Positions 1 through 64,000 of a DNA stretch of 64,000 bases are shown piece after piece. Each line of letters begins with the position of its first letter. Within the stretch, counting starts at the first letter, position 1. This DNA is from Candidatus Eiseniibacteriota bacterium (GTDB lineage Bacteria > Eisenbacteria > RBG-16-71-46 > CAZAMP01): NCBI GenBank assembly GCA_965224245.1, contig CBDCYW010000010.1:9617-73616 (forward strand). Direction: 5' to 3'. Made by a program: the position numbers and the translations under genes. Under the pieces are notes generated by a model, which made no database searches, had not been told where the DNA came from, and saw nothing but the letters and a program-made list of their open reading frames with translations.

Positions 1-1482
1 GTCGGGCAAGCTGCCGTCGGCGGTCTCGCGCATCCGCCGCATGAGACGTAGAAGAAGATGCTCACTGTGCGTTTCAAGTAGAAACGTATTCCCACGGCTA
101 CCTAGGGCCGATTCAATGAACACGTCCCCAAGTTCCGCTTGTAGCGCTGGGTGAAGGTGGATCTCAGGTTGTTCGATCGCGATAATCTGCTCACTCATGC
201 TGAAGGCATTAACAAGAACGGGAAGTGCCTGGCTCACTCCGATGCCCACGTCGCGATGGGTGACTATCGTCTGCGTGCGACGATCCATCAGCACAAGCTC
301 CGTGAACCGATCTACATCTGCTTCGCCAAGAATCGTCTTGAAGTTGTCGACCTCGGCGTCCACGTCCTTGATGTACGGGCGGACGTTCATGTCCTCTGGG
401 TTTTCTTGGTCCGGCTCGACATCTAGTCCGTCGTGTTCTGCGATCGCCTCGATCGCCTCGTGCAGCGGGCGGTCCAATTGGTCGAACGCAACGAGATCAC
501 GCACGATTACTTCATAGGGAGTACTGAGTCGCTCCGCGGACATGAGCCACGTGTTTACGGCCGACCTGACATCGGGCTCACGACGTAGAACGTCCCAGGC
601 ATGGCCGCCGCCCGCATGCCAGTTGGGATCGTGATGCGCAGAAAACGCGAGATGCCGCGGTGGATAGGATCGTAATGGTCCAAGATACCGGAAGCGACTA
701 ATGACTCCGTCAACGGCCGCGGACACACCGCTGATCAGCTCGCGCAACGTTCGCGGAAGAAACATGCGCACGGCCTCCGCGAGGTCCTTACCCCTATGAC
801 CTCTGCTGACGGGAAATAGCAGTGCTTGCGTTGTCTCCTGTTCCGAGGATGTCTGAGTGTCAAGCTGGGGCAAGAAGTTCCGTAGGTGAACCGACAGATC
901 AGGTATGAGTCCATCAACAGCGTCGTCCATTCCAACGAAATCTTCTTCTCGTACTTCTTCGGTAGTAGTCGTGGACAGCACGATCGCTTTGAGTACTTCA
1001 CGGAAGACAGGATGCGTCTGATCGAGCCGGTCGATCCGAAGGCGGTTCTTTCCCCTAGCGCTCATGCTGAGCAGGGGCGCGCTATCGGCGAGGAGCGAGC
1101 ACGCGACTGCGCCGATACCGAGTCGCGAGTCTTCTCCTATGAAGTACTGCAGCGCCACGCTATTGGCTGGTGCAAGCAGATCGGAAACCCGCCCCGATAG
1201 GTCTGCAGTATCGAGTTCGATCGTCCATTCGACTCGCTGGCTTGCATCCCGGCGATGAACGTACTGACGAAAGCCTCCAAGATCAATAGACTCGCCACCA
1301 ATCTCGGTGCGTTGCGTGTCGAGATCGCCGGTAGCAACGGCGTGGTGAGCGAGAGATAGGCTATGAATGATGCTGGACTTTCCTGCGCTATTTGGCCCGT
1401 AGACAAGGGTAAGCGGTCGAACGGGAATCTCTTGTGTCTCCGCGAAGGCCTTGAAGTTACCAATCTGCAGTGAACGAATCAT
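1..1482 (-). CDS. ABC/AAA-type ATPase (AAA_15/DUF3696-like), runs off the window's left edge; absent from the ORF track
   Basis: Manual translation from ATG at 1482 (ATGA overlap with the hsdS stop): MIRSLQIGNFKAF, Walker A YGPNSAGKSS, signature-like DVGIGVSQ, Walker B IIAIEQPEIHLHP, H-loop ETHSEH. Confidence 0.85.
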   Translation of the reverse strand, partial: MIRSLQIGNFKAFAETQEIPVRPLTLVYGPNSAGKSSIIHSLSLAHHAVATGDLDTQRTEIGGESIDLGGFRQYVHRRDASQRVEWTIELDTADLSGRVSDLLAPANSVALQYFIGEDSRLGIGAVACSLLADSAPLLSMSARGKNRLRIDRLDQTHPVFREVLKAIVLSTTTTEEVREEDFVGMDDAVDGLIPDLSVHLRNFLPQLDTQTSSEQETTQALLFPVSRGHRGKDLAEAVRMFLPRTLRELISGVSAAVDGVISRFRYLGPLRSYPPRHLAFSAHHDPNWHAGGGHAWDVLRREPDVRSAVNTWLMSAERLSTPYEVIVRDLVAFDQLDRPLHEAIEAIAEHDGLDVEPDQENPEDMNVRPYIKDVDAEVDNFKTILGEADVDRFTELVLMDRRTQTIVTHRDVGIGVSQALPVLVNAFSMSEQIIAIEQPEIHLHPALQAELGDVFIESALGSRGNTFLLETHSEHLLLRLMRRMRETADGSLPD

Positions 1483-2777
1483 GAATGCACCTCCCGGTCG
1501 GTGGCGTCGGAAAGCGCGCGTGCCTGCTCATTCATATCCTTTAGCACTTCCTTCATGTGCGCTTCACGCCAGGCGGCGGTCAGTTCGCCTGCGAACGCTC
1601 GGTGCAAGAGAACTGAAAAGAGTTCGGATAGGCGATCGGACGCTCCCTCCTTCTCGCTACGAATACTTTTGAAGTCGCTTAGCACGTCGCAGAAACGCTG
1701 TTGGAGTTCACGTGGCGGCAGGGGCACAGGGATCTGGCGGAGCCCATCCGTGTTGATGTTGGATTGGCCGGCGGTGGTGCGAATGTAGGGTGCCATCGAC
1801 CTGCGTCCCATGGGCGTGTTGAGCAGGGCGGAGAGAAAACCGGGCTGTACCTCATTCGTGTCGACGCGCACGCGGATTAGGTAAGATGCAAACGAGTATT
1901 CGCGAGGCTCGCCAAAGACGGCACATCTTCCGACGTAATCTGGGTTCCCGTTCGTCCTAACGAAGAGCAGATCACCATGGATCAGTGAAAAGCGCTCCCG
2001 CTCCTTGCCTGACAGCTCGCAGTATTTGAGATCACTGGGGTCAATCTCCCCGCGAATAATGTTTGGGATCCTCAGCACAGGTGTTCCGACCATGTCTTCA
2101 TGGCACCTCTTGGATGTGCCATAGCGCAGATTGATTGCCAATGTCCCCAATCGTGATGTCTCCCAGCCCATCGGATTCGTGGCAGGATCGCCAAACATTC
2201 TTGTGTACAAGGCAGTCGGAACACGGGCTGCCGTTGCACTAGCCGCAGCGCGTAGATTGCGCAGCTCGTCGGCCCGGTCAAGGATCTCGACAATGCGGCG
2301 CTGTTCGGTGGGAGTGGGCAGAGGAATACGCTGTTTGAGATAGGCTCTGTATTCGAGATTCCTAATGCCGGTGGTTTGCTTCTGGTACTGAAGGGTCCTG
2401 CCTGTCACATGAAACCAATGGAGAAACCAGAATAGGAACCGAGGCTCACAGACCTTGGCATCAACTCGGAGCCGTTGACAAAAATTGCTGAACGTGTGAG
2501 ACCGATCATCCCCCGGGAAATAGCGAACTCGCCCAACGGGCTGACGAGGGCTGCCGCCCGAGCGTTCCAGTATGATGTCCCCTGGTTCCAGCAGTTTGGC
2601 ATCGCGCTTGGATTCAGGAATAGACCGAAGTGCCAACTTTGAAAGATCCAACGTCACATCGTTGCGGAAGTTCGTTGAACGGAGAACATTGGTGCCTTTC
2701 TCCGTATCTTCTGGTCCCCAGACGCCAGGATCAGCCAACAGAAGCAGTGTGCTTAGTTGTGGGGAGGCCCAAGTCAT
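1479..2777 (-). CDS. hsdS: Type I restriction-modification specificity subunit
   Basis: Two TRD-like halves ending in LPTPTEQRRIVEILD and PLPPRELQQRF; downstream of hsdM. Confidence 0.92.
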   Translation of the reverse strand: MTWASPQLSTLLLLADPGVWGPEDTEKGTNVLRSTNFRNDVTLDLSKLALRSIPESKRDAKLLEPGDIILERSGGSPRQPVGRVRYFPGDDRSHTFSNFCQRLRVDAKVCEPRFLFWFLHWFHVTGRTLQYQKQTTGIRNLEYRAYLKQRIPLPTPTEQRRIVEILDRADELRNLRAAASATAARVPTALYTRMFGDPATNPMGWETSRLGTLAINLRYGTSKRCHEDMVGTPVLRIPNIIRGEIDPSDLKYCELSGKERERFSLIHGDLLFVRTNGNPDYVGRCAVFGEPREYSFASYLIRVRVDTNEVQPGFLSALLNTPMGRRSMAPYIRTTAGQSNINTDGLRQIPVPLPPRELQQRFCDVLSDFKSIRSEKEGASDRLSELFSVLLHRAFAGELTAAWREAHMKEVLKDMNEQARALSDATDREVHS

Positions 2778-4432
2778 CCCGTCGCCTCCACATCCTTCAG
2801 GAGCTTCGATAGCCGTTTCTGGATCGTGCTCTCCATTGCGAGCAGATCTCGGATTAAGTCGGTTGGATCGTCATCGGGCACATCTTGACCCACGCGAGGC
2901 CTGTAGGTGCCAGCGGAGAGATTGTAATCGTTGTTCGCTATGGTCTTGAGGTTGGCCCACCAGCCGGAGGGAGTATCGCTCCCTGGCTCAAGGACCGTGT
3001 TGGCCTCGACGCCCGGTGCCGCTTTGAAGCCAGAGCTCCTGTATGCGGACCACTGCTGCAGAAGGCGGGGGATGTCGTTGTGATCCGGTGTCTCGGGCCG
3101 ACCGCCGGCCTGAATCTTGTCTGGGTCGTAGCCGTCGTTTGTGACCCCATAGAACCACACTCTTGGCACCGACGGCCTCTTGCCCTCGTGCGGTCTCCGA
3201 AAAACAAGCACAGCAGTCTTGACGCCAGCGTAGGGTTTGAAAACACCGACAGGTAGAGATACAACCGCCAACAGCTCAAAGTCGTCGATGAGCTTGCGAC
3301 GAAGCTCAACATGGCCTTTAGTTGAGCCGAACAACAATCCCTCTGGTACGACTACCGCGCACCGTCCGCCTGGAGCGAGAGCACGCATCATCACGCCAAG
3401 GAATAGCAGCTCACTCTTCTTGGACCTAGTAGGGAGGTCCTGGCGGATAGACTCCTTTGGAAGCTGTCCTGCGAACGGAGGATTGGAAAGAATCACCTTA
3501 TAGCGTCGATTGAGGTCATCTTCGGTTAGTCCTCCGATCTCAGAAAGAGTGTTTGCGCGCTTCAGGTTGGCATGGCGGATCCCGTGCAACACCAAGTTCA
3601 TCATCGCAATGCGCATGAGCTGGCGCGACACGTCTGTGCCGTGGATCGAAGCTTCGAGAACACTCCAGTCTGGGATTCGCTCCCCGGCACCCTTGCTATA
3701 GGTCTGCAGGTTTGGAATGGCGAGTCTTGCCTCGTCAAGCGTCTCACCGCGCTTCTCAAGCCAGTCCTCGCCGTAGATTGGCACGTGTTCAGGGCTCTCG
3801 CTGTACTTTGCCAGCATGTAGTCCACAGCATCGATCAGGAAGCCCCCAGTGCCACACGCAGGATCGTAGATGGTATCGCCGAGGTCCGGATCGACCATCT
3901 CCACCATGAACGCACGGATCTGACGTGGCGTTCTGAACTGACCATTCAACGCCGATTGACCTAGGTGCGTTAGCAAGTACTCGAAGACATCGCCCTTGAC
4001 GTCCGGTCCGAGCTTCTTGAACTCGATGGTGTCGAGTTCGTCGATGACCTGCTTGAGAACCGCTGGATCGACAATCTCGAGAACAGCTTCCCGAAAGTAC
4101 TCAGCGACACGAGGCGCATCCTTGACGAGAGATGCCATGTACGCGAAGACCTCATCCCGCAAGAAGTCCCGCAGATCGTACCCACTCTTATATTTCCATT
4201 TGGACCAACGATAGCGCGACGACTGCTTCGGAAACAGCAAACTCCCATTGCCGGCTGACGAGGTCTCGCCGACAAGCCGCCCACGCAATTCTCGGTCTGA
4301 CTCCTCTTCATCAAGCAGCTTCAAGAAGATGAGATATGAGATTTGCTCAATGTAGGTCACCGGATTAGTCACGCCGCCGGCCCAGAGAATATCCGTGATC
4401 CGCTTGAGTTTGCGCCGAATGTCGTGGTCCAT
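2774..4432 (-). CDS. hsdM: Type I R-M N6-adenine methyltransferase
   Basis: GQFRTPR, YDPACGTGGFL (SAM binding), NPPF catalytic motif; start likely ATG 4432. Confidence 0.95.
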   Translation of the reverse strand: MDHDIRRKLKRITDILWAGGVTNPVTYIEQISYLIFLKLLDEEESDRELRGRLVGETSSAGNGSLLFPKQSSRYRWSKWKYKSGYDLRDFLRDEVFAYMASLVKDAPRVAEYFREAVLEIVDPAVLKQVIDELDTIEFKKLGPDVKGDVFEYLLTHLGQSALNGQFRTPRQIRAFMVEMVDPDLGDTIYDPACGTGGFLIDAVDYMLAKYSESPEHVPIYGEDWLEKRGETLDEARLAIPNLQTYSKGAGERIPDWSVLEASIHGTDVSRQLMRIAMMNLVLHGIRHANLKRANTLSEIGGLTEDDLNRRYKVILSNPPFAGQLPKESIRQDLPTRSKKSELLFLGVMMRALAPGGRCAVVVPEGLLFGSTKGHVELRRKLIDDFELLAVVSLPVGVFKPYAGVKTAVLVFRRPHEGKRPSVPRVWFYGVTNDGYDPDKIQAGGRPETPDHNDIPRLLQQWSAYRSSGFKAAPGVEANTVLEPGSDTPSGWWANLKTIANNDYNLSAGTYRPRVGQDVPDDDPTDLIRDLLAMESTIQKRLSKLLKDVEATG

Positions 4433-4439
4433 GAGCGTC

Positions 4440-6704
4440 CTATCCTCGATATGTGGCGAAAACATTCTCGTTAAGGTCGTCGACGATGCGCTTCAATCCG
4501 TCTTCCCCAAAAAGCTCGACGCCCAGGCCCGCTGCGTTAAGTATCGACAGAGGCGGTTTAAACAGATCGTCTACTGCAAGCTGCCCCCGTGCGATTCCTC
4601 GATTTTTCAGCAAGGCGAGATACTGGGCCTGCTCGGGTGTGAGCGAGCGCGTGACGAGCCAAGCGCGAAAGTTTTCGTCAAGCTGCTCCTCTCGGCTCTT
4701 CACCTTGATCAACCCGAGTGCCGCGCGGACAAAGTCGACCAGCGTGCCCCCTGGGTTGCGATAGGCTCGACGCAGGTTCTCCTCGTTGAAGTAGTGCTCG
4801 GGCTGATTAAGTCGACGTGCGAGATGGTCCTCTTCTTCGGGCGTGAGAGGTTCTTCAGCTTTGACCTTGCGCAGCGTAGGATCATCGACCGCCTGACCCT
4901 GAATCGTCTTTTCCCAGTTCGTGACGTAGTCCCGCTTGTCTACTCTCTCACCATCAGGACCTACTTCGACGTAGGTGACTGCTTCGAGCCATTCGTCCTC
5001 GAGGCCGAGCTCGACGAGGTCACGAGGTGACGTTGGGGCTTTGGGCTTCGCGGTAGGCGCGTGGCCGCTTCCGGTCCCCGTGAAAATGTCGGTGTCGCTG
5101 TCGTTGAAATACTCGTGGTTCTTGAAGAAGTCGTATATGACGAACTTCTGCTTGTCGATGTGGGGGGCGGTGCGTGTTCCCCGCCCTCTCATCTGCTGGT
5201 ACAGAATCGGACTTCGCACTCGACGAGCCATAACCAAGTGGAGTACTTCACGGCAATCGAAGCCGGTGTCCAGCATACCGACGCTTACGGCAACCTGCGG
5301 ATACTTCTCCTGCTTGAAACGGCGGATGGCGTCATCAGCGTCCGGCACGTCACTCGTAATGACTTCGGCGTAGCGGCCCTTCTGCTCGGGGTGTAGTTCG
5401 TTGAGGTAACTCGCCAGCCGGGACGCGTGATGCTTGGTAATAGCAAAAACAATGGTCTTGCCAGGGGCTACGTCCTGCTTAGGCGCGAGTTCTAGGTAGT
5501 GTTCGTGCGCCAGACGATCGAACTCCTCCATCATCAGACGGTTCGTCTTCTCGTTCGTCCACTTGCGTTCGAACTCCGCAGGGTCGTAGTGCTCCTCCTC
5601 TACGTCAGCGCCCTCAGCGATGATCTCGGTGATGCCCGTGGCGAAACGATAGGGCGCGAGGTATCCCTCCTGGAACGCGTCATGGATCGGGTAGCTGAAG
5701 TCGGGCTGCCCATCCTTGCAGTGGTAGAACTCGAACGTGTTTCGTTCAATGTAGGCCGCAGGTGTAGCGGTGAGGCCGATGTGCAGGGCATCGAAGTGCG
5801 TCAACGCAACTTGCCACGCACCATAGATCGATCGATGAGACTCGTCTGCTATGACGACGTCGAAGTAGCCGCTTGTGTAGTCCTGGTAACGTCCGATCAT
5901 TGTCTGGAGGAGGCAGACCGTGATCTGCTGCTCCTGTTTCTGCACACCAGGACGAAGCCAGTAGCTGGGATGGCTGGCGAGAACGTCCTGGAGCGCGCCG
6001 ACTGCCTGTTTGGCGAGCTGATCCCGATCAACGAGAAACAAAATCCGCTCGGCCCGGCCTGCTTCGATCAACCGCTTCAGATAGAGACAGATGAGATCCG
6101 TCTTTCCGGTCCCCGTGGGCAGCTCGATCAGGAAACGACGTTTGCCTAGCTCAACTGCCTGATCGAGGGCACGCATCGCGTCCTGCTGGTAGCTGCGGAC
6201 TGTCCGGGTCTCACCCTGTCGAACGTAGTGCTCGGGGATCGCGATCTCCGCGAGCGCCCGTCGAGTGGCTCGCATCTCAACGAGACGCTCGAGGTCTCGG
6301 CGCGAGAAGAACGAGTTGACGATGCGAGCATCGTCATTCTGGTAGTCCCAGAAGTAGATGAGTTCGCCGTTGGTGAGGAAGATGAACGGCGCATCAATCT
6401 GCTTTGCGTAGGGAAGTGCCTGCTGCTTGGCGATGTAGGGATGCGTGGCCTGACGCTTGGCTTCGATCACTGCGAGTGGGCGGCCGTCCTGCGAGTAGAG
6501 GACGTAATCGGCCCGTCCGCTAGTGTCCCGTGTAACGCCTTCATAGGCACCTTCGACTTCGGCAACCCGCTCTGCGCCAGCGTGTCGACGATGCACGACC
6601 ACTTCGGTGCCAACCTGAGATTTGTCTGCAGGGTCCCAGCCGGCGGCACGCAGCGCGTCATCGATTACGATGCGCGCATCAGCTTCTGTTCTACCTTGTG
6701 TCAT
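4440..6704 (-). CDS. hsdR: Type I restriction endonuclease/helicase subunit (EcoEI-like)
   Basis: Nuclease ADY...IEAK, Walker A PTGTGKT, DESH box, LTATP, QMRGRGTR. Confidence 0.93.
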   Translation of the reverse strand: MTQGRTEADARIVIDDALRAAGWDPADKSQVGTEVVVHRRHAGAERVAEVEGAYEGVTRDTSGRADYVLYSQDGRPLAVIEAKRQATHPYIAKQQALPYAKQIDAPFIFLTNGELIYFWDYQNDDARIVNSFFSRRDLERLVEMRATRRALAEIAIPEHYVRQGETRTVRSYQQDAMRALDQAVELGKRRFLIELPTGTGKTDLICLYLKRLIEAGRAERILFLVDRDQLAKQAVGALQDVLASHPSYWLRPGVQKQEQQITVCLLQTMIGRYQDYTSGYFDVVIADESHRSIYGAWQVALTHFDALHIGLTATPAAYIERNTFEFYHCKDGQPDFSYPIHDAFQEGYLAPYRFATGITEIIAEGADVEEEHYDPAEFERKWTNEKTNRLMMEEFDRLAHEHYLELAPKQDVAPGKTIVFAITKHHASRLASYLNELHPEQKGRYAEVITSDVPDADDAIRRFKQEKYPQVAVSVGMLDTGFDCREVLHLVMARRVRSPILYQQMRGRGTRTAPHIDKQKFVIYDFFKNHEYFNDSDTDIFTGTGSGHAPTAKPKAPTSPRDLVELGLEDEWLEAVTYVEVGPDGERVDKRDYVTNWEKTIQGQAVDDPTLRKVKAEEPLTPEEEDHLARRLNQPEHYFNEENLRRAYRNPGGTLVDFVRAALGLIKVKSREEQLDENFRAWLVTRSLTPEQAQYLALLKNRGIARGQLAVDDLFKPPLSILNAAGLGVELFGEDGLKRIVDDLNENVFATYRG

Positions 6705-6728
6705 AGTGGAGTCTCCAAGTAGAACCCC

Positions 6729-8249
6729 TTACGCAGTTTTGGTGCCAGCTCGAATCCCATATTTCTTCATCCAATTTGTGAACGTCTGATAGCTTGCAAG
6801 GCCAACGAGTTCGGCGGCGCGAGTCTTGTTGCCTCCGGCCTCGTCGAGTGCCCTAGTCATGTAGTGACGAGCTACATCACTCAAGAGGTCAGGCAAGCTA
6901 AGCTCTTCTCCCAAAGGGCGATTGAGCACGTCGGTATCGCTCGACGTCGGGGGCGGCATCATCGCTTCACGGATGTCCTCGACCGTGAGCGTTTCGTCTT
7001 CAGACCAAATCGCAGCGCGTCGCAGCGTGTTCTGAAGCTCGCGAACATTCCCTGGCCAGGAGTAGTTGAGAAGAAGATTCTTTGCGCCCGCAGAAAGCTT
7101 CTTCTGTCTGTAGCCGGGTTCGCTGCTGCTCTCCTCATTCACCTGCTTCAGTATGTGGTCGACCAGCAGGCTGAGGTCGCCGGCGCGTTCGCGCACTGGC
7201 GGGACCTTGAGGACAGCGACGGCCAGCCTATAATATAGGTCCTCCCGAAAGCGCCCGGCGGAGACCTCATCGGTTAAAGTCCGGTTGGTAGCCGCGACGA
7301 TGCGCACGTCCACTTTGATCGGTTGTGTTGACCCAAGGCGGACGATCTCGCCCTCCTGCAGCGCCCGCAGCAGTTTGACCTGCGCCGGCAAGGGCAGTTC
7401 TCCGATCTCATCCAGGAACAGAGACCCTTTATCCGCAGACTCGAAATAGCCTTTCCGTGCCTGGGTCGCGCCGGTAAATGCTCCACGTTCGTGGCCAAAG
7501 AGTTGGGATTCGATGAGGTCCGCAGGGATGGCCCCGCAGTTCAGCGCCACGAACGGCTGCGCCGCACGGGTACTGGCCCGGTGGATCGCTCTCGCAAAGA
7601 GTTCCTTCCCTGTACCGGATTCTCCCTCTATTAGAACGGGAACGTTGCGAGCTGCGACTCGCCGGCCACGGTCGATCACTCGGGACATCGCACGGCTCCG
7701 GTGGACGATGTCATCGAACTCCGGTGCATCGGGGGGCTCGGCCCCGCTCAAGCGCCGGAGCTTCTCGTCCTGTTCTCTGAGTAGGTCGGGGATAAAGTCT
7801 GCTGAGATGTCGAATGGAACAGACGCCGTTCGAACGCCGTGCTCCCGTGAGGACTCGATCAGTTCCGCGGGGTATCGCGTCTTGGCCAGGATTACCCAGA
7901 CGGCGGCCATGGCCGGGGTACCGGGGCTCAGGTGGAACACAAGCTCGGTGCTGTCCCGCTGGCCGTCGAGGGCAGCTTCACAGGACCGGACGGCGGCCTC
8001 GTAGATCTCCCCGAAATTGGTAGGGCCGGACAGCTTCTCCTCGATGATCGTGACCTTCACCGTCGTGCGGGTCTCAAGCCACTCCAGATACGGCTTGACC
8101 CGAGTTGAAGGGTAGTCGGAGACGAGGTAGACCTCGTCGAAGCTCCGACCTTCGAGGGCCTGGGCTATGGGACCAATGCCAACCGTGTCCGTTTCCGTCG
8201 GCGCACGGAGGTCGGTGGCCCCGATCCAGCTCACGAGTACGGTCCTCAT
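6729..8249 (-). CDS. Sigma-54 enhancer-binding protein with RtcR/CARF-like N-terminal sensor and Fis-type HTH
   Basis: [31 protein letters not shown]-terminal [12 protein letters not shown]-terminal VSWIGATD...[10 protein letters not shown] resembles CARF/RtcR motifs; start likely ATG 8249. Confidence 0.88.
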
Positions 8250-8273
8250 TCTCAAAGGGAATACAACGAATCG

Positions 8274-8286
8274 TGTGTAAAACACA
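8274..8286. promoter_or_regulatory. Short inverted repeat, candidate activator/operator site
   Basis: TGTGT-AAA-ACACA in the AT-rich divergent intergenic region, about 80 bp upstream of the -24/-12 box. Confidence 0.35.
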
Positions 8287-8361
8287 AGAACTTTTGTGGC
8301 ACTACTCCCTTCGGGTCGCGCTAACACACTGCAATATAGTGAGATGCAAGATGCCACCATT

Positions 8362-8376
8362 TGGCACGATTGCTGC
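8362..8376 (+). promoter_or_regulatory. Sigma-54 (-24/-12) promoter
   Basis: TGGCACGATTGCTGC = GG-N10-GC, one mismatch to TGGCACG-N4-TTGC, beside a divergent EBP gene. Confidence 0.72.
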
Positions 8377-8392
8377 GATATGAGTGGACATC

Positions 8393-10099
8393 ATGGCAAC
8401 GAACCCTCAGAATCAGCTCAGGAGCCTCGTGGAAGTCTCGGAGGAAGCTGTCTCCGCCGAGATCTTGGATCCGAGACCAAACTCGATCTCGATGTTCGAG
8501 GACCTGACAGAGCCCCAACGCCAGCAGCTGGCGACCGACGCCTGGTCGATTGGGCTTCGAGCTCTGGCGAACGCACATGCCCAAGCGCAGGAAGCTCGTC
8601 TCCAGGACGTCGGAAAGACGCTCCTTGACGACGTCGACCGGCTGCTCAAGGGCCACGTCGATTCGCAGCAGCAGATCATCGCAACGGTTCTGTCGAAGTA
8701 CTTCGATCCCAACGACGGCCAGGTTGCTGAACGCTTGGGCGCGTTCATGAACGACGAAGGTGTGCTGGCCCGGTTGCTCGAGAAGTATCTCGGGGATGAC
8801 GGGAGCGTTCTGGCTCAGACACTTGCTCGTCAGGTAGGGGAGCAAAGCGAGCTGTTCAAGAAGCTGAGTCCTACCGATAGCGAGGGGCTCGTGAAGATAC
8901 TCGAAGCACAGTTTCGCAGCGTGCTGAATGACGGCCATGCCGAACTGCTTCGAGCACTCGACCCGCTGGCCGAGAATGGTGCGGTTGCCCGTTTTCTCAA
9001 GAGCCTTCGCGAGGACCTCGCGACTGCGGACGAGGACCGAGCCAAGCAACTGCAGAAGGCGTTGGCCGCCCTCGACGCCAACGACGACAACTCCCTCATT
9101 AGTCGGATGATGAGGGAAACAGCGACGGCCAGGCAGTCAGTACTTGAAGCGGTGAACCCAGAGTCACCCGATTCGCCAATGGCAATGATGAAGGCCTCAC
9201 TCACGGAGCTACTGAAGGACTACGCCAAGACACAGCAGGAGGCGCTCGAACTCCAGCGGCAGCGCCAGGAGAAATTCGAAAGCGATGTGCGCGAGGCTCT
9301 CGGTCGACTGGAAGGTCGGCGCGATGAGACAGCGGTCAGCCCACGGGGTGGATTAAATTTTCAAGACGCGGTCACCGCCTTCGTGTCGAACGCGGTTCAG
9401 GGCGCGCCATGCACGGTTGAAGACACTGGGAACACCACGGGCACACGGGCTCGATGCAAGGTCGGTGACTTGGTCGCACGATTTACGGAAGAGAGCGCAT
9501 TTGCCGGTCAGGGCGTCGTTTTCGAATCAAAACGAGATGCTTCATACACGACGCAGAAGGCACTCGAAGAGCTCGACGTCGCTCGCGCAAACCGAAACGC
9601 ATCAGCCGGGGTGTTCGTCATGGCGAAATCACATGCGCCTGCCGGATTCCCTCTGTTCGCGAGGCACGGTCGTAACGTCATCGTCACGTGGGACGATCAG
9701 GATGCGACCACAGATCCATACCTGCATGCGGGCGTTCTCCTCGGTATCGCGCTCGTTACCAGGGCAAAGTCCGTCGGTGACGAGGGCGACCTGGAAGCGC
9801 TTCGAGACATCGAAGGCCGCATCGAATCCGAGCTGAGTCGCCTCGATAAGATGCGCAAGAGCAATGATTCGATCCGCAAGAACTCCGACACGATCGGCGA
9901 GGAGATCAGGAAGGCCGAGAATGCGCTCGACCTCCTCCTCCGGAAGGCAAAGAGCACGCTTACGGCCCTCAATGTGGAACTCACGGAGGAAGCGGAAGAA
10001 CGCGTGACGCCGATCTCATTCGACGAAGACGCGCTCGGTAATGTGCGTAACGCGACCGACGACTCGCCCCCAGCGACTGGGACGGATTTGACCGCGTGA
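8393..10099 (+). CDS. Coiled-coil protein with C-terminal PD-(D/E)XK nuclease-like domain (RmuC/DUF2130-like architecture)
   Basis: Long helical N-terminus, then SPRGGLNFQ...KVGDLV...VVFESKRD, then a second coiled coil. Confidence 0.6.
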   Translation: MATNPQNQLRSLVEVSEEAVSAEILDPRPNSISMFEDLTEPQRQQLATDAWSIGLRALANAHAQAQEARLQDVGKTLLDDVDRLLKGHVDSQQQIIATVLSKYFDPNDGQVAERLGAFMNDEGVLARLLEKYLGDDGSVLAQTLARQVGEQSELFKKLSPTDSEGLVKILEAQFRSVLNDGHAELLRALDPLAENGAVARFLKSLREDLATADEDRAKQLQKALAALDANDDNSLISRMMRETATARQSVLEAVNPESPDSPMAMMKASLTELLKDYAKTQQEALELQRQRQEKFESDVREALGRLEGRRDETAVSPRGGLNFQDAVTAFVSNAVQGAPCTVEDTGNTTGTRARCKVGDLVARFTEESAFAGQGVVFESKRDASYTTQKALEELDVARANRNASAGVFVMAKSHAPAGFPLFARHGRNVIVTWDDQDATTDPYLHAGVLLGIALVTRAKSVGDEGDLEALRDIEGRIESELSRLDKMRKSNDSIRKNSDTIGEEIRKAENALDLLLRKAKSTLTALNVELTEEAEERVTPISFDEDALGNVRNATDDSPPATGTDLTA

Positions 10100-10166
10100 G
10101 AGGGGCTGATACGCTGAGTGCAACGCCTGCAGACAGTGCGGGTTGTGGATGGGAGGTGAATCGTGC

Positions 10167-10361
10167 ATGACGGACATAGCCTTTGTTGCATACAGTGTTA
10201 CAGAACATCGGGGTTGCACCAAGCTAGCGGAATCCCGCTGGGTGCGCGTGGGCGTCGCCTTCGAGGACGACGACTCCAGCCTTACGCTCTATCTGGATGC
10301 GACGCCACTGTCAGGGAAACTTGTCTTGCGGCGGCCAGAGAAGGAAAAGGCACACATTTGA
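10167..10361 (+). CDS. Small beta-rich hypothetical protein (64 aa)
   Basis: GGAGG SD-like sequence upstream; WVRVGVAF...LYLDATPLSGKLVLR resembles small mobile-element proteins. Confidence 0.55.
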   Translation: MTDIAFVAYSVTEHRGCTKLAESRWVRVGVAFEDDDSSLTLYLDATPLSGKLVLRRPEKEKAHI

Positions 10362-10447
10362 TCCTTCGTCTGTGAGAAGTGCGCTCCGCTAGGGAGTGGG
10401 CGGAGGTGGGCCAGGCTTTTTGGACCGAGATGAGACCAGGAGCGAGT

Positions 10448-12298
10448 ATGTGGCATGACAACGAAACAACCGTTGACCTACTAGGGTACGGTCGCTTTTC
10501 GAACGTTGTAGCGGACCTCGCTTTGGATGAACGCGTTCTTCCGGTGACCATTGGACTATTCGGGGATTGGGGAAGCGGAAAGTCAAGCGTGTTGGGCATG
10601 GCGGAGGAGAAACTCACAACGCAAGAGAAGGTCTTGACGCTCCGCTTCGACGGCTGGCTTTTCGAGGGTTACGACGATGCAAAAGCCGCCCTGATGACCA
10701 CGATCATCGATAAGCTCCAATCTCATATCAGCGATAACAAGACGATAAGCGAGAAGGTCGGTCCACGGATAAAGTCACTACTCAAACGGATCGATTGGTT
10801 CCGGACAGCCGGACTCGCAGCGAAGGGCATCCTCACGCTCACATCTCCTGTCGGTGCTGCGCATCTTGCCACCGAGGGCGTCGTCAAGGGTATCACCACA
10901 CTCGCGCAGACCGTTAAGGATCCCGACCAGCTGCAGCAGTCCCTCAAGGACATGCTGCTGAAGGAAGCCCCGGGCACTCGGGAGTTACACGAGAACATCA
11001 GCGCGTTTCGAGGCGACTTCCGCAAACTTCTTGAGGAAGCAGAACTCCGGGCACTGGTCGTCCTAATCGATGACTTGGACCGCTGTCTGCCGGAGTCAGT
11101 CGTGTCTACACTAGAGGCGATCAAGCTCTTTCTATCGGTTCCTGGCACGTCCTTTGTCGTTGCCGCCGACGAGAGAGTTGTGCGACAAGCGGTGGGGCTA
11201 CGGTACCCGCACCACGAGGGTGCGGAGTTTGATTTGCCACAGGAGTATCTCGATAAGCTAATTCAGATCCCGCTAGTCCTTCCACGCCTGGATGATAGTG
11301 AAACGGAAACCTACACATATCTGTTGTTTGCGGAACGGGCGTTGTCGGCAGAGGACTTTGAGAAGGTACTGCGACTCGTTGGTGATAAACGTGCGAAGGA
11401 GGCAGGGCGACCACCACTCAACTTCGGGATCATCAAAGAGCTGCTGGGCGAAGCGGCGAAGGAACTGGAAACCGACTTCTCGATTGCTGCAGCCATCGCG
11501 CCCGTTCTCGTGCACAACGGGCATGGGAATCCCCGACTTGTGAAGCGCTTTTTGAATGCGTTGGCCCTGCGGAAACAGATCGGCGCGTCACAAGGGATGG
11601 AGTTGAAGGACGCGTTGCTTGCGAAGCTCTTAGTACTGGAGCGTTTTTATGATGACCAGTTCCAAGAACTTCATGCTTGGCAGGCTGAGCAGGGTGGGAT
11701 GCCAGAGCAAGTCCAAAAGCTCGAGACGGCTGCTGTAGACGAGGATACGAACGCAGCCGAAGAGTTCCCGATTTGGCTCACGGACGCCGCACTCAAACAG
11801 TGGCTGATGACAGAGCCCAAGCTGTCCGGAGAGAACCTGTCGTCCTATTTCACGCTGGCTCGGGAGAGCGTGAGCCTCACATCGGTTGGGGCGAGGCGTC
11901 TTTCATCTGAACAGCAGAGGCTGTTTAGCCTTCTGCAGTCGCGATCGAGAGCACAGAGACGTCAGGGGGTAGAGGCTGCGAAGTCCATGGATGTGGAGGA
12001 ACTGGGCTCTGTCTACGATGCACTGTGGGCGAAGGTGAAGACAAACCCAGGCGGCGACGCGATTGACGGTATTTTGGACTTGGCGCTCACCAGCGAGCCT
12101 ATGGCAAGGCGCGTACTGAAGAGCTTGAAGTCGCTTCCGGCTGCTTCAATCCCAGTTCGCATAATCCCGCGTTTTGCTCAGCTAGGCCAAACGCACATGT
12201 CTCTTAGCAATGATGTGAATGCACAGTTGCGAGATTGGTCTGGGTGTGCGACTCGGCGCGTGTCGACTGCGGCGACAAGAGTTCTGAATTCGGGTTAG
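10448..12298 (+). CDS. qatA: Qat anti-phage system KAP-family P-loop NTPase
   Basis: MWHDNETTVDLL start, GDWGSGKSS, LIDDLDRC, YLDKLIQIP, GNPRLVKRFLN. Confidence 0.9.
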   Translation: MWHDNETTVDLLGYGRFSNVVADLALDERVLPVTIGLFGDWGSGKSSVLGMAEEKLTTQEKVLTLRFDGWLFEGYDDAKAALMTTIIDKLQSHISDNKTISEKVGPRIKSLLKRIDWFRTAGLAAKGILTLTSPVGAAHLATEGVVKGITTLAQTVKDPDQLQQSLKDMLLKEAPGTRELHENISAFRGDFRKLLEEAELRALVVLIDDLDRCLPESVVSTLEAIKLFLSVPGTSFVVAADERVVRQAVGLRYPHHEGAEFDLPQEYLDKLIQIPLVLPRLDDSETETYTYLLFAERALSAEDFEKVLRLVGDKRAKEAGRPPLNFGIIKELLGEAAKELETDFSIAAAIAPVLVHNGHGNPRLVKRFLNALALRKQIGASQGMELKDALLAKLLVLERFYDDQFQELHAWQAEQGGMPEQVQKLETAAVDEDTNAAEEFPIWLTDAALKQWLMTEPKLSGENLSSYFTLARESVSLTSVGARRLSSEQQRLFSLLQSRSRAQRRQGVEAAKSMDVEELGSVYDALWAKVKTNPGGDAIDGILDLALTSEPMARRVLKSLKSLPAASIPVRIIPRFAQLGQTHMSLSNDVNAQLRDWSGCATRRVSTAATRVLNSG

Positions 12299-12302
12299 AG
12301 CA

Positions 12303-13067
12303 ATGGGTACCTCTGCGTCACGATCAGGTAGCAACTCTTCAACGGGCGGTGCTTGGACCACAGCCAAGACACGTGCAAGCAGGTTTGCGGGTGGAACGGG
12401 ATCCTCGGCCGCCGGTGTTGTCTCGGGTTATGCAGCTGCGCTTGCTGAATCCGGAGGTGCTTCTGGAGGAGCCGGTGGCACTGGGGGTGGTGTTGGCTCC
12501 AGCCGCGTGGCGACGGCCACACGCGTCGGGCAGGGGCTCGGCGCGTTCATGGGTGACGTCGGCTCCCGGGGGTTGGACGCTGCTCTACGTGAGCGCGGCC
12601 TTGAGCAGCTCATTGGCAAGAGCGCGGAAGAGGTACTGGCAGGAATAGCTGATCACATAGCCGGCAACGGAGGGCCGCTTGATGAAGCAATTGCGCGAGC
12701 CACGGTCGTCGAGGTTCTAACCGACATATTCGACGAGGAGCAAGACGAATACGACCAACTGCAGAAGCTTCTCGAAGACCGGCTGGACGGGGACGGATTC
12801 AAGGAGATTCTACGCCTGTTCTTGTCGAAATCGATCTTTGAGATGCTGCTAGCTGACATGGCTGATCGGTTCGAAGAGAACGGTGACAGCACGTCCGAAA
12901 TACTGCGAAAGGAAAGACAGATCGAGCAGTTCATCGAAGCAATGGTGGAGTTCGATCTGGGTCAGGCGGATCCCCTGCGATTCGATTGGGCCGGTGCCGA
13001 GGGGAAGGCGCTTGTTGAAAGGAACCTCGCAGCTGCGATCGAACAGTTGGAGGTTCTTGACGAGTGA
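12303..13067 (+). CDS. qatB: Qat system QatB
   Basis: MGTS N-terminus, Gly/Ser-rich linker, helical acidic body; lies between qatA and the QueC-like gene. Confidence 0.85.
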   Translation: MGTSASRSGSNSSTGGAWTTAKTRASRFAGGTGSSAAGVVSGYAAALAESGGASGGAGGTGGGVGSSRVATATRVGQGLGAFMGDVGSRGLDAALRERGLEQLIGKSAEEVLAGIADHIAGNGGPLDEAIARATVVEVLTDIFDEEQDEYDQLQKLLEDRLDGDGFKEILRLFLSKSIFEMLLADMADRFEENGDSTSEILRKERQIEQFIEAMVEFDLGQADPLRFDWAGAEGKALVERNLAAAIEQLEVLDE

Positions 13068-14374
13068 GCAGTCTCTTCCTTAGATCCAAAGTGCGCCAGC
13101 GGGTTCCGTCGTCGTTCTCCGACGGTCTCGTGTTTGGTCCAGTGCATGAGAAGGGAACGTGCGGCTTCTCTCACACACTGGATAAGCTCCTATGTAAGCC
13201 ACGCGATCCATCAGATGGGGCTCAGGCATTTGCCTGTCTGGCTGCGGCTGCGTTCCTGGCAGACAAGAGCTTCTCTCGGTCCGAGGCTACGGATCGTTGG
13301 ACGAGAGACATCAGAGTCAGCTTGCCAACGTCGACTCAGGACGCTTCTCTACTCGCTCCATTCGAGGAACTTCTGACGTTTCTCTCGGGTGACAGGTGGC
13401 AGCTTGAGGGACGGGATGAAAAGGCACGCATCGGCGCGCGGAGATTCTACAAGGACAAGTTCGTCCCGGATCGCATCAGCCTCTTCTCTGGCGGCACCGA
13501 TAGTCTTGTAGGCGCGATCAATGCCCTTGAGGAGGAGCACAAGGTCCTGTTGGTGAGCCACTTTGAATCAGGGATAGACGCAGGTGTTCAGAATGGCCTG
13601 GTTCGGCAGCTCCAAAGACAGTATGGAGTCGAGCGGGTCCGGCATCGCTCCATTCAGCTTTGCGTTCCCAATGCCGTGGAGAAATCATCGCGCAGCAGAT
13701 CGCTTCTGTTTTTGGCATTGGGAATCAGCGCGGCATCGGTGTATGGAGATGATACGCCACTGCTGATCCCCGAAAATGGGTTCGTCGGCCTCAACCTGCC
13801 TCTCACCGGCGCGCGTCTCGGGAGCTATAGCACCCGAACAACGCACCCTGAGTTCGTGCGCGGCCTTCGGAGGGCGCTTGAGGGGCTGTCAGTCAAGAAC
13901 CCCATCGTGAATCCGCTTCAGAGTCTGTCAAAGGGTCAATCGCTTTCTACATGCGCCAACAGGGAGCTCCTTGAGCGGCTTCTCCCGGAGACAGTCTCGT
14001 GTGCGAAGGGAAACCCGGGGCGATATCAGGGGCGAGACGAGAAGAACTGCGGCTACTGTTATCCATGCCTTATGCGACGAGCGGCGTTTCACTCATTGGG
14101 AGTGGACGTCGCGAAGCACTATCTCGAAGACGCAATTGGAGAGCCAAGAACCCTGGGAGAGGATGCGAGAGGAAGGGATACTCGAGCCCTGCTTCAAGCG
14201 GCCCGCTACTACGCTGGCAGCCGCCGGCGATTGCTGGCGGGCCTCTTGAAAACCGGGCCGATATCGGGAGCGGCATCTGTCGAAGAGTGCCTGGGCGTGG
14301 CTGCTGTCGGCTACGAGGAAGTCGCTGCGCTCGTCCGGGACAAGGGCTGCCGTACCGTGAAGCGATTTGCGTAG
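13064..14374 (+). CDS. qatC: Qat system QueC-like PP-loop protein
   Basis: WTRDI, LFSGGTDS PP-loop, PENGFVGLNLPL...STRTTHP, NCGYCYPCLMRR. Confidence 0.9.
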   Translation: MSSLFLRSKVRQRVPSSFSDGLVFGPVHEKGTCGFSHTLDKLLCKPRDPSDGAQAFACLAAAAFLADKSFSRSEATDRWTRDIRVSLPTSTQDASLLAPFEELLTFLSGDRWQLEGRDEKARIGARRFYKDKFVPDRISLFSGGTDSLVGAINALEEEHKVLLVSHFESGIDAGVQNGLVRQLQRQYGVERVRHRSIQLCVPNAVEKSSRSRSLLFLALGISAASVYGDDTPLLIPENGFVGLNLPLTGARLGSYSTRTTHPEFVRGLRRALEGLSVKNPIVNPLQSLSKGQSLSTCANRELLERLLPETVSCAKGNPGRYQGRDEKNCGYCYPCLMRRAAFHSLGVDVAKHYLEDAIGEPRTLGEDARGRDTRALLQAARYYAGSRRRLLAGLLKTGPISGAASVEECLGVAAVGYEEVAALVRDKGCRTVKRFA

Positions 14375-14377
14375 GAT

Positions 14378-14725
14378 GTGGTGATCGTGAAGGCTTTGTC
14401 TATCAAGCAACCGTGGGCGAACATGATCGCCGCCGGCGAGAAGACGATAGAAACGAGAACCTGGCTCACTGACTATCGGGGCGATCTTCTCATAGTCTCC
14501 TCCAAGTCCCCACCCATCCATCCAGCCGGGTTCGCATTGGCAATCGCTGAGCTCGTCGACTGTAGACCCATGACCCGCGGTGACGAACGGGCCGCCTGCT
14601 GCGACCTCTATCCGAAAGCTCAAGCATGGGTGTTGTCCAACATCCGACGCATCCGTCCGTTCCCTGTGAAAGGTAAGCTGGGTATCTACGATGTAGAGTG
14701 TTCCCCTGAAGTCGAGGGGGAATGA
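14378..14725 (+). CDS. ASCH-domain protein
   Basis: KALSIKQPWA...GEKTIETRTW (GxKxxExR), ending VKGKLG; start may be GTG 14387. Confidence 0.88.
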   Translation: MVIVKALSIKQPWANMIAAGEKTIETRTWLTDYRGDLLIVSSKSPPIHPAGFALAIAELVDCRPMTRGDERAACCDLYPKAQAWVLSNIRRIRPFPVKGKLGIYDVECSPEVEGE

Positions 14726-14726
14726 C

Positions 14727-17481
14727 TCAGCGCTCTTGTTCGGGATCCTGAGGCGAGGCATTGTCTAGCGCCTGGTAGATGGCGTCCTCCATCAGCGCGT
14801 TCGCATACTGTCGCGCCCACTGCAGCCACTGCCCCAGATCAGAGTTCAAGTCGGTTTCGTGCCGCTCGTTGTGGGCCCTCTGTTCAAGAGAAGCGAGAAA
14901 CTCCAAGATCGTCGCGCCTTTCTTCCATGCGGCCACCCAGGCGTCCAACTTGGTTCGCCTTGCCGTCTCAAGTTCGCGTCGCTCGGTTTCCAGCTGACGT
15001 CGTCGCTGCTCTTCCTCCCACTCCCTTTTCCTTCGTTCCGTTTCGAGGTCTTGGACCCGTAGGCGCTCAGCCCCTCGGATCAGGGCTAGAACAAACGCGT
15101 TGAGACAATGCTCAACCCGCTGCCTCTTGCCATCACTCCAAGTGCTTCGTGTCTGGCCTGGGATATGGCTTCTAATCTTCAGCGCGAGCCGACCATTCGG
15201 GTCACGCTTGTACTCTGGTGGTGGCGTGTAGGTCCAAGAGTCAGAAGAGAACGAGGACCGGCGTCTTACAGGCTTCGGCTCCAGCTTGGTAACATCAACT
15301 CCTTCCTCGATTCCGAATGCAATGAAGGAACCAAGGATGTGAACGCCCGTTGTGCTTGGCTCTGTTTGCGCACTTCCCCGATACAAATCATCCTTGCTCA
15401 GGACAGGATCCGTTACCTCGACCCGGAAGCCACGATGCTCCAGAGCCTTCAGCAGCGTGTCGGTCACCAGTAAAGCTCTTTCGATGGTGTTTCGTGAGGC
15501 ACGCACATCGAGGCATGCTTGTTTGAGGAAGATAGCGCTAGGGTTCTTTGAGTGCTTTCTGAGCGCACCGGCGCTCTTTCGAACCCATCTGTGGGAGTTG
15601 ACCAGAGTCTCGGGAACGGCGATCGCCATGCCCGGCTCGTCCTCCCTGGCCAACAGGGCCAGCGCTTCGTCCCCGGTTTCATAGTCATCGAGAGGATCGT
15701 GCCAGCGCGAAACAGTGTGCTCGGCTGGTTTGCCATCGGGGAGAGGCGGGAGCGCTTTCACTTTGACCGCCTTCCCGGCGGCTCGGCGTGCCCAGTATCC
15801 TCTTCCAGGACGGGGAATGCTCAGCTTCCGGCAGATCTTGGCCAGCGCCACATCCGAGATGCCGTGCTCCTTAGCCAACTCGCGGATTGGTGTTGCCCAG
15901 ACTGTTCGTCGTCAGAGCCTTTGGGACACTTCGCGGCTCATCGCTATGGACACTTCCCTCACGTCGGCTGGCCGGATGACGTCCTTTCTCGTGACCGGCA
16001 AGCCTAGATTGTAGCGCCTTCTGCGCCGCAGGGTCTCTCGCTTCACGAGCGCCCTCGCCGAACGGATCTCACGCCCACGGCCCTCATACACGTCCGCCGG
16101 CGTGAGGTTGTCGAGCGCCTCGTGCACGCGCTCGTGGTTGTAGTGCTCGACGAACCGACCGATCTCCTCGGACAACTCCGCGGGCTGGTAGTAGTTGCGG
16201 AGCTTCACCACGTTCTTCATCGTGCGGTGGTACCGCTCGATCTTGCCCTGGGTCATCGGGTGATACGGTCGACCCCGCGTGTGCGGGATCTCCCGCTCCT
16301 GGAGGTACCCCCGGAGCTGTCCCGAGACGTAGCAGGCACCGTTGTCGGTGAGGAGCCGAGGCCGCTGTCGCACGTGAGGCCGGGTGACTCCGGTGCGGGC
16401 GATGGCCTGTTCGAGTACCCGCTCCACGTCATCGGTCGCCATCTTCTGACAGAGCAACCAGGCGATGATGAAGCGGCTGTAGTCGTCGAGCACCGTGGCC
16501 AGGTAGTACCAGCCCCAGGCCGTCACCCGGAGGTAGGTGAAGTCCGTCTGCCAGAGCTCGTGCACGCGTCGGGTGGGGTTCGGGAACTGCTCGAGCGCCG
16601 TCAGCACCATGAACGACGGGCTCGTCACCAGGTCCTGGGCCTTCAGGATGCGATACACGCTCGATTCCGAGATGTACGTCCCATCCACGTCCGTGAGCCG
16701 CCAGGCGAGCTCCCGGGGCGAGAGATCGGGGTGATCGAGCGCCACCTCGACCACGTGCTGCCGCTCTTCGTCGGGGATGCGGTTCCAGAACCGACGAGCG
16801 GCCGGCTTGACGCCCTCCAGCGCCTCGAACCCACCCTCCTGATACAGCCGGTACCAGCGGTAGAACGTGCTCGGGGCCACCTCCAGCTCGCGCAGCGTCT
16901 GCCGGACACCGAGCTCGGAGCCCTCGACCAGTCGGATGATCTCGAGCTTCTCGGACGCCGTGTGCCTCATTGACCGTCCGACTCGTCGGCCAGATCGGCA
17001 CTTTTTTTCAGAACCGCATTGCGCACCGACAGATCGGCAACCAGATCCCGGAGCTGCCGGTTCTCCTGGCGAAGCGCGATCACCTCCGAACTCGTCGCCT
17101 CCCGCTTCGTGTTCCCCTGCAGACGCCGCTTCCCGGCCTCCAGGAACTCCTTGCTCCAGTTGTAGTAGAGGTTCGGGCTGATCCCTTCACGACGGCACAG
17201 CTCCGCGATCGTCTCCTCACCCCGGAGACCTTCCAGAACGATCCGGATCTTCTCTTCCGATGAGAACTTACGGCGGGTCTTGCGGCGGATCTCACGAACC
17301 GCCGACTCCGGGCCAGTCTTCTTCGACATCAGGTCCGCTCCTTGGATGACGATTCAAAGAATACATCCCAGAAGTGACCATTGCGATTAAGCTTGATTGT
17401 GTCCCATCAGCTCTGACGCCGAACAGCCCAGACCTGCTCGTACAGCTCCTGGCGACGATAGGTCTTGTTTTCCCATGGCAT
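14727..17481 (-). pseudogene. Island-associated hypothetical gene (N-terminal HTH-like) interrupted by an IS3-family element
   Basis: Removing 15903-17433 (IS plus one target duplication) restores MPWENKTYRRQELYEQVWATPIRELAKEHGISDVALAK. Confidence 0.85.
15903..17425 (-). mobile_element. IS3-family element, copy A, intact (orfA 16967-17329, orfB 15912-16970)
   Basis: TIRs TGTTCGTCGTCAGAGC / TGTTCGGCGTCAGAGC; DDE motifs WQTDF, TDNG, GKIER; A7G slippery run at about 17001-17008; flanking GCCCAGAC duplicated (15895-15902, 17426-17433). Confidence 0.95.
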
Positions 17482-17601
17482 GTGAGAACACTAGGATCTA
17501 GGAGAGTGAACATCCAGCGAAACTACGCGACCAACCGCTCAAGCTGTTGAATCCTGGCCGCTTGCCGCTCTGTGAGAAGCGTAAGGGGATGAGTTCTAGT
17601 T

Positions 17602-17621
17602 GAGTCCTGTACGGGGAGCCA
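17602..17621 (+). other. Displaced tRNA 3' end (tRNA-Asn-like), probable att site of the defence island
   Basis: GAGTCCTGTACGGGGAGCCA = part of T-arm, acceptor strand and CCA, with no tRNA 5' half upstream. Confidence 0.75.
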
Positions 17622-17628
17622 TGCCTTG

Positions 17629-17655
17629 GGGGCGTCTACGGGCGCCCCTTCTTGT
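17629..17655 (+). terminator. Rho-independent terminator after the tRNA fragment
   Basis: GGGGCGTC-TACG-GGCGCCCC stem followed by TTCTTGT. Confidence 0.6.
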
Positions 17656-18000
17656 GTACGCCCGGTCGGCCCTTCTCGTCGACACCGATCCCGTATATCG
17701 CGTTGTGGCACAACGTTCTCCAGCGATTTCCAGGCGTCGAATTCTCAGCATTTCCGCGCGCCGGGGAGCCCGCGGACGAGGTTCGCAGACCGTCCGACGT
17801 GGGCGTCAACTCTCAGCATCTGCGAACCCGCAGCCTGCTTGTTTACAGCGCCGTCGTAACCCGTTGGTACGCCTCAGGCCGGACTGCGGCTTTCCACGAC
17901 TCGCGCGAAACGGCCGCCTGACCTAAACTCTCCGCCAATACAGACCGCGCACGTTATGGACGGGGTGCAACGCCCCGCGCCAGCCGCGAAAGGCGTCGCC

Positions 18001-20967
18001 ATGCATCGCGTCGCACAGGCATCGCTCGCGCTGCTTCTGCTACCTGCCTTCGCACTCGCCTCCGACGACGACATCCACTGGTTCGATGGCTTCGCGCCAC
18101 CGCCCGCCGGTGAAGGACTCAACGACAAGGTCCTCGCGATGACCGAGTACGACGGGCAGCTCGTCGTGGGCGGCGACTTCACGATGGCCGGCGATCTCGC
18201 GGTGAACTACTTGGCGCAATGGACGGGTAGCGACTGGCTGGCGCTCGGTACCAGTCCTGATGGCGTCGTGTCCGCGCTCGGGACCTGGAACGGTCAACTC
18301 GTCGCAGGCGGTGCGTTCACGACCATTGGCGGAGTCTCGGCGGGCAACGTGGCCGCCTGGGATGGTGCGACATGGTCCGCGCTCGGTCTTGGCGTCGACG
18401 CGACCGTGAAGGCGATCGTCGAGTTCGAAGGCGACCTCATCATCGGCGGGCACTTCCTGAACGCTGGCGCAACACCAGCGAGCTACATCGCGCGGTGGGA
18501 TGGTGCGACCTGGAGCGAGATCGGCGGCGGTATGGACTCGCGCGTCGAGGCGCTCGCGGTCTACGACGGTGATCTCATAGCGGGCGGGCTGTTCGACATC
18601 GCTGGCGGCACTCTCGTCAATCACATCGCGCGATGGGACGGCGTCGCCTGGCAATCGATGGCGGGAGGCATGTCGGCGCGCGTGCGAGCACTGGCGGTCT
18701 GGTACGGGTCGCTGGCGGTTGGCGGCGGCTTCGAGATGGCCGGAGGGGCTCCAGCCTCACGGATTGCCCTCTGGGATGGCGCGGTCTGGTCGTCGCTCGG
18801 CGGGGGAGCGGACGACGAGGTGTTCGCGCTGGCGAGCTACAACGGATACCTGGTCGCTGGCGGTGCCTTCCAGGCTGTCGACGTGCCAGCAAGTCATGTC
18901 GGCGCCTGGAATGGTTCAGCTTGGAGGTCACTGGGAAGCGGCATAGATGACGATGCGCTCTCCATCTGTCTGGCTAGTGGCGATCTGTTCATAGCGGGCG
19001 GGTTCAACCACGCTGGCGGCGTGCTTTCACAATCCATTGCAAGGTGGGCTCGTGCGACGGATGCCATTCATTATGTGCCGCAGGAGTTCGCGACGATACA
19101 GCGCGCAGTGGACGCGTCGCCCGGATGGTCCGAGCCGGGAAGCTACACGACTGTGATCCTCAGCCCAGGTGCTTATGCCGAGGACGTTCAGATCGTCAGA
19201 AAGGACGTTCGACTGATTGGCGAGGCGATGGCGTCAACGACTGTCAGAAGCCTCTACTGGGAGGCGGGTGGTGAGTTCGGCGGCGCGCGTGACCTCACGG
19301 TCGAGACGAGTCTCATCACTAGCGGTATCTACCCCGTAGACCTCGGTCAGTTCGACGTAACCCGAGTCGCTGCCCCAGTGATTCACGTCTCCGGGATCGG
19401 CGGGTTCTCGATCCACGACTGCGCCGCGATTGAGATCCGCGGCTACGGCGAGGACTACCTCTCCTTTCCCGACATAGGAGGCTGCACAGCAGAGACGATA
19501 GAGGCGTTCTCTGATGGGGGATGCAGCGTCGGAGGTTGTACCGCTGAGTCGATCACGGTTGATGCATGGGAACAGTACGCCAATGCATCTGGAAACACGG
19601 TTCTCAGTGGGAATCTTGTGGTCGACGGCAATGAGGCTACCGCGTCCTACAACAGCGTGCTGCTTGGAAACCTATCTGTCGCCGCGACGTGCGACGCGTT
19701 CTGGGCTCGGGCGAAGGCCATCGGGAACACTGTGCTATCCGGAGAACTCTACGTTGGCTCAGATCACTGGCTCGAAGCTGTGGCCAACCAGGTCGCAGGT
19801 ACGATCTCAGCAGGAGCACCAAACATCCGCTTGAGCCACAATCAAACAGAGGGACTTGCCGCATTGTTCTCAGCTCCCTACTGCGACTACGTCGTGCCGA
19901 TTGGCTGCGTGATCGATAGCAACTTAGTCATCGGAGACGGAGGCATACGCATCAATGGGGCCTCGCTCGCGGATCTTGTTGTCGTCAAGTCGAATACGAT
20001 TGTCGATGCGATGCGTGGCATTCAGCTCACAGAGCAGCCAATGCTCGAGCTTCAAATGGTGCGGAACGTCGTTACTTCTTGTGCTGTAGGCATATCGCTG
20101 CCATCACCCGGCCCGAGTACGGTCGTCCTCTCCTGCAACGATGTGTGGGATAGCTCTGAGGCGGCGTGGCAAGGCATCGAGGACCCGACAGGCTTGGACG
20201 GAAACATCGCAGCAGATCCGCTCTTTTGCGCGGACGAAGTGTACTCGCTCGCGGAGAATTCCCCGTGCCTCCCCGGCAACCACCCCGACGGCTACGATTG
20301 CGGCCTCATCGGTGCCCTCGGTCAGGGCTGTGGCCCGGCGCTCGCGAACCTCGCCCCGGCCGGCTTCGTCTGCCTCCCAGACTCGGCCGCCGCGTGGGCC
20401 GACGACCCCGACAGCCTCCGCGTCGGCGCCATTGTCATCAACGACGGCAACCTGACCTCGGGCACGTTCGACGTTCGCATCGAGATCGAGGGCTGCGTCG
20501 GCTTCTGGGGTGACACGCAGACGATAGGGCCGCTGAGCCCTGGAGAAGTCGATACGGTCTTCGCCGGGCCGTTTGCCGTCGAGCCTCATCAGTGCACGGC
20601 GTCGGTGTTCGTCGACTACAACGATGATGAGACCGAGTCGTCCGAGCTGGACAACGATGTGGTGGATGCGTCGGTGTGCACGGTGGTCGGCGTACCGGGA
20701 GGAGATCAGAATGCACCCACGGCTTGGACCGCGTGGCCCAATCCGGCCTTCTCCAGCGTCCGGTTCAACGGTCCCTTGCCGATTGTCGACATCTCGATCT
20801 TCGACGTACACGGCCGGCTCGTGCGTCACCTCACGCCTTCGGGGGCGGATCATGCAGTCTGGGACCGTACCACTGAGAGCGGGGGTACCACCGCCCCGGG
20901 CGTCTACTTTGCACGCATGAGACATGAGAGCGGGGAGACAACCCTCCGTGTCTTGATCGGCAGGTAG
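18001..20967 (+). CDS. Secreted multidomain protein: beta-propeller repeats, beta-helix, CARDB-like Ig, FlgD-Ig-like C-terminal domain
   Basis: Signal peptide MHRVAQASLALLLLPAFALA; repeated WDGxxWxxLGxG; NLAP...ETESSELDND; IFDVHGRLVR...GVYFARM. Confidence 0.8.
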   Translation: MHRVAQASLALLLLPAFALASDDDIHWFDGFAPPPAGEGLNDKVLAMTEYDGQLVVGGDFTMAGDLAVNYLAQWTGSDWLALGTSPDGVVSALGTWNGQLVAGGAFTTIGGVSAGNVAAWDGATWSALGLGVDATVKAIVEFEGDLIIGGHFLNAGATPASYIARWDGATWSEIGGGMDSRVEALAVYDGDLIAGGLFDIAGGTLVNHIARWDGVAWQSMAGGMSARVRALAVWYGSLAVGGGFEMAGGAPASRIALWDGAVWSSLGGGADDEVFALASYNGYLVAGGAFQAVDVPASHVGAWNGSAWRSLGSGIDDDALSICLASGDLFIAGGFNHAGGVLSQSIARWARATDAIHYVPQEFATIQRAVDASPGWSEPGSYTTVILSPGAYAEDVQIVRKDVRLIGEAMASTTVRSLYWEAGGEFGGARDLTVETSLITSGIYPVDLGQFDVTRVAAPVIHVSGIGGFSIHDCAAIEIRGYGEDYLSFPDIGGCTAETIEAFSDGGCSVGGCTAESITVDAWEQYANASGNTVLSGNLVVDGNEATASYNSVLLGNLSVAATCDAFWARAKAIGNTVLSGELYVGSDHWLEAVANQVAGTISAGAPNIRLSHNQTEGLAALFSAPYCDYVVPIGCVIDSNLVIGDGGIRINGASLADLVVVKSNTIVDAMRGIQLTEQPMLELQMVRNVVTSCAVGISLPSPGPSTVVLSCNDVWDSSEAAWQGIEDPTGLDGNIAADPLFCADEVYSLAENSPCLPGNHPDGYDCGLIGALGQGCGPALANLAPAGFVCLPDSAAAWADDPDSLRVGAIVINDGNLTSGTFDVRIEIEGCVGFWGDTQTIGPLSPGEVDTVFAGPFAVEPHQCTASVFVDYNDDETESSELDNDVVDASVCTVVGVPGGDQNAPTAWTAWPNPAFSSVRFNGPLPIVDISIFDVHGRLVRHLTPSGADHAVWDRTTESGGTTAPGVYFARMRHESGETTLRVLIGR

Positions 20968-21073
20968 CCGTGCATCATCGACGGCACGACGGGCATGCGC
21001 CATCGCTCTTCGCGGGCAAGGGCATGCCCGGTGCGTGGTCGGCTCCACTCAGTCACCGGAACGGAGGTTCCCG

Positions 21074-21775
21074 ATGAAACGCCTGCGCGTAGCTCTCATA
21101 CTCTGTTGCCTCGGAACCTCCTCATCCGCCGCCGTGCTCGTCGATGGCGATGAAGACTGGCGAGGCCACTTTGCGCTGTCGCAGCCGGTCAATGGCAACG
21201 TCTATACCATCATCCAGTTCGACTCCGACCTGATCATCGGCGGCAGCTTCCGAATCGGTGGCGCGCCGATCGTGCGCTGGAACGGGACCGAGTGGGAGCC
21301 GATGGGGACAGGCTTCGGGTCCAGCTCCTCTGTCGTTCACGACGCGATTGTCTACGACGGTGACCTGGTCGTGACCGGCAATGTGGGGATTCTCCATCGG
21401 TGGGTTGACGACCACTGGGAGGTCTTCAACGGTGGCTTCGCCGGTGGCAGTGTGGGCCACGTCCTCCTTGAGCAGGACGGCAATCTGTTCATCGGAGGTG
21501 AGTTTAGTGGGGTCAATGGAGTCAGTGCCAGCAGGGTCGCGTTCTGGGATGGAGCCGAATGGCACCCCATGGGCGCGGGTTTCAACAACGAAGTGTCCGC
21601 GATGGCCATGCATGATGGGGTTCTTTACGCGGGTGGGAGCTTCAGCCAGAGCGGCACGACGCCGACGGAGCACATCGCTCGATGGAATGGCAGTAGCTGG
21701 GAGGATGTTGCCGGCGGGATGAACAACTGGGTTGGTGCGCTGATCACCTATGATTCGCTTCTGTTGGCTGGCGGG
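21074..21775 (+). pseudogene. Secreted beta-propeller protein truncated by IS3 copy B
   Basis: Signal peptide and WNG/WDG repeats; frame runs into the IS end at 21776 and does not resume after the IS. Confidence 0.8.
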
Positions 21776-22216
21776 TGTTCGTCGTCAGAGCCTTTGGGAC
21801 ACTTCGCGGCTCATCGCTATGGACACGTCCCTCACGTCGGCTGGCCGGATGACGTCCTTTCTCGTGACCGGCAAGCCTGATTGTAGCGCCTCCTGCGTCG
21901 CAGGGTCTCTCGCTTCACGAGCGCCCTGGCTGAACGGATCTCACGCCCTCGGCCCTCGTACACGTCCGCCGGCGTGAGGTTGTCGAGCGCCTCGTGGACG
22001 CGCTCGTGGTTGTAGTGCTCGACGAACCGACCGATCTCCTCTGACAACTCCGCGGGCTGGTAGTAGTTGCGGAGCGTCACCACGTTCTTCATCGTGCGGT
22101 GGTACCGCTCGATCGTAAGCGGTCAGTCCTCGGAGCATTCCCGTGCCTCGAGATCTGAGATAGAACACAAGCGCGCCAACGACGGCGCGTGACTTCGTTC
22201 ATCTCGATCGAAAGGC

Positions 22217-22516
22217 ATGACGATGACGACCCTCAACCCCGGCCGGGTCCGCCGCACCGAGACGCAGTGGCGTCAGATCTTGCGTCAGTACGAGCGCAGC
22301 GGCCTGAGCGCGGCCGCGTTCTGCCGCCGCCAGTCGCTCACACTGTCGAGCTTGCGTCGCTGGCAGAAGAAGCTCGGCGCCGAGAGCCCCTCGATCACTC
22401 CGCCCTCGGATGACACCCGGGAGTTCGTCGAGGTCGCGATGTCCGAGTCGCCGTCGGCGTTCTGGGCGATCGAGATCGAGATGCCCGATGGTCGCGTCCT
22501 CCGCATGCGCGGGTAG
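22217..22516 (+). CDS. tnpA: IS66 accessory protein TnpA
   Basis: WRQI...SGLSAAAFCRRQSL HTH. Confidence 0.85.
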   Translation: MTMTTLNPGRVRRTETQWRQILRQYERSGLSAAAFCRRQSLTLSSLRRWQKKLGAESPSITPPSDDTREFVEVAMSESPSAFWAIEIEMPDGRVLRMRG

Positions 22517-22519
22517 TCG

Positions 22520-22846
22520 ATGTTCGCGCCGTCGGGCGTCCGTCGGATCCTCGCCTATCGCGAGCCGGTCGACATGCGAAAGAGCTTCGATGGGCTCGTC
22601 GCGATCGTGAAGAACGTGCTCGTCGAGGACCCGCTCTCGCACACTCTGTACATCTTCGTGAACCGACGCGGCAACTACCTGAAGCTGGTGTACTGGGATC
22701 GGACGGGCTTCTGCCTGTTCGCCAAGCGTCTCGAGCAGGGCCGGTTCGCGATCCCGGGCACCTCTCGCACCGAGGAGCTGAGCGAGCAGACGCTTCGGTT
22801 GGTGCTCGACGGAATCTCGCTTGGAAGGAGCACGCGCATACGGTAG
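22520..22846 (+). CDS. tnpB: IS66 accessory protein TnpB
   Basis: PVDMRKSFDGL, KLVYWDRTGF, KRLEQGRF. Confidence 0.92.
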   Translation: MFAPSGVRRILAYREPVDMRKSFDGLVAIVKNVLVEDPLSHTLYIFVNRRGNYLKLVYWDRTGFCLFAKRLEQGRFAIPGTSRTEELSEQTLRLVLDGISLGRSTRIR

Positions 22847-22855
22847 AAACGACCC

Positions 22856-24421
22856 ATGACGTACACCGAACGCGCGGCCGCGATGAGCCGAGACGAGATG
22901 GCCGAGATCTTGATCAAGTACGACGAGATGGCGCGGCAGCTGGCGTTCTTCAAGAAGCAGCTCTTCGGTCCGAAGTCGGAACGTCGGGTCATTGATCCCT
23001 CAGGCGACCAGCTGTGGATCGGTGAGACCGAGGGTGCCGGTGAGCCCGATGCGCCGGCTCCGACGGTGACGGTCGCCGAGCACGAACGGCGGCGGCGTCC
23101 GCGCCGCGCGGTCGGCGGCGACGAGCCCGTTCGCTTCGATCCGTCGGTTCCCGTGGAGACGATCGAGGTCACCAACCTCGACGTTCCCGAGAGCGAGCGC
23201 GACCAGTACGTCGTTGTGAGCCGGAAGATCACCGAGCGGCTGGCGCAGCGCCCGGGTCCGTACGTGGTGCTTCGCTACGTGCGCACGGTGCTCAAGCGCA
23301 AGTCCGACGGCATGTTCTCGTGTCCGCCGGCCCCGGAGTCGGTGCTCGAGAAGAGCATGGCCGACGTCAGCTTCCTGGCCGGGCTGGTGATCGACAAGCT
23401 GAGCTACCACCTTCCGCTCCATCGCCAGCATCAGCGTCTCGCCGCCGCCGGCGTTCGGATCGGACGCTCGACGCTGACCGGCTACTTCCAGCGCGTCGCG
23501 GACCTTCTGGATCCGATCTACCACGCCCAGCTGGGCTCGATCCTCCACAGCAAGGTCCTGGCGATGGACGAGACGCCGATCAAGGCGGGCCCGAAGAAGA
23601 ACAAGCCGCCGGGCACGCGCGGGGCGATGCACACGGGGTACTTCTGGCCGCTGTACGGCGATCACGACGAGGTGGCGTTCCCGTTCGCTGCGACGCGCGC
23701 GCACGCGGTGGTGGCCAAGACGCTCGGGGAGTACGCGGGCACGTTGCTGACCGACGGATACGAGGCGTACGAGAAGTACGCGGCCACGCTCGCGGGGGTC
23801 GTGCACGCGCAGTGCTGGGGCCACGTGCGCCGACACCTGGTGGCGGCCGAGTCGTCGGAGCCGGCGCTGGCGGCCGAGGCGCTGGATCGCATCGGCACGC
23901 TCTACGAACTCGAGGCGGAACATCGAACCGCCTCGATGACGCCCCAGGAGATCCTGGCGCATCGCCGCACGCACAGCCGCCCGGTGGTCGATGCGTTCTT
24001 CGCCTGGCTCGAACAGGTTCGCGTCGAGCATCTGCTCTTGCCGTCGAGCCCGTTCACCAAGGCGATCGACTACGCACTCGGGCGCGAGAAGGCGCTTCGT
24101 GTGTTCCTGGATGATCCGGCGGTCGCGCCGGACACCAACCACCTCGAGCGGGCGATCCGTCCCGTTGCCGTGGGACGACGGAACTGGCTCTTCTGCTCGA
24201 CCGAGGCCGGTGCGCATCAGCTCGGCGCTCTCCAGAGTCTCCTCGTCACGTGCCGACTGCACGGAGTCGATCCGTACACGTACCTCGTCGACGTGCTTCA
24301 GCGCGTGCACGTGCATCCGGCGAAGCGGGTGCACGAGCTGACGCCGCGGCGGTGGAAGGACCTGTTCGCCGACGACCCGATGCGATCGGATCTCGATCGG
24401 GCGACGGCGCGGCCTTCCTGA
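22856..24421 (+). CDS. tnpC: IS66 DDE transposase TnpC
   Basis: FGPKSE, HLPLHRQ, MDETP, TDGY, CWGHVRR, DTNHLERAIR. Confidence 0.95.
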   Translation: MTYTERAAAMSRDEMAEILIKYDEMARQLAFFKKQLFGPKSERRVIDPSGDQLWIGETEGAGEPDAPAPTVTVAEHERRRRPRRAVGGDEPVRFDPSVPVETIEVTNLDVPESERDQYVVVSRKITERLAQRPGPYVVLRYVRTVLKRKSDGMFSCPPAPESVLEKSMADVSFLAGLVIDKLSYHLPLHRQHQRLAAAGVRIGRSTLTGYFQRVADLLDPIYHAQLGSILHSKVLAMDETPIKAGPKKNKPPGTRGAMHTGYFWPLYGDHDEVAFPFAATRAHAVVAKTLGEYAGTLLTDGYEAYEKYAATLAGVVHAQCWGHVRRHLVAAESSEPALAAEALDRIGTLYELEAEHRTASMTPQEILAHRRTHSRPVVDAFFAWLEQVRVEHLLLPSSPFTKAIDYALGREKALRVFLDDPAVAPDTNHLERAIRPVAVGRRNWLFCSTEAGAHQLGALQSLLVTCRLHGVDPYTYLVDVLQRVHVHPAKRVHELTPRRWKDLFADDPMRSDLDRATARPS

Positions 24422-25920
24422 TCCTACCGGTTCTACATCATGCCGCGGTGAAGAGGGAATGCGCCGTTCGCTGACCGCTTACGCTCGATCTTGCCCTGCG
24501 TCATCGGGTGGTAGGGTCGACCCCGCGTGTGCGGGATCTCCCGCTCCTGGAGGTACTCCCGGAGCTGTCCCGAGACGTAGCAGGGACCGTTGTCGGTGAG
24601 GAGCCGCGGCCGCTGTCGCACGTGGGGCCGGGTGACCCCGGTGCGGGCGATGGCCTGCTCGAGCACCCGCTCCACGTCATCGGTCGCCATTTGCCGACAG
24701 AGCAGCCAGGCGATGATGAACCGGCTGTAGTCGTCGAGCACCGTGGCCAGGTAGTACCAGCCCCAGGCCGTCACCCGGAGGTAGGTGAAGTCCGTCTGCC
24801 AGAGCTCGTGCACACGCCGCGTCGGGTTCGGGAACGTCTCGTGCGCCGTCAGCACCATGAACGACGGGCTCGTCACCAGGTCCTGGGCCTTCAGGATGCG
24901 ATACACGCTCGATTCCGAGATGTACGTCCCATCCACGTCCGTGAGCCGCCAGGCGAGCTCCCGGGGTGACAGATCGGGGTGTTCGAGCGCCACCTCGACC
25001 ACGTGCTGCCGCTCTTCGTCGGGGATGCGGTTCCAGAACCGACGAGCCGCCGGCTTGACGCCCTCCAGCGCCTCGATCCCACCCTCCTGATACAGCCGGT
25101 ACCAGCGGTAGAACGTGCTCGGGGCCACGTCCAGCTCTCGCAGCGTCTGCCGCACACCCAGCTCGGAGCCCTCGACCAGGCGGATGATCTCGAGCTTCTC
25201 GGACGCCGTGTGCCTCATCCCACGTCCGACTCGTCGGATAGAGTCGCCCTTTTTTTCAGCATTGCATTGCGCACCGACAGATCTGCGACCACGTCCCGGA
25301 GCTGACGGATCTGCTCTCGAAGCTCCATCACCTCCGTGCTCGACGCCTCTCGCTTCGTGTTCCCCTGCAGACGCCGCTTCCCGGCCTCCAGGAACTCCTT
25401 GCTCCAGTTGTAGTAGAGGTTCGGGCTGATCCCTTCACGACGGCACAGCTCCGCGATCGTCTCCTCACCCCGGAGACCTTCCAGAACGATCCGGATCTTC
25501 TCTTCCGATGAGAACTTACGGCGGGTCTTGCGGCGGATCTCACGAACCGCCGACTCCGGGCCAGTCTTCTTCGACATCAGGTCCGCTCCTTGGATGACGA
25601 TTCAAAGAATACATCCCAGAAGTGACCATTGCGATTAAGCTTGATTGTGTCCCATCAGCTCTGACGCCGAACAGCGTCATGCGAAGAACGCCGTTGCGGG
25701 ACGGTGTCGCATGAGATGTTCGTGTGGGTACGTCGATCAAATCAGACTGCCTTTACATGGCGGCGGTCGAGCCGTTCACCACCGTGACCGTCGCCGTCGC
25801 TCTCGCGAGTCAGTCGTGCGGAGGCGCATCGGTGTTCACCAGATCCTGCGGAAGATAGGCTCGCTCGGTAGCGATGGCAATGATGCGTTTGCATCATTCG
25901 CGACCGCAACGCCGAGACGT

Positions 25921-28288
25921 GTAAGCGGTCAGCGAACGGCGCATTCCCTCTTCACCGCGGCATGATGTAGAACCGGTAGGATCAGGAAGGCCGCGCCGTC
26001 GCCCGATCGAGATCCGATCGCATCGGGTCGTCGGCGAACAGGTCCTTCCACCGCCGCGGCGTCAGCTCGTGCACCCGCTTCGCCGGATGCACGTGCACGC
26101 GCTGAAGCACGTCGACGAGGTACGTGTACGGATCGACTCCGTGCAGTCGGCACGTGACGAGGAGACTCTGGAGAGCGCCGAGCTGATGCGCACCGGCCTC
26201 GGTCGAGCAGAAGAGCCAGTTCCGTCGTCCCACGGCAACGGGACGGATCGCCCGCTCGAGGTGGTTGGTGTCCGGCGCGACCGCCGGATCATCCAGGAAC
26301 ACACGAAGCGCCTTCTCGCGCCCGAGTGCGTAGTCGATCGCCTTGGTGAACGGGCTCGACGGCAAGAGCAGATGCTCGACGCGAACCTGTTCGAGCCAGG
26401 CGAAGAACGCATCGACCACCGGGCGGCTGTGCGTGCGGCGATGCGCCAGGATCTCCTGGGGCGTCATCGAGGCGGTTCGATGTTCCGCCTCGAGTTCGTA
26501 GAGCGTGCCGATGCGATCCAGCGCCTCGGCCGCCAGCGCCGGCTCCGACGACTCGGCCGCCACCAGGTGTCGGCGCACGTGGCCCCAGCACTGCGCGTGC
26601 ACGACCCCCGCGAGCGTGGCCGCGTACTTCTCGTACGCCTCGTATCCGTCGGTCAGCAACGTGCCCGCGTACTCCCCGAGCGTCTTGGCCACCACCGCGT
26701 GCGCGCGCGTCGCAGCGAACGGGAACGCCACCTCGTCGTGATCGCCGTACAGCGGCCAGAAGTACCCCGTGTGCATCGCCCCGCGCGTGCCCGGCGGCTT
26801 GTTCTTCTTCGGGCCCGCCTTGATCGGCGTCTCGTCCATCGCCAGGACCTTGCTGTGGAGGATCGAGCCCAGCTGGGCGTGGTAGATCGGATCCAGAAGG
26901 TCCGCGACGCGCTGGAAGTAGCCGGTCAGCGTCGAGCGTCCGATCCGAACGCCGGCGGCGGCGAGACGCTGATGCTGGCGATGGAGCGGAAGGTGGTAGC
27001 TCAGCTTGTCGATCACCAGCCCGGCCAGGAAGCTGACGTCGGCCATGCTCTTCTCGAGCACCGACTCCGGGGCCGGCGGACACGAGAACATGCCGTCGGA
27101 CTTGCGCTTGAGCACCGTGCGCACGTAGCGAAGCACCACGTACGGACCCGGGCGCTGCGCCAGCCGCTCGGTGATCTTCCGGCTCACAACGACGTACTGG
27201 TCGCGCTCGCTCTCGGGAACGTCGAGGTTGGTGACCTCGATCGTCTCCACGGGAACCGACGGATCGAAGCGAACGGGCTCGTCGCCGCCGACCGCGCGGC
27301 GCGGACGCCGCCGCCGTTCGTGCTCGGCGACCGTCACCGTCGGAGCCGGCGCATCGGGCTCACCGGCACCCTCGGTCTCACCGATCCACAGCTGGTCGCC
27401 TGAGGGATCAATGACCCGACGTTCCGACTTCGGACCGAAGAGCTGCTTCTTGAAGAACGCCAGCTGCCGCGCCATCTCGTCGTACTTGATCAAGATCTCG
27501 GCCATCTCGTCTCGGCTCATCGCGGCCGCGCGTTCGGTGTACGTCATGGGTCGTTTCTACCGTATGCGCGTGCTCCTTCCAAGCGAGATTCCGTCGAGCA
27601 CCAACCGAAGCGTCTGCTCGCTCAGCTCCTCGGTGCGAGAGGTGCCCGGGATCGCGAACCGGCCCTGCTCGAGACGCTTGGCGAACAGGCAGAAGCCCGT
27701 CCGATCCCAGTACACCAGCTTCAGGTAGTTGCCGCGTCGGTTCACGAAGATGTACAGAGTGTGCGAGAGCGGGTCCTCGACGAGCACGTTCTTCACGATC
27801 GCGACGAGCCCATCGAAGCTCTTTCGCATGTCGACCGGCTCGCGATAGGCGAGGATCCGACGGACGCCCGACGGCGCGAACATCGACTACCCGCGCATGC
27901 GGAGGACGCGACCATCGGGCATCTCGATCTCGATCGCCCAGAACGCCGACGGCGACTCGGACATCGCGACCTCGACGAACTCCCGGGTGTCATCCGAGGG
28001 CGGAGTGATCGAGGGGCTCTCGGCGCCGAGCTTCTTCTGCCAGCGACGCAAGCTCGACAGTGTGAGCGACTGGCGGCGGCAGAACGCGGCCGCGCTCAGG
28101 CCGCTGCGCTCGTACTGACGCAAGATCTGACGCCACTGCGTCTCGGTGCGGCGGACCCGGCCGGGGTTGAGGGTCGTCATCGTCATGCCTTTCGATCGAG
28201 ATGAACGAAGTCACGCGCCGTCGTTGGCGCGCTTGTGTTCTATCTCAGATCTCGAGGCACGGGAATGCTCCGAGGACTGACCGCTTAC
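25921..28288 (-). mobile_element. IS66-family element, copy 2, inverted relative to copy 1 (tnpC 25982-27547, tnpB 27557-27883, tnpA 27887-28186)
   Basis: Same TIRs, same 2368-bp length and identical translations; GAGACGT (7 bp) on both flanks. Confidence 0.96.
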
Positions 28289-28609
28289 GAGACGTGGCAC
28301 GAATCGTAGGATCACATGACCGCAATCGTTGCGCCCGCGAGCTCTCTATCCAGCCGTGTCCGATCGAGTCATCGACGAACGTATGGCGAGAGTGAGGCTT
28401 CAGAAGTGTAACTTTCGCGGGAAAGAGCCCCGTGGGTCAAGAATGTCGTGCGCCGTGAAATGGCGGCGACATCCAGCGGGTGAGACTCCCGCCCGGCAAC
28501 GGGTCGCTGCAGCCGGAAGCAGTCGAGCGGCGGCTCACGCTGCGTGCGATGTGCCGGGAGCTGGAGACGGAGTCAATCGACCACCGCGCCAGCCCCCGAT
28601 CCGACCCGG

Positions 28610-29704
28610 CTACCGAAAGCTTGTCTTGATCGATCCCCAGGACCGACGCTGGACAGGCACCGACGTGCAACCGACTCCGCAGCAGCCGATCAGAACGCCG
28701 CACGGATTGTGGTCAGGAAGACAAGCGGAGTCCTCCGAGACCTCGTAATCCCCGTCGGCGGTGGGTGCGTCCATGCAGCTCACTGGCTGACAGAATTCGG
28801 GGTCCGCACTGACGACGTTCAATAGCTCGATAGAGCCGCCCCCGTCCAGCCGACCTACGTCCACGATGGAACACTCGAACTCCGTGAGGAGAGTTCCAGA
28901 AAAGAACCCGTCGGGCCCAACGGGTGAGCAATTGCTCCAGAGCGCGGCGGCGCGAAAGGTAGTGCCGCTCGATGAATGGACTCCGCCACCTTCAGACTCG
29001 CCCCAGTTCCCGACAACCGTCGAGCGATCGATCAGTAGCGGGGCGGACGACTCGATGCCTCCACCGATCTGCGCACGATTGCCCGCGACTAGACAGTCGG
29101 ACATCCAGATTCCTCCGGAGTCACTGATCCCGCCGCCCGCCCAAGCGCTGTTCGCAAGCACTTGGCACTCCATTACGATGGGGGCGTCGAATGTATCTGT
29201 CTTCCCGAGGACTCTTAGCCCACCCCCCGATCCCTCGGAATGATTGGCGACGATCCGACACCGAATGAGTTGCGGTGCGCTCCGAACGGTGAGAATGCCG
29301 CCGCCGCCCAGATCGTCGGTGACGTAGCCGTGGGTGATGGTGATCGACTCCAGGATCGAGAAGCCGCCCTCTTCACTTTGGAGGATAAAGCCGCGGTGCG
29401 GCTCGGACTCGCTTCCACCACAGTCGATCACACAAGCCGACGCATCGCCGCTCGCGGAGTAAACGCGCACACCCTTTCCCAGGAAGTCGATGTCCCGATT
29501 GCCGGGACCACTAAAGGTCCCGTCACCAAGCTCGATCTCGTCGCCGTCGCTCGCCGCGACGATTGCATCAACAATAGTGGGGACGTCGCCGCTACCGTCT
29601 GCCTCGACGCGGATTGTCGTCGCGCCTGTGCCTCCGTTGCAAACCAGCAATATCATGACCGCAAGGCCCATACGCGCCAAGTCGTCTCGAACCGATTGAA
29701 TCAT
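28610..29704 (-). CDS. Secreted right-handed beta-helix protein with SWGSIKTSFR C-terminal motif
   Basis: Signal peptide, DVPTIVDAI, GNRDIDFLGK, GGG-xx-N repeats, terminal PVQRRSWGSIKTSFR. Confidence 0.8.
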   Translation of the reverse strand: MIQSVRDDLARMGLAVMILLVCNGGTGATTIRVEADGSGDVPTIVDAIVAASDGDEIELGDGTFSGPGNRDIDFLGKGVRVYSASGDASACVIDCGGSESEPHRGFILQSEEGGFSILESITITHGYVTDDLGGGGILTVRSAPQLIRCRIVANHSEGSGGGLRVLGKTDTFDAPIVMECQVLANSAWAGGGISDSGGIWMSDCLVAGNRAQIGGGIESSAPLLIDRSTVVGNWGESEGGGVHSSSGTTFRAAALWSNCSPVGPDGFFSGTLLTEFECSIVDVGRLDGGGSIELLNVVSADPEFCQPVSCMDAPTADGDYEVSEDSACLPDHNPCGVLIGCCGVGCTSVPVQRRSWGSIKTSFR

Positions 29705-31046
29705 GGTACTACCACGGTTCGAGCGACTAGAGAGCCAGCTGACGTCTCCAGCCTAACAAAGTACACGCCGGGAGACAGACGCGCGGCACCGTTTCGGCTT
29801 CTCCACGCAAACGAATGCCGCCCAGCTGGCAGGTCTCCATGAACTAGGTCACCGACCCTACGTCCGAGGACATCGTAGACGGTGAGCTGCACCAGGTCCG
29901 AGGAGCCTAGCTCGATTTGCGCGGAGAGTGGATCTTGGCTGACCGATGCAACGAATAGTGCCGGTGCGCCTTCGGAAACCTCGATTGAGGGCGTTCCGAT
30001 CAGCGATGGCCCGACAACAGTGTACGCGAAAACGACTTCGCTCGGATCGCAAGGTACCCAATCATGGGGCGGCGGGCCGATGGTGCAGTCTGAACCGGCG
30101 GGTGATACACGATAGACGTATGTTTCAAGGGTACATCCAGTTGTCGTGATTGATCCGGCAACTGGTTGGCACCAACCCATTCCCCAGTTCACGTAGTACG
30201 GAATCGTCAACCGACTGAAGGATGGTGGGATCTCCTCAAGCGCGTATCCGGTTGTGTTCACGCCGCGCCCCCACACGTGGGGAGGCACGGAGTAGGTCTT
30301 AGAGAACGTGACGTCCTTCGTCACGCGATGCCGCGTCGCGGAGTACACACCCTCGAAGTCGCCGGCGGCGAAGAGGATAGCCTCCAGGCAGTCACTCGAA
30401 GCTCCCTCGACTCCTCCTGGGCCTGCTGTCTCCTGCGCGAAACCAGGTTGCTCCAGCAGCGTTAGAGCGCGCCAGATGTTCAATCTTCCGGTTCCGGTTT
30501 TGTCGTCCCACCCTTCCTCCTCGACATCGTCGGTGGACGACTTCAGAAGACCTTCGACATCGTCATTGTCCAGGTTGATCTCCAGCTCGGACGCGCGCGC
30601 CAGCAAGAGCGCTCCCGCTCCTGTCACCTGGGCGGTTGCGAACGACGTACCATTCTCGTATGCGTAGTCGCCCGGCGCCTCTGGTTTGCACAGGTAGACG
30701 TCCTTCGCGCCTGCAGCGAGGTCGACGTGCTGTCCCCTGGTAGCAGTAAACGCACCCTGTACCCAGCGGTCCTGCGCGTCCGTCCCTCCTACGGCGATGA
30801 TTCCCTGCCCGAACGCAGCGGGGTATTGCACTGCCGTCGCATCCGGTACGCCATTCCCCATTGGAGCGTTGGCAGCCACATTGCTGACGTACACGTCGCG
30901 AAACGTAAGGCGAAGAAGAAACGAGAAGCGAGGCTGCGAGATCCCCTGCGTTATTCGCCAGCTTGTGTTGAGGATATCGATACCTGAACTCAGTGCATCG
31001 TAGATGACCTGAGATCGTTGTGGGTCACCCTCCTCGCCTGAGGTTC
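29701..31046 (-). pseudogene. S8 subtilisin-like protease with FlgD-like C-terminal domain, 5' part lost at IS3 copy C
   Basis: APMGN, YPAA and GTSFATAQVTG are present; Asp and His motifs are absent; frame ends at the IS boundary. Confidence 0.82.
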
Positions 31047-32295
31047 TGGAGTTGACCCGCTTCCGTGGACGGTTTTCAACTAGGGATCGCCTCCCGGCTC
31101 TCCCGTTCGAAGCGTGACGGTGAGCGATACCCGAGCGCCGAGTGTCGACGATGTCGATTGTACCACCCCTCGATGAACTGGAAGAGCTCGCGGCGCGCAT
31201 CGGTCCGGTTGCGGAAGGTCGTCCGCTCCAGGAGCTCACACTCCAGCGTGGCAAAGAAGCTCTCACACATGGCGTTGTCGTAGCAGTCCCCGACCGATCC
31301 CATCGACGGCCGAACGCCGGCCTCGCGGCACCGCCGCCCGAAGGCGTAGGACGTGTACTGACACCCCTGATCGGAGTGATGGATCACGTTCTCTGGCCGC
31401 CGCCGGTGAAGCGCCATTTCGAGCGCCTCGAGCACGAGTTCGGTGCGGAGATGGTTAGCCATCGCCCAGCCCACGATCCGGCGACTCCAGGCGTCGAGAA
31501 CCACGGCCAGGAACAGGAAGCCGGCCCACGTGGGGATGTACGTGATGTCCGCCACCCAGAGCTCGTCCGGTCCGGTCGCCTCGAACCTGCGCTGCACCAG
31601 ATCGAGCGATGGCGACCCGTCGCCGCGCACCGTCGTCCGACGTCGTGCCCGCCGGCTCACGCCTCGCAGGCCCTTCACCAGCATCAGTCGACGGATGCGC
31701 TTGCGGCCCACGGCACGACCATTGTCGGTGAGCTCGGCATGGATGCGGGGAACGCCGTAGGTTCCTTTCGACATCGTGTGAACGGCCTCGATCTCCGCCA
31801 GGAGTTCTTGATCTTCGAGCGACCGACGACTCGGCGACCGCTTCTTCCACGCGTAGTACCCGCTGGTGGAGACTTCCAGCACCCGACACATCGTGGCCAC
31901 CGCATGATCGGCCCGGTTCGCCTTCACGAACGTGAACGCTTCGACGGGTTCGACTCGGTCTCCCGAGCGAACCAGGCCGCGGCTTTTTTTAGGATCTCTC
32001 GCTCTTCGCGAAGCTCACGGTTCTCGCGGCGCAAGCGAGAGAGCTCTTCGCGCTCCTCGGACGTCAGGCCGTCGTGGCGACGACCCTCGTCGAGGTCGGC
32101 CTGCTTGGCCCAGTTCCGGATGGCCGCCGCGGAGGGCTCATACTCCTCCGCCAGCGACTCGGGACTCCGCCCCGATCGGACGAGTGCGACCATCTGCTCG
32201 CGGAACTCTGGCGGGTACGATCGACGGGATCTTGGCATCGGGACCTCCTGGCCACATTGTAGTGGTTCGGTGTCCACGAAACCGGGTCAACTCCA
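31047..32295 (-). mobile_element. IS3-family element C, a different IS from A/B (orfA 31924-32238, orfB 31076-31927)
   Basis: TIR TGGAGTTGACCCG; WVADITY, HSDQG, DNAMCESFF; A7G slippery run at about 31983-31990; no target duplication. Confidence 0.95.
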
Positions 32296-34279
32296 GACGG
32301 TGCATGATCCTGTTCTGAGGACACTTCTCAACTCGTGGGGGGTTCGGGCCTTCCAAGTGATCTGCCCGGAATGGCGAGGAATCGACGAATCCGACATGTT
32401 CGATATTCAAGGTCGACCAATACTCGAGCCCCTCAAGGACTTCGAGAATGTCTATCTTCTCTACTTCGACGCTTCTCACACCGTAGACGAGGTAGTCGCC
32501 GATCTACGAACCCGGGACGACTATGTGATCTTCGCGCATCCGAACTACCGCGCTCGCGATACTGGGTGCCCGACAATCCCGGTCTCGATTGGGGAAACAC
32601 TGTACCATCAAACGGCAACACACACTGGATCCTGGGGCATGAGCAACCCAGGCCTGTTCAGCGAGATTGTGGGCGCCGATTCGGTTCAAGCGCTCCTGGA
32701 CACGGATATCAATCTGCAAGAGGCATGGAGTATCTACAACACAGCCACCAAGAAGGTCGCGGTACTGGATCGTGGCATTGACATGTGTCATGAGGACCTT
32801 CCTGTGGACGCCGTTCTCTCGAAGTGCTTCAGCGGCAACTCCTGCTCGACCGACGAGACGGACCCTCAACGAGCCCATGGAACAGCAGTAGCGGGCATCA
32901 TCGCTGCGATTGCAAACAACGGAGTGGGTGTTGCTGGCGTCCTCGGTCACCCGTCATCAGACGATGACCTCATTGTCTCGCTTCAGCTCAGGTCGGCGGA
33001 CGGTTCAGGACAGACGGCTCATGCGGCAACCGCGATCAGCTACGCTGTTGGCACGGGTGTGATCCCTGTAACGAACATCAGCATGACTTTCGCCGGGGTC
33101 CACGTTGACGCACTCAAGCTAGCAATGAAAAACGCGTTTCTCTCTGGAATGACTTTCGCGGTTTCCGGGGGGAACAGTTCGAGCGATGTGTCTCCGCAAG
33201 AGTGGGGGCGGTTTGGCATCGGAACGACCGGGATCAATACTGATGGGAGTGATCCAGGCTGGCGCGAGGGGCCCTGGATCGATGTGACTGCTCCGGGGCC
33301 CGCGGGAGCACCGTTGGGCGTTCAGCAGGGCGTGTACACCACTGCATGGGTCTCGTTCAACCAAGACTGCAAGCGCTATGGGTGGTTTCACGCCACCTCG
33401 TCCGCAGCTCCACACGTCGCCGGAATGGCGGCGCTCATACTGTCCCACGTTCCGATTGCAACGAACGAGGATCTCTTGGAGGTGATTACTCGAACTGCCA
33501 GGGACCTCGGGCCAACGGGATATGACGAAACCTGGGGTCACGGCCTAGCTCGACTCGACAACGCTCTCTGCTTTGTGACGGAGCGAACGCTGGTCCATGG
33601 CGACGTGTCTGGGGCATACGACCAGCTGACGTTCGTTGAAGATCGCACCCAGACGTTTCTCAACCTGAAGGAGAGTTGGGGGGGAGAAGGCGACTACTGG
33701 GTGGATGTGTATAAGGCGACAAAGTCAGTTGGCTTTCCTAGCAACGTTGAGGATTGCCCAATCAATACTACCCAGGTTTGGGCGCGAGGTCGTCAATGTT
33801 CGGGCTGGCGAAACGAGTCTACGATCGACGTGGCCCTCGACACGACGTGGGGGGGAGTTGTGAATGAAACGATCACTCCCTTTGGCTGCGACATTTCGAC
33901 ATACTTCTATGAGGTGTTCGCGGACGAGAACGCATCCAGTTCCCTGGGGTGGTTCCCCTACGATCCCGATGATGGGTCGTCTCCTCCCCTGAGTTGGGGC
34001 TACACGTACCTCGTGCTGCCTTCCTGTCCGCAACGGATCGGAGGGAACGCGATCGAGAACCTTCAGGCTCCTACTGTCACAACGATCGTGCAAGTCTATG
34101 ACGTAGCTGGCCGCCGAGTCCGCGAGTGGGACATGGAGGGCCCAACGTCCGCAAGTTCCATCGAGTGGGATGGGCGGCTAGACACCGGTCGCCTGGCACC
34201 GACTGGTGTATACTTCGTGCGAGCGCGGAACGCCGTAGGTGCAGCAGCAATGAGTCAGCGCGTGCTCGTGGTTCGATGA
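32296..34279 (+). pseudogene. S8 protease with FlgD-like C-terminal domain, N-terminus and signal peptide lost at IS3 copy C
   Basis: Triad motifs VAVLDRG, HGTAVAG, ATSSAAPHVAG; VYDVAGRRVR...GVYFVR; no native start right of the IS. Confidence 0.8.
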
Positions 34280-35973
34280 TCCTGGACTTCGCGAGGCCGT
34301 CGGGGATGCTAAGGATGTGTCAACTGAGACGTATGGTCTTCTGCTTGGGCTGCCTCTGTCCTGTCTCGACTGGGATCGCAGGTGTGTCGGACACCACGTG
34401 GTTTGGTGGATCGGACCCCAACACGGGCATTGCCGTACAAGGCGGCATCTGGGACTTCGAGGACTGCACGACACAAGGTTGGTCCAGCGTCGATCGAAGC
34501 GACGAGGGGCTCTTCGTGACGCACGTCACACCCGACTCGAACGCCGTGCATGGAGATGGTGACGTGACCGCCATCAATTCCTCTGGATCAATCTGGTTCG
34601 GTGCTCACGCAGACCGCGCAGAGGAAGAGTGTTGGCCAGGCGGTCAGGGCTACGACAACGCCTGGGTACAGGTCGTGCGCAAGACGTTCTCATACGGCGG
34701 CAGCGGAGACGTCACGATCGAGTTCGACTACTTCGCCGACAGCTCGGCGGGGTTCGACTTCACGTACGTCTACGTCGCGACTGATGACGTGACCATCGGT
34801 CCACTCAACCCGGGGGCGTGGGGCCCGGGGTATTCAGGTTCGGTTGGGTCGCCGGAGAGCCCAGCGCACGCTGTACTGGTGGCAAGCGAAGTTGACCTGG
34901 CGACAGTCGTGGACTCGTTCGACGTGGTGTTTCAGTTCGAGGCCAACGAGTCTGAGTCGGATGGCTGGGACGCGCTTGGGACCACGATAGACACGATTGG
35001 CGGGTTCGGTCTCGACAACGTAGGGGTCGTCGGCAACTCGCTGGACGACTTCAGCGACTTCGAACCCGGCGCGATTGGAGGCGCTGAGCACGATGGCTGG
35101 CGCCTTTATGAGGCACCCCCCATTGGCAGTTTCGGAGACGTCGCTACGCTGGAGGACGTCGACACGAACCAGGAGGTGCCGGAGAGCTGCCCGGTCGTGG
35201 GCTGCGTGCTCCTCGCTTCGGATGCGCTCGGGGGTGGGGACCCCCATCCGTACTTGCAGCACGAAACTCTTCGGTCGAATGCCGTCCCTGCTGTGGAGAT
35301 GATGGTCGACGCGGTCGTGCTCGAGTTCGATGCATGGCTGAACTGGCCCGACGGGATGGGTATCTTCTTCTATCTCGGCGTCGAGTACTACCCGTGGACT
35401 TGCCCGGAGAGCGGCGTCGTTGGCTGGTCCCCGATACCGACTCTGAGTGCCTCAGGCGTGGCTGCGCCGGCGATCTGCGCCAGCGATGCAGTCGTGGATG
35501 TGACCGGAGACTTGCCGCCGATCGCGCTCGTGGACTCGCTCCGGATCGGGATCATCATGCAGAGATCGTGTGATCCGTTTTCGCCAAGTTGTGCTCGGGA
35601 CGCATTCAGTAACGCCCCGTCGCCATTCTTCGACAATCTTCGCGTTGGGTTCGTCCGATCGAGCGTTGGCGTTCCGGACCATTCATGGCCAGGGCCGCGT
35701 CCATACGAAGTAGTCCCGTCGCACAATCCGATCAATACCGGGGTACTGTGCACGTTCTTCCTGCCGAACGCTGAGTCGGTGCAATTGTCAGTGTATGACG
35801 TCTCGGGAAGACTGGTGCGCCTCTTGCGCGACGAGGATCTTCCGAGGGGTGAACACTCCACTGGCTGGAACGCAACCGATAGCGCGGAACGCCGGGTGGC
35901 TCCGGGAACGTACTTCCTTCGTCTGAAGACGCCCCACGCGTCGCACACTTCGCGCGTGATTGTGGCCCGTTGA
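34276..35973 (+). CDS. Secreted acidic protein with FlgD-Ig-like C-terminal domain
   Basis: Hydrophobic N-terminus, WDFE...QGW, VYDVSGRLVR...GTYFLRL; start uncertain (34276 or 34315). Confidence 0.72.
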   Translation: MILDFARPSGMLRMCQLRRMVFCLGCLCPVSTGIAGVSDTTWFGGSDPNTGIAVQGGIWDFEDCTTQGWSSVDRSDEGLFVTHVTPDSNAVHGDGDVTAINSSGSIWFGAHADRAEEECWPGGQGYDNAWVQVVRKTFSYGGSGDVTIEFDYFADSSAGFDFTYVYVATDDVTIGPLNPGAWGPGYSGSVGSPESPAHAVLVASEVDLATVVDSFDVVFQFEANESESDGWDALGTTIDTIGGFGLDNVGVVGNSLDDFSDFEPGAIGGAEHDGWRLYEAPPIGSFGDVATLEDVDTNQEVPESCPVVGCVLLASDALGGGDPHPYLQHETLRSNAVPAVEMMVDAVVLEFDAWLNWPDGMGIFFYLGVEYYPWTCPESGVVGWSPIPTLSASGVAAPAICASDAVVDVTGDLPPIALVDSLRIGIIMQRSCDPFSPSCARDAFSNAPSPFFDNLRVGFVRSSVGVPDHSWPGPRPYEVVPSHNPINTGVLCTFFLPNAESVQLSVYDVSGRLVRLLRDEDLPRGEHSTGWNATDSAERRVAPGTYFLRLKTPHASHTSRVIVAR

Positions 35974-35990
35974 TTCTGATCGAACGACAA

Positions 35991-36012
35991 AACCCGGCGC
36001 AACCGCACCGGG
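35991..36012 (-). repeat. Conserved hairpin, copy 3 (terminator-like)
   Basis: AACCCGGCGCAACCGCACCGGG on +; stem CCCGGTGC/GCGCCGGG followed by TTTT on -. Confidence 0.8.
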
Positions 36013-36038
36013 CAAGCAGAACCGTCTGGGGCTGACGG

Positions 36039-36285
36039 CTAGCTCTTGAGCACCGCCCTCAACCGGTTCTGCAACGACCCCTGCTTGTTCCCGACCTCAG
36101 CCCTCGGCCCGATGTGCTTCTCGCAGTACTGCGCGGCCGATTTCCCGATCGACACCTTCAGCTTCTCGGTCGGGATCACCTCCTCGGTCTCCGGCCGGCC
36201 CTTGACGGTGACCCTGAGCCCCTTCGCGGTCTTGACGACGTCGAAGCTGACGCGCTCTGAGACGTGGCGCGGCGACCTCTGACCA
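36039..36285 (-). pseudogene. Orphan 3' fragment 3 of the gene at 38726-39328
   Basis: VSERVSF...KGRPETEE...GNKQGSLQNRLRAVL; 40/74 residues identical to the full gene by manual alignment. Confidence 0.8.
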
Positions 36286-36289
36286 CGTA

Positions 36290-37273
36290 TCACGAAAGCT
36301 CGAACTCTCGAGCCAGCGCCGGGTTCGCCTTCTGCCAATCGGCGAAGAACTCCTCTAGCTCCAGTGCTTCGACGTACCGGCGAAGAAACTCGGGGACGAT
36401 CTTGCCAAGCCTGGCTTCCTCGATGTCACGGATTCGGTACTGCGGGATCTTCAGTCGCCGCGAGAGGGTCCGCACGTCGAGACCGAGCTCTTCGCGGCGG
36501 CGGGTGATCTGTGTCGAGAGCGGCATGAAGCGAATGGTGCGCTCCGCATGCTGGGGCGATGGCGTGGCCGCGGGAAACGAGTCGGCGATCAGCCTTCGAA
36601 GCTCCTTGGCGAGCATGGCGACCACTTCATCGGAGACGATTTCACCAGGATCGATGCGCGCGGGAAGCTCGGGCTGATTGGCCGGACCACGCTCTGTCGG
36701 GGACGACGGACGAGGATGCGGCAACCCTTCGCCCTCCACGACGCGGGTGACGGGCCCATCGCAGCGCACGCAGCGCCCTTCGAGAACGAGGTCGCCGCCC
36801 ATCATACGTCCGGACTCCAGCGCCATCGACGTTCCGGTCAGGCAGGACGAGCACCAGGCGTTGTTGAGAAGGCGAACGCGAAGCCCAGGATCGATGGCGT
36901 TCCAGATGGGACGTGCCGTCGTAGTGAAGCGAGGTCCGTCAACACCAGGCGAGCTGACAGGTTTCGTCTGACTCAGGTCCCAGGGAGTTCCTCGCCAGCC
37001 GTGGATCGTGCCCTCGTCGCCGCAATCGGGGCATCGCCAGGCGATCTCGTCGTGCCTCGACGAAATGACCGCTTCGATGATGCCATTGCAGCGGCGACGG
37101 CGGGGACGGCGGCGGCATTGAGGTGGAATGCTGTGTCGGCCGGCGAGGACGGCACTGACGAAGGCGACGATCGAGCCCAGATGGTCGCGCAGCGCCCGGC
37201 CGGCACGACGCGGCGGGATGTGTCCATTCTCGTCGAGAAAGTGGGACATGTCCGTCACGGTGGGGGTCGGCAT
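36290..37273 (-). CDS. Hypothetical protein with two Cys-rich putative Zn-binding modules and a C-terminal Xre-like HTH
   Basis: CRRRP...WRCPDC; WCSSC...CVRC; RREELGLDVRTLSRRLKIPQYRIRDIE. Confidence 0.6.
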   Translation of the reverse strand: MPTPTVTDMSHFLDENGHIPPRRAGRALRDHLGSIVAFVSAVLAGRHSIPPQCRRRPRRRRCNGIIEAVISSRHDEIAWRCPDCGDEGTIHGWRGTPWDLSQTKPVSSPGVDGPRFTTTARPIWNAIDPGLRVRLLNNAWCSSCLTGTSMALESGRMMGGDLVLEGRCVRCDGPVTRVVEGEGLPHPRPSSPTERGPANQPELPARIDPGEIVSDEVVAMLAKELRRLIADSFPAATPSPQHAERTIRFMPLSTQITRRREELGLDVRTLSRRLKIPQYRIRDIEEARLGKIVPEFLRRYVEALELEEFFADWQKANPALAREFELS

Positions 37274-37346
37274 GGCCACGTCCCTCCCCGAGTTGCTAGA
37301 CGCCGCTTGCCTCGACTGATGAGACAGGAACTTGTCACAACGAGAC

Positions 37347-37368
37347 AACCCGGCGCAACCGCACCGGG
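37347..37368 (-). repeat. Conserved hairpin, copy 2
   Basis: AACCCGGCGCAACCGCACCGGG. Confidence 0.8.
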
Positions 37369-37395
37369 TGAGCGAGGCGCCTGTGGCCGGAGCGG

Positions 37396-37660
37396 CTACC
37401 CCTTCATCACCGCCCTCAACCGGTTCGCCAGCGACCCCGCCTTGTTTCCGACGACCTCGCGCGGACCAAGGTGCCGATCGGTGTAGTCCAACGCCGCCTT
37501 GTTGATCGAGACCTTGATCAGCTCGGGGTTCAGCACCTCCTCGGTGTCCGGTCGACCCTTCACCGCGACCTTCACGCTCTTGCCGCTCTTCTCGACGAGG
37601 AACGTCACGCGCTCGGCGACGTACGTTGCGCGGCCGCCGGTGAACTCGCAGGGAACGCCG
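37396..37660 (-). pseudogene. Orphan 3' fragment 2 of the gene at 38726-39328
   Basis: GVPCEFTGGR...LANRLRAVMKG; 78/87 residues identical; similarity stops sharply at 37660. Confidence 0.88.
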
Positions 37661-37789
37661 ACGCAGCGCGGCATCGAGCTGGATGAGAAGGCGAGGGGGC
37701 TGCTGAAGTACTACCATCGGTGGGCAGCGTGACGTCGTTCGGGTTTTCGGACAGCACGGGATCGACTCACGCTACTTTCTCGCTCTGGT

Positions 37790-38540
37790 CTACCGAACGC
37801 CGCCAACGTGAGCGGGGAGCGTCTCGACATCATGCCGGTACACCGATTTCAGCGTTGCCCAGGAGTGATTCGTGACTGGCACCGATCCCGCTCCCCGAAG
37901 CTCGACCGCCAGATTCGCCGGCTCCTCGACACCGATCCACGGCGCGTCGTGAGCGGGGGTCCAATCGGCCGGGCCGAAGTAGTTCGAGCGGAGCACCGCG
38001 GGTAGATCAGGTCCGTCCGGCGCATCGGTGGATGTGGACCAGTACCACTCCGGTGGATAGCAGAATTGTGCTTGGATTGAGATCCAGTAGCGCTCACGCT
38101 CGACTAGTGATCCCGGATGGTCGTCCGCCGGGATCTCCACGCAGTACGACCATGGCGCACCGCCGCTCTCCTCGAAACCGGTGAAGAGCCCGTCGTAGAG
38201 CGTGTCGCCCGGAAGGCCGTCGGCGTCCTGGTAGATGCGGATGCGAAACGCATCGGGAGAGCTCGGCTCGAACAGCCCGAAGGTCCCCCACCACCGTACG
38301 GCGAGAAGGTCGCTTGTGTGTTGGAAGTCGTCGGCGACCTCCACGTGAACCCCATCGCAGGGTGGAACGGGCTCTTCCATCGCCAGCACGCCACCGGTGG
38401 GGTGAGGAGGCTGAGCAAACAGCACGGACCCCGGACACGCAACGGCGCCAAGAAGGAAGAGTGGCGAGATCAGGATCACGATGATGCCCTTCGTATCGAC
38501 GGTCCGCTGTCGAAGCCGTGACGTTGTCCAGGGTAGCACA
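37790..38540 (-). CDS. Secreted protein with SWATLKSVYR motif near the C-terminus; start uncertain
   Basis: Hydrophobic IIVILISPLFLLGAVAC, VADDF, VRWWG, YWISIQ, PVTNHSWATLKSVYR. Confidence 0.6.
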
Positions 38541-38674
38541 TCGCGGATCTGCGAGCACCGACGCTGCGCACCCCAAGACCGTGGACGAACTGTCGTCAAG
38601 ACGGCGACTCGTAGCCAGCAACGAAGTGAGCATGTGCGCCTCCCGTCGTGCTTGAGAGCGAACCGCAACGAGAG

Positions 38675-38696
38675 AACCCGGCACAACCGCACCGGG
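38675..38696 (-). repeat. Conserved hairpin, copy 1
   Basis: AACCCGGCACAACCGCACCGGG, about 30 bp after the stop of the full gene. Confidence 0.8.
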
Positions 38697-38725
38697 TGAA
38701 TAAAGCGTCTCTGTGGCCGGCGCCG

Positions 38726-39328
38726 CTAGCCTCTCAGCACCGCCCGCAACCGATTCGCCAACGACCCCGACTTGTTTCCGATGACCTCGCGCGGCCCCAG
38801 ATGCCGATCGGTGTAGTCCAGCGCCGCCTTGTTGATCGAGACCTTGATCAAGTCGGGGTTCAGCGTCTCCTCGGTATCCGGCCTTCCCTTGATCGCGACC
38901 TTCACGCTCTTGCCGCTCTTCTCGACGAGGAACGTCACGCGCTCGGTGACGTCGGTGGCGCGGCCGCCGGTGAACTCGCAGGGGACGCCGGCTTTCTTGC
39001 AGGCGTCGCGGTAGGGGCCGAGGACGTCGCGGAAGTGGGCCTTGGCGTCGTTGATGAGGGTGTTGGCCTCGCCGCGCAGCGTGGCGGCCTCGGCCTGCAT
39101 CTCCCGGACGTTGCGCTCGGCGTCGACGACGGCGGTGCGGAGCGCGTCGAGGTCGGGGGCGGCCGTGTCGCGCGTCGTCGTGGGCGGTGTCGGTGTTTCG
39201 GTGGCTGGCGCGGCCTCGGGGGCCTTCTTGGCCCGTGCCTTCGACGTGCGGCCTGACGTTGCGCCGGTGCCGCCCTTGGTCGCCTTCGCCGCCGCCGTCT
39301 TCTTCGGAGCCTTCTTCTTCGTCGCCAT
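38726..39328 (-). CDS. Protein with Lys/Ala-rich (histone H1-like) N-terminus, coiled coil and conserved C-terminal domain
   Basis: GGAGG SD, MATKKKAPKKTAAAKATK, helical middle region, C-terminal domain repeated twice downstream. Confidence 0.75.
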   Translation of the reverse strand: MATKKKAPKKTAAAKATKGGTGATSGRTSKARAKKAPEAAPATETPTPPTTTRDTAAPDLDALRTAVVDAERNVREMQAEAATLRGEANTLINDAKAHFRDVLGPYRDACKKAGVPCEFTGGRATDVTERVTFLVEKSGKSVKVAIKGRPDTEETLNPDLIKVSINKAALDYTDRHLGPREVIGNKSGSLANRLRAVLRG

Positions 39329-39383
39329 CTCGTCCTCCTCGGGCTGTGTGGCAGGCGCGGCGGAATGCGCGCCAGTGCGACAC

Positions 39384-39415
39384 ATGCACGCTCGAGCCGG
39401 GCGAGGTCATCAAGT
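39384..39415 (-). promoter_or_regulatory. Promoter-like motif shared with 46336-46366
   Basis: Minus strand ACTTGATG...CGAGCGTGCAT upstream of the Lys/Ala-rich gene. Confidence 0.55.
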
Positions 39416-39747
39416 CATTTCAGTACAATAAGTTAGCGTGATCTGCGGGGCGGAGGAGCGAACATGCGGGGGAGCGTGGAGGGCACAGGAAGCCCCCAGG
39501 GCTTCGGGGTCAGCCCGGGCCGCTGGGGGCCGAGTGAGACTCCCCTGCTGCGAAGGAGAGAGACGTCGCAGCGCAGCTTGGGCACTGGGGAGCCCGGTCA
39601 TCGTATCGGTTTTCGGTGCTGGTTGCCTGAGCGAGAGGATGAGGCTGCCGTGTCCTGGGAGCAGGCCAGCACAGGACTTGTTGTCGTTCCGCTTCCACGG
39701 ACGGACGACGTATACTTGTCGACCCTACCGAACGTCGGAGGACCGGG

Positions 39748-40146
39748 ATGTCGAGTCGTATGCTTCTCGTGTCGGCGGCAATCCTCGCTGGTTGTTCATC
39801 CGACAAAGAAGTGACCTCTCCGGAAGACACGCCGAACGACCCTCCAAATCACCCACCCATCCTAGAAGCGCAGGCCGATACGACCGGCGCCGTTGGGGAC
39901 ACCCTTCGACTCGTCGCGCGGGCCACGGACCCCGACGAACATGTGCTGACATACTCGTTGGTCGTCGAGATTTCCCTGGATGAGCTACACGAGGGATACG
40001 AGGCCAACGTTAGCCTGAACCGCGGCACAGGCGCCTTCTGGTTCGTCCCGTCCAACGAAGATCGACCATCTCGTGCCTTCGAGTTTCATGTGGACGACGG
40101 ACACGGCGGAACGGACTGGGACGGGTTCACCGTGTCCACACCGTAG
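39748..40146 (+). CDS. Lipoprotein with Ig/cadherin-like domain
   Basis: Lipobox LAGC; NHPPIL...ATDPD...LTYSL...VDDGHGG. Confidence 0.75.
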   Translation: MSSRMLLVSAAILAGCSSDKEVTSPEDTPNDPPNHPPILEAQADTTGAVGDTLRLVARATDPDEHVLTYSLVVEISLDELHEGYEANVSLNRGTGAFWFVPSNEDRPSRAFEFHVDDGHGGTDWDGFTVSTP

Positions 40147-40247
40147 GCTGCGCGGCAGAAGTCGATGGCCGAGACAGCCCACCCAAGTTTCGAGTTGATA
40201 TCCAACGTCGGTACGAGCCGTCATACCCAGGAAGGAGGACCCGCACC

Positions 40248-40838
40248 ATGCCGTACCGTGCCCCCGAGACCATGACCACCGCCGAGCAGCGCCGCCTCCT
40301 CGACGTCAGCGCCGAGAGCCCGAGGCCCCGCGATCACGTGATGATCTCGATGGCGCTCGGCACTGGGCTCCGCCTCGGCGAGTTGCTCGGCCTGGACGTC
40401 GGCGACGTGAGTCCCGACGGCGTCCGCGTCCGCACGCGCGTCAAGCTGCGTGTCGAAACGACGAAGGGCGCGCGAAAGGGCGAGGTGTTTCTGCCGGATC
40501 GGGTCGTCGAGAAGCTGACGCGGTTCCTGGCGTGGAAGTCCATGATGGGGGAGCCGCTCGATGCCGACGCGCCGCTGTTCATCTCGTCGTGGGGGAGGCG
40601 GCTGTCGGCGAGGCGGACGCAGATGATGTTTCGGCAATGGCAGGCGCGCGCGGGCTTCGACAGGTTCTACTGCTTTCACTCGACCCGGCATGCCGCCATC
40701 ACGAACGTCTACCGAGCGAGCCGCGATCTCTTCTTGGCGCAAAGGTTCGCACGACACGCGTCGCCTCTCACCACCATCATCTACACCTACGTGTCGGATG
40801 AGGAGATGGCGGAGAGGGTGAGGGGGTTGGCGTGCTGA
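40248..40838 (+). CDS. Minimal tyrosine recombinase (catalytic domain only, 196 aa)
   Basis: GLRLGEL (R), TKG (K), HSTRH (HxxR), RHAS...IY (H, Y); GGAGG SD. Confidence 0.92.
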   Translation: MPYRAPETMTTAEQRRLLDVSAESPRPRDHVMISMALGTGLRLGELLGLDVGDVSPDGVRVRTRVKLRVETTKGARKGEVFLPDRVVEKLTRFLAWKSMMGEPLDADAPLFISSWGRRLSARRTQMMFRQWQARAGFDRFYCFHSTRHAAITNVYRASRDLFLAQRFARHASPLTTIIYTYVSDEEMAERVRGLAC

Positions 40839-41078
40839 GTATCGGGAAGGACCGCTAGTCTTCGCCTCCGCCGTAGAGACCTCAGCGAGACCTGATGCCA
40901 TAGAACGACTCTTCGCGTTTGCGCGCGATTTGTCCTTCATTCGGCGGCCGTGGCTTCTTGCGTCTCAGTCCCGTTGTCGTGTACGGAGGGGCTCCAGCAT
41001 CTGTCGGCCCAGTATCCTCAAAAGCGTCACGGATTAGGTTACACTTCTCAGATAGACCACCCATCAAGGAACAGTCCG

Positions 41079-43460
41079 ATGAGGACCTCGTCACCGCGTG
41101 CAGCACGCATTCGCGCATTGCAACTCGCGACCCCAGTCACCCTGATCGCGATGCTCGCTCATGCCGGCGATGACGGTCGATGGTCGGACGCCTTCATCGC
41201 CCCGGGGACCGACAACGGCATCGCGCGGTGCATGGTCCGGTACAACGGAGACCTGGTAGTCGGCGGATGGCACCTACAAGCCGACATCGGTCCCGATCTG
41301 GTGCTGCGTTTTCGAGATGGCAACTGGGAGCGGATGGGGGAAGGGATCGGGTACTACTCCGGATATGTGACCCCACCGAGTGTCTTCGATCTCGAGATCT
41401 TCCAGGGCGATCTCTACGCCAGCGGCCGCCTCGACTCGGCGGGCGTGCATCCGTCCTTCGGCATCGCGCGCTGGGACGGTAGTCAGTGGTGGCCACTCCC
41501 CGGAGATGAGTTTCGAGCCATCTACGCCATGGAGGAGTTCGAGGACCAGCTCGTCGTGACGGGTGAGATGTATCAGGTCGACGGCCTCGCTGTCGAACGT
41601 GTGGCTCGCTGGTCGGGCACCGAGTGGTCTCCCATGGGATCGCTCCTGGACTACGGTGCCTCGGACCTCATCGTCTACCAGGGTGAGCTCTACGCGGCCG
41701 GCCACTTTTGCTCCGACGAGTGGTGCGAAGACTCCCAGATCCTGAAGAGATGGTCCGGGACCGCGTGGGACTCGGTGGCCGCGGGTGACGGATGGGTCAC
41801 TCGCATGACGGAGTTTCAGGGCGAGCTCGTCCTTGCCGGTGACATCCACGAGGTCGAAGGAGCGCCCGCCCAGAACATCGTCGCCTGGAATGGAACCTCA
41901 TGGCGCACGCTCGGTGGCGGGCTCTCGCGCTCCGATGGTGACCACCCGGACGCGATGATGGGTCTCGCCAAGTTTGCGGGCGACCTCATCGTGTCCGGTG
42001 ATTTCGATCTCGCCGGCGGCGTGCCGGTCAGTGGGATCGCGCGATGGGACGGAGCCCAATGGACGCCCATCGAGCCCGGGATCGAGTCGGAGTGGGATCG
42101 GGCGGACTTCCTGCTGGCCGAACCGGACACGCTGTACGTGGGAGGCTCCTTCGGGGCTATCGGCGGTGTTGGAGCGTGGAACGTGGCCCGCTGGGATGGT
42201 CAGACGTTTCGTCCCTGGCGCACCGGCGAGGCCGTGAGCGGCAGCGTGGAGGCCCTGACTGTGTGGGGCGGCCACGTCGTGGCCGGCGGCTGGTTCGACG
42301 GGGCCGGAAGCGTCCCGTCGGGTGCCGTGATGATGCTGGACGGGGAGTCCTGGCGCGCGTTCGGGCACGACCAGCTCGTCGCCGTTCATGACTTCGAGTA
42401 TCACGAGGGCCAGCTCGTGGCCGCCCAGGGGACCGGGTTCTTCGGGGTGACTCAGCATGTGATGGTGTTCGACGGCGCGGACTGGGTCCCGCTCGGTGAT
42501 GGTGAGGGTTTCGGCGACGGAGAACCGCTCGTCCTGCTGTCGCTCGATGGCGTGCTCTACGCGGGCGGGTACTTCCAGACGGTCGATGACGTTCCGTTGC
42601 CATACCTGGCCCGATGGATCGATGGGTCGTGGAGTGGGTTCGGGGCGCCGTCGGACCCCGTGTTCGCCTTCGCCGGTGACACCGCGAACCTCTACGTGGG
42701 TGGCGAGTTCACGAGCGTGGACGGGATCCCCGCGAACAACGTGGCCCGGTGGAACGGCTCGTCGTGGTCATCGATGGGAGCCGGGACTCCGGGGCCTGTC
42801 TTCGCGCTGGCTATGCACGACGGTGACCTCCTAGCCGGCGGACGTGGGACCGGTGTCGGGTTTCTCCTACGCTGGAACGGTCTGGCCTGGGTGGACGTGG
42901 GCGCCAGCCCGGATTGGCATGTCTGTGAGATGGTTCCGCTGGGAACCGACCTGTACGTGGGTGGGGGGTTCACGACCATCGGTGGGATCACGGCGAACCA
43001 CATCGCCCGCTGGGATGGATCCGTCTGGAGCACGTTCGGCAGCGGACTCAATGGCGCGGCCTGTGCGCTTCTTCCGCGCGGCGATCTCTACGTCGGTGGC
43101 AACTTCACCATGGCGGGTGGCAAGGTATCGCTGAGGTTCGCGCGCTGGGATGCGGACATCGTCGCCACGCCCGACGTTCCGGTGCGAGGCGGATTGCGTG
43201 TGGACGCCGCGAGTCCGATGCCCGTCGATGGGGGCATCGTCATCCGAAGCGATCCACCGGGTGTGGTCTCCATGGCGGTCTTCGACGTGGCGGGCCGGCA
43301 GCTCGGCTCGACGACCGCGAACGCCCGGCCAGAGGGTACCATCGTTTCGCTACGCTCACTTCTCCCGGCGACGCGAGTCAGCGGCCCCTGCGTCATCTTC
43401 CTTCGGGCCGCATCATCGCTCGCGGAGGTCGTGACACGACTCGTGGTGTGGCCCGAGTGA
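41079..43460 (+). CDS. Secreted beta-propeller repeat protein with degenerate FlgD-like C-terminal domain
   Basis: Signal peptide, many ARWDGxxW repeats, VFDVAGRQL. Confidence 0.8.
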   Translation: MRTSSPRAARIRALQLATPVTLIAMLAHAGDDGRWSDAFIAPGTDNGIARCMVRYNGDLVVGGWHLQADIGPDLVLRFRDGNWERMGEGIGYYSGYVTPPSVFDLEIFQGDLYASGRLDSAGVHPSFGIARWDGSQWWPLPGDEFRAIYAMEEFEDQLVVTGEMYQVDGLAVERVARWSGTEWSPMGSLLDYGASDLIVYQGELYAAGHFCSDEWCEDSQILKRWSGTAWDSVAAGDGWVTRMTEFQGELVLAGDIHEVEGAPAQNIVAWNGTSWRTLGGGLSRSDGDHPDAMMGLAKFAGDLIVSGDFDLAGGVPVSGIARWDGAQWTPIEPGIESEWDRADFLLAEPDTLYVGGSFGAIGGVGAWNVARWDGQTFRPWRTGEAVSGSVEALTVWGGHVVAGGWFDGAGSVPSGAVMMLDGESWRAFGHDQLVAVHDFEYHEGQLVAAQGTGFFGVTQHVMVFDGADWVPLGDGEGFGDGEPLVLLSLDGVLYAGGYFQTVDDVPLPYLARWIDGSWSGFGAPSDPVFAFAGDTANLYVGGEFTSVDGIPANNVARWNGSSWSSMGAGTPGPVFALAMHDGDLLAGGRGTGVGFLLRWNGLAWVDVGASPDWHVCEMVPLGTDLYVGGGFTTIGGITANHIARWDGSVWSTFGSGLNGAACALLPRGDLYVGGNFTMAGGKVSLRFARWDADIVATPDVPVRGGLRVDAASPMPVDGGIVIRSDPPGVVSMAVFDVAGRQLGSTTANARPEGTIVSLRSLLPATRVSGPCVIFLRAASSLAEVVTRLVVWPE

Positions 43461-43481
43461 GTCACGTAAGTGACGGTAGGG

Positions 43482-43811
43482 CTAGCCGAGCGCACCTCGC
43501 TGTTCATCCCACCGAACCGACCGCAACGCCTTCCGAAGCCGCCGCTCCCCAACCACGACCGTCCCATCGAGCAGCGTCACCTGGATGTCCGGCGCCAGCC
43601 CCAGCAGCGCCGTGATCTGCGACACCCTCGCCCTCGACACGCCGGCGACCCGGGCGACCTCGGCGTAGGACTCGACGCGCCCGTCTCGCACCATCTCGTC
43701 GAGCACGAGCGCCAGCGCCATGAGCCGGGCTGATCGGGGCACGGTGGGGACCTCGGGCTCAGGGGAAGGGGCAGGTTCGGGGCGAAACGTGGCGCGGATG
43801 GTCACGCTCAT
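43482..43811 (-). CDS. Small HTH-like protein typical of recombinase/DUF2924 modules
   Basis: YAEVARVAGVSRARVSQITALLGLAPDIQ...WDEQR. Confidence 0.7.
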   Translation of the reverse strand: MSVTIRATFRPEPAPSPEPEVPTVPRSARLMALALVLDEMVRDGRVESYAEVARVAGVSRARVSQITALLGLAPDIQVTLLDGTVVVGERRLRKALRSVRWDEQRGALG

Positions 43812-45337
43812 GGGTGACCTCCGGGCAGAAGCGCGGCCGCTCCCTCACGAAACGTGATCGCCACCTCGCCCGACGCCCCGTCGTAGTCGACACGCTCGAC
43901 GAGCAACCCCAACGCCTCGGCCTTCTCACGCGCCGTCAGCCGCGCCCATAGCGCGCCGAACTCCGACAGGGCGTCCGAGACGCCCGTGCGGTTGATCGTG
44001 CGGCCACGCACGGCTGTGAGCGTTTCCTGGGCCACACGGCGGCGACGTTCGGTGGTCTTGGCGCGTCGCGTAATCTCGGTGATGCGATCGTCGTCGCCAT
44101 CCTCACGAGCGCGGTTGAGTTCTCCTCGGAGCTGCTTGATCTCGGCGTCGAATAGGCGGAGATCGTTGCCGAGCTCCTTGACGCGGGCCTTCGCCTGGGC
44201 CTTCGCCGAGGCGACGGTGGCGGCGATCAGCTTCGGATCGTTGCCGATGCCCCGGATCTGGTCGATGACGAACGCTTCGATCTCCCCGGCGGCGACCGGC
44301 GCGGTGGGGCAGACCTGGGCGCCCTCCTTCTGGCGACGGGTGCAGGCGTAGTACTTGTAGCGGCGAGAGCCCCTCGTCGTCGCCGTGCGCGTCATCGCGG
44401 CGTCGCACGCCGCGCAGCGGAGCACGCCCGCCAGCATCGCCGTGCGCTTCGTCTTCGGGGCCGAGCCGTTGGTGACGCGGTTCCCGCGAAGGCACGCCTG
44501 GGCTGCCTCGAATGTGTCAACGTCGACGATCGCCTCGTGCTCGGCCTCGACCACCTCGTCGCCGCAGCGGATGCGACCCACGTAGAGCACGTTCGTCAGG
44601 AGCTTCTGGAGGGTCGACTTACCGAAGGCCGTGTCGCCGTGAGTCTTGCCCGCGGCCGACGTCCACCGCTTCGTCGTCCAGCCCCGGCGGCGCGCCTCGG
44701 CGACGGTGGCCGACAGCGATCGCGTCTCCAGGTAGGCGCGGAAGATCATGCGGACCCGTTCCGCCTCGCCCTCGTTGACCACGAGCCGGCCACCACCTTC
44801 GGCCACGTCGTACCCGAGCACCGGCACGCCTCCGGTCCACTGGCCTCGACGCCGCGCTGCCCGCATCTTGTCCCGCGTCCGCTCCCGGATCATCTCTCGC
44901 TCGAACTCCGCGAAGCTCATCAGCATGTTCAGCGTCAGCCGGCCCATCGACGACGACGTGTCGAGCTGTTGAGTGACCGACACGAGGCCCACCTCGTGCT
45001 TCTCCAGCGTCTGCATGATCCGCGCGAAGTCCAGCAGCGAGCGGGAGAGTCGGTCGACCTTGTACACGACGATCCGGTCGATCAGGCCCGCCTCGACGTC
45101 GCGCAGCAGCCGCTGGAACGCTGGACGCTCGGTTGTGCCACCTGAGAAACCGCCGTCGTCGTAGCGATCGGGAAGTGGCACCCACCCGAGACCAGCCTGT
45201 GACCGGACGAATGACTCAGCCGACTCGCGCTGGGCGTCGAGGGTGTTGAACGCCTGATCCAGGCCCTCGTCGGTCGACTTCCGGGTGTAGATGGCGCAGC
45301 GCACCTCGGCGGTTGACGTGGTCGACAGGACGGCCAT
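43808..45337 (-). CDS. Large serine recombinase (resolvase, recombinase and Zn-ribbon domains)
   Basis: CAIYTRKS, YKVDRLSRS, FERE, GGVPVLGY, CAAC...YYAC. Confidence 0.95.
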   Translation of the reverse strand: MAVLSTTSTAEVRCAIYTRKSTDEGLDQAFNTLDAQRESAESFVRSQAGLGWVPLPDRYDDGGFSGGTTERPAFQRLLRDVEAGLIDRIVVYKVDRLSRSLLDFARIMQTLEKHEVGLVSVTQQLDTSSSMGRLTLNMLMSFAEFEREMIRERTRDKMRAARRRGQWTGGVPVLGYDVAEGGGRLVVNEGEAERVRMIFRAYLETRSLSATVAEARRRGWTTKRWTSAAGKTHGDTAFGKSTLQKLLTNVLYVGRIRCGDEVVEAEHEAIVDVDTFEAAQACLRGNRVTNGSAPKTKRTAMLAGVLRCAACDAAMTRTATTRGSRRYKYYACTRRQKEGAQVCPTAPVAAGEIEAFVIDQIRGIGNDPKLIAATVASAKAQAKARVKELGNDLRLFDAEIKQLRGELNRAREDGDDDRITEITRRAKTTERRRRVAQETLTAVRGRTINRTGVSDALSEFGALWARLTAREKAEALGLLVERVDYDGASGEVAITFREGAAALLPGGHP

Positions 45338-45339
45338 CG

Positions 45340-45834
45340 TCAGTCCCTCGCTCCCTTGAGCCAGAACACCTTGCCGTTCCAGGTCACGCCCGTCGCGGCC
45401 CGCGCCGCCCCGCTGAGCGAGCGGTACACGTCGCCGTCGAACTCGAAGCCGCCGTGTTCGAGGACCCGGCACTCCAGGACGCGGCCGCGGTACTCCCGGC
45501 GGAGCACCGTGCCGGCGGGCGGGAGGTTGAGATGGCGCGATTGCAGGCGATTGCGGACGCGAGGCGACGTGCGGGCGCCGGCCTCGGTGGCAGACGGCGG
45601 TCGCGTGCGCAAGAAGGCGAAGTCGGCCAGCTCCCGTGCCCGGGCCATCACGGCCTCAGGGTGACCGCTGAACCCCTCGGCGTCGGCCTGGAGCTTCCAG
45701 GCGATCCGCTTCACCAGGTGGGGCTTCGAATGCGAGCGCGTCTCCTCGCCCCACACCTCCCGGTAGCGCCGCTGGAGCTCGCGGACCGTCATGGCGCGCA
45801 GCTTGTCGATCTCCACTTCGGTGTCGGGGCTCAC
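45340..45834 (-). CDS. DUF2924-family protein
   Basis: LVKRIAWKLQ, PAGTVLRREYRG, YRSLSGAARAATGVTWNG. Confidence 0.88.
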   Translation of the reverse strand: MSPDTEVEIDKLRAMTVRELQRRYREVWGEETRSHSKPHLVKRIAWKLQADAEGFSGHPEAVMARARELADFAFLRTRPPSATEAGARTSPRVRNRLQSRHLNLPPAGTVLRREYRGRVLECRVLEHGGFEFDGDVYRSLSGAARAATGVTWNGKVFWLKGARD

Positions 45835-46301
45835 GCGTTCGCCTCGTTGGCCGTTGCGCTCGACCGCCTGGACAACGAGTCGAGGATCTTTCGTGGAAGG
45901 TGGCCTCGAAAGAGCGTCCACGTATCGGCTGGGAGACGCACTAGCTTGACGTAGCGCACCGAGGACCCGTCACGGTTTGTGTGAACTCGATCGAAGCGCT
46001 CAAGCTGGAGGAAGCGCCGCGACACGATCCGCCAGCGGTTGTCCACCATCGAACTGTCGCGGACCGCAAGTCCGCTGCGTCCATCGGAGTACTTGTGGAC
46101 CACGACATGAAGCATAGCTGCGCCATTGGTGTCCCATTCGGGAAACACAATGGTGTGGGGCATCCCAAGTTCAAGTCGGCTCGGGTTACGAATCGGTTCG
46201 AGTTGATCGGGCTGCATGAGTCGTTCCTCGCTCTCTTTGGGTACCTCTGATACAGGCTGCCACGGAACAGCTTCAGCTGCAGGAGCTTGGTCTACGGTCA
46301 T
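45831..46301 (-). CDS. Hypothetical protein
   Basis: GAGGAGG SD; stop overlaps the DUF2924 start. Confidence 0.55.
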   Translation of the reverse strand: MTVDQAPAAEAVPWQPVSEVPKESEERLMQPDQLEPIRNPSRLELGMPHTIVFPEWDTNGAAMLHVVVHKYSDGRSGLAVRDSSMVDNRWRIVSRRFLQLERFDRVHTNRDGSSVRYVKLVRLPADTWTLFRGHLPRKILDSLSRRSSATANEANA

Positions 46302-46476
46302 GGTCCTCCTCGCTCAGGGTGTCAACCGTGGGGTTATGGACGCTCGCGTGGGCGGGGACATCAAGTGGTTCCTCTCGCTCGGGAGTGGGAGTCGGCCTAA
46401 CGGACAAGATGAGCCGGAGATAGCCACGGGCTAGGAGACAAGCCAACGCTCTGAACTGGTCGGGGGACTCCATCAT
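46273..46476 (-). CDS. Small hypothetical protein
   Basis: LACLLARGYLRL...PLDVPAHASVH pattern; overlaps the shared promoter-like motif. Confidence 0.4.
   Translation of the reverse strand: MMESPDQFRALACLLARGYLRLILSVRPTPTPEREEPLDVPAHASVHNPTVDTLSEEDHDRRPSSCS
46336..46366 (-). promoter_or_regulatory. Promoter-like motif upstream of the DUF2924/recombinase operon
   Basis: Minus strand ACTTGATG...CGAGCGTCCAT, close match to 39384-39415. Confidence 0.55.
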
Positions 46477-46539
46477 GATGATCCCGCCTCTCTCTTTTCA
46501 GCGGACCCATGAAAGGCCCGTGCAAGGCAGCTCAGTCAT

Positions 46540-47400
46540 GTGTTTAAGTACGCGAGACGATGCGGCTGTGACGGAGTGAGCTTTCGGGGCGGATCGGGCC
46601 CGCTGGGGACTGAACGACCACTGGGAGGTAAGGTGACCGACGCGAGCAATGAAAGGGGAACGGACACTGAGCACGTTCTCGAGGCCAGCAGGAACCTGTT
46701 GGCGTCAATGGATGAGCTTCAGAGGCCGTATCTGGAGTTCCGCCAGACTCCAGAATTCCGGGACTGTCAGACGCAATTGCTGGAGTCCTCGCGACGGGTT
46801 CAGCTGTTCGCAGAGTCGATTGCGGCACCAATCACGGAATTGCAGCAGACGGTCCCCCTGTTTTCGATTCCAGGGGGAGAGGTTCTCTCGGAGGCGTGTC
46901 GCGCATTTTCAGAGCACTATGCCCCATTGGCAAGTGTCGCGTCGGACCTATGTGGTGCGAAGAACGCGTTTGAGGCTCCTCTTACCCGGGTCAACCCCCT
47001 CCGTTTGAAGCGGCTTCCCGATCCCGATGACTTGTTGCTTCGGTCATCCAGCCCCGTTCACCCTCCGCCCATCCTCCCGGTCCAGGCCGAAGAGGACCAT
47101 CGCGTCTCCGATCCCACTCCCAATCGAACTGACGACGCCATCATCCGTGGGAACGAACACTTGCTCACCAACGAACGACTCCCCGGCCTGATCCTCACCG
47201 CTGATTTCCGGGCCGCGTGGTGGGGAACGATGGCATTCTCTTTCCACACCGGGACAGGCTGCAATCTTGCAAGAGATCTGGGACCGAAGTCAGTACGGAC
47301 CGTGCGATATCAGCATCCACGCGGCCACCGAGTTCTCCGGCTTCAGGAGCAAGAAGGTCCTCTCAGGTCTTTCGGCGATCAGCAGCCTGGAAGTCCTTGA
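46540..47400 (+). CDS. Hypothetical protein, possibly degenerate
   Basis: 286-codon ORF with no recognised motif. Confidence 0.35.
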   Translation: MFKYARRCGCDGVSFRGGSGPLGTERPLGGKVTDASNERGTDTEHVLEASRNLLASMDELQRPYLEFRQTPEFRDCQTQLLESSRRVQLFAESIAAPITELQQTVPLFSIPGGEVLSEACRAFSEHYAPLASVASDLCGAKNAFEAPLTRVNPLRLKRLPDPDDLLLRSSSPVHPPPILPVQAEEDHRVSDPTPNRTDDAIIRGNEHLLTNERLPGLILTADFRAAWWGTMAFSFHTGTGCNLARDLGPKSVRTVRYQHPRGHRVLRLQEQEGPLRSFGDQQPGSP

Positions 47401-47664
47401 TTGGCCCCGGCATCCGTCGCGGCACTGTGCGGTTCTTTCCTCGGCGTACCGACGCCTAGCCCCCTTCATCCCCGCCTGCCTCGGATCCCATTGTAAAGAA
47501 TTTGCAGCCAATCCCCTGTCACAACGACGTTTAGCGGCGTCACCGATATGTCACCCGAGTTAGTCCCAGCCGTGCCCCGTCTGTCTCCCTCGGCATCGGA
47601 CATTGCCCCAAGCAGGGGGCGCGACCGCGCTTCCCATCAACAGTCGATGTCCGGAGGTGAGGTC

Positions 47665-47985
47665 ATGAGACGACGGAAGAGCGAGCTGAGTCCGCCACGT
47701 CAGAGGCTCGTCGAGCTGATGCAGCGGATCAACTTTGGCCGGATCGAGGCACTCGAACTGCGTGATGGAGAGCCCGTGCTCGATCCCTCCGCTCACATCG
47801 TCCGGTCGATCCGACTGGGGATCGCGACGACGACGTCGCGGCCGGAGTCAGGACTGCGCGACTTCGTGCTCAAGGATCGGGTCGTCGACCTGTTCGATCG
47901 GATTGATGAGGTCCACACCGGGCAGGTAGACCGGATCGACATCCAGGAGGGCTTACCGGTCCAGATCCAGCTTCGCGGTCTGTAG
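47665..47985 (+). CDS. Hypothetical element protein
   Basis: GGAGG SD; LSPPRQRLVELMQRINFGRIE...GEPV. Confidence 0.65.
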   Translation: MRRRKSELSPPRQRLVELMQRINFGRIEALELRDGEPVLDPSAHIVRSIRLGIATTTSRPESGLRDFVLKDRVVDLFDRIDEVHTGQVDRIDIQEGLPVQIQLRGL

Positions 47986-48117
47986 ACGCTTCAATAACCT
48001 ACTCGACGACGAACCTACCGAATACCGGCGGTCGTGGTGAGCACCGACAGCTCCTACGACCGCCTTCCCCCCCCATGCCGTCGCCGCTCGCCATGCCCCC
48101 CGGCTTCAGGGGGAAAG

Positions 48118-48760
48118 ATGGCTGACTCAAATGCAAATCGCGCACCCGACTCCGAAGTTGCACGGATTGTTCGCCGGACGGCGCGGCGACTTCGCCAGAC
48201 CCGAGACTTCCGTCACGAGGAACTCCAGGAGCTGGAGCAGGAACTGTGGCAGCGCTTCTATCAAGCCAACAGCCGATTCGATGGCAGCCGCGCCTCATGG
48301 TCTCGTTTCGCGCGCATGATCCTGCGCTGCGCGGCGGTGTCGATCCTTCGTCACGCCCGGGCCCACCGGCGGGGATCGGCGGAGTGTGCTCTGTAGCCTG
48401 GACGCGGAGATCGGGGATGACACGTGGGAGGGCACTCCCACATCGATGGAGGAATACCTGGTCTCCGCGGGACTGCTGGAGGGCGGAGACGGAAGCGAAT
48501 GGGCAGATCTCTCAATCGATCTGGGTCGGGCACTGGCGGGCGCTCCATCAGAACTGCAAGAGCTGGCGAGACTTCTTCCAGATCACACACTGGTCGAAGC
48601 CGCACGCATCTTGGGTGTCCCACGTACGACCCTTCACGATCGTCGTCGCCGATTGGGGGAGTTCCTCGATCGGCGGGGTGTTGGGCCATCGGCCGACGTT
48701 TCACGTCGCGATCGCGTACCTAACGTGAAGAGAGCTGATGGAGCCGAGGAGGAAGAATGA
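48118..48760 (+). pseudogene. Sigma-70/ECF-like factor, frameshifted near 48385
   Basis: Region-2-like QELEQEL...RFDGSRASWSRF in one frame; region-4 HTH EAARILGVPRTTL in another. Confidence 0.7.
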
Positions 48761-49107
48761 GCGTACCAGCGTATCTCTACCGATTCGAGGACTGGGTGGA
48801 GCGTCAGCATGTCGACGACTCGCTGTCGCTGGCCATCTTGGCCGCCGAAGGGATCCACGGTGAGAGCCGCGTGAGACTAGCCGAGGTGCCGACCCTCGAC
48901 TGGACGACCCGAACCTGTTGGGTCGACGCCACGACACCCGTGGGGCGGACCATTGCTCGAGTCCTGACTTGTCTCCTCTCGCGCGAGTTTGGTGATCAGG
49001 GGTTCTGTGTCGAACGGAGCGCGACGAGAGCGGAGTGCTCAAGTGGTGAGGGGATGGGTTTCGCCTGGAGGCGGTCCAGCCGTTCTCAGCGAGGCCAGAA
49101 GGGATGA
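48757..49107 (+). CDS. Hypothetical element protein
   Basis: LAILAAEGIHGESRVRL; ATGA coupling to the upstream gene. Confidence 0.6.
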   Translation: MSVPAYLYRFEDWVERQHVDDSLSLAILAAEGIHGESRVRLAEVPTLDWTTRTCWVDATTPVGRTIARVLTCLLSREFGDQGFCVERSATRAECSSGEGMGFAWRRSSRSQRGQKG

Positions 49108-49110
49108 CCG

Positions 49111-49862
49111 ATGATCGTACTACCGACTGAGAAGACTGCGCCAACATCGGACCTATCGGGGGGTCTCAGCACTGATCTTCGGCCCCGGGAAGATTGGAAA
49201 GTCGACCTTCTGCTCGAGAGCGGACGAAGCTGTCTTCCTCGCCACCGAACCCGGACTCAATGCCCTCGAGACCTACCAGGTGCCCGTGACGTCCTGGAGG
49301 GAGCTCCTGGCGGCGTGTTCCCTGTTGGCGGAGGGCAAACATCCGTTCAAGACCGTCATCATCGATACGATCGACAACGCGTACCGCATGTGTTCGGTCC
49401 ACATCTGCGAGAAGCACCAGGTCGAGCATGAGTCCGACCTCAGCTACGGCAAGGGGGTTCTCGCTCGTGAATGGGGAGTTCCACCGAGTGCTGACGCGGA
49501 TGGCGTTTCTTCCCTATGGGCTCTACCTGGTGTCGCACTCGCAAGAGAAGGAGATCGCGACACGGACCGGTCGCCACTCCCGGATCATCCCGACCCTGCC
49601 GGAGAAGGCTCACCAGATCGTGATCGGACTCGTGGATCTGATCCTCTTCTGCGACGTAGAGACGGTTACGGCCCCCGATGGGCAGACCCATTACCGGCGG
49701 GTCATCCGGACCAGGCCGAGCGCTCGATATGACGCCGGCGACCGCACCGGCCGTCTCCCCGAGACTCTCTCACTCGACTATGACGTATTTGCAGCGGCGT
49801 TCCACCGAGGGGCGGACCCCGCGAGCGTCGTGGTGGGAACTCATGACCAACTCACAGATTGA
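49111..49862 (+). pseudogene. AAA_24/Sak4-like phage ATPase split by two frameshifts in G runs
   Basis: GPGKIGKST, ATEPG, IIDTID, LVSH spread over three frames; G6 at 49158-49163 and G5 at 49453-49457. Confidence 0.78.
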
Positions 49863-49886
49863 CGCGGACCGAAAGGATGGATCGCC

Positions 49887-50321
49887 ATGACCCAGAGCAA
49901 TGTCGGCCGGCCGGATCTCTCGCGCTTCGATGGAGCCTATGCCGCCGCACCCACCGGAGATGAGGACATTCCCGATGGCAAGTACCTCGCGAGGATCGAG
50001 AACGTGGAGCTGACGACATCGCGGGAGAAGCAGACGCCCATGCTCAAGTGGACGTTGGTCATCACCGGGCCCCAGTTCGTCGGATGCAAGCTCTGGCGAT
50101 ACAACCTGCTCGCAACCGACGAGAACGCCGCGTGGCTGAAGAAGGATCTCCATCGGTGTGATGTCGATCTGGAGAAGCTTTCCGATCTGCCGGACCACCT
50201 CCATCGGCTCCTGGATGTTGTCGTGGAGGTAACCAAGCGCACGAGAGGGGAGTTCACGAACGTGTACATCAACCGCCGCGTGAGTGCCGGGGGCGAGGCT
50301 GATGCCGGGATGCCGTTCTGA
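49887..50321 (+). CDS. DUF669-like phage ssDNA-binding protein
   Basis: IPDGKYLARI...MLKWTL...NVYIN; ends in ...DAGMPF; follows the Sak4-like gene. Confidence 0.75.
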   Translation: MTQSNVGRPDLSRFDGAYAAAPTGDEDIPDGKYLARIENVELTTSREKQTPMLKWTLVITGPQFVGCKLWRYNLLATDENAAWLKKDLHRCDVDLEKLSDLPDHLHRLLDVVVEVTKRTRGEFTNVYINRRVSAGGEADAGMPF

Positions 50322-50769
50322 TCACGGTCCGGTGATCGTCATCGATACGCGTGAACAGAAACCGTATGCCTTCGACCCAGATCGAGCGCCCACGCTCACT
50401 CGGATGCTGCCGGCCGGGGACTACTCCCTGGCCGGACTCGAGGAGGACGTCGCGATCGAGCGAAAGTCCCTCGATGATCTGGTGAACACGGTGATCTGGG
50501 AGTGGGACCGGTTCGAGAAGGAGCTCCTGGTGCTCGGCACCTACGACGCCGCCTGCATCGTCGTCGAGGGTGATCTCACCGACATCCGGCAGGGTCGCTA
50601 CCGGTCGGCCGCCCACCCCAATGCGGTGCTCGGTCGACTGCTCGCGATCCAGCTGCGCCATCGCATCCCGGTGCTGTTCGGCTCGAACCGGGACGCGGCC
50701 AGGTGGCTCGTTGAGACCTACCTCCGGCGGTATCACCGCGAGCGTGTGGCCGTGGAGGGAAGACGATGA
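50302..50769 (+). CDS. ERCC4-domain nuclease
   Basis: IDTREQ, GDYS, IERKSLDDL, VVEG. Confidence 0.88.
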   Translation: MPGCRSDHGPVIVIDTREQKPYAFDPDRAPTLTRMLPAGDYSLAGLEEDVAIERKSLDDLVNTVIWEWDRFEKELLVLGTYDAACIVVEGDLTDIRQGRYRSAAHPNAVLGRLLAIQLRHRIPVLFGSNRDAARWLVETYLRRYHRERVAVEGRR

Positions 50770-52996
50770 CTGAGAGCACGTGCACCCATGCCCTGATGTG
50801 TGCGGACCGTGGATGGCGGATCTTTCCGCTGGCGCCGGGCACGAAGATACCGGTTCCGGGATGCCACTGGCCAGAAGAGGCAACGCGGGATCCGGTGGTG
50901 ATCGCCCGGTGGTGGGAGACCTCCACCCACCCCAACTACGGGGTGGTCACCGGGCAGATCAGCGGTATCTTCGTCGTGGACATCGACCGCCATGGGCAGG
51001 ACGACGCGGAGTCAGGGGTAGCGGATGGCCTGGTCAGTCTCGGCCTCTTGGAGGCCGAGCATGGTGAGGTCCCGCCGACCTTGACGGTGCGCACGCCCAG
51101 CGGTGGAGTGCATCTCTACTTCCAGTATCCCGAGGGCGGCGTGGCGAACTCGGTCGGGAAGATCGGTCTCAGCATCGATGTCCGTGGCGACGGGGGTTAT
51201 GTCGTCGGTCCAGGATCGGTCGTGGGCAGCGTTCCATACGCCATCATTGATCGGTGGCGTGGATGACCCTCACCGAGGTTTGGATCGCCGACGCACCGGT
51301 GTGGTTGATCGAGCGGGCCCGGGGCATAGCCAAGACGTCCCCTGTGACTCCGCCGCGACTCTCGAGCAACGTCAAGACGGTGGGCGAGATCATGACCGAA
51401 GCCGGTCGCCTCGAGGGTTTCAAGGAGACCGAGCCGGGCAAACTGACCGGGTGCTGCCTCTTTCACGAGGACCGGCATCCGTCCGCGGTGATCTGGTTGG
51501 GCGACGGCGAGGACCTCGGAACCTACCACTGCTCGGCGGGCTGCGGATCGTTCGGGGCGAAGGGGCTAGCGAGGCGGCTGGGGGTTCCCTTCTACAAGCG
51601 CCGTGTGGCCGGAGGGCTGAGGGGCGGCGCACCGAAGCCGACGTACCTTCTGGACGATGTCGGCAACGCCGAACGCCTGGTGGATCGGTTCGGGGACCGG
51701 ATCCGGTACTGCCCCCAGCGCAAGATCTGGCTGCTCTGGACGGGGAGACACTGGCAATGGGACGAGGCCGAGCACATCTACGAGTACGCTCGGCGGGCGG
51801 TGACGGCGATCTTCGATGAAGCGCGTGACTGCAGCGACGATGCCCGTGCCAGCCAGCTCGCCAAGCACGCCGCGCGCTCCCGTAGTCACAAGTCTCTCCA
51901 GCACTTGATCGCCCAGGCGGCCACGATGGGGTCAGTGGGGATCGCGCTCACCGATCTCGACCCCGATCCCTGGCTCTTCAACCTCGAGAACGGCACGATC
52001 GACCTCCGGACCGGCGAGCAGCGTGCCCACGACCCCACCGACTACATCACCAAGATCGCCCCGGTCCGCCATGACCGCGATGCCGATGCCCCGCGCTGGC
52101 GCCAGTGCCTCACCGAGATCTTCGATGGTGACGAGGAGACGATCGCCTTCTTCCAGCGGTGGGTTGGGTATGCCATGACTGGCGTTGTGCGTGATCACGT
52201 TGTCCTCATCGCCTACGGGACGGGTCGGAACGGCAAGAGCACGGTCTTCGAGCGGTTGCGGGACGTGTGGGGGGACTACGCGGTGGCAGTGCCTTTTGGC
52301 GCCTTCACCGAGAGCCGCTATCGCGATGACACCGGTGCACGGCCCGATATCATGCGCATGCGCGGCGCCCGCATGATCACCACCTCCGAGGGTGCGTTCG
52401 GAACCTACCTGGACGAGAGCACGATCAAGCGCCTCAGCGGAGGCGACCACATCTATGCCCGCGGCATGCGCGAGAACGGGGGCGAGTTCCAGGTGGTCGG
52501 GAAGTGCATTCTTCAGACCAACCACCGGCCGCTGGTCAAGGGCACCGACGTCGCCCTCAAGTCCCGCCTACGGCTCTTGCCCTTCACGGTGAGCTTCGAG
52601 GGGCGCGAGGACACCGAGCTGCCCGAGAAGCTGCGCGAGGAGCTGCCGGGGATCCTCAACTGGGCGCTCCAGGGATGTCGGCAGTACCTCGAAACCGAAG
52701 GCGTTGGGGTATGTGCGGCGGTGGAAGCCACCACCCGTGACTACTTCACCGACATGGACGTGATCCAGGCTTTCCTCGACGAGTGGGTGGTGGTGGGCCA
52801 TGAGATCGTGTTCGGCGATCTCTACGAGGCGTACCGCCATCACTGCCAGGAGTCCGGCACCTACCCGCTCTCGGGGCAGCGCCTCGGAGAACGCCTCACC
52901 GAGAAGGGGATCGGCAAGCAGAAGCGCGGGGGGCGGTCGTATCGCACCGGTATCGTGCTCGCGAAAACCGTTCCGCGGGAGGAGTCGGCTCGATGA
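50766..52996 (+). pseudogene. Prim-Pol primase fused to P4/D5-type SF3 helicase, frameshifted near 51255
   Basis: VVDID, TPSGGVHLYF, DVRGDGGYVVGPGS; then DVGNAERL, GTGRNGKST, TNHRP. Confidence 0.82.
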
Positions 52997-53276
52997 TCAC
53001 GCAATACCTACCGAGGTCCACGTACCAGCGCTGTGCCGGGCCGGGTGATGGTCGCAACGGTGTCATGAGTATCCTGGGCGACGAGCAGGAGCGTCGCGGA
53101 GTGCCGCAACCCGTCATGAGTGTCCTGCAAAAGGGGGGAGAGCATGACACCAAGGACGCTCAGGGCCCATTTACCTATAGACCTCTATACCTCTCTCTAT
53201 GGGATCTATACCTAAACCACCCTCAGTTGTCCTATCTGTCATGGGGGCGGCACGGGGCCCGATCTGGAGGCGGGGC

Positions 53277-54377
53277 ATGAGGCGCTATCGTGGAGCCCGC
53301 TCGCTCTGGTCCGCCCTCCCGGCCTACCTCGGCGGCAAGCGCCGCCTCTGCCCGATGATCTTCCGGGAGCTCGATCGCGTCCTGCCCCGGGGCCAGTGGC
53401 CCGGCCTGCGATTCCTCGACGGGTTCCTCGGCGGGGGGGCGGTGTCGCTCTACGCCAAGGCCCAGGGGTTCCAGGTCCACGCGATCGACATCGCCGATCG
53501 TTCGATCGTCGTGGGCAACGCGCTCATCGCCAACTCGCGCGCGCAGCTCGTGAAGGCCGACATCGTCCGCGCCCTGTCCCGCGACCGGTCGCGCCCGGGC
53601 CGCATCGAGACCGAGATGGTCCCGGCGGTCTTTCCCGTCAACGTCGCCCGGTTTCTCGACGGTGCCCTGGCCGAGGCCGCGTCGGCGGACGATCCGGCTC
53701 ACGCGGCACTTTTGAGGCTCCTCGTCATCAAGGTCGCCATGCTGGCACATCCGATGGCGCAAGTGAGGCCGGGCACGGCTCACCGTATGGCCACCGGCGA
53801 GTACGAGTCGATCACCGAGAGCTGTGTGAAGACGTACGTCGACGCGGCTCGGCTGACGACCCCAGCCCGGCTCTGGCGCGTGGCCGAGGCGATCAACGCC
53901 GGCGTCTTCGGCGGTACGGGCCGGGTGTGGCAAGGGAGCGCGCTCGATCTTCTCGACGACGTCGAGGCCGACGTCGCGTACTTCGATCCGCCGTACCCCG
54001 GGACGACCCCCTACGAGCGGGAGTACCGGACGCTGGATCGGATTCTCGGGGACGAGCGCTCGGAGATCAGCGCCTTCAGCCGGCGTGGCGGCGTCGGACT
54101 CCTCGACGAGCTCCTGGACCGATCGCGGCACATCCCCGTCGTGCTGCTCTCGTGCGGGAACGCTGAGATCACGCTCGCGGAGCTCGAGGCGAGAATGCAA
54201 CGGGTCGGTCGTGACGTCCGCGGGCTGGAGATCCCCTACGCGCACAAGGCCAGCGTCGCCCGGGCGTCGGTGCGCGAACGCAACCGCGAGCTGCTCGTGA
54301 TCGGGGTCGATCCCGCGGCAAACCCGGAATCTCGCGCCACCCGTGCCACCCGTCTGACGGCGGAGGTCCTCCGATGA
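53277..54377 (+). CDS. DNA adenine methyltransferase (D12/Dam-like)
   Basis: YLGGK, DGFLGGGAV, YFDPPY. Confidence 0.88.
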   Translation: MRRYRGARSLWSALPAYLGGKRRLCPMIFRELDRVLPRGQWPGLRFLDGFLGGGAVSLYAKAQGFQVHAIDIADRSIVVGNALIANSRAQLVKADIVRALSRDRSRPGRIETEMVPAVFPVNVARFLDGALAEAASADDPAHAALLRLLVIKVAMLAHPMAQVRPGTAHRMATGEYESITESCVKTYVDAARLTTPARLWRVAEAINAGVFGGTGRVWQGSALDLLDDVEADVAYFDPPYPGTTPYEREYRTLDRILGDERSEISAFSRRGGVGLLDELLDRSRHIPVVLLSCGNAEITLAELEARMQRVGRDVRGLEIPYAHKASVARASVRERNRELLVIGVDPAANPESRATRATRLTAEVLR

Positions 54378-55060
54378 CCAGCGCACCGCGTCCCCCCGAG
54401 ACCCGCATGATTCCGCTCGGGAACCTCCAGCCCCACCCGCTCAACGCGAACGTGATGCCAGAGGACCTTCTGGCGAAGCTGACCACGCACATCAAGCGTA
54501 CCGGTCGCTACCCGCATCTCATCGTGCGTCCCCATCCCACCGAGCCCGGCCGCTATCAGGTCCTCGACGGGCACCACCGGATCCGGGCGCTGGAGCAGCT
54601 CGGGCACACCGACGCCCGATGCGACATCTGGGACGTGAACGATCACGAAGCCAAGCTCCTCCTCGCCACGCTCAACCGACTCGAGGGCGACGATATACCC
54701 GTTCGCCGAGCCCAACTCCTGCATGAGCTCCTCGGCGAGATGGGGTCTGACGACCTGGCCGGACTGGTGCCCGAGACCGGCGGGGAGATCGCCGACCTGC
54801 ACCGCCTCCTGGAGTTTCCCGAAGATGACATTGTCGCGGAGCTCTCCGCAAACGCGGACGAGGAGGAGAAGCGACTGCCGCGGGTGATGACGTTCGTCGT
54901 GCTACCTGAGCAAGCGCTGGTGATCGAAGAAGCGGTCGAAGCCGCATCGGATGGCATCTCCGGTCGCGACCGCAAAGCGCGAGGCCTCCTGAACCTCGCC
55001 CGTCACTACCTCGAGGTGTACCGTGGCGAAGAAGCCGACGATCCAATCGAAGCGTCGTGA
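54374..55060 (+). CDS. ParB/Srx-like N-terminal domain protein
   Basis: PHPLNAN, YQVLDGHHR, LNRLEG. Confidence 0.85.
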   Translation: MTSAPRPPETRMIPLGNLQPHPLNANVMPEDLLAKLTTHIKRTGRYPHLIVRPHPTEPGRYQVLDGHHRIRALEQLGHTDARCDIWDVNDHEAKLLLATLNRLEGDDIPVRRAQLLHELLGEMGSDDLAGLVPETGGEIADLHRLLEFPEDDIVAELSANADEEEKRLPRVMTFVVLPEQALVIEEAVEAASDGISGRDRKARGLLNLARHYLEVYRGEEADDPIEAS

Positions 55061-55583
55061 AGCGCGACGGATCTATCTGACCGGCGAGTGTGACTCGAAC
55101 GCCGAGATCGCGCGACGTCTCGAAGTCAAACCTCACACCGTCGGCCGCTGGCGCAAGGACGAGGCGTGGGACGACCTCCGCCTGAAGGTGGATCGTCGTG
55201 CCGCCGAGCAGATGGTCGAGAAGCTCGCCGGTGAGCGAACGACCCTGAACCTCCGCCACTACAAGTTCTGGGATGTGTTGCTCGGCCACGTCGGCACACT
55301 CCTGGGGAAGAATGACGGGTTCGACGTCCGCGAACTCGAACGGATCGGCATGGTCGTCGACCGAGCCCAGAAGGGACAGCGGTTGGCGCGAGGGCTTTCG
55401 CTCTCGGGAGAGAACGAGGAGCAGATCCGAGCGCAGGCCGATGCGGAGGCGCGCGAGCTCGTGGATGCCTTCGTTGAAGCGGTCACGACGCAGGTCGAGG
55501 ACGAGACCGTTCGCGACCGGATCCGTGAAGCCGTCCTCGAACGGTTGCCGGGAGCAGACGCCAACGCGAAGTCGGGCACATGA
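55023..55583 (+). CDS. HTH protein, probable terminase small subunit
   Basis: EIARRLEVKPHTVGRWRKDEAW; overlaps the large terminase start. Confidence 0.65.
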   Translation: MAKKPTIQSKRREARRIYLTGECDSNAEIARRLEVKPHTVGRWRKDEAWDDLRLKVDRRAAEQMVEKLAGERTTLNLRHYKFWDVLLGHVGTLLGKNDGFDVRELERIGMVVDRAQKGQRLARGLSLSGENEEQIRAQADAEARELVDAFVEAVTTQVEDETVRDRIREAVLERLPGADANAKSGT

Positions 55584-57223
55584 GCCGGCAACTGCCCTAC
55601 GTGCGCTCGCGTCTCATGGAAATGGCATCGCCCGCCACGCGCAGTCAGACGACGCCGCTGGCCGAGTGGGCATTGCGGCGCATTCGGCTCGACGGCCGTC
55701 CGTTCGCGTTCGAGGGGCACGCGTACCTGCGGGCTATCTACGACGACACCTCACCGCACGTCGTTCTGATGAAAGCAGCCCAGATCGGCGGTAGCACCTG
55801 GGCGATCCTCCGAGCGCTCCACGCGTGTCTGGCCGGGCTGAACGTCATCTACTTCTTTCCGACGCGAAGCGACGTCATCGACTTCTCGAAGTCCCGGGTA
55901 AAGCCGCTGCTCGAGGAGAACCCGTTTCTCTCGACGAACCTCCGCGATACCGACACCGCGGGACTGAAACGCATCGGCGCCGCCCATCTCTACTTTCGCG
56001 GCATGAAGAGCGCCGTCGACGTGAAGTCGGTGCCGGCGGACATGGTGGTGTTCGACGAGCTGGACGAGGCATCGCCTGATGCGAAGACCCGGGCGCTCGA
56101 GCGACTGAGCCATTCCTCATACAAGCGCGTGATCGAGCTTTCGAATCCCTCGATCCCTTCCTACGGGATCGACGAGTCCTTTCAACGAAGCGATCAGCGA
56201 CACTGGACCCTGAAGTGCCCCGGCTGCGGTGAATGGACCTGTCTCGACACCGCGTTTCCAAAGGCGCTCGGTCAGGACGTGTCCGTCATCCGTGAGCGTG
56301 AGAGCGGCGGCTTCTACCGAGCGTGCCCCGCTTGTGGCGGCGAGCTGGATCCCGAAGCCGGGGAGTGGGTCGCGAGGTACCCCGATCGCCCGATCCATGG
56401 TTATCGGATCTCCCAGCTGTTCTCACCCATGATCGATCCCGGTGAGATCCTGCGAGAGTACCGACGCACGCGCTTCCCGGAGAGGTTCTACAACCTGAAG
56501 ATCGGGATCGCGTGGGTGGATCGAGCCAACCGACTTCACCCCGATGAGGTGCTGGCGCTTTGCCGCGATGTGGGCATGAGCGCGAACAGCGAGGACGCCT
56601 GTGTCATGGGGGTCGACACGGGCAAGGCGCTACATGTGGTCATTGGCGCGACACTGGAGACCGACGGCGGCGGGCAACGCATCGTCCATATCGATATCGT
56701 CGATGACTTCGCCGAGCTCGACGTGCTCATGGAGCGGTTCAACGTCTGCCGCTGCGTCATCGACGGACTCCCCGAAACCCATGCGGCCCGTGCGTTCGCA
56801 CGTCGATACCCTGAGCGGGTGTACCTGAACTTCTTCAACGAGAACCAACGAGGCATGCCTCGCTGGGATGAGGAGAGCTTCACCGTCCAGGAGAACAGAA
56901 CCGAGGCGCTGGATGCGTCGCGCCGCGCGTTTCGGGATCGCGAGGTCCAGCTGCCGCGGCGAAGTCCGATCCTGGAAGAGTTCGCGGAGCATCTCTCGTG
57001 CGACGTCAAGCAACTCGTCGAGAATGAAGAGACCGGCGCGCAGAGCTACCGGTACGTACGGACCGGGCCGAACCACTTCAGCATGGCGTTTACGTACGCG
57101 TGGCTCGCCTTTGAGATGGAGCGCAGAGGTGGTGGCTCGCAGATGAAATGGATACCCGTGAAGTCGCTCCTCAGCTTCGACGACGATTGCACGTTCCAAG
57201 GGCTCTGGAACGAACCGTTTTGA
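55580..57223 (+). CDS. Terminase large subunit (GpA-like)
   Basis: MKAAQIGGST, VVFDELD, CPGC...CPAC, MGVDTG nuclease motif. Confidence 0.85.
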   Translation: MSRQLPYVRSRLMEMASPATRSQTTPLAEWALRRIRLDGRPFAFEGHAYLRAIYDDTSPHVVLMKAAQIGGSTWAILRALHACLAGLNVIYFFPTRSDVIDFSKSRVKPLLEENPFLSTNLRDTDTAGLKRIGAAHLYFRGMKSAVDVKSVPADMVVFDELDEASPDAKTRALERLSHSSYKRVIELSNPSIPSYGIDESFQRSDQRHWTLKCPGCGEWTCLDTAFPKALGQDVSVIRERESGGFYRACPACGGELDPEAGEWVARYPDRPIHGYRISQLFSPMIDPGEILREYRRTRFPERFYNLKIGIAWVDRANRLHPDEVLALCRDVGMSANSEDACVMGVDTGKALHVVIGATLETDGGGQRIVHIDIVDDFAELDVLMERFNVCRCVIDGLPETHAARAFARRYPERVYLNFFNENQRGMPRWDEESFTVQENRTEALDASRRAFRDREVQLPRRSPILEEFAEHLSCDVKQLVENEETGAQSYRYVRTGPNHFSMAFTYAWLAFEMERRGGGSQMKWIPVKSLLSFDDDCTFQGLWNEPF

Positions 57224-58013
57224 CTCGACTCGCGTGGGAACGCGGGACGCATGGCTGCTGGTTCGGTGTGACGTGGGTGCCGAAGCCGGGCCCGTATACA
57301 TGTGGCGTCAGCGACTGCCCAACGAGAATCGAGGAGTCTGAAACGCGGCAGGCTCCGAAAAGGTCCGCCGCGGAGTCGGGTGTTTCGCCCAAGGAGATGT
57401 CCGGCACGCGGCATGGCCCCCGCCGAAAGCGGCCCGTGAGCGGCATGCCTGAAGGCCGAACCGGTCGAAAAACGGCACGGTATGACGCGTCTCCCGACGC
57501 GGCGAGTTCCCGTAAGTCTTTTGTCAGCAAGCACAAGGGGCGCTGACGGCAGTGCTCGGTGCGGACGAGTGCCGCGCGAAACCTCCCGAAACCTGCCGCT
57601 TGGCTGCCGCTCGTCTGCCCAAGAGCATCGCTGAACGCCCAGCGAGGCTCTCTGTCGTCATTCGACACGGAAACGATTATATGGCTTGCGGTTACGGTGG
57701 GGGCGACTCGCGCACGGATTGCTATGGAGACCCCTGTCGCACTGTCGCACCAGCTCGAAGGCGTGCGTCCCCCACCGGGATCGGCGGTAGACTCACCGGA
57801 CCATTCCACACTAATAGGGGGGTAGCGATGCGTTGGTCCGCCAAGTCTTTCGCGTTCGTCGGGCTGGGCGTGTTCGCCCTGGTTGCAAGCTACGTGCTCG
57901 GGTCTCGCGATCCGTTGTGGCTGAGCCCGGAGGGCTAGCGACCCCGTGTGTCGGCATCGCGGCCGTTCTTGAGCCGGGTTCTAGCCACGGACCCTTGAGC
58001 TCGTATCTAGTGT

Positions 58014-59228
58014 TTGCCGCCTTCGAAAACGGAGACGTGTGGCGACGGAGGACGGATGGCCCTACTTACGATTGGGATTTCATGCCACCTTCTGGGGCGT
58101 ACGCGCGAAGAGTGGGGTGGCGAACGCGCCGAGGAGCTGACCTTTTTTGACTCGAGGCGCCTCGCGGAGTGCCTCGATGTCTCTCTCACCAGGGTCACGA
58201 AGACCTTGAAGGCGGCAGAGCAGAAACTCCGATCGCACCGTCAGGCGCTCGTACGCGTGGTACGCGATGTAGAGGAGCCGCTGGGGATCGTCGCCAGAAG
58301 CTCCAAGATGCAACACGTCGTGGAGCTGGCACGACGCGTGGCGAAGGTGGATGCTACGATACTCATCACCGGCGAGAGCGGAGTGGGCAAGGAACGGATC
58401 GCGCGTCTCGTCCACGACGAGTCAACGCGCGCCGCGGGACCGTTCATCGCCGTCAACTGCGGTGCCATCACGGAGACGCTCCTCGAGAGTGAACTTTTCG
58501 GGCACAAGCGGGGCGCGTTCACTGGGGCCGCTTCGGACCGGCCTGGGCTGTTCGAAGCGGCCAATCACGGAACGCTGCTGCTGGACGAGATCGGCGACGT
58601 CTCTCCGGGCATGCAGGTCAAGCTCCTGCGGGTGCTTCAGGAGAGGGAGATCCGTCGGGTCGGGGAGAACAAGAGCCGACCGGTGAACGTGCGCGTTCTG
58701 GCCGCCACGAACCGCGACCTTGCCCACGGCGTTGCTGAAGGTACCTTCCGGCAGGACCTCTATTACCGGCTCAAGGTCGTCGACCTGTACGTTCCGCCGC
58801 TCCGCGATCGCAGGGACGACATCCTGCCGCTCGCCCGGCTGCTGCTCGCGGATGCGGCGGTTCGGATGGCTCGCGGGATCACGGGCCTCGCCGCAGGTAC
58901 CGCCGATCAGCTGCTGCGCTATGCGTGGCCAGGCAACGTACGCGAGCTCGAGAACGCCATGGAGCGCGCTGTCGCGCTTGCGCGCGGGGATCGCGTGGAT
59001 CTCGTCGATCTGCCCGAGGAGGTCCGTCAAGCGTTCCCCAAGCCGGTCGTCAGCGAGGGAACGGTGCACCCGCTCAGTGACATTGAAAAGGAGTACATCC
59101 TTGCCGTGCTCGAGCTGAACCGTGGAAACCAGACGCGCACAGCGGAGCAGCTGCAGATCGGCTCGGCGACGCTGTACCGAAAGCTCAAGAAGTATGGCGT
59201 GATCCGCGGTAAGCGTGCGGGTTCGTAG
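58014..59228 (+). CDS. Sigma-54 enhancer-binding protein, probably 5'-truncated (sensor domain largely missing)
   Basis: [29 protein letters not shown], Fis HTH; no convincing start; degraded ORFs upstream. Confidence 0.82.
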   Translation: MPPSKTETCGDGGRMALLTIGISCHLLGRTREEWGGERAEELTFFDSRRLAECLDVSLTRVTKTLKAAEQKLRSHRQALVRVVRDVEEPLGIVARSSKMQHVVELARRVAKVDATILITGESGVGKERIARLVHDESTRAAGPFIAVNCGAITETLLESELFGHKRGAFTGAASDRPGLFEAANHGTLLLDEIGDVSPGMQVKLLRVLQEREIRRVGENKSRPVNVRVLAATNRDLAHGVAEGTFRQDLYYRLKVVDLYVPPLRDRRDDILPLARLLLADAAVRMARGITGLAAGTADQLLRYAWPGNVRELENAMERAVALARGDRVDLVDLPEEVRQAFPKPVVSEGTVHPLSDIEKEYILAVLELNRGNQTRTAEQLQIGSATLYRKLKKYGVIRGKRAGS

Positions 59229-59463
59229 GTCATCGCACTGAGGATCGAAACCATGCAAGTCGGCGCCGCATTTCTTGCTTGCCGAGTCAGCGCTCGACTC
59301 TGCCCGGATCTTCGGCGGTCAACCCTAGTCTCGGGATCGAAGCGACCTTGCTCTAACACATGTGGTCTATCCCTCCCTCCAGTGCAGGGTGACTGCTGCG
59401 AATGCCGCCCAGGATGCACCGTCTCTTCCTGTGACCGCACACACAGTCTTCGAGAGTAGTCCC

Positions 59464-61257
59464 GTGCTCGACATCGTCCTGGTCTACTCGCTCATAGTGA
59501 TCGCCCTGGTTCTCTTCGTCTCCGAGAAGTTCCGGGCCGATCTCGTCGCCATTCTCGTCATGGGCACACTGATGGTCATCGGAGTGCTCCGACCCGGCTT
59601 CCTCACCGTGGAGGAGGCGGTATCCGGTTTCAGCAACCAGGCGACGGTGACGATCGCCGCCATGTTCGTTCTCGGCAACGGGCTCGTGAAAACCGGCGTC
59701 GTTCGCGCCATCGGCCACCGGCTGATCGATCTCGCTGGCGGCAGCGAGGGTCGCCTCTTCCTCGTGCTCATGACGACCGCCGGCCTGGTCTCGGCGTTCC
59801 TCAACAACACCGCCGCCGTCGCGGTGTTTCTGCCGATTACGCTGAGAGTCTGCCGGCAGTATCGCATCAGCCCCTCCCGTTTCCTCATGCCGCTCTCTTT
59901 CATCTCCATCGTGGGCGGGACCTGCACCGTGATTGGTACGTCGACGAACATCCTTGTCAGCTCGATGTCCGCGGGGGCCGGGCTCGGCGAGTTCGGGATG
60001 TTCGAGCTGACGAAGCTAGGCGGGATCTTCTTTCTCGTAGGGCTCTTGTATCTCACTCTCGTCCGGCACCGCCTACTCCCCGGCCGTACCGATGCCCACG
60101 ACCTCACAAAGAAGTACCGGGTGGACGACTATTTCACACTACTCGTCCTGGACCAGAAGTCGTCCCTCGTACAGCGCACGCCGGCCGAAGCTCAACTCGA
60201 TCAAAGGTACGACGTGACGGTACTCGAGATTCATCGCGGGGAGGAGCGGATCTGGACGGACCTTCGGGATACAAAGTTCCACGACGGCGACGAGCTCCTC
60301 GTGCGCGGCTCGGCCCAGAACATCGTGGAGATGACCGGTTCCGAAGGAGTCTCCATTCGCGCCGATGTCAGGTACGCCGACCAGAGTCTCACGACCGAGG
60401 AGACGATGCTAGCCGAGGCCATCATCGCACCGTCGTCACGGCTGATCGGACGCACATTGGGGGCGGCGAACTTCCGGCGTCGACACGGAGTCGTCGCGCT
60501 GGGCATCCGCAAACACGGGCAGACGATCCGGAACAAGATCGGCAGTATCCGGCTCGCTGCCGGCGACTCGCTCCTGATCCAGGGAAGGCGCGCGGCTGTC
60601 GAAGCACTCGTCGACGATCCGAGCTTTCTCGTGCTGGAGGAGCTGGAGATACCGCCAGACCGGCGACACAAGGCACCGCTCGCTCTCACGACGATCGGAC
60701 TGGTGGTCGCACTTGCCGCTCTCGGGATCATGCCGATCGCAGCGTCAGCGATCACGGGCTGCATTCTCCTGGTCCTCGGAGGGTGCATCAAGCTGCAGGA
60801 GGCTTACGACTCCATCGACTGGTTCGTGATCTTCATGCTGGCCGGCCTGATTCCGCTCGGCATCGCCATGGAGAGAACGGGCGCCGCCTCAATGATCGCT
60901 GAGGGCATTCTCGCACTGACCCGCGGCCTTGGTCCGGTGGCGGTCGTGTCGGTGTTCTATCTCGTGACGACCATCTTCGCCTCGGTGATGTCTCACAACG
61001 CGGCTGCCATCCTACTAGTTCCAATCGGCATCGCCACTGCGCTGGAGATGAGTGTGAGCCCGCTACCGATCCTGCTCGCAATCACGTTCGCCGCTTCCTC
61101 CGCACTCAGCACACCCTTCGGCTATCATACGAACATGATGGTCTACGGTCCCGGAGGCTACAGGTTCACCGACTATCTCAGGGTCGGTGTGCCCCTGAAC
61201 CTCTTGCTCTGGGCCGTGGCCTCCTTCCTGATCCCCCTCGTGTGGCCCCTGCGGTAG
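59464..61257 (+). CDS. SLC13/CitMHS-type permease with two TrkA-C domains
   Basis: SAFLNNT, GTSTN, TPFGYHTNMMVYGPGGYRFTDY; soluble central region. Confidence 0.9.
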   Translation: MLDIVLVYSLIVIALVLFVSEKFRADLVAILVMGTLMVIGVLRPGFLTVEEAVSGFSNQATVTIAAMFVLGNGLVKTGVVRAIGHRLIDLAGGSEGRLFLVLMTTAGLVSAFLNNTAAVAVFLPITLRVCRQYRISPSRFLMPLSFISIVGGTCTVIGTSTNILVSSMSAGAGLGEFGMFELTKLGGIFFLVGLLYLTLVRHRLLPGRTDAHDLTKKYRVDDYFTLLVLDQKSSLVQRTPAEAQLDQRYDVTVLEIHRGEERIWTDLRDTKFHDGDELLVRGSAQNIVEMTGSEGVSIRADVRYADQSLTTEETMLAEAIIAPSSRLIGRTLGAANFRRRHGVVALGIRKHGQTIRNKIGSIRLAAGDSLLIQGRRAAVEALVDDPSFLVLEELEIPPDRRHKAPLALTTIGLVVALAALGIMPIAASAITGCILLVLGGCIKLQEAYDSIDWFVIFMLAGLIPLGIAMERTGAASMIAEGILALTRGLGPVAVVSVFYLVTTIFASVMSHNAAAILLVPIGIATALEMSVSPLPILLAITFAASSALSTPFGYHTNMMVYGPGGYRFTDYLRVGVPLNLLLWAVASFLIPLVWPLR

Positions 61258-61594
61258 TAGATAGATCCAGTCGCTCGATGTTCGACGATGGGGGGCGACC
61301 ATCAAGTCGTGACCTCACCGCGCGCGCCCTTGTCGGCCGACGCGGTGCGAGGGGTTCCGCGGCGCGGAAACATCGTCTTGCCATCCGGCGCCCACGGAGA
61401 GAGTGTCCTCGTCGCGGGCTGTCGTCGCACGCAACGTCTGGACCCGATGTCCGGCCCGATGAGCAAAGCGTCGACGCCGCGTCCTCGTATGCAACTCGCT
61501 ACGCGGAACTGCTCGCACCGGAGCCTGGATACGAGAGGCCGACGGGACTCGCTTCGCTCAAGGCGACGAGGGTCTCGCTGAGGAGCTGTTCGCG

Positions 61595-63070
61595 TCATCC
61601 AACTCTCTTACGGTCACACTCGGCGCCTGGGGTTGACAGTGACTTACGTCCCACGTGACCATTGTGCCCCGCAGCAGACCACGACGATCCGATCGCGGTA
61701 TCCGGTGCTGGCCGCCATCGGCCGTTGACCCGGAAAGAGAAGTTCCCCGCCAGGGTCAGCCTGGGCTCGCAGCGCCGCCACACGTTCCGCAATACCCGGA
61801 GGAAGATCCTGCGCAGGGAGTAAAACTCCTCCACGCACGCACGCATCTCGCCACGAAGTTCATCCGGGCCCAGAAGCCGATGGTTGACCACTGGATGGTT
61901 CAACGTGTAGAGCTGCCAATCCTGAGGGAAATCGGTGGCCGCTACGCCGCCGTCTCTTTCCATCCTGTCCCAGAGGCGAGTTCCCGGCAGGGGCGTTAGG
62001 TACAGGACGTTCAGGAAATCTAGACCGTAGTGCTGGGCGGTCTCGGCAATGCGTCGCCCGATTCCCGGGCGATCAACCTCGAGCCCGAGGATGAACGATC
62101 CCGCGACCGTGATGTGATGACGTTGGATGCGTCGGACGGATGCCCGAAAATCCTGGCTGCGGTGGAGGTTGTACTTCTTGTGTACTTCCCTCAGGCCATC
62201 CTCGGTGATCGACTCGAAGCCGATGAACGCACCGATGCAGCCAGCCCGGCGAGCCAGTGTGAGCAGCTCCTCGTCGTCGGCGATGTTGATCGTCGCCTGG
62301 CAGAACCAGCGCTTGTCGAGGCTGGCATCGATCATTGCACGGAACAGGTCCTTGGCACGAGCGATGTGGTCCCGGCGGGTGCCGATCAGGTTGTCGTCGA
62401 CGACCAGAACGTATCGTTCCCGGATCGACCGGAATTCCGCGACCACGTCGGCGATCGGTCGACGCCTGTACTTCCTTCCGTTGAAGGCACTGACGCTGCA
62501 GAAGCTGCAATCGAGTGGGCATCCACGCGTGGTCTGGATTGCCCCGAAGTAGTACCCGTCGGGAAGGAGGTCATGTCGGGCCGCGGGGGTGTGCTCGATG
62601 GGCTCGAGCGTCCCGCTGTATGTCGGTTTCAGCTTGCCGGCTGCCGCGTCCTCGAGCACCTCGGCCCACACGCTTTCGGCTTCCCCGATCACCACGGAAT
62701 CCACCCACTCCTCCGCCTCTTCCCGACGGAACGTGGCGTGGATGCCCCCCATCACCACGGGAACGCCCCGGGATCGGAATTCCGCGGCGATCTCATAGGC
62801 ACGTGGTGCCTGCGACGTGAAGGCGGTCACACCGACCAGGTCCGGGCGAGGCAATCGAGCGTAGTTCGGCGTATGAACGTTCTCGTCGACGACCGTGATG
62901 CCCCACTTGTCTGGCGTGAGTCCGGCCAGGACCAGCAATCCCAGGGGCTTCCAGACTCGGTAGCGGTTCCAGGGATTGCGCTTGTCGTGGAGCCGGGTGA
63001 GTGGGTTGCGTGGGTTGATCAAGAGCAGTCGCAGGGTATCGCCTCGGCTTCTGTCTTTTTGATCGATCAT
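61595..63070 (-). CDS. B12-binding radical SAM protein
   Basis: PLGL, VVMGGIH, GEAE, RGCPLDCSFC, DDN, PLPGT. Confidence 0.92.
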   Translation of the reverse strand: MIDQKDRSRGDTLRLLLINPRNPLTRLHDKRNPWNRYRVWKPLGLLVLAGLTPDKWGITVVDENVHTPNYARLPRPDLVGVTAFTSQAPRAYEIAAEFRSRGVPVVMGGIHATFRREEAEEWVDSVVIGEAESVWAEVLEDAAAGKLKPTYSGTLEPIEHTPAARHDLLPDGYYFGAIQTTRGCPLDCSFCSVSAFNGRKYRRRPIADVVAEFRSIRERYVLVVDDNLIGTRRDHIARAKDLFRAMIDASLDKRWFCQATINIADDEELLTLARRAGCIGAFIGFESITEDGLREVHKKYNLHRSQDFRASVRRIQRHHITVAGSFILGLEVDRPGIGRRIAETAQHYGLDFLNVLYLTPLPGTRLWDRMERDGGVAATDFPQDWQLYTLNHPVVNHRLLGPDELRGEMRACVEEFYSLRRIFLRVLRNVWRRCEPRLTLAGNFSFRVNGRWRPAPDTAIGSSWSAAGHNGHVGRKSLSTPGAECDRKRVG

Positions 63071-63776
63071 GGCTTGTTGCTCTCCCGGAGCAGCAGAACG
63101 ATCCGTCCCCGATCGGTCAGACTTCCCGACCGGACGAACACAGCGCTGCCGCCGGACGCCAGCAACCGTTCGATCACTGCGTCAACGGCGTCGTCGCCCT
63201 CGTCCCGGATGTCCACGTCCGGGGAAATCGCAGGCGGCTGGGACACCGTCACCAGACTCCCTCGGACGCGGAAATCCTCTTCCACCAGTAACATCCCACG
63301 GGTGCCGGCAGCCGCGGCCGCGGCGACCGCATCAAGCCCGGAGGCCAAGTGTCCGTCGCGCGAACAGCGGTCCAGGTCATGCATCCTCGATCGACCACGG
63401 AGGACATGGCCTCCTTGATCACGGGCCAGACCATCTGGCCCAGGTCACCGTCACGGGCTTGGGAACGATCGCCCTTCACCCGCCCGATCAGCGCCGTCCC
63501 ATGCGTCGTCACGAGGTCGAATGCCGACTGGAGTTCCTCGTCGCCCACGAGAATCAGCCCCAGTCGTTCACGCGAGTCGTAGTAGTCGAAGCAACGATCC
63601 ACCATGCGTACGTGTGCGTGAAGATCATCTCGGAGTCTGGCCGCCGGCGCGCCGATCGCGTGCTCGACCGGGAAGCCCTGGTTGTCCACGCGGATCAGCG
63701 CGTCACGGAACGCCTCGTAGAGCACCGATCGCTCGGTGCCCAGCGACAGCACGTAGTAATGGGTACTGAGCAGCAT
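63067..63776 (-). pseudogene. baeRF3-like release-factor-family protein, frameshift near 63386
   Basis: YYVLSL...LYEA...GFP then LLVEEDF...DAVDAVIE...GG in two frames. Confidence 0.6.
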
Positions 63777-63890
63777 CCAGGCACTAGCTCCCCTCTAGCT
63801 GTAGCGTAGGGGAGCGGCCCGGACCGGACCATCGGTCGCAAGAATGAAACTGGGACTAGTTCGAAAGGTGGGGATTGCCGATCACACCCG

Positions 63891-64000
63891 TCACCCGGTT
63901 TCTTTCCCCCGGACGAACGCGGCGATCTGAAGGCGCGAATGCAGAGTGAGCTTCTCGAGGATGTTGTGGACGTGGCTCTTGACAGTGTGCGTGGCGATGT
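63891..64000 (-). CDS. LuxR-type HTH regulator, C-terminal part (runs off the right edge)
   Basis: Manual translation IATHTVKSHVHNILEKLTLHSRLQIA. Confidence 0.85.
   Translation of the reverse strand, partial: IATHTVKSHVHNILEKLTLHSRLQIAAFVRGKETG

Follow-up and report, generated by a model that had tools for sequence, protein, structure and literature searches.

Anatomy of the locus

The window, i.e. the whole stretch of 64,000 nucleotides from a Candidatus Eiseniibacteriota genome analysed here, contains a full-length anchor gene for a 200-aa protein, HLP (an ORF at 38726-39328), together with two copies of its 3' end that have no start, a hairpin behind the gene and each of the copies, and one cargo gene between successive copies, all of them on the minus strand. 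The HLP stop codon is followed after 29 nt by hairpin 1 with a U/C-rich tail, a terminator-like unit end detected by motif match (38668-38697). Then come cargo gene 1 (37790-38692), remnant 1 (37396-37674, a 5'-truncated HLP 3' end covering aa 113-200, type A allele), hairpin 2 and its tail (37341-37370; motif, fold and unit-end comparison), cargo gene 2 (36290-37273), remnant 2 (36039-36285, likewise 5'-truncated, about aa 124-200, type B allele) and hairpin 3 with its tail (35984-36013; motif match, fold and terminator scan). The array is bordered by a plus-strand gene for a 615-aa protein with a FlgD_ig-type secretion tail (34126-35973, Pfam).

A DNA repeat finder placed three 280-nt copies in co-linear order, 1357 and 1330 nt apart, and in tblastn searches with the full HLP protein copy 1 (37396-37660) was 88.6% identical over 88 aa and copy 2 (36039-36260) 54.1% over 74 aa. 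These values agree with the 78/87 and 40/74 identities given in an earlier note on this DNA, and its description of one full gene plus two co-oriented, colinear C-terminal-only copies, with one cargo gene between successive copies, was borne out by these searches and by the two cargo ORFs.

Cargo gene 1 encodes a DUF7901 protein (Pfam PF25470, E 1.4e-7) with a signal-peptide-like segment; because the start of the maximal ORF overlaps hairpin 1, the true start is probably further downstream. It has about 15 paralogues elsewhere in the genome (28-35% identity) and no PADLOC match. Cargo gene 2 encodes a 327-aa protein with a C-terminal HTH_25 domain (Pfam, E 2e-5) and a Cys-rich middle, a second copy of which is found at the end of contig C23 (C23:2-472, 99% aa identity over 157 aa).

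On the other side of HLP are a conserved upstream region common to the module copies (39329-39440, from an alignment of eight intergenic regions), a Big_9/cadherin-like lipoprotein gene (39748-40146, plus strand, Pfam) and a gene for a catalytic-domain-only tyrosine recombinase of 196 aa (40248-40838, plus strand; PF00589, E 1.4e-22), in which PF00589 spans residues 8-185 and no other domain was found. The start-to-start distance of 919 nt matches the 0.9 kb stated previously; the corresponding intergenic regions of seven other modules measure 334-433 nt, and the lipoprotein gene is present in the window copy only, with no other copy in the genome. Further away is a minus-strand segment of element backbone (43482-45921; a 109-aa ORF, a large serine recombinase and DUF2924, Pfam), shared at 80-87% with C1:6.106 Mb and contigs C9, C10, C18, C20, C22 and C23, and after it phage-like replication, methylase, ParB-like and terminase genes (49428-57223, Pfam). 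IS elements are abundant in the region.

HLP is an uncharacterised family: it has no match in Pfam, PHROGs, NCBIfam or PADLOC, and each of its at least 326 homologues is named hypothetical. The protein consists of a disordered K/A/P-rich tail, one long helix and a small alpha/beta C-terminal domain, the best-conserved part of the family (AlphaFold model, pLDDT about 90 at residues 60-113 and 133-199). In prophage-like elements of other phyla, HLP forms the end of the backbone, ahead of the defence cargo, and the variable cargo behind it includes Type I R-M, BREX-like, Dnd and other systems.

Remnants, unit ends and recurrence of the arrays

Sequence comparison shows the remnants to be 3' ends displaced from other HLP alleles and not products of decay. 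The 92-aa frame of remnant 1 is intact, and an ATG stands at the junction; its aa identity is 88.6% with the full gene and 94% with the C1 and C3 alleles, and its pN/pS against full genes is 0.07-0.18, compared with 0.10-0.22 between full genes. Remnant 2 (pN/pS 0.31-0.39) is 54% identical to the neighbouring full gene and 88-89% (aa) or 91-92% (nt) to the C18 and C23 alleles. The divergence that rises with distance from the full gene is not decay: the 3' ends of other full-length alleles in this genome match copy 2 at 87-92% identity. Types A and B are distinct, and they are the only two 3' types in this genome.

The expected motif of about 30 bp behind each HLP copy was indeed recovered: AACCCGGCRCAACCGCACCGGG occurs three times in the window (0.00 expected, 100 shuffles), each copy about 30 nt past a stop codon. 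Hairpin 1 has a 9-bp stem and a GGUU loop; among the three window hairpins, a simple terminator scan was passed by hairpin 3 only. In its behaviour the hairpin corresponds to a terminator of HLP. Type A and type B ends in this genome carry one and the same 20-nt hairpin and tail, although their 26-30 nt between stop and hairpin cannot be aligned with each other. Similarity between units ends 10-15 nt after the stem, where at least seven different sequences follow, and two units consist of a hairpin without an HLP remnant.

The same layout was found in two further arrays of this genome (contigs C3 and C23). A second Eisenbacteria genome, G011, has five full HLP genes and many co-oriented remnants, with about 10 units on its contig C12 and no recombinase adjacent to its arrays. 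The search across MAGs proposed in the earlier note also showed that orphan 3' copies recur: of 45 loci from metagenomes or MAGs whose downstream sequence reaches 1.5 kb or more, 12 contain partial HLP copies, all 16 of them co-oriented and 13 of the 16 ending at the C-terminus.

The left ends of the remnants are variable. A common start at the GVPCEFTGGR segment holds for both window fragments (aa 113 and about aa 124, at or just past it) but not outside the window. In this genome remnants start at aa 113, 118, 124, 149, 155 and 174 and within the 3'UTR, and in G011 between nt 389 and 558, counted over the 549-nt gene and its 3'UTR, a spread that speaks against the fixed crossover point suggested before.

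Such variable starts would also fit static debris, i.e. tandem elements or modules that were later trimmed by deletion, with neither mobile units nor ongoing exchange. The IS-rich surroundings, the frameshifts or stops in some remnants (C23b and C3 in this genome, two in G011) and the lack of any excision joint in public contigs point in the same direction. On the other hand, each interval holds one intact, co-oriented gene with little spare DNA (cargo stop to next remnant 5-135 nt in G011 and 2 nt in C22), and 14 of 20 G011 units have their own promoter copy. Furthermore, no recombinase or HLP 5'-half remnants lie between the units of the window, the frame of remnant 1 is intact with low pN/pS, and the sample contains one chromosomal site in two variants. 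Thus, we consider static debris improbable.

A right end fixed at the end of the terminator tail combined with variable 5' truncation would also be expected if units arose from RNA, with cDNA synthesis beginning at the 3' end of the terminated HLP transcript, running a variable distance into HLP and then switching to a cargo mRNA; in G011, cargo-specific sequence often starts near a predicted transcription start. However, RVT_1 was not found in G011 (97% complete), the two instances in this genome are not beside an array, the G011 units contain a promoter that is not transcribed with HLP, and the shared part exceeds the transcript end. An RNA-mediated origin therefore seems scarcely credible.

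Exchange of HLP 3' ends and the possible role of the recombinase

HLP 3' ends have really been swapped, as is seen from two full-length mosaic HLP genes whose 5' and 3' parts meet at aa 105-128: C22 combines a group-III 5' part with a type A 3' part, and C23a a group-II 5' part with a type B 3' part. The switches at nt 310-385 coincide with the best-conserved nucleotide stretch, where the window remnants begin. Mosaics broken at the domain boundary, along with the intact remnant 1, would be compatible with remnants that store alternative C-terminal domains for gene conversion, as in pilS or vls. Such silent cassettes are nevertheless very improbable here: the C-terminal domain is conserved and not variable, only two 3' types exist in this genome, many remnants are just 20-50 aa long or broken (in G011, those of most arrays are too short for a domain), and the remnants are separated by intact unrelated genes with their own promoters.

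Comparison of related loci gave further correspondences. A remnant and its flank on G011:C19 match the full HLP 3' end and flank of contig L044, which implies that this remnant and its downstream DNA were once a full gene with its downstream DNA. Between C11 (5652-9533) and C3 (5673-9554), the distal remnant, the hairpin and 3.9 kb in all, including the distal flank gene, remnant 2 and hairpin 3, are shared at 98.6% (blastn); in C3 a shorter remnant (aa 155-200) and a different cargo precede the distal flank gene, and over the 110 nt before the stop the two remnants do not differ. For both pairs, divergence is higher in the 5' part of the remnant than in its 3' part and flank, as a crossover inside the unit would predict. 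The L019/L044 pair turns identical just after the terminator loop. C18 and C1a, which are 100% identical over 1.8 kb, diverge from within the recombinase gene, so breakpoints are not limited to one site. Together with the array anatomy, the recurring arrays, allelic remnants, mosaic genes and remnant-to-full-gene match observed here bear out the proposal of the earlier note that cargo-bringing units which replace the HLP 3' end are stacked serially.

We tentatively favour, at a probability of about 45%, the view that cargo accretes by recombination within the shared segment of HLP 3' end and terminator; at the same odds, the locus would form the cargo edge of a phage-like family of integrative elements present in multiple copies. 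A conserved module of about 1.7 kb, with the minimal tyrosine recombinase and HLP in divergent orientation, would face the variable region, and new cargo would enter via a single crossover within the HLP 3' end and terminator common to all units. Incoming DNA would bring its own partial HLP 3' end, so that the resident gene gains a new 3' end and the old one, with the old cargo, is shifted one step outward. Repeated rounds would yield the order HLP, terminator, cargo, remnant, terminator, cargo, remnant, terminator, flank. Remnants and hairpins would be by-products that may also insulate the units (by a terminator and, in G011, a promoter) and offer homology for later exchange. We assign the crossover to general or phage-encoded homologous recombination acting on the best-conserved stretches, with occasional illegitimate joins, and not to the neighbouring recombinase, which would have its role elsewhere, in resolution, mobilisation or movement of the module. 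We infer a circular or segmental intermediate, the stacking direction and the enzyme. If so, the stacked, cut-off HLP tails would be a readable record of elements collecting and swapping cargo such as anti-phage defence genes. The accretion view is also favoured by arrays of this build that have no recombinase beside HLP, by the variable cargo behind HLP in other phyla, and by an equivalent footprint behind the recombinase gene itself: C22 has the order recombinase, GNAT, recombinase remnant, and recombinase remnants are also present in G021, G012 and G034.

Several observations argue against accretion of this kind. Homologous recombination leaves the invariant hairpin and the sharp, repeated joins unexplained, shared segments of 50-330 nt at 60-90% identity are poor RecA-type substrates, and random joins would not be expected to give cargo units as tight as those in G011 and C22. 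Neither an intermediate nor a circle nor a presence/absence pair of cassette size was seen. In addition, recombinase and HLP are adjacent and divergent in all eight complete modules of this genome.

This last point would be accounted for if the recombinase joined units at the invariant hairpin or a core in the HLP 3' unit, as in integrons or CIMEs; the cassette would then be cargo, HLP remnant and hairpin, with remnant length a frozen internal feature and not a crossover point. The residues R42, K73, H144, R147, H170 and Y179 are invariant in 35 homologues, i.e. all catalytic residues are conserved, and the family of 194-198 aa proteins is large (2313 proteins at E <= 1e-10). Invariance of the hairpin across allele types, sharp right ends and hairpin-only units in this genome also favour such a mechanism, as do the drifting terminator stems (with compensatory changes) of G011, which lacks an adjacent recombinase, and the L019/L044 switch just past the terminator loop. 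The three best recombinase matches in G011 are 6-13 kb from the HLP arrays, and recombinase homologues of other genomes bear remnant arrays of their own 3' end.

However, arrays built alike exist without an adjacent recombinase: it was found neither upstream of HLP in any of 37 loci from metagenomes or MAGs whose upstream sequence reaches 1.5 kb or more (tblastn) nor among the 38 upstream ORFs of 10 array-bearing loci (Pfam). The linkage proposed for testing earlier thus holds within this genome and was not found in these other loci. A 9-bp stem with a 4-nt loop is far below an attC or canonical core site, and the recombinase has no core-binding domain. The 110 nt of C11/C3 identity upstream of the stop is not predicted by crossover strictly at the hairpin, and swap breakpoints fall within both the recombinase gene and HLP. 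With up to three mismatches allowed, the hairpin sequence was not found in other genomes, either at HLP loci or at 20 loci surrounding homologues of the recombinase. Joining of units by this recombinase is therefore possible but rather doubtful.

Comparison with known systems

Shufflon-like action, also raised earlier, is not supported, since every copy is a direct repeat and none is inverted. Membership in the integron family fails on the tested defining features: the recombinase scored 43.9 bits against integron-integrase models (cut-off 265 bits; residues 3-96 only), the hairpin is small and the recombinase linkage is not general. Like integrons, this locus has a recombinase divergent from mostly single-gene, co-oriented units that each end in a hairpin-forming element, the newest unit would be nearest the platform, and the cargo of relatives includes defence genes. 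Unlike integrons, HLP arrays have a short hairpin, protein-gene pieces in their units and, in most G011 units, an own promoter.

Streptococcal integrase-less CIMEs and microCIMEs accrete in tandem at the 3' ends of fda, rpsI and rpmG (PMC7563491). They resemble HLP arrays in their recombinase-less cargo units of about 1 kb or more, their gene-less micro-units and their direct-order stacks behind a protein gene, split by attachment-region repeats. The CIME repeats are att sites of a known ICE/IME integrase within a composite island, and the units are decayed ICEs/IMEs. The HLP-array repeats, in contrast, are 5'-truncated gene ends of very different lengths, and the sole nearby recombinase is upstream of the target, lacks a DNA-binding domain and was not found in that position in related arrays.

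Tycheposon/tRNA-island arrays (10.1101/2020.12.28.424599) are alike in that successive integrations at a gene 3' end displace older elements outward and partial target copies are scattered through the island. They use a tRNA target and their own tyrosine recombinase, whereas HLP arrays consist of single-gene units and have as their target a protein gene that the mobile element itself carries.

At orphan rhs-CT and cdiA-CT loci (PMC3967940), too, co-oriented fragments without a start lie behind a main gene, and each retains a stretch of the conserved region that varies in extent; experiments demonstrated that main gene and orphan undergo homologous recombination, and an orphan of one strain may be part of the main gene in another. 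There, the variable payload forms an in-frame fusion with the conserved part and has an immunity gene as its partner; in HLP arrays the gene 3' end is the conserved part, and a terminator separates it from the payload, which is a gene of its own.

Cargo sites of temperate elements share variable, often defensive and rapidly swapped cargo at a fixed spot beside backbone genes. The excerpts on such sites describe no ordered stacks split by repeated 3' ends of a flanking core gene. In one account (PMC13586616), small intergenic pseudogene pieces are regarded as likely recombination remnants and the exchange mechanism is left open.

Finally, the SGI1 proteins MpsA and MpsB (PMC6414798) comprise a protein with a tyrosine-recombinase fold and a separately encoded small partner, next to a GC-rich site that contains inverted repeats. 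A relaxase function has been proposed for MpsA, while MpsB is similar to the core-binding domain that is missing; HLP differs from MpsB in its predicted long helix and small alpha/beta domain.

The HLP array and the element that carries it

The array in the window is anchored in the HLP gene (38726-39328, minus strand), which encodes a protein of 200 aa. With this full protein as tblastn query, two start-less copies of its 3' end were recovered, remnant 1 (88.6% identity over 88 aa) and remnant 2 (54.1% over 74 aa), and a DNA repeat finder reported a 280-nt repeat present three times, co-linear on the minus strand, with spacings of 1357 and 1330 nt. The motif AACCCGGCRCAACCGCACCGGG occurred three times in the window against 0.00 expected, every copy lying ~30 nt past a stop codon. 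On the coding strand it would fold into a G+C stem of 9 bp capped by a GGUU loop, with a U/C-rich tail behind it; only the distal of the three hairpin copies in the window passed a simple terminator scan. Each interval between HLP copies contains one ORF, coding in one case for a DUF7901 protein and in the other for a protein with a C-terminal HTH_25 domain (Pfam), and the recombinase gene (40248-40838) encodes 196 aa with the PF00589 catalytic domain alone. Thus tblastn, repeat finder, motif count and Pfam agreed with the description in the earlier note of a full gene, two 3'-only copies, a threefold motif, interval ORFs and a minimal recombinase.

Within the window, no site scored as promoter-like, no Rfam family was found at E ≤ 1 within 35800-41000 and no tRNA or tmRNA within 30000-48000. 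An inverted-repeat pair (38780-38800 and 39391-39411) flanks HLP, but 5.5 kb contain 20 such pairs, and this one was read as chance or as coding/promoter conservation rather than as a special element.

The label "histone-like", previously given to HLP, had the lysine/alanine-rich tail as its sole basis; the tail is there, but neither a family nor an informative structural match could be added to it. Pfam, PHROGs, NCBIfam and PADLOC gave no family (Pfam LPD39 reached E 0.044, under the cut-off), the best PDB sequence-profile match had an E of 0.26, Foldseek against PDB returned nothing at E ≤ 1e-3, a wide VIA-align search returned coiled-coil matches only (Z ~6), and the ESM Atlas had no usable match. 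The structural model has a disordered K/A/P-rich tail, a long helix (60-113) and a small alpha/beta domain (133-199).

The assembly (6.94 Mb) consists of one 6.45-Mb contig with 69% G+C and 26 small contigs with 57-66% G+C, and the window lies on one of the latter (C11). The small contigs are diverged relatives (80-95%) of the region C1:6.096-6.122 Mb. The backbone common to these element copies includes a large serine recombinase with DUF2924 (window 43808-45921), and in the window it goes on with phage-like genes, such as AAA_24, DUF669, ERCC4, Prim-Pol, D5_N, methylase, ParB_N and terminase. The divergent recombinase/HLP pair, here called the module, is present in eight complete copies (C11, C1, C3, C10, C18, C22 and two on C23) and one decayed copy on C1. 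Module similarity is bounded by the recombinase stop codon on one side and by a point 10-15 nt past the hairpin on the other. The distance from recombinase start to HLP start is 334-433 nt in the seven other copies and 919 nt in the window, because a Big_9/cadherin-like gene (39748-40146, plus strand), present in the window copy alone, is inserted between the two genes. This implies that the inner side of the module takes cargo too.

Several other features of these elements were observed. In the modules of C22 and of C1:6.104 Mb (C1a), a 204-aa ORF without family match lies between HLP and the hairpin (locus L136, 9271-9885, minus strand; start of C22). It begins 10 nt past the HLP stop, with a GGAGG overlapping that stop, and looks translationally coupled to HLP. 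Insertion sequences are dense in the window (15912-17329, 22217-24421, 24433-25577, 25982-28186 and 31076-32277), comprising an IS66-type three-gene unit present twice in inverted orientation and three IS3-type (HTH_Tnp_1 and rve) units; identical copies are found on other contigs, and they are a likely cause of assembly breaks. At the far window end, a bacterial eRF1-like gene (baeRF family 3; 63249-63776, minus strand) adjoins a B12-binding radical SAM gene.

Exchange of HLP 3' ends and limits of the units

We read the arrays as accretion stacks. DNA carrying a partial HLP 3' end and cargo would recombine with the resident gene inside the common segment; the resident HLP would gain a new end, and the old end would be displaced together with its cargo.

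Two types of HLP 3' part, A and B, exist in the window's genome, with 58-73% identity between them and 82-96% within each. Remnant 1 is of type A and matches the alleles of C1 and C3 at 91%; remnant 2 is of type B and matches those of C18 and C23 at 91-92%. The pN/pS ratio of remnant 1 against full genes was 0.07-0.18, as compared with 0.10-0.22 between full genes and 0.31-0.39 for remnant 2. Judging from these allele matches and ratios, the remnants are displaced 3' ends of other working HLP alleles, and the rise in divergence with distance from the full gene, seen in the earlier note, is no decay series. Some remnants outside the window carry frameshifts or stops; that the arrays as a whole are static debris is nevertheless improbable in our view.

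The HLP 5' parts (aa 59-110) form three groups, which are discordant with the two 3' types. In the full gene of C22, a 5' part of the group found in C18 and C23b is joined to a type-A end; in that of C23a, one of the two C23 modules, a 5' part of the C10 group is joined to a type-B end. In sliding windows these mosaics switch at nt 310-330 and nt 345-385, within the well-conserved PYRDAC...GVPCEFTGGR stretch, where both window remnants begin. The mosaic full genes support the earlier proposal of 3'-end replacement; the HLP 3' end is really exchanged. A store of silent cassettes, in which the displaced ends would be kept in reserve, is a very improbable reading of the same copies.

Comparison of related loci located several junctions. 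C11 and C3 have remnant 2, hairpin 3 and 3.9 kb of flank in common at 98.6%; the distal remnant of C3 begins at aa 155, as compared with ~aa 124 in C11, different cargo precedes it, and its first ~90 nt are ~92% identical to C11 while the remainder is identical. In a second Eisenbacteria genome with HLP arrays (G011), a remnant on contig C19, together with the DNA downstream of it, matches a full HLP on contig L044 in its 3' end and downstream DNA, with ~90% identity in the remnant and ~100% from just past the terminator loop. C18 and C1a are 100% identical over 1.8 kb (flank and recombinase 3' part) and 89-96% in the recombinase 5' part and intergenic region; further on, HLP is 61-67% identical and the downstream DNA unrelated. 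The HTH cargo is found again behind a shorter remnant with a frameshift, at the end of C23, with a CDS identity of ~100% and ~80-85% in leader and hairpin, although this may be a contig-end artefact. These patterns fit crossovers inside the common unit and elsewhere in the module, and not at one base. In the window's assembly, C18 and C1:6.104 Mb represent two variants of one chromosomal site with different HLP alleles and unrelated downstream cargo.

A fixed crossover point, as suggested in the earlier note, was not supported by the left ends of the remnants. They begin at aa 113, 118, ~124, 149, 155 and 174 in the window's genome, where two further units begin merely 0-18 nt before the hairpin, at nt 389 to 558 of the 549-nt gene plus 3'UTR in G011, and 23-90 aa from the end in metagenomic loci. 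The right ends in the window's genome are sharp, with similarity stopping 10-15 nt past the hairpin. In G011, the common unit extends through a sigma-70-type promoter; the pattern TTGACA-N16-18-TAnnnT is present in 14 of 20 units and has just 21 occurrences on both strands of 94 kb.

Terminator stems in G011 vary between units via compensatory changes. Across the family, uninterrupted stems of at least 10 bp follow the HLP stop in 40 of 91 real sequences, as compared with 22 of 1820 shuffles; this count replaced an earlier lenient scan that did not discriminate (90/91 real vs 446/455 shuffles). Since the strong stem is family-wide and its sequence differs between lineages, the hairpin is first of all a predicted HLP terminator. 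However, a terminator role leaves unexplained why, in the window's genome, type-A and type-B ends with unalignable 3'UTRs are followed by one and the same hairpin sequence. With up to three mismatches allowed, this sequence was absent from HLP loci outside the window's genome and from the surroundings of recombinase homologues in other genomes (20 loci, 140 kb). Public reads (three runs of one sample, as Logan contigs of depth ~3-11) were also compared with window 34500-41500. The pieces break at the repeats. Four listed joints (e.g. 39393 to 40249) seem to reflect paralogous copies of the module, and none connects one hairpin with another; the comparison is uninformative on excision.

Recurrence of the arrays and the position of the recombinase

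The HLP gene is present in two of 41 genomes of the same class, counting that of the window. Within the latter, C3 carries three more HLP remnants behind its full gene and C23 a short remnant and a hairpin-only unit. G011, whose proteins are named Candidatus Eisenbacteria by NCBI, has five full HLP genes and many co-oriented remnants, with ~10 units behind the gene on its contig C12. We also collected 84 metagenomic/MAG loci with a full HLP and used the 45 with at least 1.5 kb downstream to count partial copies; gene coordinates were taken from tblastn, as picking the longest ORF failed in this high-GC DNA. At least one downstream partial copy was found in 12 of the 45, all 16 copies were co-oriented with the full gene, and 13 of them end at most 1 aa from the HLP C-terminus. 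Thus, the MAG-wide search called for earlier established that the arrays are a regular feature of a sub-lineage of the HLP family and no one-off. Three Eisenbacteria-type loci contain ORFs of 175-177 aa without family match between secretion-tailed protein genes and HLP (L017 6041-6574, L051 5440-5967, L054 7737-8270), and a tandem repeat with a period of ~117 nt lies within an 822-aa RCC1-repeat/FlgD_ig gene upstream of a G011 array (L018 2268-3069, contig C18 of G011).

The recombinase matches PF00589 at E 1.4e-22 over residues 8-185 and lacks the core-binding (SAM-like) N-terminal domain. R42, K73, H144, R147, H170 and Y179 are invariant in 35 homologues and, with catalytic-role columns assigned by eye, fit the R-K-H-R-H/W-Y catalytic set. 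The family comprises 2313 proteins at E ≤ 1e-10, with homologues of 194-198 aa; in NCBIfam the recombinase comes closest to the C-terminal halves of XerA and XerC, though far under cut-off. A single-protein query found no relatives in viral contigs. The recombinase might conceivably resemble the atypical relaxase MpsA (PMC6414798), which would be expected to nick at an adjacent oriT and to depend on a conjugative helper.

Linkage between recombinase and HLP, for which the earlier note proposed a test, held in the window's genome, where the two genes are adjacent and divergent in 8/8 complete modules, and failed elsewhere. None of 37 loci outside this genome with at least 1.5 kb upstream had the recombinase within 1 kb of HLP (tblastn), distant tyrosine recombinases being found 6-9 kb away in three of them. 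Among 38 upstream ORFs in 10 array-bearing loci Pfam recognised no recombinase, and secretion-tailed (FlgD_ig) protein genes lie upstream instead. The three best recombinase matches in G011 are 6-13 kb from HLP arrays, none of them adjacent to HLP.

Recombinase homologues with 56-60% identity are found in eight other genomes of the class that lack HLP. There, too, co-oriented remnants of the homologue's own 3' end lie behind the gene, with similarity stopping at the stop codon. One or two such remnants, some broken, were seen at L127 5152-6997, L128 4620-5510, L124, L130 and L131 (genomes G021, G034 and G012). On C22 (L135 1675-3085), a GNAT gene of 124 aa (2587-2961) lies behind a full recombinase gene, and a co-oriented recombinase remnant (aa 156-196; 2963-3085) begins 2 nt past the GNAT stop, a mirror image of the HLP array. 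The recombinase-remnant arrays imply that the footprint belongs to conserved genes bordering variable DNA and not to HLP alone.

We favour accretion by general or phage homologous recombination with occasional illegitimate joins, at a probability of roughly 45%, on three grounds: the breakpoints, which fall in the best-conserved stretches but also within the recombinase gene; the variable length of the remnants; and the existence of arrays of the same architecture without the recombinase. The complete linkage within the window's genome, together with the invariant hairpin, sharp unit ends and hairpin-only units there, speaks for a recombinase-driven process of integron-like or CIME-like kind, which we consider possible but doubtful. 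A more specific proposal, which we hold to be unlikely, is that the minimal recombinase docks single-gene cassettes, often anti-phage in relatives, at the terminator hairpin (or 3' end) of its partner gene, the partner-gene piece of each cassette serving as attachment arm; this would amount functionally to an integron built from different parts, with many copies in phage-like elements. An RNA-mediated origin of the 3' copies is scarcely credible: no reverse transcriptase was found in G011, and neither of the two in the window's genome lies beside an array.

Relation to described systems and nature of the cargo

Previously the array had been likened to integrons and shufflons. As to the integron comparison, the recombinase lies beside and divergent from the array in all eight complete modules of the window's genome but not in G011 or the 37 other loci, and in other respects the comparison fails. 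Integron-integrase models did not match (TIGR02249 43.9 bits vs cut-off 265, residues 3-96 only; NF011946 18.9 vs cut-off 435). The integron attC site is an imperfect palindrome of ~57-141 bp with paired R/L boxes, whereas the conserved element here has a 9-bp stem, a 4-nt loop and a ~10-nt tail. Unlike promoterless integron cassettes, the G011 units mostly carry the promoter pattern, and each unit begins past a terminator-like hairpin. The shufflon idea was not upheld, as all partial copies are direct, including the three copies in the window, the 16 elsewhere and all G011 remnants within each array.

The nearest described systems are CIME accretion, tycheposon/tRNA-island stacking, orphan rhs-CT modules, integrons and P2/P4 defence hotspots (see also PMC9122126). 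In the available part of one report, CIMEs and microCIMEs without integrase accrete in tandem at the 3' ends of fda, rpsI and rpmG (PMC7563491). Direct repeats of the target 3' end likewise bound the units here; the left ends vary, in contrast to a fixed CIME crossover core, although right ends are sharp and the hairpin invariant in the window's genome; no product of recombination was seen. Stacking at tRNA islands and in tycheposons (10.1101/2020.12.28.424599) and orphan rhs-CT modules (PMC3967940) are near comparisons as far as the accessible parts of these sources go; unlike polymorphic-toxin orphan modules, the remnants end at the normal HLP stop and the cargo is separate behind the hairpin. 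Prophage and satellite defence hotspots (P2/P4; PMC13586616) share with HLP loci variable cargo at a fixed place by a temperate-element backbone, represented in the window by the serine recombinase, replication genes and terminase. The portion of that source available names candidate mechanisms for loading and swapping of hotspot genes and settles on none. A non-exhaustive literature search, partly of incomplete texts, found no description of ordered single-gene stacks split by variable-length 3' ends of a backbone protein gene plus terminator and promoter.

The arrays bear on how accessory and defence genes are loaded and exchanged at the fixed hotspots of mobile elements, since past acquisitions remain legible in them as an ordered series. 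With every step a 3' end of the anchor gene is displaced and left behind, so that the sequence itself allows one to infer the order of events, the donor allele and roughly where the crossover fell. The arrays also point to the large family of 194-198-aa tyrosine recombinases; if the recombinase drives the process, integron-like gene capture would have been invented a second time, independently.

No recognisable defence genes were found in the cargo of the window, C3 or C23 arrays. The cargo of related arrays is rich in defence-type genes (Pfam), such as DUF4062 (twice), SIR2_2, TIR/SEFIR (TIR_2), HEPN_Swt1 with DUF5343, AbiJ_NTD4, DUF4238, RAMA-GIY-YIG and NYN, and PADLOC reported PDC-M34A/B, PDC-S32 and bSEFIR there at E 1e-71 to 1e-94. 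These arrays thus yield candidate defence cassettes of one gene each, every one with a promoter and terminator of its own. From these findings, the uncharacterised HLP family (at least 326 members, no Pfam domain) is a marker for cargo hotspots in several phyla. In other phyla, HLP is single-copy and found in prophage-like contexts, with endolysins, a baseplate gene, serine recombinases or primase-integrase modules nearby. It lies directly upstream of Type I R-M (L030, L048), DUF6079 and methylase (L052), DndC/D-like (L062), helicase/DUF1156 (L091) and methylase and ResIII genes (L024), and it is also present in three viral contigs.
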